A DNA stretch of 32,000 nucleotides from Candidatus Methylomirabilis oxygeniifera (GCA_000091165.1 FP565575.1:1800001-1832000), one strand, 5' to 3'; positions 1 to 32,000 are shown, counted from the first letter of the stretch. The notes: a model not told the origin generated them from the sequence alone. Made by a program: numbers and translations.

Positions 1-479
1 CCCACGCCCACGCCCTCGCCCTCGAGTGGCTCAACGTGAGCCGCCTTCGGGCCGGGAGCGGCGTCCGCGCCCTGCAACGTTCGCAGCGGCGGCGGCGTCC
101 ACGGGGTCAGTGCGGTCTGATAGGCAGAAGGAGCATGAGGCCTCACTGTCGCTGCTGATACGGCTGGAGGAGTCACGGTTCTGCGAGAGGAGGCCGATGC
201 AAGGCGCCGAAAGCGGCGTGAACTGGCCTGCGCTTTTTGCAGACCCGCCTGTTTTGTGCGCCGATGCGCGCGTGCTGTCGTTGTCCTAAGGGTTCTACGA
301 TCAGGTACCGGCACAGCCCGGGTCCGAATCGATCGATCGACAATCCGAACCTGGAGCGGCCGGTCGGTAGGCAGTCCGGCAGACCGCTGCATGGCGCTGA
401 TCAGGCCGATAAACACCAGATGCGCCAGCAGCGAAACAACGATAAAGTTGCGGATTTGCGGATGCTCAGCAAACAACAT
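1..479 (-). CDS. TonB-family energy transducer, N-terminal part; runs off the 5' window edge and is missing from the ORF track because no stop is in view
   Basis: ATG at 479-477, with the frame open down to position 3. Translation: MLFAEHPQIRNFIVVSLLAHLVFIGLISAMQRSAGLPTDRPLQVRIVDR, followed by a Pro/Arg/Ala-rich stretch. That is a single N-terminal TM anchor plus a proline-rich spacer, as in TonB. It lies directly downstream of the btuB-btuFCD string on the same strand. Confidence 0.5.
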   Translation of the reverse strand, partial: MLFAEHPQIRNFIVVSLLAHLVFIGLISAMQRSAGLPTDRPLQVRIVDRSIRTRAVPVPDRRTLRTTTARAHRRTKQAGLQKAQASSRRFRRLASASSRRTVTPPAVSAATVRPHAPSAYQTALTPWTPPPLRTLQGADAAPGPKAAHVEPLEGEGVGV

Positions 480-549
480 CCGCAACCCGCCATCTTGAAC
501 CTTGACTCTCAACACTAGTCGTTACAATAGTCCGCAGTCGCCATATTTG

Positions 550-1383
550 TCAAGGGTTGATCGCCTCAGAGGCGTCTTCTCGGGCAGAGAACAGATCCCC
601 TGCGTCGGGTGCGAAGGTCATCCAGGGAATACCGAGCGCGGGATGCCGATCTACTAGCACGGACACGCCGAAGACCTCTCGTATCGTATTCGGCCGGATG
701 ACCTCATCCGGGGGACCATCCGCTACGACGCGACCCGATGAGAGAAGGACCAGACGGTCAAAATAGAGTGAAGACAGATTCAGATCGTGAAGCGATGAAA
801 CAATCGTCAGACGGCGCTGAAGGTTGAGATCTTTGATCAGCGACAGCATCCGGATCTGGTGATTGAGATCGAGAGAGCGGGTCGGTTCGTCGAGCAGCAG
901 CAAACGTGGCTGTTGTGCCAGCGCCATCGCCAGGATCACCCGCTGGCGTTCCCCTCCGGAGAGTTCGTTGTACAGGCGGCCGGCAGCAGACAGAAGATCC
1001 GTGGCGGCCATCGCCGCTCGTACCGTGTCCAGGTCCGTATGCGCAGGGCCGCGGTAGCGATGCAGATACGGGGTACGCCCCAATAACACCACCTCCCTCA
1101 CTGTGAGGGAATACGGTAGCAGTAATTCCTGGGGAACCATAGCAATCGCCCGCGCCCGCGTCATTCGGCTCATCCCACCCAGATCTTCGCCCTCGAAAGA
1201 GATCGTACCGTCCCCTGGATGCAACACGCCCAGCATCAGCTTCAGGAGCGTCGTCTTTCCCGAGCCATTCGGGCCGAGAATCGCCACCCGTTCACCAGGC
1301 TCGATACACAGATCGATCCCCGCAAGCCCGAAGCCGCTCGAATAGGTGAAATGAACGCCGTCGAGACGCACCCCTGGCCTCAT
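550..1383 (-). CDS. btuD: ABC transporter ATP-binding protein, FecE/FepC/BtuD family (siderophore/cobalamin importer)
   Basis: Walker A GPNGSGKTT, signature LSGGERQRV, Walker B LLLLDEPT. I chose the start at ATG 1383 (MRPGVRLDGVHF), which overlaps the permease stop as ATGA. The 125-codon upstream extension in the ORF track is Arg/Gly/Cys-rich, overlaps the permease, and is not credible. Confidence 0.9.
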   Translation of the reverse strand: MRPGVRLDGVHFTYSSGFGLAGIDLCIEPGERVAILGPNGSGKTTLLKLMLGVLHPGDGTISFEGEDLGGMSRMTRARAIAMVPQELLLPYSLTVREVVLLGRTPYLHRYRGPAHTDLDTVRAAMAATDLLSAAGRLYNELSGGERQRVILAMALAQQPRLLLLDEPTRSLDLNHQIRMLSLIKDLNLQRRLTIVSSLHDLNLSSLYFDRLVLLSSGRVVADGPPDEVIRPNTIREVFGVSVLVDRHPALGIPWMTFAPDAGDLFSAREDASEAINP

Positions 1384-2444
1384 CGCCACCCCGACTCCTT
1401 TCCGTTTCGCCGTAGGAGGAAAAGAAAAAGGGGACCGCCGAGCAGGGCCGTGAAGATTCCCACGGGAAGTTCCGCCGGAGCTGTGAGGGAGCGCGCTGCC
1501 GTATCCGCCAGTACCAGCAGGGCTGCGCCGGCCAGGGCCGAAGCCGGTAAGAGCCGTCGGTGATCCGACCCGACCAGAAGGCGTAGGATGTGCGGAACAG
1601 CAAGCCCCAGAAATCCGATCAGACCGCTCACGCTGACGGCAGCGCCCGTCAACAGCGCACCGAGCACAATGATCCGGCCGGACTCTCGATCCAGGTCCAC
1701 TCCCAGAGCTTGCGCCCCCTCTTCTCCCACCGTCAGCGCATTGAGCGACACCGCACAACCATATGCCGCAATAATGCCCGCAACAATGATCGGCCCTACT
1801 GCCAACAGTTGTCGCGGATCATTCACTGCGATCCCACCCATAAGCCAGGTAAAGACTTGACGCAATCGAAACTCGCTCCCCTCGAACAGCAGGATGCTCA
1901 ATGAGCCCAGATAGCCGAGAACCGCATTGACAATGACACCCGCGAGCAACAGGGTCACCGGCGAGCAGCGCCCATCTATCCGCGCAAGCCGGTAGACCAG
2001 CAGCACCGCCAGCAGGCCACCGACGAAGGCTGAGACCGCCACCGATCCAAAGCCGAGGATAGAGGCTGGAGGCAGAACAAGCATGGCCACCGTCGCCGCA
2101 AAGCCGGCACCGGCAGATGTGCCGATGATATACGGATCGGCGAGCGGATTGCGAAGGAGCCCCTGGAACAGGACACCGGCAGTCGCCAGGGCTGCGCCTA
2201 CCAACGCTCCGCCGAGGACTCTGGGTAGCCTGAGCTCGAGCAGGATCGTCTCATCCGCGCCCTGCCAGGTGACGGAGCCAAGCGAAATGCCGATCGATCG
2301 AAGAAGGATTTTGAGGATAGTTATAGGAGCTAACGCGACCGCACCCTGCATCACACCGATGAGCAGCGCCAGGAACAGTATGACGGAGAGGATGAGATAG
2401 GTGCGAAGCGAAGGGTGGAGGAGGCGAAAAAAAGACATCATCAT
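1380..2444 (-). CDS. btuC: FecCD-family ABC permease (BtuC-like)
   Basis: About 10 hydrophobic segments. Family-typical motifs: RLPRVLGGALVGAALATAGVLFQGLLRNPLADPYIIG and IGFLGLAVPHILRLLVG. ATGA overlaps with both neighbouring genes. Confidence 0.9.
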   Translation of the reverse strand: MMMSFFRLLHPSLRTYLILSVILFLALLIGVMQGAVALAPITILKILLRSIGISLGSVTWQGADETILLELRLPRVLGGALVGAALATAGVLFQGLLRNPLADPYIIGTSAGAGFAATVAMLVLPPASILGFGSVAVSAFVGGLLAVLLVYRLARIDGRCSPVTLLLAGVIVNAVLGYLGSLSILLFEGSEFRLRQVFTWLMGGIAVNDPRQLLAVGPIIVAGIIAAYGCAVSLNALTVGEEGAQALGVDLDRESGRIIVLGALLTGAAVSVSGLIGFLGLAVPHILRLLVGSDHRRLLPASALAGAALLVLADTAARSLTAPAELPVGIFTALLGGPLFLFLLRRNGKESGWR

Positions 2445-3337
2445 CGAAAGCGGTCCGGGTGCAGCAGTCTGGCTAACAGCTCGAGGCCCTCAACGATCCG
2501 AGGTCCAGGACGACTGATCGTATCCGAGTTGATCGGAGCGATCGCTCCCATGCGCACCGCCCGGATGCCCTTCCAGCCCGGACGTCGAGCCACCAGATCT
2601 GGCATCTGGGAGTTCAGAGAAGTACGGGTATCCCTCAGAATGATCAGATCGGGGTCGGCCCTGATCAGCTCCTCCAGGCTAAACTGAGGCCACGCCGTTT
2701 GCGAGTCCGCAGCGATGTTTATCCCACCCGCAAGTCGAATAAGAATATCGATAAAGGAACCCGGACCGGCCGTAAAGGGGCGGCCTGGGTCACTCCCGTC
2801 AAGCTCAATAAATACCTTGGGCCTTGGGGCATCGCGCACCTTCGCCACGACCGCCGCCACGCGTTGTCGCATAGCGCGAACCAGATCCTCGGCACGCGCC
2901 TCGGCGTCCACGATCCGGCCCATCAGGAGGATGTTTCGGTAGATGTCGTCGAGCGTCCGTGGCGCAAAGATCATCACCTGAATCCCATGGCGCCCAAGAG
3001 GCAGAAGCGATTCGGCGCCCCCATAGGTCGAGAGGATCAGGTCCGGGCTTAAACTCACAATCTGCTCCAGGCTGGGATTAAAAGGAGTCACTCGAGGCTT
3101 GGCTTTTGCAGCCGGCGGAAAGTCGCTCCATTGTTCCACAGCCACAATTCGGTCTTCAGCGCCCAGGGCGAACAATATCTCGGTATTACTCGGCGTCAAG
3201 CTCATGATCCGCTTGGGCGGCCCGTCCAGTGTGACGGACCGCCCTGTATCATCGACAACAGTGAGGGGAGATGCGTCGGCCGAAGCCCATGCCGAGATTA
3301 CCAAGATGAATGACAGCAGGCATCTTCGACACCTCAT
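2441..3337 (-). CDS. btuF: Periplasmic substrate-binding protein of the cobalamin/siderophore (BtuF-like, cluster A) family
   Basis: Signal peptide MRCRRCLLSFILVISAWASA. Also RIMSLTPSNTEILFALGAEDRIVAV and PDLII motifs. Start overlaps the receptor stop (ATGA). Confidence 0.85.
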   Translation of the reverse strand: MRCRRCLLSFILVISAWASADASPLTVVDDTGRSVTLDGPPKRIMSLTPSNTEILFALGAEDRIVAVEQWSDFPPAAKAKPRVTPFNPSLEQIVSLSPDLILSTYGGAESLLPLGRHGIQVMIFAPRTLDDIYRNILLMGRIVDAEARAEDLVRAMRQRVAAVVAKVRDAPRPKVFIELDGSDPGRPFTAGPGSFIDILIRLAGGINIAADSQTAWPQFSLEELIRADPDLIILRDTRTSLNSQMPDLVARRPGWKGIRAVRMGAIAPINSDTISRPGPRIVEGLELLARLLHPDRFR

Positions 3338-5346
3338 AAGCTGCCTTTAAAACCCAGCAAAAAGGTGATCCGCGGGGCGGAGAAACCGAAGGTCTCCTGA
3401 AAGCCCTCATCAAAGAGGTTCTGGACCTTTCCGAAGAGTGACACCTCCCTCAGGTGGAGCCGGTCCTTGAGCAGGAGGTAGGCGAAGGCGACATCGACGG
3501 TGGTGTAGCTGGGAAGCGTGACCCGCGGCGAGGGAAAGGTGCGAAAGTCGAGATCCTCCTGAGCGCCGACAAAGGTCGCCGTCAGGTTGGTATGGAGTCG
3601 CTCCCAGACATGGTCGATAGAAAGCGATCCCCTATGCTTCGGTCGCCGGATCAGCGGTGCGCCGACCGGCAACTCAGTCCCTCCGACGCCGCCATTGTCG
3701 AGAACCTTACTCTCCAAGAATGTGTAGGTGCCGCCCACAGTCAGGCCGAACCCTGGATGTACCCTGGCGGCGGCCTCGATCCCTTTTGCCCTGGCCGACT
3801 GGACATTCCGGAAGCTCGGCGCTCCACCGACAAAGGCGATCAGGTTGGTGAACCGATTGTGGAAGTAGGTCGCATTCAGCTCAACCAGACCCTTGAGCAG
3901 CGACTGATCGAATCCAACCTCCCAACCCCTGGAGCGCTCCGGCTTCAGATCGGGATTGCCGATCACAAACGAGCTGCCGTCGCCGAAGTTCTGAATAAAG
4001 GTGGGCGCTTTGATCCCTTCGCCGTATCCGGCCCGGAGCTTCGTCCCAAAAAATGGGAGGATGTAGGCTCCCGACACGCGGGGGGTCACCTCGGTCCCGA
4101 ATGTGCTGTGCCCATCGACTCGAAACCCCGCCGTTAGGAAAAGCTGTTTCCTCCAGTCGAGCTGACCCTGGAGGTAGCCGGCCTTATTGTCCCGATCGGC
4201 CTCGTTACGGCTTGAAAATGGAAAATCGGTCTCTGTGGCCGCCCCACGCTGCTGGAACTCCTCCCGCTCAAAGGCGAAGCCGACGGTAAAGAGACTGGAG
4301 ACATCAAAAACGGTCGGGGCGGTCAGGTTCCAGAAGTAGTCTGCAGAGACGCGACGCTCCTCATTGGTGCTGTGGAAAGCGGAAAAATCAATGAGCTGCC
4401 CTGTGCGAGGATCCACCGGATCGAATGGGTCGTCAAAGGCCGATTGATGGCGGTAGAAGCCGACCTGCATCGTGTGCTGCCACCAGGGCGTCAGCGCATG
4501 ACTGGCTTTGCCGCTTACGAGCAACCGCGTCCGATCGGACGACTGTCTCGGATCAAGCGGGCTGTAGAGATTCCCGGCATCACCGGTGGGAAACTCGAAC
4601 GCGCTGTCGACGAATCGAACGATCAAGTTGAGGTCCAGCGCCTTTTCTATGGCGTAGTCCAACCGGCCACTGACGGTTGTTTCACGAAAGTCGTTATTGA
4701 TGCGGAGACTTCCCTCGGTATCGGTCCTGCCTACGCTTAACGAGTAGCCGGCTCTCCCACTACCACCAATCAGATTCAACTTTTCTTCAAAGGTACTCAG
4801 ATTCCCGCCTGCGAACGAGACCTCGACTTGCGGGACCCCCTTCCCTCGCTTCGTGAAGATCTGGATCACCGACCCCATGGCATCGGAACCGTACAGCGCG
4901 CTATGCGGCCCCCTGACGATCTCGATCCGCTCGATATTGTCGGTACTCAGATCACTGAAGTCAAAAGAGCCGCCGGCGTCGTTCACCTTGATGCCGTCGA
5001 TCAGTACGAGGTTGAAGCGGGATTCGCCACCCCTCGGAAAGACCGAGACGGTACCGCCGCGACTTCCTGTCTGCGTCACACTCAACCCCGGGACATCCCG
5101 CAGAAGATCCGTCACCTGGGTGACCTGACGAGCTTCGATCTCCTCCTTTGTAATCACGGTGACCGACGCCGCAACCTGTTTTACGGGAACTTCAGTTTTG
5201 GTCGCCGTTACCACCACCGACCCCAACTCTACCGCATCTTCAGGAACCGACCCAATCGTCTGTCCCGACGCACTCCCCGGTCCACAGCACCACAGAATCG
5301 TCGTCCACAACCACCACTTGGCAGCACCATGCCAGCCTGTCATCAC
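3334..5346 (-). CDS. btuB: TonB-dependent outer-membrane receptor (BtuB-like; first gene after a cobalamin riboswitch)
   Basis: Signal peptide, then plug-domain motifs VVVTATKTE, VTVITKEEIE, DLLRDVPGLSV, RGPHSALYGSDAMGSVIQIFTK. Long beta-barrel region ending in an aromatic-rich C-terminus. The start may be ATG 5343 rather than GTG 5346. Confidence 0.9.
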   Translation of the reverse strand: MMTGWHGAAKWWLWTTILWCCGPGSASGQTIGSVPEDAVELGSVVVTATKTEVPVKQVAASVTVITKEEIEARQVTQVTDLLRDVPGLSVTQTGSRGGTVSVFPRGGESRFNLVLIDGIKVNDAGGSFDFSDLSTDNIERIEIVRGPHSALYGSDAMGSVIQIFTKRGKGVPQVEVSFAGGNLSTFEEKLNLIGGSGRAGYSLSVGRTDTEGSLRINNDFRETTVSGRLDYAIEKALDLNLIVRFVDSAFEFPTGDAGNLYSPLDPRQSSDRTRLLVSGKASHALTPWWQHTMQVGFYRHQSAFDDPFDPVDPRTGQLIDFSAFHSTNEERRVSADYFWNLTAPTVFDVSSLFTVGFAFEREEFQQRGAATETDFPFSSRNEADRDNKAGYLQGQLDWRKQLFLTAGFRVDGHSTFGTEVTPRVSGAYILPFFGTKLRAGYGEGIKAPTFIQNFGDGSSFVIGNPDLKPERSRGWEVGFDQSLLKGLVELNATYFHNRFTNLIAFVGGAPSFRNVQSARAKGIEAAARVHPGFGLTVGGTYTFLESKVLDNGGVGGTELPVGAPLIRRPKHRGSLSIDHVWERLHTNLTATFVGAQEDLDFRTFPSPRVTLPSYTTVDVAFAYLLLKDRLHLREVSLFGKVQNLFDEGFQETFGFSAPRITFLLGFKGSL

Positions 5347-5383
5347 TCGCCCCCTTATCCGCGAAGGTGGTACGTTGTCTGTT

Positions 5384-5635
5384 CCCCTGGATAGGTCTCC
5401 TGACTTGTGGATCGTTGCCGACTCTGCGCCTTCCCATCCACATAGCGTTTAGTGTTGAGTGTTAAGTGTTGAGTTTCAGATCCTCATACTTCACACTTAA
5501 CACTTTTCACTAAACACTGCCCTTTGGACAGTGGCATCATGCAGAGCGACTCCCCACTCACAGTGGCGGGACCGTGCTGGCTTTACCCTGCCGCAGTATA
5601 TGGCAGGACACACCAGCTTCCCTTACATCCAGGGG
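5384..5635 (-). promoter_or_regulatory. Cobalamin (AdoCbl) riboswitch aptamer controlling the btuB operon
   Basis: Minus-strand read: P1 5' arm CCCCTGGAT (5635-5627), then AAGGGAAGCTGGTG, GGTAAAGCCAGCACGGTCCCGCCACTGTGAG, ATGCCACTG-[long hairpin]-GGGAAGGCG, and the B12 box AAGTCAGGAGACCTATCC. The P1 3' arm ATCCAGGGG is at 5392-5384. The RBS AAGGGGG lies about 30 nt downstream, and no terminator is visible, so translational control is likely. Confidence 0.85.
5446..5520. repeat. Heptamer-armed hairpin (AGTGTTG-type), copy 1, inside the variable hairpin of the btuB riboswitch
   Basis: Plus strand: TAGTGTTG AGTGTTA AGTGTTG AGTTT, a loop, then CACACTTAACACTTTTCACTAAACACT. The arms are imperfectly complementary tandem 7-mers. 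Confidence 0.8.
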
Positions 5636-5782
5636 CGCCCGGTTCGACTTATCACATTGGACTATCCGTATTGGCCTCTCTCACCCCCCTTCAAGCTTGT
5701 TACTCATTCCACTGCAGCAAAGATCCGGCTCACCTCTGCTCCGCAACACAAATCTCCCAACCCTCCGAGGAAGACTTGACCA

Positions 5783-6523
5783 CTACCGTCCATCCCCAAG
5801 CCCTGCGACAACGAGGAAGACGATTTCCGACAACTCGATCGCAGCGCCGTAGACGTCACCCGTGAGACCGCCGAGGCGACGCTTCAGCCACACACCCATC
5901 CCCAGCGCAACGGCAAGCGCAGACGCTCCCGGCACGATAATACGCACGCCCGTCCAGGCTACCAAGGCCAACGTCAGGCACGTCGCCACAGCAAAATGGA
6001 GCGGGCGCCCGTGCCGGTGGAAGGGCTTCCCCAGACCCTCGACCCGCACGTACGGGAAGAAGATGACCAGTGGAATCACCGCCCATCGCGCCAGAATGGG
6101 AAAGGCGAACAGTTGCCATACGGCGTCATGCCTGAGTACTGTCATAACGGTGAACACCTTTGCGATCACAAACAAGCAGAGGACCGTAGCTCCGTGGGCG
6201 CCGATTCGGCTGTCTTTCATAATCGCAAGCATACGCCGGCGATCCCCACGCCCCCCGCCGAAAGCGTCCGATACGTCGGCCAGCCCGTCCAGATGAAGGC
6301 CGCCCGTGATCGCCGCAAGGAGCGCCACGAGGCCGACTGCCATCAGGTCTGAGGGTAGATAACCGCGCAGGAGCCGCTCGGTCCCGACAAGCGCGAGTCC
6401 CAGCACCATCCCAACGATGGGAAACCACGAAAGCGAACGACCCAAGTCGACATCTTCGGCTAGGGCATTCTTTACCGGCAGTCGTGTCAAGAAACCGAAA
6501 GCAATGGCAAGCGATTGAAGCAT
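5783..6523 (-). CDS. cobS: Adenosylcobinamide-GDP ribazoletransferase (cobalamin synthase)
   Basis: MLQSLAIAFGFLTRLPV N-terminus typical of CobS. Polytopic membrane protein with the LDGLADVSDAFGGG and GGLTGDVYGA motifs. The ORF-track start at 6604 would add 27 atypical residues and overlap cobT, so ATG 6523 is preferred. Confidence 0.85.
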   Translation of the reverse strand: MLQSLAIAFGFLTRLPVKNALAEDVDLGRSLSWFPIVGMVLGLALVGTERLLRGYLPSDLMAVGLVALLAAITGGLHLDGLADVSDAFGGGRGDRRRMLAIMKDSRIGAHGATVLCLFVIAKVFTVMTVLRHDAVWQLFAFPILARWAVIPLVIFFPYVRVEGLGKPFHRHGRPLHFAVATCLTLALVAWTGVRIIVPGASALAVALGMGVWLKRRLGGLTGDVYGAAIELSEIVFLVVAGLGDGR

Positions 6524-6593
6524 TCTTCTCACGGCAAAGATGAATACAGACCGGCGAAATCCCAAGAGGGACGGCGCCGGCACTGCTACACAA

Positions 6594-7652
6594 CTAAACG
6601 CCACTATCGTTCACCCCCGCCGAGGTGAATGTCGCCATCTCGCGAAGGATGTGCAGCGCTGCCTCGACAAGATTCATGGCCAGCACCGCGCCGGTGCCTT
6701 CACCTAAACGTAGGTCCAGATCGAGCAGGGGTGTGGTGCCGAGCGCCTGGAGCACCAGCCGGTGCCCTGCCTCCGCAGAGCGGTGCGAGGCAATGAGGTG
6801 CCCTGCCGCACGCGGCGCGATTCGCGTCGCGGCGAGCGCCGCGCTGCCGCAGATGAATCCGTCGATCACTATTGCCATCCGAGACGCCGCTCCGCCCAAG
6901 ATGACGCCGGCGAGTCCGGCGATCTCGAATCCCCCTACCTTAGCCAGGGCATCGACGCCATCCTGTGGATCAGGACGGTTGAGCAAGAGCCCGCGCCGAA
7001 TGGCGTCAATCTTCTGTTTGAGGGCCACATCGTCAATACCGGTCCCTCGGTCCGCTACGTCTTCCGGAGGCACTCCTGTGAACACCGCGGTCAGGGCGCT
7101 CGCGGCGGTCGTATTGCCGATACCCATATCGCCGATGCCCAGAAGGGTCACCCCGTCACGCGCCAATTCCCCGGCAATCTGAATGCCGACTTCGACGGCC
7201 GTGATGACCTCTTCCCGTGTCATCGCCGGCCCTCTTGTAAAGTTGCGCGTACCGGACCCGATTCGGTGCGCCCGAACTCCCGACGCCGCGCACAGCGGCG
7301 CCTTCACGCCCATATCCACGATCACGACCCTGGCGCCGGCATGTCGCGCCAACACGTTGATCGCCGCGCCGCCGCGCGCGAAGTTGAGCAGCATCTGGCC
7401 GGTGACCTCTTGCGGATAGGCGCTGACGCCCTCCTCGGCCACGCCGTGGTCAGCCGCCATGACCACAATAGCCTTCTGAGGAAGATCGGGTACGCTCGTG
7501 CCGCGAATCGCCGCTACTTGGCAGGCAAGGTCCTCGAGTCGACCGAGACTCCTCCGCGGTTTGGTTTTGAGGTCCAACAGTCGTTGCGTTCTCTCCGCAA
7601 TCCGCTGATCCGGCTCTTTGATGCGGGAACAGATCTCAGTCAATGTGCTCAT
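6594..7652 (-). CDS. cobT: Nicotinate-nucleotide--dimethylbenzimidazole phosphoribosyltransferase
   Basis: KTKPRRSLGRLEDLACQVAAIRG, VVMAADHGV, GIGDMGIGNTTAASAL, LRLGEGTGAVLAM. Full-length CobT-like protein. Confidence 0.9.
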   Translation of the reverse strand: MSTLTEICSRIKEPDQRIAERTQRLLDLKTKPRRSLGRLEDLACQVAAIRGTSVPDLPQKAIVVMAADHGVAEEGVSAYPQEVTGQMLLNFARGGAAINVLARHAGARVVIVDMGVKAPLCAASGVRAHRIGSGTRNFTRGPAMTREEVITAVEVGIQIAGELARDGVTLLGIGDMGIGNTTAASALTAVFTGVPPEDVADRGTGIDDVALKQKIDAIRRGLLLNRPDPQDGVDALAKVGGFEIAGLAGVILGGAASRMAIVIDGFICGSAALAATRIAPRAAGHLIASHRSAEAGHRLVLQALGTTPLLDLDLRLGEGTGAVLAMNLVEAALHILREMATFTSAGVNDSGV

Positions 7653-8212
7653 AGTGGGCTTCCCAGGGTTCGAACCGACACAGGCTCGGGTCGGATGCGC
7701 AGAATCAACCCGAGGATCGCCAGGTAGATCTCATCTGCGACGCCGGCCAGTCGTTGGTGGGTACGGCCCGCAACGTCCCGGAAGGCCCTTCCGAGCGACG
7801 TCTCCGGCACCACGCCCATCCCCACCTCGTTCGTTACGATGACGGCGTGGAACGCCCGCCGCTCCAGGACGCCGACAAGGGTGTGCACCTGCTCCAAGAC
7901 CCTCGTCTCCGACCTGTCCCGGAGCAGCAAGTTCGAAAGCCACAGGGTCAGGCAGTCGATTACGACGACGTCGATATCACGAAGATCGAGCAACCTCTCA
8001 GCCAGAGCGAGCGGCTCCTCGACGGTCTGAAAGTCGGTACCGCGTGTGCGGACATGGTTCGCAATTCTCTCCTTCATCTCCTCATCCAGGGCCTGCGCGG
8101 TCGCGATGAATGCGCGCCGGGTGCCGAGGCGCCGCGCCAGCGAGAGGGCGAAGGCGCTCTTGCCGGATCGCACTCCTCCCCCGATCAATACGATCCTGGT
8201 TTCATCGCTCAT
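7649..8212 (-). CDS. cobU: Bifunctional adenosylcobinamide kinase / adenosylcobinamide-phosphate guanylyltransferase
   Basis: P-loop IGGGVRSGKSAFA, plus VVIDCLTLWLSNLL and VIVTNEVGMGVVPE motifs. About 187 aa. ATGA overlap with cobT. Confidence 0.9.
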   Translation of the reverse strand: MSDETRIVLIGGGVRSGKSAFALSLARRLGTRRAFIATAQALDEEMKERIANHVRTRGTDFQTVEEPLALAERLLDLRDIDVVVIDCLTLWLSNLLLRDRSETRVLEQVHTLVGVLERRAFHAVIVTNEVGMGVVPETSLGRAFRDVAGRTHQRLAGVADEIYLAILGLILRIRPEPVSVRTLGSPL

Positions 8213-9047
8213 CTGCCGACGCCTCCGCGAGCAGCGATTGAACTACTGCACGCGACTCCTCAAAATCAGCCTCACGAAAGACTTCGAGCGTCAGCACACC
8301 GCGGTACGACACGCTCAGCAGGGTATCGACGACCCAGCGTGCACGCTCGTGCGGGTAGTACTTAAGCGAGCGGTGATCTCGCCCCGATGGGTCCACGCCA
8401 TGCCACTGGATCACCCGCGTACGGTGCAGGTTTCGAAGAAGCAGATCTCGCTCCTGACGCTCGTCGCGGTGAAGGTGCCCGAGATCAATCGCCACAGAGA
8501 GGCCAAGATCCGTGACGACCGGCTCGATATACGAGAAATCGTAGTCGAGCGTTTCGATGCATACGTCCGCCGAAGGAATCCCGCTGTCCAAAATGGCCTC
8601 GAGCGACCCCGCCGCACGGCGACGCCAGGCTCGAATATCCGTTGGCGTCTTATCATGTTCGCAGTCGCCCAAGTCGATATGCACGATATCGGCGTACGGC
8701 TTAAGCGGCCTCGCCAGCTCGATCGCGCGGCAGACCTGCTCAATGGCCGTCTGACGCTGCGAATCGCTGTCACTCGCCAGACTGACGTTGAGAGGCGTGT
8801 GCACCGTATAGGTTAGATCGGCTCGCCCCTTCCACTCAGCGAGCCCGCGCAGTTCCGCATCATCCGGAACGCCGCAATCAAGCTCAAACAGGAGGATCTC
8901 AATATCATCGACTTGACCGGCCAGCCGCTCGACGTTTGGAAGCCATCGGGCCGGGTAGATAAACGAAGTGGTCCCGATGCGAAATGGTACGTTCACCACG
9001 GCCTGTTCGCCTATGCAGCCCGCAATGAGGTCCTTACTGCTTGTCAT
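8202..9047 (-). CDS. cbiR: Xylose-isomerase-like TIM-barrel / AP-endonuclease-2 superfamily protein, probable cobamide-remodelling phosphodiesterase (CbiR-like)
   Basis: Start taken at ATG 9047 (MTSSKDLIAG). FRIGTTSFIYPARWLPNVERLAGQVDDIEILLFE, and later HTPL, H.D and LEV metal-ligand-like positions of the TIM-barrel fold. It is embedded between bluB and cobU under a B12 riboswitch. The family assignment is from memory of CbiR-type sequences, not from a search. Confidence 0.55.
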   Translation of the reverse strand: MTSSKDLIAGCIGEQAVVNVPFRIGTTSFIYPARWLPNVERLAGQVDDIEILLFELDCGVPDDAELRGLAEWKGRADLTYTVHTPLNVSLASDSDSQRQTAIEQVCRAIELARPLKPYADIVHIDLGDCEHDKTPTDIRAWRRRAAGSLEAILDSGIPSADVCIETLDYDFSYIEPVVTDLGLSVAIDLGHLHRDERQERDLLLRNLHRTRVIQWHGVDPSGRDHRSLKYYPHERARWVVDTLLSVSYRGVLTLEVFREADFEESRAVVQSLLAEASADER

Positions 9048-9801
9048 CAGTGGGATAGGCCCTCGACGGAGTCTGCGGACATACATCCTCGCTCGCGCGC
9101 TCACCGTTAATCCGGCTCGTTTCAAGCGCGCGGAGCAGGTCTGGTCGTGGCCGCGCAGCCCAACGGTCATGGAAGACCACCTCTTGCAGAGGAAGCCGCG
9201 GCAACCAGCCCCTGGTCTCGAGTGCGGGCTGCGCCGGAAAGCTCTCGACGAAACCGACGCACAGGTAGGCAATGGGAATGATCCGGTCAGGGATTCCCAG
9301 AATGCTGCGAAGAGCACCAGGATCGAGGATGCTCACCCACCCGACGCCGAGACCTTCTGCGCGTGCAGCAAGCCAGAGGTTCTGGACGGCGCAGCAGGTA
9401 CTATAAACCGCGGTTTCCGGAATCGTGTTCCGTCCAATCACTGCCGGTCCAAAGCGCTCATGGTCGCACGTCACGCATAGGTTGATGGGTGCATCGAGGA
9501 TCCCTTCCAGCTTGAAGGAGAGATACGCCTCGCGGCGCTCCTTCTCAAACATTTCTGCGGCACGCAACCGCTCCACCTCAACATGTGCGCGGACCTGCCT
9601 GCGGACTTCACGGTCCTCAACAACAAGAAAGTTCCACGGCTGCGAGAATCCGACTGAGCCGGCCTGATGAGCCGCCAAGAGGATGCGAGCAAGGGTCTCC
9701 GCCGGAATGGAATCGGGGAGAAAGGCCCGCATGTCGCGGCGGCGCGTAATCGCCTCATAGAGGGCTCTACGCGACGCTTCAGGAAAGGCATGATCTGTCA
9801 T
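9034..9801 (-). CDS. bluB: 5,6-dimethylbenzimidazole synthase (BluB, flavin destructase of the nitroreductase fold)
   Basis: Close motif-by-motif match to BluB: RRDMRAF, SVGFSQPWNF, FKLEGI, CVTCD, YSTCCAVQNLWLAARAEGLGVGWVSI, ILGIPD, GWLPRLPLQEVVF. First gene behind a cobalamin riboswitch. Confidence 0.88.
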   Translation of the reverse strand: MTDHAFPEASRRALYEAITRRRDMRAFLPDSIPAETLARILLAAHQAGSVGFSQPWNFLVVEDREVRRQVRAHVEVERLRAAEMFEKERREAYLSFKLEGILDAPINLCVTCDHERFGPAVIGRNTIPETAVYSTCCAVQNLWLAARAEGLGVGWVSILDPGALRSILGIPDRIIPIAYLCVGFVESFPAQPALETRGWLPRLPLQEVVFHDRWAARPRPDLLRALETSRINGERASEDVCPQTPSRAYPTDDKQ

Positions 9802-9883
9802 AGGATCCTCACCATCGAAAAAGCAAATGAACCTCTTTGCCGAGTTACCTATCGAGACCTATGAAGTTGGGTGCATGATTCCT

Positions 9884-9919
9884 TAACAAAAAACCCCAAT
9901 TCTCCGAGGAGAATTGGGG
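9884..9919 (-). terminator. Intrinsic terminator forming the expression platform of the bluB riboswitch
   Basis: Minus strand: CCCCAATTCTC-CTCG-GAGAATTGGGG followed by TTTTTTGTT. An 11-bp perfect stem located between the aptamer (ends about 10012) and the bluB start (9801). Confidence 0.75.
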
Positions 9920-10011
9920 TGTCACTCCCAAACTAAACGCTACACCTGCGCCGCGAGAAATCCGTTCCGCGACAAGGCCGCCCTCCCCCTCGGAAGGTCA
10001 TCAGCACCTAA

Positions 10012-10269
10012 AGGTTGGGCAGGTCTCCTGACTCGCGGCTTAGCTTACTCTCTGCGCCTTCCCGTCCAAGTAGTGTTGAGCGTTTAGCGTTGAGTGTCGG
10101 GTTCTGGAACTACACACTCAACACTTACAACTTAACACTTGTCTTTTGGACAGTGGCGTTCAGCAGATTTCAATGCCGCTTACAGTTGCGGGGCAGCAAC
10201 GGCCTGACCTTCTACGCTTTGCGAAGGCTTCACCGTTTTCCCTGTTTCCGCTCTTAGCGGACCCAGCCT
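10012..10269 (-). promoter_or_regulatory. Cobalamin riboswitch aptamer controlling bluB-cbiR-cobUTS
   Basis: Minus-strand read: P1 AGGCTGGGT, then GGAAACAGGGAAAACGGTGAAG, GCTGCCCCGCAACTGTAAG, ACGCCACTG-[long hairpin]-GGACGGGAAGGCG, and the B12 box GAGTCAGGAGACCTGCCCAACCT. Confidence 0.85.
10071..10143. repeat. Heptamer-armed hairpin (AGTGTTG-type), copy 2, in the homologous variable hairpin of the bluB riboswitch
   Basis: Plus strand: AGTGTTG AGCGTTT AGCGTTG AGTGTCG, a loop, then CACACTCAACACTTACAACTTAACACT. Confidence 0.8.
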
Positions 10270-10294
10270 CACCCGATTTCGTCGGGACGCGGTA

Positions 10295-10324
10295 TATCTA
10301 ATCTTACGTTCGTCCCGGTGTCAA
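10295..10324 (-). promoter_or_regulatory. Candidate sigma-70 promoter for the bluB riboswitch transcript
   Basis: Minus strand: TTGACA (10324-10319), an 18-nt spacer, then TAGATA (10300-10295). It lies directly after the upstream terminator and about 20 nt before the riboswitch P1. Confidence 0.4.
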
Positions 10325-10364
10325 CAAAATAAAAGGCACCCCGTAATTCGCGGGGTGCCTTTTG
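10325..10364 (-). terminator. Intrinsic terminator after the small-protein gene pair (bidirectional shape)
   Basis: AGGCACCCCG-(7 nt)-CGGGGTGCCT. A 10-bp GC-rich stem with TTTTATTTT on the minus strand and TTTTGG on the plus strand. Confidence 0.75.
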
Positions 10365-10396
10365 GCTCGCGTTCGAGCCCGACGAACAAATCAGCG

Positions 10397-10642
10397 CTAC
10401 TTTTTCGCTGGAGCCGGAGCTGGAGCCGGAGCTGGAGCAGCCGCCGGAGCCGGGGCCTCTTCTTTCTTAGCCGCCTTCTTAGCCGCCTTCTTGGCCGGCT
10501 TCTCCGCAGCAGGGGCCGCCTTCTCCGCAGCAGGGGCCGCAGGCGCAGCCTCGTGCTTCTTCATTTCATCAGCAAAGCTCAGACCAGCCACGGAGACGCT
10601 GAACAGGCCGGCCATCACTACGATACCGAGTTTCTTCATCAT
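10397..10642 (-). CDS. Small secreted Ala/Pro/Lys-rich low-complexity protein (81 aa), paralog 2
   Basis: Strong RBS AGGAGGTGA. Signal peptide MMKKLGIVVMAGLFSVSVAGLSFA|DE. Mature part: MKKHEAAPAAPAAEKAAPAAEKPAKKAAKKAAKKEEAPAPAAAPAPAPAPAPAKK. A terminator follows. Confidence 0.7.
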   Translation of the reverse strand: MMKKLGIVVMAGLFSVSVAGLSFADEMKKHEAAPAAPAAEKAAPAAEKPAKKAAKKAAKKEEAPAPAAAPAPAPAPAPAKK

Positions 10643-10663
10643 CGCTTGAAATCACCTCCTTCC
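10569..10663. repeat. 95-nt perfect direct repeat, copy A (RBS plus signal-peptide coding part of the small-protein genes)
   Basis: Identical to 10862-10956 base for base. The flanking bases differ. Confidence 0.9.
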
Positions 10664-10698
10664 AGGTCTTAATACCATATCGTTCCGAAAAAGAGTGA

Positions 10699-10935
10699 TT
10701 ACTTCTTCGCTGGGGCTGGAGCAGCCGCCGGGGCCTCCTCCGCCTTCTTGTCGGCCTTCTTAGCCGCTGCCTTCTTCTTGGGCTCCTCCTTCTTCGCGCC
10801 AGCACATGGGTTGGCCGGAGCGGCCGCCGCGGGCGCGGCGGGAGCCGCGGACTTCTTCTCGTCAGCAAAGCTCAGACCAGCCACGGAGACGCTGAACAGG
10901 CCGGCCATCACTACGATACCGAGTTTCTTCATCAT
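10699..10935 (-). CDS. Small secreted Ala/Pro/Lys-rich low-complexity protein (78 aa), paralog 1
   Basis: Same RBS and an identical 26-aa signal peptide. Mature part: KKSAAPAAPAAAAPANPCAGAKKEEPKKKAAAKKADKKAEEAPAAAPAPAKK. Confidence 0.7.
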   Translation of the reverse strand: MMKKLGIVVMAGLFSVSVAGLSFADEKKSAAPAAPAAAAPANPCAGAKKEEPKKKAAAKKADKKAEEAPAAAPAPAKK

Positions 10936-10956
10936 CGCTTGAAATCACCTCCTTCC
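10862..10956. repeat. 95-nt perfect direct repeat, copy B
   Basis: Identical to 10569-10663. Confidence 0.9.
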
Positions 10957-11000
10957 TCGTTTTGATATCACATCACCAGAAGAATTTAACTGTCACATTT

Positions 11001-11016
11001 TGCAGGAGCGGTGCCA
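11001..11016 (-). promoter_or_regulatory. Sigma-54 (-24/-12) type promoter upstream of the small-protein pair
   Basis: Minus strand: TGGCAC-CGCTC-CTGCA. GG and GC are spaced exactly as in the TGGCAC-N5-TTGCA consensus. It lies about 65 nt upstream of the ATG at 10935, in an AT-rich spacer. Confidence 0.55.
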
Positions 11017-11173
11017 AGGTTCGAATTCTTTCACAAATTATTCTCCTCAATAAATCTCACAAGTTACGAACCATACCTACCAGAGTCTGGCGATGAAGGA
11101 AGGGACTTATCCTTCTGTTCACCCGTTTTGGGACGTGGTCTATCCCAATTGGGTTAGCCACGATTGAGGAGAT

Positions 11174-13189
11174 TCAGCGGGAAAAGAGGTGACGAACCCA
11201 GCGCCAAGGAACAAATGCACCTCGGGGGCAGGTTGCTCTTGGTTCCGTCCCCTGGATAAAAACCTCGTCTACGCCGCCTGAACAGTCGGAGGTCAGGCGG
11301 ACGCCGGACGCAGGATCGATCTTGGCTGTGACGATCCCTGGCGGAGGCTCAAAGCTTCGAGACGGATGGCCGACAGACGTGTGCTCAATAAACTGCGTCC
11401 AGATCGGCAGCGCGGCCTGAGCTCCTGTCAACTGAAGCGGGGCCCCGGAATCGATACCGACCCACACGCCGGCAATCAGGTCCGGCGTGTAGCCGACAAA
11501 CCAGGCATCCCGCAGGTCGTTGCTGGTTCCGGTCTTACCCGCAGCTTCCCTAGTCAGCCCGAGGCCATAAGCCGAGGCAGCAGTGCCCCGTTCAATGGCG
11601 CCTCGCAGCATCGACGTTACCAGGAAGGCGGCCTGCGGAGAAGCCGCTCGCCGCACCTCGCGCCTCTCTTCGAACAGGAGATGCCCCTGACCATCCTCCA
11701 CTCTCCTGATCGTATGGGGTCTCAGCCACTCTCCACCCCTGGCGAGCGTGCCATACGCTGCGGTAATCTCCAACACGCTGACCTCAGACGCACCCAATAG
11801 CGTCGCCGGGCTTGGTCGAAGCGGGCTTTCGATGCCTGACGCTCTGGCCTGCTCAATCACGCGACTCAACCCGACTTGCTCGCCAATTGTGATAGTGGCA
11901 GCATTGAGGGACCGCTCAAGCGCCTCGCGCAGCCGAACCTTGCCGTAGTAGATGCCGTTGAAGTTCCTCGGCCTCCATCGTCCGTTCCCCGCATCCGGCG
12001 CAAGCGGACGATCTTCCACAATGGCTGCAGGCGTAAGCGCTTCGCGCCCATCGACGCGTCCGGCTTCAAAAGCCGCCAGATAGATGAATGGCTTGAAGAG
12101 CGAGCCGGGCTGTCGTTTGGCCTGGACGGCGCGGTTAAACTGGCTGCGTTGATAGTCCCTCCCGCCCACCATCGCCTTGATGGCTCCCGCTTTCACATCC
12201 ACCGCCACCAGTGCGCCCTCTACAGTAATCCCTGGCGTCCTCTTTCGCCGTCCGTCAAGCTTCGATAGCCCTTGTACAACGGCCCGATAAGCCGCCTGTT
12301 GCGTTGCCACATCAAGGGTAGTAAAGACCTTCAGTGCCCCGCCATTCGAGGCGCCTGCAAGTTTAGCCTCAAGCTCTTTCCGAACGAAATCTAGAAAATG
12401 CGTCGCTCCCACAGTCGAATCCCGCACGACCCGAACCCGTTCCTTCAGGGCGCGGCGATAGTCTGCATCGCTCAATCTCCGCTCCTCCCACATGCGGCGA
12501 AGGACTAGATCCCGGCGCTGGCAAGCACGTCGCAGCGACACGAGGGGTGAGGTCGTGTTAGGCGACCGGATCAGACCGACCAACAAAGCCACCTCATCCG
12601 GGCGGAGCGCGCCGGGCTCTTTGCCCAGGTAATGGCGCGAGGCGGCCGTCATCCCGCGCACCTCGTAGGTCCCGCGTTGACCGAGATAAACATCGTTGAG
12701 ATACCGCTCCAAAATCTCCGGCTTCGACAGGATGATTTCCATGCCAAGGGCGAGGGCAGCTTCTTTGATCTTTCGTGAGAACGTGCGTTCACGGGTGAGA
12801 TACCGCGACCGGGCAAGTTGTTGGGTCAAGGTGCTCCCACCCTGGACGATGGACTCATGCTGTGCGTTTGCCCATGCGGCCCTCATGACCGCGCGCAAAT
12901 CTACTCCATGATGTTCATAGAAGCGGCGATCTTCCATGAGCAGGACCGCATCGATCAAAAGAGGGGGGTAGGCGCTCAAGGGACGCTCTTCGCGCAATTC
13001 GTAAGCCGATCCATTGAACACCGCCATCGGCGTGTGAGCGCCGGCGGCATAGATCAACAGCGTAGGGCTGAATACCCGGCCGGCCAGAACATGCCAGACC
13101 GCCCAGGCGACCGCGACTCCTGCGAACAGAACCAGGAAGATCCTCGGACGAATTGCCGCCCGCCAGAGAGGTAATGCCTGTCCACTCAT
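11174..13189 (-). CDS. Class A penicillin-binding protein (GT51 glycosyltransferase plus transpeptidase, PBP1A family)
   Basis: N-terminal TM segment. GT51 motifs EDRRFYEHHGVD, GGSTLTQQLAR and RKIKEA. Transpeptidase motifs SLFKP (SxxK), SLN (SxN) and KTGTS (KTG). Confidence 0.9.
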   Translation of the reverse strand: MSGQALPLWRAAIRPRIFLVLFAGVAVAWAVWHVLAGRVFSPTLLIYAAGAHTPMAVFNGSAYELREERPLSAYPPLLIDAVLLMEDRRFYEHHGVDLRAVMRAAWANAQHESIVQGGSTLTQQLARSRYLTRERTFSRKIKEAALALGMEIILSKPEILERYLNDVYLGQRGTYEVRGMTAASRHYLGKEPGALRPDEVALLVGLIRSPNTTSPLVSLRRACQRRDLVLRRMWEERRLSDADYRRALKERVRVVRDSTVGATHFLDFVRKELEAKLAGASNGGALKVFTTLDVATQQAAYRAVVQGLSKLDGRRKRTPGITVEGALVAVDVKAGAIKAMVGGRDYQRSQFNRAVQAKRQPGSLFKPFIYLAAFEAGRVDGREALTPAAIVEDRPLAPDAGNGRWRPRNFNGIYYGKVRLREALERSLNAATITIGEQVGLSRVIEQARASGIESPLRPSPATLLGASEVSVLEITAAYGTLARGGEWLRPHTIRRVEDGQGHLLFEERREVRRAASPQAAFLVTSMLRGAIERGTAASAYGLGLTREAAGKTGTSNDLRDAWFVGYTPDLIAGVWVGIDSGAPLQLTGAQAALPIWTQFIEHTSVGHPSRSFEPPPGIVTAKIDPASGVRLTSDCSGGVDEVFIQGTEPRATCPRGAFVPWRWVRHLFSR

Positions 13190-13639
13190 AGTCTTTGTAA
13201 TCGATTCTCGCTATCATCTTGAGTCGTCCGAACCGCGCTCACAATACGACAGTAAAAAGCAACTATCGTGCCATGCCGGACACCACATGACGATGCCTCG
13301 GAAAGCGGCGGTATAACCGCATAATTGACTCTGTTACGCTCAGACCGGCTCGATCTCTAAGAGGTGAGAATTGCACATCAGGAAGGTAAGTTTTGCTTCT
13401 TATTCAACAGGGACACTCGGTAAGGGTCGCCTGTGTGTGCGGTGTGTGTGCGGGTAGATGTGGCAGGGCCCGGAATGAATGGTGCGGAATGCCCGGAGAT
13501 CCGCCGAGCCTCCGTTGGGAAGGCACACGAGAATCGTTCTGCGAAGGCTGAGAGTCTCGCGCTAACAGAAGACTCCGGGATGGCCGGTTACGATCCTCAC
13601 GTACACATCGGAACGATCCTTCACTCTGATCAAATCAGG

Positions 13640-13668
13640 CACAAAAGGCGGAGTAGGCCCCGCCTGCT
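13640..13668 (-). terminator. Possible intrinsic terminator after mlaA
   Basis: Minus strand: GGCGG-GGCCTACT-CCGCC followed by TTTTGT. The stem is short. Confidence 0.35.
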
Positions 13669-13701
13669 TGATGTCAATGGCGCAAAGGGTTGAGCGTACG
13701 A

Positions 13702-14541
13702 TTACTTCTCGATGGCTTTCTGTCTCCGCTGCAGATAGGCGTTCCGCACCGCGCTGTACAAGTCAATGGTCGATTCCTCAACGCTCTCGTACAATTCCAG
13801 ATTCTGCGACCGGGTATTGACGACTTCTCCGCTCCTTCTCCCGAACGATGCGGCCAGTGGAACAAAGTAATTGATCGGGTCCATCGCCACGTCGGCCACA
13901 GCGCCGAAGGCGTCACGGACCGTCAGCGGGGGCAACAATGGGAAGATGAAATAGGGACCCGGACCTACCCCCCATTTACCCAGCGTTTGGCCGGTGTCTG
14001 CGTCGTTCTTTTCAAATCCCCACTTCTTCGCGACATCGAAAAGGCCGATGACCCCCACCGTTGTATTGATACCGAAGCGAGTGAGCTCGTTACCGGCTCC
14101 CTTGAATTCGGCCTGCAACATGTGGTTGACAACGCGCCGAGGCATGGCGACGTTATCGAAGGCGTTGCCGAGGCTTTCCTGTACGGGGTCCGGAAGGTAA
14201 TCCCACGCAGTCCCCACAGGTTTAAGGACATACCGATCAACTATGTTATGGTTGAAGTCGAATATCGTTTCATTATACGGCTCCCAAGGGTCATACTCCT
14301 CAATCTGTTCCTTCTCCATCGACACCGCGCCTTCCATCTGTCGGATAGCGCCCTCATCGGTCGATTGCGGATCCGCCGCCATGACGCCCGATGCGCCTAA
14401 GCTTGCGATTGCCACGGCAACCGCCAATATACCCATCCACGACAATGATCTCCTGACCCTGTGTCCCACCCTTTCTCTCCTTTCCTTGGTCAAAGCCGAC
14501 ATTCGCGATCGCTTACCGCCACTCCTTCGCCCTTGCCCCAC
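13702..14541 (-). CDS. mlaA: MlaA/VacJ-family protein (outer-membrane lipid asymmetry maintenance)
   Basis: DPWEPYNETIFDFNHNIVDRYVLKPVGTAWDYLPDPVQESLGNAFDN, FGINTTVGVIGLFDVA, and GQTLGKWGVGPGPYFIFPLLPPLTVRD. Alternative starts at 14502 or 14436 (MGILAVAVAIASLGASGVMA signal-like). Confidence 0.85.
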   Translation of the reverse strand: MGQGRRSGGKRSRMSALTKERRERVGHRVRRSLSWMGILAVAVAIASLGASGVMAADPQSTDEGAIRQMEGAVSMEKEQIEEYDPWEPYNETIFDFNHNIVDRYVLKPVGTAWDYLPDPVQESLGNAFDNVAMPRRVVNHMLQAEFKGAGNELTRFGINTTVGVIGLFDVAKKWGFEKNDADTGQTLGKWGVGPGPYFIFPLLPPLTVRDAFGAVADVAMDPINYFVPLAASFGRRSGEVVNTRSQNLELYESVEESTIDLYSAVRNAYLQRRQKAIEK

Positions 14542-14674
14542 CTTCCCAGTTTCCTAAAAGAGCGCATCATCTTTACCATGAATTGTCTTTCTTGTCGCGA
14601 AAAATTTGCAGCTCGTTCTCTGCCTGAACGCCTTCTCTGCGAAAAAGCTCTATCGGGTCATTTTCTGTAGCTGA

Positions 14675-15643
14675 TCACGGGATCAGTAAAACCTTCCCTT
14701 TAGTCTTGCGTTCCTCGAGGCAGCGATGAGCGACGGCAGCCTCGGAAAGCGGGAAGGTCGCATCGATCCGCACAGTAAGCGTCCCCGCAGTGATCCACTC
14801 GAACAGATCCCCTGCCCGTTTCAACAGTTCCGCCCGATCGAGCGTGTAGTGCATCAGGTTAGGACGGGTCAGAAAGACTGAACCCTTGGCGCTGAGCACC
14901 TGAGGATTGAACGGCGGCACCGGTCCGCTCGACTGGCCGTAGAGGACCATGCAGCCGCGAGGACTGAGACAGTTCAGGCTCTTATCGAAGGTATCCTGCC
15001 CGACCGAGTCGTAGACCACGTGCACGCCCCTGCCGTCCGTCAGGCGCCTGGTCTCCGCATCGAAGTCGGCCTGTGTATAAAGGATGACCTCGTCTGCGCC
15101 GGCCTCCCTGGCCAGATGCGCCTTTTCCTCCGTTGAAACGGTCCCGATGACCCTAGCGCCACGCCGCTTCGCCATCTGGATCAGGAGTAGGCCGACGCCG
15201 CCTGCCGCCGCATGGATCAGCGCGCAGTCGCCCGGCTGGAGCGGATAGGTGCTGTGAGTCAGATAGTGCGCGGTCAGCCCTTGCAACATCACCGCCGCCG
15301 CCAACCGCACATCGATGGCATCCGGAATCGGCACCAGCCGCCGCGCCGGAACCACCGCATACTCCGAGTAGGCGCCTACGTGCATCGCGTAGACGACGCG
15401 GGTTCCCGGCGTAAGGTCCGACACGCCCGGACCGACCGCGTCGATGACGCCGGCCGCCTCCCTGCCTGGGATTACCGGCAACGGGTCAGGGTACTGGCCC
15501 TTCCGCTGGTAGATGTCGATATAGTTGACCCCCACCGCCTCAATCTTGACCCGTGCTTCGCCCGCGCCGGGTTCGGGGAGCGCTACCTCTTCACAGCGAA
15601 GCACTTCAGGACCGCCATACTCATGCATCCGAATCGCCCGCAT
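14675..15643 (-). CDS. qor: NADPH:quinone oxidoreductase (zeta-crystallin / MDR family)
   Basis: [36 protein letters not shown], nucleotide-binding AAAGGVG. 322 aa. Confidence 0.88.
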
Positions 15644-15665
15644 ACTGTTGTCTCCCTCTGGAAAA

Positions 15666-15850
15666 GCGATCAGCGAGATAGCTCTCAGCGCTCAGCCGTC
15701 AGCAATCAGCCAATAAACGTCATTCCCGCGAAATCGGGAATTCAGAACACGACTGGATTCCGGATCAAGTCCGGAATGACAAACTGCTCAAAACAACGCA
15801 CACGAGTATACCTATATCTTCGGCTGAAAGCTGATCGCTGATCGCTCAGT
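15666..15850. repeat. Composite palindromic element: (TCAGCNN)n arm, cloverleaf REP-like core, (GCTGANN)n arm
   Basis: Left arm: TCAGCGC TCAGCCG TCAGCAA TCAGCCA (15685-15712). Core at 15719-15780: GTCATTCCCGCGAAATCGGGAATTCAGAACACGACTGGATTCCGGATCAAGTCCGGAATGAC. Right arm: GCTGAAA GCTGATC GCTGATC GCTCAGT (15823-15850), which overlaps the stop codon of the DsrE-like gene. Confidence 0.65.
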
Positions 15851-16211
15851 AAGAAACCGATCGATCGTACTCCACAAGCAGTTGGGCGTACCGTTTGATG
15901 TCGATCTTCTCGGCCACCGGCACACGCTTGAGGTCTTCGTCCAAGACCCCACGGGTCTGGGCTCACCCCCCTCAGAGATAGATCGGGATCTGATGATCCA
16001 CGGCAAACTGAAACAGCTCGTCGAGCGGTGGAAGACCATAGGGCTTGACGTGCTGCCGAAACTCCGGCTTGATCAGAACCGTCGCATCGAGCGCCAGTAC
16101 AATGCCGACGTCGATGCCCGACTCCTTCGCGCCCTTCGCCACGAAGAACGGCATCGCCGCCCGCGTGGAGTTATCGTACCCATGGGTTGCCGTAATCAGC
16201 AATCTCGCCAT
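15846..16211 (-). CDS. DsrE/YchN-family sulfur-relay-like protein; putative selenoprotein with two in-frame UGA codons (U-G-G-U); 121 codons
   Basis: RBS GGAGGGAGGGG. The 79-aa track ORF stops at TGA 15974-15972. The same frame reads TGA GGG GGG TGA, then 38 sense codons AQTRGVLDEDLKRVPVAEKIDIKRYAQLLVEYDRSVSY, to TGA 15848-15846. The motif IPIYL-U-GG-U-AQTRGV lines up with the L-C-xx-C-xxxRG(I/V) active-site region of YchN/TusD-type proteins. Total length matches the family. Confidence 0.55.
15932..15960 (-). promoter_or_regulatory. Candidate bacterial SECIS hairpin(s) downstream of the two UGA codons
   Basis: Minus strand: CCAGACCC-GUG-GGGUCU(U)GG (15960-15941), with the paired stem starting 11 nt after UGA1. 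An overlapping alternative, GGUCUU-GGACG-AAGACC (15948-15932), starts 14 nt after UGA2. Confidence 0.35.
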
Positions 16212-16265
16212 CGTCCCCTCCCTCCTTCTCCTTGAAGCTCTGTTTATTCAGGAGTTCACAATACC

Positions 16266-16961
16266 TCAAATGTTGAGCCGCGGGGTGGCTTCCCACTCCT
16301 GGATCGCGCGGTTCCAGCGGCAGAATCCACAAGAAGATGAGCTGACTGGGGCAGGACCGCAAAGAACCGTCACAGCCTCTTTAACAAGTGCTTCAGCGGT
16401 CGTAGGATCGGTCGGAACTTCATGGACGTCAACCTGGAACTGAATAAGGCCATGTTCCTTTACTTCCACGGGATGATAGTAGATCAGATACGCGAGGCGC
16501 TTGGTCTTATGGCCGTTGCCTTCCAGCAGGAGCGTATAGAGATTCATCTGGGTCTGGTAGAATGCGTGGGTGTCGGCCTTCGGGGCATACCCCCTGGTCT
16601 TGTAGTCCAGCGGGTAGTAGAAGCCGGCCTCATCAACGAGACACTCGTCCAACGCGCCCATCACCTCCACGTCAGCCCAGGTCGGAGCATAGCGGATCCC
16701 GCGTCTCCAGTCGCGCCATCGGTCGATCGTCCGTTCGTCCGATAAGAGCCGTCCAGGAAGCTTCCCTTTCACTTCTGGCGGCAGCTCGCCCCGATCCCGG
16801 AACCGGTCAAAGTATCGCTTGAACAGGAGGTCCAGCCCGCCAGGGAGACTCGGAAAGATCGTGTCGGGGCGCTTGACCACGGCGTTGATCTCCAGCCAGA
16901 AGCAACGGGGGCACTCGGCGTACAATCCCAGGCGGCTGTTGGATAACGTGAGGCGCTTCAT
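16266..16961 (-). CDS. PD-(D/E)XK nuclease-superfamily protein, Cas4/AddB-like with probable Fe-S cysteines
   Basis: N-terminal CPRC. D-x(n)-LDYKT ((D/E)xK core). QTQMNLY (the QxxxY motif of the RecB/Cas4 fold). C-terminal C-x11-C-x2-C. No CRISPR or cas genes nearby. Confidence 0.7.
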   Translation of the reverse strand: MKRLTLSNSRLGLYAECPRCFWLEINAVVKRPDTIFPSLPGGLDLLFKRYFDRFRDRGELPPEVKGKLPGRLLSDERTIDRWRDWRRGIRYAPTWADVEVMGALDECLVDEAGFYYPLDYKTRGYAPKADTHAFYQTQMNLYTLLLEGNGHKTKRLAYLIYYHPVEVKEHGLIQFQVDVHEVPTDPTTAEALVKEAVTVLCGPAPVSSSSCGFCRWNRAIQEWEATPRLNI

Positions 16962-17034
16962 GCTGTCGTTGCGGGGCTTCTCAAAGTATTCGACGGGGAT
17001 GCGTGCAAGGGTGAGGCCTTACGGTGTCCGGCCC

Positions 17035-18567
17035 CTAGCCCTCCAGCAACTGATATTTCCCGGGTGCCAGCGATTCTTCCGGAACCAGGACAATCTCCCC
17101 GCCATAGGTCTGCTGGAGCGCTTCGATCACCTCGCCGTCTTCTGCCTGGAACCAGCCGATTAGGTCGGGATGGGCACGGATCCGGACCAGCGGGATTCGC
17201 TTGCTGAACAGCCGCCACTCGACCTCCCGAAGGACTTGATGGGCAATGGAGGGGGTTGAACGGATATGGCCAAGACCGCCGCACTCCGGGCAGGACGCGC
17301 TCAGGGCTTTATTCAAGCCTTGGCGGACCCGCTTCCGCGTCATCTCAACCAGGCCCAGCTCCGACAGAAGCGAGACGTTGGTCGGCGACCGGTCCGGCTT
17401 CAACGCCTCCTTCAGTTCCTGGACCACCCGATCCCTGCTCTCCTGCCGAGCCATATCGATGAAGTCGATGATAATGATCCCACCCAGGTCTCGTAAGCGC
17501 ACCTGGCGCGCAATCTCCTGGGCCGCCTCCAGGTTGGTCTTGAGGACCGTCTCTTCAAAATCGTGCTTACCGACATACTTGCCGGTATTGACATCGATGG
17601 AGACCAACGCCTCCGTCTCTTCCAACACGATGTAGCCTCCCGATTTCAGCCACGCCTTGTGTCGCAGCGCCTTCTCAACCTCCCGTTCGATGCCGAACGA
17701 CTTGAAGATCGGTTCGTCCTCGGTGTAGAGAAACAGATGCGACTTCAGCTCGGGATGCAGCGACTCGGCATACTCCAGGCACCGCTCGTACTCCGTCGGA
17801 CTGTCCACCACCAGACGGACCACCTCCTTCGTGAAGAGGTCGCGGAAAATCCGGAAGATCAGGTCCAGGTCCTTCTGGACCAATGCCGGGGCGGCGAGCG
17901 TTTCGGCCTTGCCTTTGATCTTTTTCCAGAGGGATCGGAGAAACTCGAGATCGGCCTCGATCTCCGCTCTCTCCTTACCGACCCCGGCGGTCCTGACGAT
18001 CACCCCCTCCCGTTGAGGGTTGATCTCTTCGATGATCTGCTTCAGCCTGGACCGTTCTCCCTCGTTCTCGATCTTCCGCGAGACCCCGACGTGCTGCTCG
18101 GTAGGCATATAGACCAGATAGCGGCCGGGCAGGGTGATGTGCGAGGTAATGCGAGCGCCCTTGGTCCCAAGCGGCTCCCGGGCCACCTGCGCGACAATCT
18201 CCTGCCCCTCCTTGAGGATCTCTTCGATGCTGGCCTGTGGGCGGCGACCTCGAGAGAAGGTCGGCCTCGGCTCCTCGTCGGGAGATTCGGCAGACTCGCC
18301 CTCCTCCCCGATGGTGAGCAACTGCTCATACTCTTCCACATCCTCAAAGATGTCCCGGACGTACAGAAAGGCGTCCTTTGCCAGACCCAGATCGACGAAG
18401 GCCGCCTGCATCCCGGGAAGGATCTTGAGCACACGCCCTTTATAAATATTTCCGGCGATGCTCTTGTTCTTCGAATCGTCGATCAGCAGTTCAACCAGCA
18501 CGCCGTCCTCCAGGACGGCCACCCGGGTTTCCACTATCGAAGAGTTCACGATGATTTCGCGTTTCAT
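17035..18567 (-). CDS. rng: Ribonuclease G/E family endoribonuclease (Rng/CafA-like)
   Basis: S1 domain IYKGRVLKILPGMQAAFVDLG. Catalytic region ALVSIDVNTGK and LRDLGGIIIIDFIDM. Zn-link CPECGGLG. Start taken at ATG 18567 (MKREIIVN), overlapping the upstream stop as ATGA. Confidence 0.9.
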   Translation of the reverse strand: MKREIIVNSSIVETRVAVLEDGVLVELLIDDSKNKSIAGNIYKGRVLKILPGMQAAFVDLGLAKDAFLYVRDIFEDVEEYEQLLTIGEEGESAESPDEEPRPTFSRGRRPQASIEEILKEGQEIVAQVAREPLGTKGARITSHITLPGRYLVYMPTEQHVGVSRKIENEGERSRLKQIIEEINPQREGVIVRTAGVGKERAEIEADLEFLRSLWKKIKGKAETLAAPALVQKDLDLIFRIFRDLFTKEVVRLVVDSPTEYERCLEYAESLHPELKSHLFLYTEDEPIFKSFGIEREVEKALRHKAWLKSGGYIVLEETEALVSIDVNTGKYVGKHDFEETVLKTNLEAAQEIARQVRLRDLGGIIIIDFIDMARQESRDRVVQELKEALKPDRSPTNVSLLSELGLVEMTRKRVRQGLNKALSASCPECGGLGHIRSTPSIAHQVLREVEWRLFSKRIPLVRIRAHPDLIGWFQAEDGEVIEALQQTYGGEIVLVPEESLAPGKYQLLEG

Positions 18568-21167
18568 TGGTCGCCGTCCAGGATCAGAGCCGTTCTCGCC
18601 ACGCGCAATTTCGTCTCCCACCCATCATACCGGCCGTTGAGGGTCTCCTTCAAGAGGTGAGCCATAATCACGTGCGGTCGTACACCACCACCCTGACCCG
18701 CACTCAGGTGGATGTCCCAGCAAAGCGCCCCTTCTTCCTCCCCCAAGACTACCAACTCCCGGATCTGCGGACGGGCGTCCACCTCGACCCGCCTCTCCTT
18801 CCGCTCTACACTCACCGGAATGCTGGGTCGATCGAGCCACTCATCGCAGAGCGCCTGAGTGCGAAGCCGCTCGCCAATCTCTTGAGCACAGCCGTTCAGG
18901 GGCAACGACACGCGATAGGCGGCCTCCCGTACTGACGTCGTCAGCGATGGCGCCGTCAACGGAACCTCCCAGGCGCGAAGCAACTGCAGTTCGGCCGCAA
19001 GGCAACGATTGACCCGCTCCACCAACTCCTCCGGCGCCATGGCCACGCGAAGCTCGATGTCCGCTAATTCCTGTCGCCCCTCAACCCCCACCGGAAGCGC
19101 GAGGGCACACGACAGTTTCGGCTGGGGGTTAAACCCCTGCGAGTAGGCCAGGGCAATCCCGGCCCGACGCAACGCTCGGCCCAGCGCCCTCATCAACTCC
19201 AGATGCGACAGAAACCGGAGCATCCCAATCTTCTGAAAAACACACCGAATGCGCTGTACCGGCGCTTCATGCAAAGTGTTGAGTGTTGAGTGTTGAGTGT
19301 TGAGCCCGCTAGCAGGATCAACACAGCGTGGACTTGCCGCTTGACACTTATCACTAGACACTGTCATTCCCACCTGTTCCGCCCAAGTCGGCCAACTCGG
19401 CATGCAGATCTCGCCGCAGGCCGTACAGGCGGCTGTATGACAATCGGGCGTCCCGCGAACCTCCATGGCCTTCTTGTACTCCCGCTGCAGGAACGCCTTG
19501 TTGACACCGGAGTCGATATGATCCCACGGCAACGGCTCATCTACGTTACGCGGCCGATTCGCGAACGCCCTCGGATCAATCCCCGTCTCGTCGAAGGCCT
19601 GCATCCACCGGTCGAACTTCAGATGTTCGGTCCAGCCGTCAAACCGGCACCCCAGCTCGTAGCCGCGCCGGACAACGCGCCCAAGCGAACGGTCGCCCAG
19701 CGAGAACACCGCCTCCAGAAACGAGGACTGGACGTTATGCCACTTATACGACACCCTGATCTCCCGAAACTTCCGTCTCAGGAACTCCTGCTTGTCCTTG
19801 AGCATCTCCATCGGCTCCTGGGCACACCACTGGAAGGGCGTATGCGGCTTCGGCACAAATGAGGAGGTGCTGACCGTCAGTCCAAAGCCTCTCGTCGACT
19901 CGGCCCGCGCGATCCTCGCCGATTCCCGCGTGATCCGAACGATTTCGTCCAGATCTTCCTGTGTCTCGGTCGGCAGTCCGATGATAAAGTAAAACTTGAC
20001 CGACTCCCAACCCGCCCTGGCGGCGTTCCGTACGGCCGTGAAGATCTGCTCCTCGTCGAACCCCTCCTTGTTGATCACCTTCCGAAGCCGACTGCTTCCG
20101 GCTTCCGGCGCGATGGTGAAGCCGGTCTTCCGAACCCGGCTGATCTCCTCGGCCACCTGCGGAAACCGGTTCAGCGTTTCGACCCGGAGAGAGGGAAGCG
20201 ACAGCGAGATCTTCTCCGGCAGGAGCCGGTCCATCAATGCAGGCACCACGTCGGGCAGGACTGTCAGATCGGCGATGCTCAACGAGGCGAGGGAGACCTC
20301 TTCGTATCCCGTCTGCCGGACCGCCTGCACGGCCAACTGCTGGATCTCCTCCGCCGATCGCTCTCGAAGTGGCCGATACAGGTAGCCCGCCTGGCAAAAC
20401 CGGCACCCCTGGGTACAGCCCCGCATCACCTCGATGCTCACGCGGTCGTGAACGATCTCCATGAACGGGACCGGGAAGGCGCCGTAATCGATCCCGTCCA
20501 GATGGATCGCCGTCCGTTTGCGGATGGTCTCGCCCTGGTGGAGTGCCGGGACGTAGCAGCCCGGGATCCTGGCCCATGCTTCAAGCAGCGCGTCACGCCG
20601 CCCGCCTGAGGCTTTCCATGCGGCCGCCGCCTCGCAGACCTCGAGGACGACCTCCTCACCGTCGCCCAGGACGAACAGATCGATGAACTCCGCGATCGGC
20701 TCGGGGTTGAAGCCGACGGACCCGCCCGCAATCACAAACGGATCGCCTTCCCGCCGCTCAGCACTTCCCAAAGGGACGCCGGCCAGGTCTAACATATTCA
20801 GGATCGTCGTATAGGAGAGTTCATACTGGAGGGTGAAGCCGATGAGATCGAAATCGGCCAGACTGTAACCGGATTCAAGGGTACACAGCGGAATCCGCCC
20901 CCGCCGCAGCAGCGCTTCCGCATCGGGCCAGGGCGCATAGACCCGTTCCGTCATAAACTCCGGTCGCCGGTTCAAGATCTGGTACAGAATCTTCAGGCCG
21001 ACATGGGACATGCCGATTTCGTAGGTATCGGGAAAGGCGAGGGCAATCTTCACAGATGTTGCGGCGGGGTCTTTCCTGACGGCGTTCCACTCCATTCCGA
21101 TATAGCGAGACGGCTTGCTGACCCCGGGAAGAATCTCGTCCACTATCGCTTGTCGGAAGCTACGCAC
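18564..21167 (-). CDS. B12-binding-domain radical SAM protein (TIGR03960-like) fused to a DUF2344/TIGR03936-like C-terminal domain
   Basis: N-terminus VSKPSRYIGMEWN. Radical SAM cluster motif CTQGCRFCQAGYLYRP. C-terminal half RIRCVFQKIGMLRFLSHLELMRALGRALRRAGIALAYSQGFNPQPK. The two halves are joined by a linker that contains the heptamer repeat. Confidence 0.88.
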   Translation of the reverse strand: MRSFRQAIVDEILPGVSKPSRYIGMEWNAVRKDPAATSVKIALAFPDTYEIGMSHVGLKILYQILNRRPEFMTERVYAPWPDAEALLRRGRIPLCTLESGYSLADFDLIGFTLQYELSYTTILNMLDLAGVPLGSAERREGDPFVIAGGSVGFNPEPIAEFIDLFVLGDGEEVVLEVCEAAAAWKASGGRRDALLEAWARIPGCYVPALHQGETIRKRTAIHLDGIDYGAFPVPFMEIVHDRVSIEVMRGCTQGCRFCQAGYLYRPLRERSAEEIQQLAVQAVRQTGYEEVSLASLSIADLTVLPDVVPALMDRLLPEKISLSLPSLRVETLNRFPQVAEEISRVRKTGFTIAPEAGSSRLRKVINKEGFDEEQIFTAVRNAARAGWESVKFYFIIGLPTETQEDLDEIVRITRESARIARAESTRGFGLTVSTSSFVPKPHTPFQWCAQEPMEMLKDKQEFLRRKFREIRVSYKWHNVQSSFLEAVFSLGDRSLGRVVRRGYELGCRFDGWTEHLKFDRWMQAFDETGIDPRAFANRPRNVDEPLPWDHIDSGVNKAFLQREYKKAMEVRGTPDCHTAACTACGEICMPSWPTWAEQVGMTVSSDKCQAASPRCVDPASGLNTQHSTLNTLHEAPVQRIRCVFQKIGMLRFLSHLELMRALGRALRRAGIALAYSQGFNPQPKLSCALALPVGVEGRQELADIELRVAMAPEELVERVNRCLAAELQLLRAWEVPLTAPSLTTSVREAAYRVSLPLNGCAQEIGERLRTQALCDEWLDRPSIPVSVERKERRVEVDARPQIRELVVLGEEEGALCWDIHLSAGQGGGVRPHVIMAHLLKETLNGRYDGWETKLRVARTALILDGDQ
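19275..19362. repeat. Heptamer-armed hairpin (AGTGTTG-type), copy 3, in frame inside the radical SAM gene linker
   Basis: Plus strand: (AGTGTTG)x4 at 19275-19302, a 34-nt spacer, then GCTTGACACTTATCACTAGACACT. Translated on the minus strand as SSDKCQAASPRCVDPASGLNTQHSTLNTLH. Confidence 0.8.
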
Positions 21168-21310
21168 TCAGGCGTCTCCTTATTCAGGTGCAGTGTATAC
21201 TGCGTCTGACAAATCATACACGAAGCCCGCGCGAAAGGCAATCCTGGAACAGTGCGTATGAGACGCGGCGTGGCGGGAAGCGGCACGTGGAGGACAGGGC
21301 CTCTGCACCT

Positions 21311-22024
21311 CTATGGTTCAATCAGGTGAGCGCGCAACGCATATCGCACTAACGCTGTTCGGTTGTCAACCTGCAGCTTCTTGCGGATTCGCGCGGCATG
21401 GTTCTCAACGGTCCGAACGGACAGTTGGAGACTCTCAGCGATCTCTCTATCGGGTAAACCCTGTGCGATATGCTGGAGCACCTGTGTCTCACGCAACGTC
21501 AGGCGCGCGCCCAGGCTGTCGTGCAACGGCTCCTCGATAAGTGGAGCCGCCGGATCGCTTATTCGCGTATAGACGATGCCGGGCGTCGTCAGGCTCTCCT
21601 CGCTGCTTCGATAGTAGATCGCGAAGCTACAGTGGAGCGGCGGCGTCTCCGAGCAGCTGCTCACACAGACCTTGACGTCGCCGATCGCCTCCGCCATGGC
21701 CCCACCAAAGAGCGCGGAGCCCAACTCGCATAGGTACGATTCGGGCTCATCCGGCTCCGTAGCCTGGCACCCCAGCACATCGACGCGAATCACGCCCTCC
21801 GACTCGACCGCAACCCGAAGCGTCCAGCCGAACTGCCCCCCTATCTCCTTCAGACACTCGGCCCAAGTATAGCCTTTTGGTCGTCCACCAGCCTGACGCA
21901 CCTGACAATACTCAGTCACCGCCTGCCGACCCAACTGCGCTCCGACACTGCGAAGCGTCTCCTGGAGCATCAGAGGGTCGAGCTGCCTCGCGGCGGCGCG
22001 AATTAGCCCAATCAGCGCCTCCAT
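21311..22024 (-). CDS. LuxR-family transcriptional regulator with an N-terminal putative V4R-like (Cys-containing ligand-binding) domain; no receiver domain
   Basis: C-terminal HTH LTLRETQVLQHIAQGLPDREIAESLQLSVRTVENHAARIRKKLQVDNRTALV. N-terminal part YLCELGSALFGGAMAEAIGDVKVCVSSCSETPPLHCSFAIYY resembles the V4R C..G..G...v.v.E..C...G...C.F pattern. Confidence 0.8.
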   Translation of the reverse strand: MEALIGLIRAAARQLDPLMLQETLRSVGAQLGRQAVTEYCQVRQAGGRPKGYTWAECLKEIGGQFGWTLRVAVESEGVIRVDVLGCQATEPDEPESYLCELGSALFGGAMAEAIGDVKVCVSSCSETPPLHCSFAIYYRSSEESLTTPGIVYTRISDPAAPLIEEPLHDSLGARLTLRETQVLQHIAQGLPDREIAESLQLSVRTVENHAARIRKKLQVDNRTALVRYALRAHLIEP

Positions 22025-22257
22025 TTAGCAGTGCCTGCCGAGGCATCGGTTGCCGACTACCGGTCTTCTCGCGAGCGTCACGGCCATCCCAGGCTTTCCT
22101 CATACCCACCCTGTATCCGGTAAAAGAACAAGGGCCAATACGATGAGGCCGTATTTGGCTGACAGCGAAGCATCAACTTACGTACAGTATAGGGTGATGA
22201 GGGCAAATGTACCTCTCTCTCTCTCTGGATTTTTTTCGCGCGCGTATGCCCTGCTCC

Positions 22258-22377
22258 CTACCGATTGCCCACAGGGGCACGAAGCGCAAATCGGACCAGC
22301 GCCGTACGGCTGCCGATCCCAAGCTTATAGCTGATCTGCGCGGCATGACTCATTCCCTCGAGTCTGCCGATGGGCAT
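22258..22377 (-). pseudogene. Remnant of a LuxR-type HTH C-terminus (39 codons)
   Basis: Minus-strand read: MPIGRLEGMSHAAQISYKLGIGSRTALVRFALRAPVGNR*. It parallels VRTVENHAARIRKKLQVDNRTALVRYALRAHL of the intact paralog. It lies 7 nt after the receiver gene stop. Confidence 0.5.
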
Positions 22378-22384
22378 CCGTGAT

Positions 22385-22759
22385 TCAGCGCTTCAGGACG
22401 TCCGCGACGGTCCTTAATAGGGCGCGGGAATCGAGAGGTTTTGGAAGGTAGGCGGCGCAACCGGCCTCCATGGCCTTTGCGTACAGTTCCGGTTGGGCAT
22501 AGGCAGTCATGACGATGATCGGAATCGATCGCGTGGCGCCATGCGCCTTGAGGCTCCGGATGAGTGTCACACCGTCGATGTGGGGGAGTTGCAGATCCAT
22601 GATGATGAGATCCGGCCGCTCGGTCGCGACCAGTTCCGGTAGGCCGACTCCATCCTCCGCCGATAGGACGGTATACCCCGCGGTCTCGAGGATCGCCGTC
22701 GCCAGCTCCCGGCTCAGCGCGTGATCCTCCACAATCAGGATCGCGGCCGACGTCAACAC
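22385..22759 (-). CDS. Stand-alone response-regulator receiver (CheY-like, no output domain)
   Basis: ILIVEDH, PDLIIMDLQLP (phospho-acceptor Asp), VMTAY and KP motifs. Start preferred at GTG 22759 (RBS GGAGAAGG), which overlaps the kinase stop. The track start at 22813 adds 18 residues. Confidence 0.85.
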   Translation of the reverse strand: MLTSAAILIVEDHALSRELATAILETAGYTVLSAEDGVGLPELVATERPDLIIMDLQLPHIDGVTLIRSLKAHGATRSIPIIVMTAYAQPELYAKAMEAGCAAYLPKPLDSRALLRTVADVLKR

Positions 22760-24987
22760 CCCTTCTCCATATCCCGGCCCGCAGGCGGCGTCATGGGCAG
22801 TCGCACCGTACAACGGCTCCCCTGACCCGGTCCGGCCGACGTTACCGTAATCGTCCCCCCGTGCAGTTCGACCAACTGTTTGGTCAGCGCGAGACCCAAC
22901 CCGCTCCCCTGAAACTGCTTCGTCGTCTCGATTTCGAGCTGGGTGAAGCGTGTAAAGAGCCGAGACAGATCCTCCGCCGCGATTCCGATTCCGGTGTCCG
23001 TGACGGCGATTTCGACGAAATCGCCGGAATGGTGGAGGGTAGTGGGTATAGGGTGTGGGGGGGCTTCCACACCCGACTCTCTCCTCCCTAGCGAAGCGGA
23101 CACCCTGATCGTTCCGCCTTCAGGGGTAAACTTGACGGCATTCGACAGCAGGTTGTAGATAATCTGCTTGAAGCGGACCGGGTCGGCAGTGAGGGTGATC
23201 GGCGCAGTATCAATGTCCGGCACAATGGTGAGGCGCTTGGCGTCGGCGACAGGCTGAATCTCGTAGACGGCAACAGTAAGCGCCTCGGAGAGGTCGAAGG
23301 GCTCGAGGCGCAGGGTCAGTTTGCCCGCCTCGACCTTGGACAGATCCAGCAGGTCGTTGATCAGCGCGAGCAAGTGGCGACCGCTGGTCTGGATATGATT
23401 GGCGTAACGGGCCTGTTTGGCGGTCAGCGGCCCAAAGGTCTGGTCGCACAGCAGGTCGGAAAAGCCGAGGATGGCGTTGAGAGGGGTCCGCAGTTCGTGG
23501 GACATGTTGGTCAGAAAGGCGGTCTTGTGGCGAGAGGCGTCCGCCAGATGGCCGTTGGCGATCTGCAACTCACGGGTCCTGACCTCGACCAGGCGCTCCA
23601 ACTCGTGGCTGTAACGCACCACCTCCGCGTGAAGCTGAGCATTTCGCAGGGCGGAGGCCAGCGGTTCTATGAAGCTGCTCAGCATCGTCACGTGGTCCTG
23701 GGTGTAGGCGCCAGGTAGACGGCTATCCAGCGTGATGGACCCGACCGCCTCCCCACTGATCAGCAAGGGCAGTGTCAAGACCGAACGGATCCCCTCTCGC
23801 GCGACAAATGCCTCATCGGCAAAGGTCTGCTCTCGCGGCAGGTCCTGGATCAGTCGAGGAATTTTTTGGTCCATGACCCACTCGACAGCGGTCTTGCCAG
23901 ACGAACGCCACGTCTTCCCCTGAAAACACTCCAAAGGAGGCTCGGCGAACGACAGTACCGTGACCAGCTTCTCTCCTTCCCGAACCACGACGCAGATCCG
24001 ATCGCAGGAAATGAGCGTTGTGATGACTGTCGCAACGCTGGGGAAGACGTCCTCAAGCATGAACGACCGGCTCAAGAGCGCGGATACCTCATTGATCCCA
24101 CGCTGATACTCTTCCGCCGCAATCAGCGACGTCGCCTGCCAATAGATGCTCGCCGTCAACGTGATGATCGCGAACAGCACCATGACCGCCAGCCCGAACT
24201 CAGTGCCGAAGAAGCCGAACTGCTGTCCCTTTAATCGTACCCAACCCGCCAGGGCTGGAAGAAAGATCGCAACAATCAACAGCCGACGCATGGCGACAGC
24301 AGCAATCGTATCGCTCATCATGACGCCTACGATCCTATGTCCTGATCGAGTGAACACGATACCGATGGACAACGCAAGGAACAGGAAGGCCGTATGCGGA
24401 GCGACTGTCGCAAGAGGATAGACCTGATGGATCGCGACCCCGCCGTAGAGGTAGGCCACAAGGATCAAGAGCGCCACTAAGGAGACCGCAACGGCCACGT
24501 GCTCGGCAGGCTGATAGCCGTTGCGGGTCTTCACATCGAGCAGCAGGAGGGCGCCGCCAAGCAGCAGAAAGTTCAGTGCGCTCGCAAACGCCATCCGGCC
24601 CGGAGCATGATATGGTCCGGCAGCCGCCTGGAGATCCTTGACCAGCAGTTGGTCGATCCCGAGGTCCCACCCAAACAGATATTCGCTCAGCGTGAGCAGT
24701 CCCATCAGAACGACAGTCGCTGCGCAGACTCGGGCGAGCGGCCTGCTCCATCCACTGATGACGGACTCCGCCAGCAACAACCAGAGAGAGGCCCCGATCA
24801 GGACGAAGGCGAGCGCCGTGTTGGCCTGCATAGCAGGAAATCCCGACGCCGGGGCCTTGAGAACGGCCACGTCAAGCCACCAACCGATCAGCACCAGACC
24901 GCCGGCTACAATCGCGCCCGCGCTTACGGTCTGTGGAATCCACCGCAACCGTGATGAAAGCTGACGAAGGTCAGAGTGAATACTCAT
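22753..24987 (-). CDS. Membrane-bound sensor histidine kinase (about 8 TM segments, GAF, HisKA, HATPase_c)
   Basis: Hydrophobic N-terminal ~290 aa. GAF-like region. H-box FLTNMSHELRTPLNAILGFSDLL. N-box YNLLSNAVKFT. G-boxes DTGIGI and GSGLGLAL. Confidence 0.9.
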   Translation of the reverse strand: MSIHSDLRQLSSRLRWIPQTVSAGAIVAGGLVLIGWWLDVAVLKAPASGFPAMQANTALAFVLIGASLWLLLAESVISGWSRPLARVCAATVVLMGLLTLSEYLFGWDLGIDQLLVKDLQAAAGPYHAPGRMAFASALNFLLLGGALLLLDVKTRNGYQPAEHVAVAVSLVALLILVAYLYGGVAIHQVYPLATVAPHTAFLFLALSIGIVFTRSGHRIVGVMMSDTIAAVAMRRLLIVAIFLPALAGWVRLKGQQFGFFGTEFGLAVMVLFAIITLTASIYWQATSLIAAEEYQRGINEVSALLSRSFMLEDVFPSVATVITTLISCDRICVVVREGEKLVTVLSFAEPPLECFQGKTWRSSGKTAVEWVMDQKIPRLIQDLPREQTFADEAFVAREGIRSVLTLPLLISGEAVGSITLDSRLPGAYTQDHVTMLSSFIEPLASALRNAQLHAEVVRYSHELERLVEVRTRELQIANGHLADASRHKTAFLTNMSHELRTPLNAILGFSDLLCDQTFGPLTAKQARYANHIQTSGRHLLALINDLLDLSKVEAGKLTLRLEPFDLSEALTVAVYEIQPVADAKRLTIVPDIDTAPITLTADPVRFKQIIYNLLSNAVKFTPEGGTIRVSASLGRRESGVEAPPHPIPTTLHHSGDFVEIAVTDTGIGIAAEDLSRLFTRFTQLEIETTKQFQGSGLGLALTKQLVELHGGTITVTSAGPGQGSRCTVRLPMTPPAGRDMEKGC

Positions 24988-25238
24988 AACGTCTTATGAT
25001 ATGCTTCCGCTTAACATCTTTTGCTCCATAGGCACAAGTATAGCAGTATTTTTTCGAACACAAGAGTACAACTACTCACTGTCGTTGAAAACTTCTGAAT
25101 ATTTTGTTGACAAGACGCCGGCAAGACGAGCTTTCACCGGAATGTCGCCTGCCGACATGGCGATCATATGAGGCGAGGGGCAATACAGCGGAACCAGCGA
25201 GTGGAGCGCGAGCATGGCTCGGCTCTCTTTCTGCGCCT

Positions 25239-26012
25239 TCAGGACTCGATCAGACGATTGCGAAACGCAAATCGGACCAGCCCGGTACGATTTTCAATGT
25301 GAAGTTTCTGGCGGATCCGCGCGGCATGGTTCTCGATGGTCCGAACGGACCGCTGAAGCGTCCTGGCGATCTGCTTGTCGGAGAAGCCTTGCGCAATGAG
25401 CCGGAGGATCTGCTGTTCGCGCGGGGTCAGACGATCACCGGGCGCACCGTCCACCCACCAATCCCCAAGCGGGATCGACTTTTTTTCAATGTGCTGATGG
25501 ATCACGTCGGGTACTGTCGCACGGCCCTCAGACTCCCGGAGATAGATCATAAAGGCGCAGTTGAGCGGCGGTGTGCCTGAACATTGGCCGGCATAGATCC
25601 TTGCGTAACCGAGCGTCTCCGCAACAACCCCGGCAAAGAGCCCCGAGGCCAGTTCGCACAGGTATAACCCGGATTCACGCGATTCCGTAAAATGGCACTC
25701 GAGCACGGTGATCGTCAACACATCATCCGACTCGACCGTTACCCGGATGGTCCATCCGCACTACCGCCCTATCGCTTTCAGGCACTGCACGCACGCACGA
25801 GTGTCACACCGTCTCAACGTGCCGTGCCTCAGCCACCACTCGGAGGCCGCCAGCCGCCACTGCTCCGTCCCTCTGTCGCGAACAATCTCCTGGAATACCG
25901 AGGGGTGGATCTGCCGTGCCAACGCATGGATGACGGCACTCAGCGCCCTCGTGAGCAGCACCTGCGAACAGTGTGTTCGCTGACGACTCTTATTGCCAAC
26001 CTGCCGCTTCAC
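25239..26012 (-). pseudogene. Paralog of the putative V4R-like/LuxR regulator, interrupted by a single in-frame TAG (25763-25761)
   Basis: Track ORFs 25761..26012 and 25239..25721 share one frame. KAIGR*CGWTIRVTVESDDVLTITVLEC aligns with KEIGGQFGWTLRVAVESEGVIRVDVLGC of the paralog, with TAG at the Gln (CAG) position. There are no frameshifts elsewhere. Confidence 0.7.
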
Positions 26013-26335
26013 AGTATACCCCTCTTTGTTTCATCTCGTTTTCACGCTTCGCGGCACCCCAAGATGATCCCCAGGCAGGACAGATAGGCGATTCCTATTC
26101 TATTTCTATTGTGCGGGTGAGTACCCAATATGTACAAGCGTATATTTACGTATAATTGCTGAGTAGGACTACGCATCTTTCTCGAATAGCTCCCGGAGAT
26201 CCATCCGCTCGCTGCCGGTGATTCGAACACACGGCCACCCTAAAATAACTTTCACCCCACACCGCCGCGTGAGATAATGCTGCACAATGAACGACCCCAC
26301 GGTAAGCCTCAGGGTATCGTCTTCTGTTCTAGCCC

Positions 26336-26399
26336 GTCATTCCGTGCTTGACACGGAATCCAGTGGGGCCTTCTGGATACCGGCTTTCGCCGGTATGAC
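26336..26399. repeat. Cloverleaf REP-like element, second copy
   Basis: GTCATTCCGTGCTTGACACGGAATCCAGTGGGGCCTTCTGGATACCGGCTTTCGCCGGTATGAC. Same GTCAT...ATGAC outer stem and three-hairpin layout as 15719-15780. Confidence 0.7.
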
Positions 26400-26457
26400 G
26401 AACTCGCGGTAAGTCGCAGGGAATGAGCCCCCGGTGGATTCACAGGAGGATCGGACG

Positions 26458-26964
26458 GTGAACTACAAAGGCTTGCCGATCGGCGAGGGCGCGCCGGTCA
26501 TCGTGAATACGGTGGTCGAGATCCCCTCGGGATCAAGCAACAAGTACGAGTACGACGTCAATCTGGGCGTGTTCAGGCTGGATCGCGTGCTGTACTCGCC
26601 GGTACACTATCCGGCCGACTACGGTTTTATTCCCGGCACGCTCGGCCAGGACGGCGACCCGCTCGACATCCTGATCCTGATCTCGCGGCCTACCTTCCCC
26701 GGATGCCTGGTCGAAGCTCGACCCGTCGGGATGCTGGACATGGTCGACGATAAGGGTGTCGATGAGAAGATCCTGGCCGTGGCCAACGGCGACCCACGCT
26801 ATCAGCGGATTGAGGAGCTTACCGGCGTGGAGCCCCATGTATTGAAAGAGATCGAGCACTTCTTCAACGTCTACAAAGAGCTGGAAGGGCGAACGAGCCT
26901 GACATCCGGTTGGCTGGGTCGAGGCGCAGCCCATGAGCGCATCGAAACCTACCGCCTCAGATAG
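26458..26964 (+). CDS. ppa: Inorganic pyrophosphatase (family I)
   Basis: VVEIPSGSSNKYEYD, YPADYGFIPGTLGQDGDPLDILIL, DDKGVDEKILAV. GTG 26458 has AGGAGG 8 nt upstream. The track start at 26434 is possible. Confidence 0.9.
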   Translation: MNYKGLPIGEGAPVIVNTVVEIPSGSSNKYEYDVNLGVFRLDRVLYSPVHYPADYGFIPGTLGQDGDPLDILILISRPTFPGCLVEARPVGMLDMVDDKGVDEKILAVANGDPRYQRIEELTGVEPHVLKEIEHFFNVYKELEGRTSLTSGWLGRGAAHERIETYRLR

Positions 26965-28144
26965 TCAGAGGGCCGGCCTGTTCGGCCTCAGCCGCAACGT
27001 CGTAGCCCTTGGACTGGTCAGCATGCTGACCGATGTCAGCTCTGAGATGATCTATCCGCTGTTGCCGCTGTTTTTGACCAACGTGCTGGGGGCGGGCCAG
27101 ACCTTTGTGGGGCTGGTGGAGGGGATCGCCGAGAGCGCAGCCAGCCTGACCAAGCTGCTGTCAGGGTGGCTGTCGGATCGGCTGGGTCGGCGCAAGGGGC
27201 TGGTCGTCGTCGGCTACGCGCTGTCTACCGTCGCCCGCCCTCTTGTCGCGTTGACCTTGGCGCCGTGGCATGTCTTGATAGTCCGATTCACGGACCGCCT
27301 AGGCAAAGGCCTCCGCACCTCGCCGCGGGACGCCCTTATCGCCGCCTCCACCGATGTAGCCATTCGCGGAAGGGCCTACGGCTTCCATCGCTCGATGGAC
27401 CACCTGGGGGCGGTCGGCGGCCCGGCATTGGCTTTTGCGCTCCTGCTGATCCTGGGCGATCAACTTCGGACGCTCTTTCTGCTGGCCGCGATCCCCGGCA
27501 TCCTCTCGATCTTTATCCTGATCCTACACGTACGCGAGAGCCCGGTCGGCGGCGCGGTAATCTCCAAAGTAACACCGGGCGTCTGGCGCCCAAACAGACA
27601 ACTCACGCGCTTCCTGCTGGTGGTCACGCTGTTTACTCTGGGAAACTCCAGCGACGCCTTCCTCCTGCTGCGCGCGCAGGAGGTCGGGGTCGCAGCCGCC
27701 CACCTGCCGCTGCTCTGGATGTTCTTCAGCCTGGTGAAAGCGATGACGGGGTTACCGGGCGGGATCCTTTCGGACCTTCGAGGCAGGCGGGGCGCCATCA
27801 TCGCGGGATGGCTGGTCTACGCGTTGGCCTATCTGGGTTTTGGTGTTGCCGGCCAGCCCTGGCATATCTGGGTGCTCTTGGGCTTCTATGGCCTGTACTT
27901 CGGGCTGACCGAAGGCGGCGAACGGGCGCTTATCGCCGATCTGGTTCCCCAGGATCGCCAAGCCTCCGCATTCGGCCTCTTCCACTTCTGCGTCGGGATC
28001 GCGGCCCTCCCCAGCAGTCTGCTGATGGGCTACTTGTATCAGACCTTGGGCGCGGGGCCGGCGTTTACCGTCGGCGCCGCCTTGGCCGGCCTTTCAGCCA
28101 TTCTGCTCCTTCTCCTGCTCCACCCCGGATCTCCTCAGACGTGA
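26933..28144 (+). CDS. MFS transporter
   Basis: About 12 TM segments. GWLSDRLGRRKG loop motif between TM2 and TM3, with a repeat-half motif SDLRGRRG. Overlaps the ppa end by 32 nt. Confidence 0.85.
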   Translation: MSASKPTASDSQRAGLFGLSRNVVALGLVSMLTDVSSEMIYPLLPLFLTNVLGAGQTFVGLVEGIAESAASLTKLLSGWLSDRLGRRKGLVVVGYALSTVARPLVALTLAPWHVLIVRFTDRLGKGLRTSPRDALIAASTDVAIRGRAYGFHRSMDHLGAVGGPALAFALLLILGDQLRTLFLLAAIPGILSIFILILHVRESPVGGAVISKVTPGVWRPNRQLTRFLLVVTLFTLGNSSDAFLLLRAQEVGVAAAHLPLLWMFFSLVKAMTGLPGGILSDLRGRRGAIIAGWLVYALAYLGFGVAGQPWHIWVLLGFYGLYFGLTEGGERALIADLVPQDRQASAFGLFHFCVGIAALPSSLLMGYLYQTLGAGPAFTVGAALAGLSAILLLLLLHPGSPQT

Positions 28145-28231
28145 AGGGTGTAGTGCGATGGAATCACCTTGTGAAACGTTTTCGACGACATGGGGGATCA
28201 GTATAGCTGGCGAAACACATTGGGCGTGACG

Positions 28232-29149
28232 TTACGCCTTGAGCTTGTTCTCGATCATGATGTGGACGATCGGGGCTAAGATCAGTTCCATTGCCAAGAC
28301 CATCTTGCCGCCAGGAACCACGATGGTGTTACGGCGTGAGATGAATGAGCCGTTGATCATCACCAACAGGGTCGGGAAATCAACCCCAAAACGTTTCGGA
28401 TCAACAAAGCGAATTACCACAAAGCTCTCATCTGCGGAAGGGATATCGCGCGCGATGAACGGGTTGGAGGTATCCACGGTAGGCACGCGCTGGAAGTTGA
28501 CGTGGGTGCGTGAGAATTGCGGGGTCAGATGGTTAATGTAGTCCGGCATCCGGCGCATGATGGTGTCCACCGTTGCTTCGGGCGAATAGCCGCGCTCAGC
28601 GTGGTCACGGTGGATTTTTTGAATCCATTCCAAGTTGACGCTAGGCACTACCCCGATGCCAAGGTCAACGTACTGGGCCACATCATAGCCGCCGTATTTT
28701 TGATCTGGGGAAATGTCTTTCACCAAACCGTGCAAGCCTTCATAGAATAGGATGTCGGTGTTGCTTTCAATGTCTTCCCATGGGGTAAATTCACCTGAAT
28801 CAGCGTTACAGGTAACACCCGCGTCCGCCAAGCGCTTGCAATGGAATGCCGCTTCTTTTGCGTTATGCAAGTAGTAACGCTTTTTGCCAACCCCCGCTTC
28901 ACCGTAGCTCTTGAAGAGCGCTTCGAGTGCGTGGAAGTCGTTGGCTTCCGGACCGAAGTGGCTGAAATTGTGTTCAACCGCAGAGCGTTCCTTAAATTGC
29001 GCGCGGGTTACGCTGTGGAAGCTATCACCTTCAATAATCGCGGAGGTAATTTCCTCGCGGCGGAAAATGTTTTCAAACGCACGTTTAACAAAGGTAGTGC
29101 CCGCCCCAGATGAGCCGGTAACTGCAATCACTGGATGCTTTTTGGACAT
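28232..29149 (-). CDS. prk: Phosphoribulokinase (bacterial class I)
   Basis: MSKKHPVIAVTGSSGAGTT P-loop, EGDSFH, FTPWED, LFYEGLHG, NLEWIQKIHRD, PDYINHLTPQFSRTHVNFQRVPTVDTSNPF. Start at ATG 29149 with RBS GAGGAG. The track's upstream extension is rejected. Confidence 0.9.
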   Translation of the reverse strand: MSKKHPVIAVTGSSGAGTTFVKRAFENIFRREEITSAIIEGDSFHSVTRAQFKERSAVEHNFSHFGPEANDFHALEALFKSYGEAGVGKKRYYLHNAKEAAFHCKRLADAGVTCNADSGEFTPWEDIESNTDILFYEGLHGLVKDISPDQKYGGYDVAQYVDLGIGVVPSVNLEWIQKIHRDHAERGYSPEATVDTIMRRMPDYINHLTPQFSRTHVNFQRVPTVDTSNPFIARDIPSADESFVVIRFVDPKRFGVDFPTLLVMINGSFISRRNTIVVPGGKMVLAMELILAPIVHIMIENKLKA

Positions 29150-29387
29150 GGAACTTCTCCTCAGAATATTTTTTGGATGCGCAATCCCAGAACATTCCAG
29201 CCGAACGCCACGTGGGGCCGTACGTGCCTCTTGATAGGGGCTGTGCATCAAGTAGACAAATGGCGCGCTACCCATTTTGCTAACCAAGTAAGTTAAGGAC
29301 TTACATGCAAAGTCTGGCGTGTAAGCGTACGCCTGTAAGCACTTTTATCGCGGTGTTTTTCTTTCTCTCTCTTTCTCCACCGAGCTG

Positions 29388-29416
29388 AGCATGGACGAGG
29401 TGTTGTACGGTATCAA
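29388..29416 (-). promoter_or_regulatory. Candidate sigma-70 promoter (module A) upstream of prk
   Basis: Minus strand: TTGATA, a 17-nt spacer, CATGCT, then the conserved CTCAGCTCGGTGGAGAAA. The -10 is weak. Confidence 0.35.
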
Positions 29417-29480
29417 GAGTGGTGAAGGGGTCCGGTCGAGGAGCGAGCTGGCGCGGGATCGGTTTCTCACTGTCCGGGAC

Positions 29481-29945
29481 TTACTTCCCCTCTCCCAAGA
29501 GCTTCTTTTCGGCCTTTTCTATCTCCCGTGAGGTCTTCGTGCCGGCTTTCTCTACGCGCCCCGTGGCTGCATCAAGTGCCTTCTCTGTCTTTTCCTTAGC
29601 TTTCTCCTGTGTCTGGATCGCCTTGGTCTCCGCTTTACGCTTCTGCTGCTCGGCCTTCGCCGCCGCCTTCTCCATCTCCTGCTGGGCTTTTTTCTCTGCT
29701 TGCTCAGCTTTCATGGTCGCCTTGTCGGCTGTTTTCTTCGACTTCTCCTCCGCCCTCTCTATGGCCTCTTTGGTCTTTCCTTCTGCTTTCTCTAATCTCT
29801 TCGTCGCCTTTTGTTCAACCCCGGACTGAATGTCCGAAATCGTCGGTACCGTTGGGATAACGGGCGGTTGGTATTGGGCAAAGGCCCACGTGCTGGATAG
29901 TAGCGCGCTCATAACAGCGCCGGTAAATGTGAGAATCTTTTTCAT
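29481..29945 (-). CDS. Secreted Lys/Glu/Ala-rich repeat protein (LEA-3 / apolipoprotein-like amphipathic repeats)
   Basis: RBS AAGGAGGG. Signal peptide MKKILTFTGAVMSALLSSTWAFA|Q. About 9 roughly 11-residue repeats of the type EKAEGKTKEAI / EKTEKALDAAT. Start at ATG 29945; the track extension to 30098 is rejected. Confidence 0.65.
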   Translation of the reverse strand: MKKILTFTGAVMSALLSSTWAFAQYQPPVIPTVPTISDIQSGVEQKATKRLEKAEGKTKEAIERAEEKSKKTADKATMKAEQAEKKAQQEMEKAAAKAEQQKRKAETKAIQTQEKAKEKTEKALDAATGRVEKAGTKTSREIEKAEKKLLGEGK

Positions 29946-30036
29946 CTGCGAGCCCTCCTTAGTGTAAATTCTGTTGATGAACAACACGCCAACTGAAGCG
30001 GGAGATCTTCCCTTACGACATTTCTCCACCGAGCTG

Positions 30037-30065
30037 AGTCTAGCCGTGGTATGACAAGGTGTCAA
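30037..30065 (-). promoter_or_regulatory. Candidate sigma-70 promoter (module B) upstream of the LEA-like gene
   Basis: Minus strand: TTGACA, a 17-nt spacer, TAGACT, then the conserved CTCAGCTCGGTGGAGAAA. Confidence 0.5.
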
Positions 30066-30570
30066 GGGGGAGGATGGGAGGCAACCTATACCGAGCACCG
30101 GAGTTCTCGACCACCGAACCGGGTAAATTGTCCCAGGAATCCCATTCCTTGCGATCCTCGACGCACTATTATAAATTGCGTACCTCCATCGAGTTCTCCA
30201 AGCACTGAGATGAACGGGATGCTCGTTGCAATCCCCACCCTTAAGAATTCTGTGAACACGATACTGCTTTCATCTTGACTCCTTACGGGTAGTCTCATGC
30301 CTTTTCAGCATAGGTAGGATTTTTGGAGTGTAAGCTTAGGCAAATCGGGGTGTTTGAGCAGGCGACCTTCCTTAGACATGCATATTGTATCCACCTATCA
30401 CCCATTATTACATATCCTACGCGCATATATTAGATGCTCTATTACTATTCTAGTATGTTTCCTATTTCCACATAATAAACAATCACAGTTAATAGTTTGT
30501 TATTTTCTCAGTACCGTCTTATGGTATAGTTCTGTTTGGTAGTCTTCTCACCTGTCAACGCGGGAATGTG

Positions 30571-32000
30571 ATGGACCAACTGGTCAAGAGTCTCTTTACC
30601 ATAATAGGCGGTTCGTCCGGGATGCGGTCTTCCGACCCCGACCAGCTCCTCGGAACCGTTCTGGATGAGGTCCTGAAGGCGGTTGACGATGCGGTCCTTG
30701 GCTGGATCTGCCTGGTCCGCGATCTCTCGGACCATGTAAACCGATCTGCCGTCACAGCGTTGCCGCAGGACTCAATCTATCTTGCGGCCGTACGGCACAT
30801 CGGTAAAGAGACTCCTGCGCCTGCCGCCGTCGCCTGCCCGGACTGCTCCTGCCGTCGGTTTCTCGCCGGCGCCGATTCGCCACCCAAGCACACCATCATC
30901 GATCATTGTCCGCATCCAACCTTATCCGAGCCGTTGACCGGCGCTCACGCGTGCGTCTCCCTTTTTGCGCAGGATCGGCCGATCGGTGTGCTGAATGTCG
31001 CGAAGGCTGGGTCTGCGTCCTTCTCTGATAGTGAACGATTGTTCCTCCAGACTGTCGCGAGCCAACTGAGCGCCGTGCTGGAAACCGCCGGCCTGATCGG
31101 TGAGACGCAGGTCAGACTCAAAGAGACGCAGACACTGCTCGAAGTGACTCACTCCGCCAATTCCACCCTCGATCTGCAAGAGGCTATCCGACGTATCGCG
31201 CGAGCAGTCGCTCGTGTGGTTGCGGCCGATACTGCAGGCGCTTATCTGTTGGACAGCCATGACAGATATCTCGTTCCGTTTGCGGGCTATCATCTGCCGA
31301 AACACCTTTTAGAGCCGCTCAACAAAACATGGATTCCCGTCAAAGGATTTCAATTTGTTGAAGAAGCATTTACGACAAAGGCGGCCGTCTATGCCGATAA
31401 TACCGACACAGACACTCGATTGGATCATTCGGTCTTTCGCGTATTTTCTGCTAAATCAGGTCTTTTTGTTCCGATGCTCGCGAAGGATAGGATCGTAGGC
31501 GGGTTCTTCGTCATCTGGTGGACACATGAGCATCACTTTACTAAAGACGAGGTGCGTTTGGTTGATGTCATCGCTCGACAGACTGCGATCGCCATCGAGA
31601 ACGCCAAACTGTTTGAAGAGTCTCGCACACATGCTCAGGCTGCTAAGGCCTCAGAGGAGAAGTATCGACTGTTGGCTGAACACGTCCGCGACGTGATCTA
31701 TGCGTTGGACGCTGAGGGGCAATTTACGTACGTCAATACTCGAGTCATGGAAATACTCGGCTACACGCCGGAAGAGTTGTTGGGCCACCCGTATACGGAC
31801 ATCCTTACGCCGACAAGCCAGCGCCAGGTCCTGGAAATCTTTGCTGGGGCAGTCACAGGCAATGATCCGATCGGCTTCTGTGAGCTTGATATGGTGAAGA
31901 AAGAGGACGCCGTGTTGGTTCCGTTCGAGATCGGCATGGTGACGATTCGGGATGCTTTGGGCCGGCTGATCGGCTGGCATGGGATCGCGCGGGACGTGAC
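30571..32000 (+). CDS. Multi-domain sensor protein, GAF-GAF-PAS (N-terminal 476 codons; continues past the window end; absent from the ORF track)
   Basis: Frame 1 is open from the stops at 30490-30495 to 32000. ATG at 30571 (MDQLVKSLFT). GAF1 ends PIGVLNVAKAGSASFSDSERLFLQTVASQLSAVLETAGL. GAF2: LQEAIRRIARAVARVVAADTAGAYLLD...RIVGGFFVIWW...FTKDEVRLVDVIARQTAIAIENAKLFEE. PAS: SEEKYRLLAEHVRDVIYALDAEGQFTYVNTRVMEILGYTPEELLG...WHGIARDV. Confidence 0.8.
   Translation, partial: MDQLVKSLFTIIGGSSGMRSSDPDQLLGTVLDEVLKAVDDAVLGWICLVRDLSDHVNRSAVTALPQDSIYLAAVRHIGKETPAPAAVACPDCSCRRFLAGADSPPKHTIIDHCPHPTLSEPLTGAHACVSLFAQDRPIGVLNVAKAGSASFSDSERLFLQTVASQLSAVLETAGLIGETQVRLKETQTLLEVTHSANSTLDLQEAIRRIARAVARVVAADTAGAYLLDSHDRYLVPFAGYHLPKHLLEPLNKTWIPVKGFQFVEEAFTTKAAVYADNTDTDTRLDHSVFRVFSAKSGLFVPMLAKDRIVGGFFVIWWTHEHHFTKDEVRLVDVIARQTAIAIENAKLFEESRTHAQAAKASEEKYRLLAEHVRDVIYALDAEGQFTYVNTRVMEILGYTPEELLGHPYTDILTPTSQRQVLEIFAGAVTGNDPIGFCELDMVKKEDAVLVPFEIGMVTIRDALGRLIGWHGIARDV

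What the first reader, a model, noticed from the sequence alone, without database searches (positions are those of the whole stretch)
10071..10143. Both cobalamin riboswitches carry the same odd heptamer-repeat hairpin in the same variable loop (second copy at 5446-5520)
In both aptamers the short variable hairpin that normally sits between GCCACUG and GGGAAGGC is replaced by a hairpin of about 75-85 nt.

The arms of that hairpin are tandem 7-mers (plus-strand reading):
- Copy at 5446-5520: AGTGTTG AGTGTTA AGTGTTG ... CACACTTAACACTTTTCACTAAACACT.
- Copy at 10071-10143: AGTGTTG AGCGTTT AGCGTTG AGTGTCG ... CACACTCAACACTTACAACTTAACACT.

The closing helices (UCCA/UGGA and GUCCAA/UUGGAC) are at the canonical position, so the aptamer cores look intact. 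The same heptamer family occurs a third time in a protein-coding linker at 19275-19362.

That pattern argues for a mobile or expanding repeat that survives only at structurally tolerant sites, rather than a riboswitch-specific peripheral domain. The architecture recalls cyanobacterial STRR heptanucleotide repeats (for example CAACAGT). I am not aware of such repeats being described inside riboswitch loops.
Basis: seen in the sequence. Interest (0 to 1): 0.7.

Follow-up and report, generated by a model that had tools for sequence, protein, structure and literature searches.

The report
Heptamer-repeat hairpins inside two B12 riboswitches
Both vitamin-B12 riboswitches of this Methylomirabilis oxyfera region carry an ~80-nt hairpin built from tandem 7-base repeats in the same exposed loop; it belongs to a dispersed repeat-hairpin family that also sits in frame inside proteins, so it is a tolerated passenger, not a riboswitch-specific part.

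Summary
Rfam finds two cobalamin riboswitches on the minus strand (10001-10281 and 5373-5647). Each has a 78 or 84 nt insertion in the terminal loop of the GCCACUG/GGGAAGGC hairpin. The inserts are tandem AGTGTTR / YAACACT heptamers that fold into long hairpins.

The window is Ca. Methylomirabilis oxyfera (NC10). Two sister species carry an insert at the same loop, while a more distant NC10 btuB riboswitch has a plain GCAA tetraloop. Aptamer flanks are 82-95% identical between species, but the inserts are only 61-67% identical. The heptamer unit changes (AGTTTYG to AGTGTTG) with compensatory changes on both arms. In M. lanthanidiphila a 118-nt tract including the insert is identical in the two otherwise 59-66% identical riboswitches, which indicates gene conversion.

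The same species-specific units occur in frame in a radical-SAM linker and a histidine-kinase loop. None was in a riboswitch context, and many lie in frame in diverse proteins.

Mobility itself is unproven. The closest parallels are STRR repeats in cyanobacterial RNase P RNA and Rickettsia palindromic elements.

The parts
10001..10281 (-). Cobalamin riboswitch aptamer RS2. It has a P2 hairpin and a long P6 extension (Cbl-I-like) and lies upstream of the bluB-like/cobU/cobT/cobS operon.
   Evidence: RF00174, 97.8 bits, E 1.8e-23, full model 1-189. Downstream genes by Pfam.
10068..10145 (-). 78-nt heptamer-repeat hairpin replacing the terminal loop of the GCCACUG/GGGAAGGC hairpin of RS2. In RNA sense it reads 5' (AGUGUUR)n, apex with GAACCCGA, (YAACRCU)n 3'.
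   Evidence: cmscan shows *[78]* at the loop. Inverted arms 10072-10104/10107-10139. Period-7 arrays. Fold -42.8 kcal/mol, z -5.4.
9893..9920 (-). Intrinsic terminator-like hairpin plus T-run between the RS2 aptamer and the bluB start (9801). This is the likely expression platform, acting by transcription attenuation.
   Evidence: 12-bp stem, then TTTTTTGTT.
5783..9801 (-). Operon downstream of RS2: bluB-like nitroreductase (9034-9801), AP_endonuc_2 protein, cobU (7649-8212), cobT (6594-7652), cobS (5783-6604).
   Evidence: Pfam hits. Gene calls in L001.
5373..5647 (-). Cobalamin riboswitch aptamer RS1. It has no P2 hairpin but a long P6 extension. It lies about 30 nt upstream of the btuB-like TonB-dependent receptor start, so control is probably translational.
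   Evidence: RF00174, 82.5 bits, E 4.3e-19. btuB start at 5343 from the gene calls.
5440..5523 (-). 84-nt heptamer-repeat hairpin replacing the same terminal loop in RS1.
   Evidence: cmscan shows *[84]*. Arms 5444-5479/5483-5518. Period-7 arrays. Fold -41.6 kcal/mol, z -5.8.
1380..5343 (-). btuB-like TonB-dependent receptor (3334-5343), btuF-like periplasmic binding protein (2441-3337) and btuC-like permease (1380-2444), all controlled by RS1.
   Evidence: Pfam Plug/TonB_dep_Rec, Peripla_BP_2, FecCD.
19275..19362 (-). Third copy of the same heptamer family, in frame in the linker between the radical-SAM and DUF2344 domains of ORF 18564-21167. One arm is a perfect (AGTGTTG)x4.3. The other arm is degenerate and so avoids stop codons.
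   Evidence: TRF score 60, 100% matches. Translation and Pfam. The orthologous linkers of 30+ NC10 proteins carry 7-aa periodic peptides with lineage-specific units. DNA of the M. lanthanidiphila linker.
23027..23080 (-). Heptamer hairpin of a second unit family (ACCCTAY / GGGTGTG), in frame in a loop of the HATPase_c domain of histidine kinase ORF 22753-24987. M. lanthanidiphila has an AGTTTSG-type hairpin at the orthologous site.
   Evidence: Period-7 scan. Sequences. Fold z -2.9. The same HATPase_c site is occupied in metagenome kinases.
15679..15851 (.). Intergenic element whose outer arms are inverted tandem heptamers of a third family (TCAGCGN / GCTGATC) enclosing about 105 nt. The site is conserved in four other NC10 genomes.
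   Evidence: Period-7 scan. Fold -73.4 kcal/mol, z -3.8, with the heptamer arms paired.

Best explanation
The ~80-nt inserts are copies of a family of inverted tandem-heptamer (hairpin-forming) repeat elements that populate Methylomirabilis genomes. Look-alikes occur in many other bacteria.

**Where they sit.** In both riboswitches the element occupies the terminal loop of the distal hairpin of the P6 extension. I take this hairpin to be P11, next to the J11/10 adenosines. That assignment is inferred from published Cbl-I architecture and was not tested. A coaxial helix extension there points away from the ligand pocket. This explains why the aptamers still score as complete cobalamin riboswitches with intact expression platforms.

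**History.** The elements entered these loops before M. oxyfera, M. lanthanidiphila and a third sister species diverged, and they have stayed since.

**How they evolve (concerted evolution at three levels).**
- Among tandem units, probably by slippage.
- Between the two arms, where complementarity is kept by compensatory change.
- Between loci, by gene conversion or recombination between copies. This gives each species its own unit at several sites.

**Function.** They persist where an extra helix (in RNA) or a flexible peptide (in proteins) is tolerated. They most likely have no ligand-sensing role. At most they add a stable helix to the P6 extension.

**Shown versus inferred.**
- Shown: location, hairpin potential, conservation of site, unit turnover with compensation, a conversion tract, dispersal to coding and intergenic sites.
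- Inferred: neutrality for riboswitch function, and the molecular mechanism of spread and homogenisation.
For: - **Loop insertion with intact cores:**. Terminator platform after RS2.
- **Organism:** M. oxyfera. The window is 100% identical to named records.
- **Same loop occupied in relatives:** L125 species, btuB riboswitch, 85 nt. M. lanthanidiphila, both riboswitches, 79 nt each. A more distant NC10 btuB riboswitch (L130) has CUGUCU-GCAA-GGAUGG with no insert.
- **Flank and insert identities:** Orthologous flanks are 82-95% identical but inserts only 61-67%. Paralogous flanks are 56-66% identical, yet the M. lanthanidiphila inserts are 100% identical, within a 118-nt identity tract.
- **Compensatory unit change:** The unit shifts from AGTTTYG/CRAAACY to AGTGTTR/YAACACT in register on both arms. 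The consensus fold has 32 pairs, 6 with double-sided changes among only 4 sequences.
- **Same unit at other sites of the same genome:** the radical-SAM linker and the kinase loop.
- **Shared apex motif:** (R)GAACCCGA(AAC) across sites and species.
- **Period-7 enrichment:** 32 regions in 142 kb of NC10 DNA, against 1-3 for periods 4, 5, 8, 10 and 11.
- **In-frame coding copies:** ComEC, U32 peptidase, histidine kinases, GT9, GT1, Lnt and a P-type ATPase.
- **Coding compatibility:** the AGTTTCG unit is stop-free in all six frames.
- **Cross-phylum occurrence:** inverted tandem-heptamer architecture with AGYGTTD-type units is seen in titled genomes of many phyla.
Against: - No whole-genome census of M. 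oxyfera was possible. In the 47.6 kb I could read there are only three CAACACT-type copies, and two of them are the riboswitch ones.
- Retention at both riboswitch loops in three species, with compensatory changes and a conserved apex motif, would also fit selection for an RNA-level function.
- No target-site duplication, no empty-site polymorphism among close strains and no transposase were seen. Four independent M. oxyfera assemblies are essentially identical where they overlap the window: three at 100%, one at 99.9%. L003 covers RS2 only, L004 covers neither hairpin fully, and L001/L002 cover both.
- The kinase site in M. oxyfera carries a different unit (ACCCTAY) from its riboswitches, so homogenisation is not genome-wide.
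- The taxonomy of the metagenome contigs is unknown.
Confidence: 0.7

Rival explanations
1. The long hairpin is a lineage-specific functional extension of the riboswitch. It would be a selected P11 elongation that tunes co-transcriptional folding, RNA stability or ligand response. The copies elsewhere would be coincidental or secondary.
For: - The insert is kept at the same loop of both riboswitches in three species, with length held at 78-85 nt.
- The helix is maintained by compensatory changes.
- The apex motif is conserved.
- It lies next to the GGGAAGGC segment, which in Cbl-I riboswitches supplies adenosines to the AdoCbl pocket (PMC7367189).
Against: - The same element type sits in frame in protein linkers and loops and in intergenic DNA.
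- 0 of 122 metagenome matches are in a riboswitch context.
- A related NC10 btuB riboswitch works with a GCAA tetraloop.
- Insert sequence diverges much faster than the aptamer.
- One sister species has lost the whole subdomain in its bluB riboswitch.
Confidence: 0.12
2. The heptamer hairpins are recognition sites of a trans-acting, species-specific factor. This could be a hairpin-binding nuclease or transposase of the REP/RAYT kind, or an RNA- or DNA-binding regulator. The factor would co-evolve with the unit, and the riboswitch copies would be part of that system's target set.
For: - Units are species-specific and shared by unrelated loci of one genome: both riboswitches and the radical-SAM linker in M. 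oxyfera, plus the kinase loop in M. lanthanidiphila.
- An apex motif is shared.
- The architecture is very abundant and uniform in metagenomes, typically 3-5 units per arm.
Against: - No candidate gene lies in the ~48 kb read around the window.
- Several unit families coexist in one genome.
- REP/RAYT elements are extragenic, whereas these are often intragenic.
- Nothing here tests binding.
Confidence: 0.1
3. Each hairpin grew locally and independently, by slippage of a chance heptamer plus palindrome formation. On this view there is no relationship between loci, and the similarity of units is mutational bias.
For: - Heptanucleotide repeats are reported as the most abundant long simple sequence repeat (SSR) class in many bacterial genomes, and polymerase slippage has been proposed as the cause (PMC4679880 and PMC4692102).
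- A perfect (AGTGTTG)x4.3 run suggests recent slippage.
Against: - A 118-nt tract including the 79-nt insert is identical in two riboswitches that are 59-66% identical elsewhere.
- The apex motif is shared between loci and species.
- The same derived unit appears at three loci of M. oxyfera.
- The two-arm architecture is uniform in at least 120 contigs.
Confidence: 0.08

Closest known systems
STRR heptanucleotide repeats inside the RNase P RNA gene of heterocyst-forming cyanobacteria (Vioque 1997, Nucleic Acids Res 25:3471; title seen, content from my own knowledge because the paper was not held)
   Same: - Tandem 7-nt repeats from a genome-wide dispersed family.
- They are embedded in a variable peripheral helix of a conserved structured RNA.
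- They lengthen that helix without destroying the core.
   Different: - The host RNA is a riboswitch, not RNase P RNA.
- The phylum is NC10, not Cyanobacteria.
- The units are different.
- Here the same elements also lie in frame in proteins, and concerted unit turnover across species is documented.
Rickettsia palindromic elements (RPE; Ogata et al. 2000 Science, from my own knowledge)
   Same: - Short palindromic repeat elements dispersed in a genome.
- They are found in frame inside protein-coding genes, at positions compatible with the fold, as well as in non-coding regions.
   Different: - RPEs are 100-150 bp unique-sequence palindromes, not tandem heptamers.
- They are restricted to Rickettsia.
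- No riboswitch-loop case and no unit-level concerted evolution are described for them.
Long simple sequence repeats with 7-nt units in bacterial genomes (Mrazek et al. 2007 as summarised in PMC4679880 and PMC4692102; TAACTGA repeats of Beggiatoaceae; GGGNATC repeats of Xanthomonas and Nostoc; heptanucleotide elements of Geobacter metallireducens, PMC2700814)
   Same: - Heptamer unit with a few tandem copies (four is typical).
- Tens to hundreds of dispersed copies.
- Both intergenic and some intragenic locations.
   Different: - Those are described as direct arrays, some forming G-quadruplexes or proposed as regulator sites.
- The elements here are two inverted arrays forming a long hairpin with a defined apex.
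- They sit in RNA loops and in protein loops or linkers.
REP/REPIN elements with RAYT transposases
   Same: - Hairpin-forming dispersed repeats with species-specific sequence.
- Long-term residence at orthologous loci.
   Different: - REPs are extragenic and not built of tandem heptamers.
- No RAYT-like gene was seen in the ~48 kb read here.

Membership tests
Cobalamin riboswitch (Rfam RF00174; Cbl-I architecture) | Covariance-model score above the curated gathering threshold over the full model | tested here: met
   97.8 and 82.5 bits against a gathering score of 31.5, model positions 1-189.
Cobalamin riboswitch (Rfam RF00174; Cbl-I architecture) | Long P6 extension containing GCCACUG and GGGAAGGC, plus the B12-box-like AGUCAGGAGACCUG | tested here: met
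   Both motifs align with high posterior probability in both copies. The architecture description comes from PMC7367189. RS2 has the P2 hairpin and RS1 lacks it.
Cobalamin riboswitch (Rfam RF00174; Cbl-I architecture) | Control of B12 transport or synthesis genes through an expression platform | tested here: met
   RS1 lies about 30 nt upstream of btuB-btuF-btuC. RS2 is followed by a terminator-like hairpin and then bluB-cobU-cobT-cobS.
Cobalamin riboswitch (Rfam RF00174; Cbl-I architecture) | Binding of adenosylcobalamin and a ligand-dependent switch | not testable with these tools
   Needs in-line probing or reporter assays.
Cyanobacterial STRR families | Tandem heptanucleotide units, several copies per array | tested here: met
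   Period-7 arrays of 3.9-4.4 copies.
Cyanobacterial STRR families | Membership of the named STRR unit sequences in cyanobacterial genomes | tested here: not met
   The organism is NC10. The units are AGTGTTG/CAACACT, ACCCTAC and GCTGATC. The resemblance is one of kind, not of family.
Dispersed palindromic repeat elements (MITE/RPE-like) | Many copies at unrelated loci | tested here: inconclusive
   - In M. oxyfera: 3 CAACACT-type copies plus 3 elements of other units in 47.6 kb. No genome-wide count was possible.
- At the level of the ancestral unit: at least 120 metagenome contigs and 4 sites in 22.6 kb of M. lanthanidiphila.
Dispersed palindromic repeat elements (MITE/RPE-like) | In-frame occurrence inside genuine protein-coding genes | tested here: met
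   Radical SAM/DUF2344 linker and kinase HATPase_c loop. ComEC, U32 peptidase, GT9, GT1, Lnt and P-type ATPase in metagenome loci.
Dispersed palindromic repeat elements (MITE/RPE-like) | Signs of transposition: target-site duplication, filled versus empty orthologous sites, a cognate transposase | tested here: inconclusive
   - One empty site in a distant relative (L130).
- No obvious target duplication at the riboswitch junctions.
- No transposase in the ~48 kb read.
REP/RAYT (REPIN) systems | Strictly extragenic hairpin repeats accompanied by a RAYT gene | tested here: not met
   Elements are frequently intragenic. No Y1-transposase gene appears in the gene tables of the region. The rest of the genome was not searchable.

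The most novel reading that the evidence does not exclude
Inverted tandem-heptamer hairpins may be an unrecognised class of self-propagating or actively homogenised elements, widespread across bacterial phyla. Their ancestral unit (AGTTTCG) is stop-free in all six frames. This would let them colonise permissive loops of both proteins and structured RNAs, riboswitches included. Their unit would be kept species-specific by inter-copy conversion or by a co-evolving trans-acting factor.
Probability: 0.3. Interest if true: 0.8.

Novelty: new variant of a known kind. Interest (0 to 1): 0.6.

Why it matters
- **For riboswitch annotation and engineering.** The terminal loop of the distal P6-extension hairpin of cobalamin riboswitches can carry about 35 extra base pairs for long evolutionary periods. 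An odd long insert there need not mean a new ligand-sensing domain.
- **For genome biology.** Elements at orthologous sites in three species give an unusually clean natural experiment. They show unit replacement with compensatory change on both arms, a visible gene-conversion tract, and one hairpin-base deletion that removed a whole riboswitch subdomain.
- **Wider significance.** The elements are also abundant in frame in proteins of uncultured soil and groundwater bacteria. This suggests a neglected source of linker and loop variation and of RNA helix extension.
- **Testable question.** The origin and spread of heptanucleotide repeats has been open since their description in cyanobacteria. 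This system makes it testable in NC10 genomes.

Tried and rejected
- **Genome-contig scan.** It was salvaged only as evidence that similar inverted heptamer arrays occur in many phyla.
- **Protein search with (QHSTLNT)x6.** This is the translation of (CAACACT)n. It returned only short spurious ORFs from cyanobacteria, Prevotella and others, and none from M. oxyfera. It did not help to sample the genome.
- **Walking the genome.** This is limited to ±10 kb around window genes. The extra 15.6 kb added only the (ACCCTAC)x3.5 array and no new CAACACT copy.
- **Radical-SAM orthologue loci.** Lookups of three further species stopped just short of their riboswitches. They confirmed lineage-specific units at the linker (CAACCCC, GGCAGGC/CCCCCAR, AGTTTSG) but not the within-genome match to riboswitch inserts in those species.
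- **Literature.** Vioque 1997 is not held. A search for repeats in cobalamin riboswitch loops returned nothing relevant. Literal searches for the repeat strings found no bacterial description.
- **Rejected: single origin by duplication.** I considered that the two M. oxyfera riboswitches are recent duplicates that inherited one insert. The aptamer flanks are only 60-63% identical, and each is 82-95% identical to its own orthologue.
- **Rejected: contingency locus.** Independent M. oxyfera assemblies are identical at these loci where they cover them.
- **Not assigned: terminator role for (ACCCTAC)x3.5.** The array just outside the window is followed by T6, but its fold is no better than shuffles (z +1.1).

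Full report
**1. What is in the window**

Rfam's cobalamin model (RF00174) matches twice on the minus strand: 10001-10281 (97.8 bits) and 5373-5647 (82.5 bits). Both cover the whole model. In both alignments the hairpin formed by GCCACUG...GGGAAGGC keeps its closing helix. Its consensus 4-nt loop is replaced by 78 and 84 unaligned nucleotides.

Tandem Repeats Finder reports period-7 arrays in exactly these inserts, plus a perfect (AGTGTTG)x4.3 at 19275-19304. The double unit is strongly over-represented: 16 matches with up to 3 mismatches against 1.56 expected. The two inserts are the longest short-range inverted repeats in the window. They fold into long hairpins with z-scores of -5.8 and -5.4.

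**2. Context**

The window is Candidatus Methylomirabilis oxyfera (phylum NC10). It is 100% identical to an ENA record named Methylomirabilis_oxyfera and to GCA_009026205.1. Its radical-SAM protein is carried on a 2,752,854-bp contig named Ca. Methylomirabilis oxygeniifera.

- RS1 lies about 30 nt upstream of a btuB-like TonB receptor, followed by btuF- and btuC-like genes.
- RS2 is followed by a terminator-like hairpin (9893-9920) and then bluB-like, cobU, cobT and cobS genes.

Published Cbl-I structures describe a P7-P11 extension of P6 that folds back to the core, with J11/10 adenosines shaping the adenosyl pocket (PMC7367189). On that basis I place the insert at the tip of the distal hairpin (P11). 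This placement is an inference, not a test.

The third copy lies in the linker between the radical-SAM and DUF2344 domains of an 867-aa protein and is translated as LNTQHSTLNTLH.

**3. Orthologous riboswitches**

I used CobT and radical-SAM homologues to fetch related contigs.

- An unnamed sister species (L125; CobT 89% identical) has an 85-nt insert at the same loop of its btuB riboswitch.
- M. lanthanidiphila (L133) has 79-nt inserts in both an RS2-type and an RS1-type riboswitch.
- A more distant NC10 contig (L130; CobT 81%) has a btuB riboswitch with a plain CUGUCU-GCAA-GGAUGG hairpin.

The inserts therefore predate the split of these three species but are not universal.

Sequence identities separate the insert from its host:

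| Comparison | Aptamer flanks | Inserts |
|---|---|---|
| Orthologous riboswitches, between species | 82-95% | 61-67% |
| M. oxyfera RS1 vs RS2 | 60-63% | 69% |
| M. lanthanidiphila RS1-type vs RS2-type | 59-66% | 100% |

In M. lanthanidiphila the identity tract is 118 nt long. It runs from UCUGCAGAAUGCCACUG to GGGAAGGCGCAG and is flanked by divergent sequence. This is the signature of gene conversion.

The unit differs between species. It is AGTTTYG/CRAAACY in the two sister species and AGTGTTR/YAACACT in M. oxyfera. The change is in register, with G-for-T on the 5' arm matched by C-for-A on the 3' arm in several units. A consensus fold of four inserts has 32 pairs, six of them with double-sided compensatory changes.

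**4. It is not riboswitch-specific**

- **Radical-SAM linker.** In more than 30 NC10 orthologues the linker is hypervariable and full of 7-residue periodic peptides (PETRNPK, PNPQPPT, SSEFRVSS), which are translated heptamer repeats. DNA from M. lanthanidiphila shows an AGTTTSG/GAAACCC hairpin there, the same unit family as in its riboswitches. M. oxyfera has its own CAACACT unit there.
- **Histidine kinase.** M. lanthanidiphila has a further copy in a loop of the HATPase_c domain of a histidine kinase. M. oxyfera has a hairpin of a different unit (ACCCTAY) at the orthologous position.
- **Third unit family.** GCTGATC forms the outer arms of an intergenic element at 15679-15851, and that site is conserved in four other genomes.
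- **Just outside the window.** An (ACCCTAC)x3.5 array lies there.
- **Period specificity.** Over 142 kb of NC10 DNA, period 7 gives 32 repeat regions. Periods 4, 5, 8, 10 and 11 give 1-3.
- **Shared apex.** Elements at different sites and in different species share the apex motif (R)GAACCCGA(AAC). This argues for common descent or exchange, not independent growth.

**5. Breadth**

My rough expectation by chance was of the order of ten. That figure rests on an assumed database size of about 10^12 bases and is not a computed value.

- Every match has the same two-arm tandem-heptamer architecture.
- Contig GC ranges from 0.32 to 0.73.
- None of the 122 matches is flanked by GCCACUG/GGGAAGG.
- 66 of the 122 are spanned by a stop-free frame of at least 150 codons.

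Pfam confirms real host proteins with the element in linkers or as intradomain insertions: ComEC, U32 peptidase, two histidine kinases (the same HATPase_c loop), GT9, GT1, Lnt and a P-type ATPase.

The AGTTTCG unit has no stop codon in any of the six frames. The derived AGTGTTG unit creates TGA on one strand, which explains the degenerate second arm in the M. oxyfera linker.

The earlier genome scan was otherwise a failure. It does show inverted tandem-heptamer arrays with AGYGTTD-type units in titled genomes of Acidobacteriota, Chloroflexota, Verrucomicrobiota, Planctomycetota, Bacteroidota, Nitrospinota, Omnitrophota, Pseudomonadota and others.

**6. Interpretation**

The best reading (about 0.7) is a passenger. 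A dispersed, hairpin-forming heptamer-repeat element occupies a solvent-exposed terminal loop, is tolerated there, and evolves in concert with other copies.

- Directly shown: its location, its persistence, unit turnover with compensation, a conversion tract, and its presence at coding and intergenic sites.
- Inferred: that it is neutral for B12 sensing, and the mechanism of homogenisation (slippage within arms, hairpin-templated or selected compensation between arms, recombination between loci).

I could not exclude a lineage-specific functional extension of the riboswitch (0.12). Retention and structural compensation fit it. The non-riboswitch copies, the fast sequence turnover, the tetraloop relative and the loss of the whole subdomain in one species argue against it. 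A trans-factor or transposase system (0.10) would explain species-specific units but has no candidate gene in the ~48 kb examined. Independent local slippage (0.08) is contradicted by the identity tract and the shared apex.

**7. Comparison with known systems**

- The closest precedent for a heptamer-repeat family inside a structured RNA is the STRR sequences within cyanobacterial RNase P RNA genes (Vioque 1997). I saw the reference but the paper is not held, so details rest on my knowledge.
- The closest precedent for palindromic repeats in frame in proteins is the Rickettsia palindromic elements (my knowledge).
- Heptanucleotide repeats are reported as the most abundant long SSR class in many bacteria. 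Multicopy heptanucleotide elements were annotated in Geobacter metallireducens.
- I found no description of such repeats in a riboswitch loop, nor of these unit strings as bacterial elements. The library is limited, so this is absence of evidence only.

I therefore rate the finding as a new variant of a known kind.

**8. Limits**

- There is no genome-wide census for M. oxyfera.
- The taxonomy of the metagenome contigs is undetermined.
- The P11 assignment and functional neutrality are untested.
- Mobility is unproven.

Noticed in passing
L125:6415-6579 (orthologue of window 10001-10281): In one sister species the bluB riboswitch has lost the whole GCCACUG...hairpin...GGGAAGGC subdomain. 53 model positions are replaced by 11 nt, and the deletion endpoints lie at the base of the stem (AUCU|GC...GCAGAGAGU|AAGG). 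It still scores 68 bits. What remains is a P2 module plus a short P6 extension, which resembles the atypical B. subtilis yvrC architecture described in PMC7367189. This may be a hairpin-mediated deletion.
   Followed up: partly
L133:21744-22517: M. lanthanidiphila has an RS2-type riboswitch with its terminator (about 22108-22145). About 110 nt further on comes the RS1-type riboswitch, then the TonB receptor. This is a tandem arrangement with no bluB-cobS operon in between. A short GCTGATN-type heptamer array sits between the two riboswitches.
   Followed up: partly
window 5783-9801 versus L125, L128, L130, L136, L137: The M. oxyfera bluB-cob operon looks eroded. BluB is 255 aa without the CobA/CobO domain that is fused to it in relatives (433 aa). 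cbiA, cbiZ, cobD and others are absent, and L125 keeps only a 128-aa GATase_3 remnant. Together with the btuBFCD cluster this suggests a shift towards corrinoid salvage.
   Followed up: no
window 10559-10663 and 10852-10956: A 105-bp direct duplication (97% identical) lies inside two adjacent small ORFs (78 and 81 aa, no Pfam hit) just upstream of RS2. Similar small ORFs occur at the same place in relatives.
   Followed up: no
window 15700-15820: The core enclosed by the GCTGATC heptamer arms contains two small palindromes of the form ATTCCS-N8-SGGAAT (ATTCCGGACTTGATCCGGAAT and ATTCCCGATTTCGCGGGAAT). From memory, this pattern resembles the Neisseria dRS3 repeat.
   Followed up: no
window 5580-5610 and 10200-10230 (minus strand): Both riboswitches also carry a hairpin insertion of about 25 nt in the L4 loop region (between GGUG and the AAA/CC closing strand). 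It is not heptameric. The L130 relative lacks it.
   Followed up: no
L262:14039-14080 (about 2.7 kb beyond window position 1): A perfect (ACCCTAC)x3.5 array is followed by TTTTTT, downstream of a prenyltransferase gene. It looks like a terminator, but the predicted fold is no better than shuffles (z +1.1).
   Followed up: partly
window 437-504: An inverted repeat contains a period-8 tandem (TTGCGGAT x2) just downstream of the btuD-like ABC ATPase gene. It is another small repeat hairpin, but not of period 7.
   Followed up: no
L033, L036, L078, L081 (Chloroflexota MAG LAG bin19); L045 (Chthonomonadales): Unrelated genomes carry near-perfect inverted arrays of the very same units seen in M. oxyfera. 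Examples are (AGTGTTG)x6...(CAACACT)x5 in a Chloroflexota MAG and (GGTGTAG)/(ACACCCT) in Chthonomonadales. Particular heptamer units therefore recur across phyla.
   Followed up: partly
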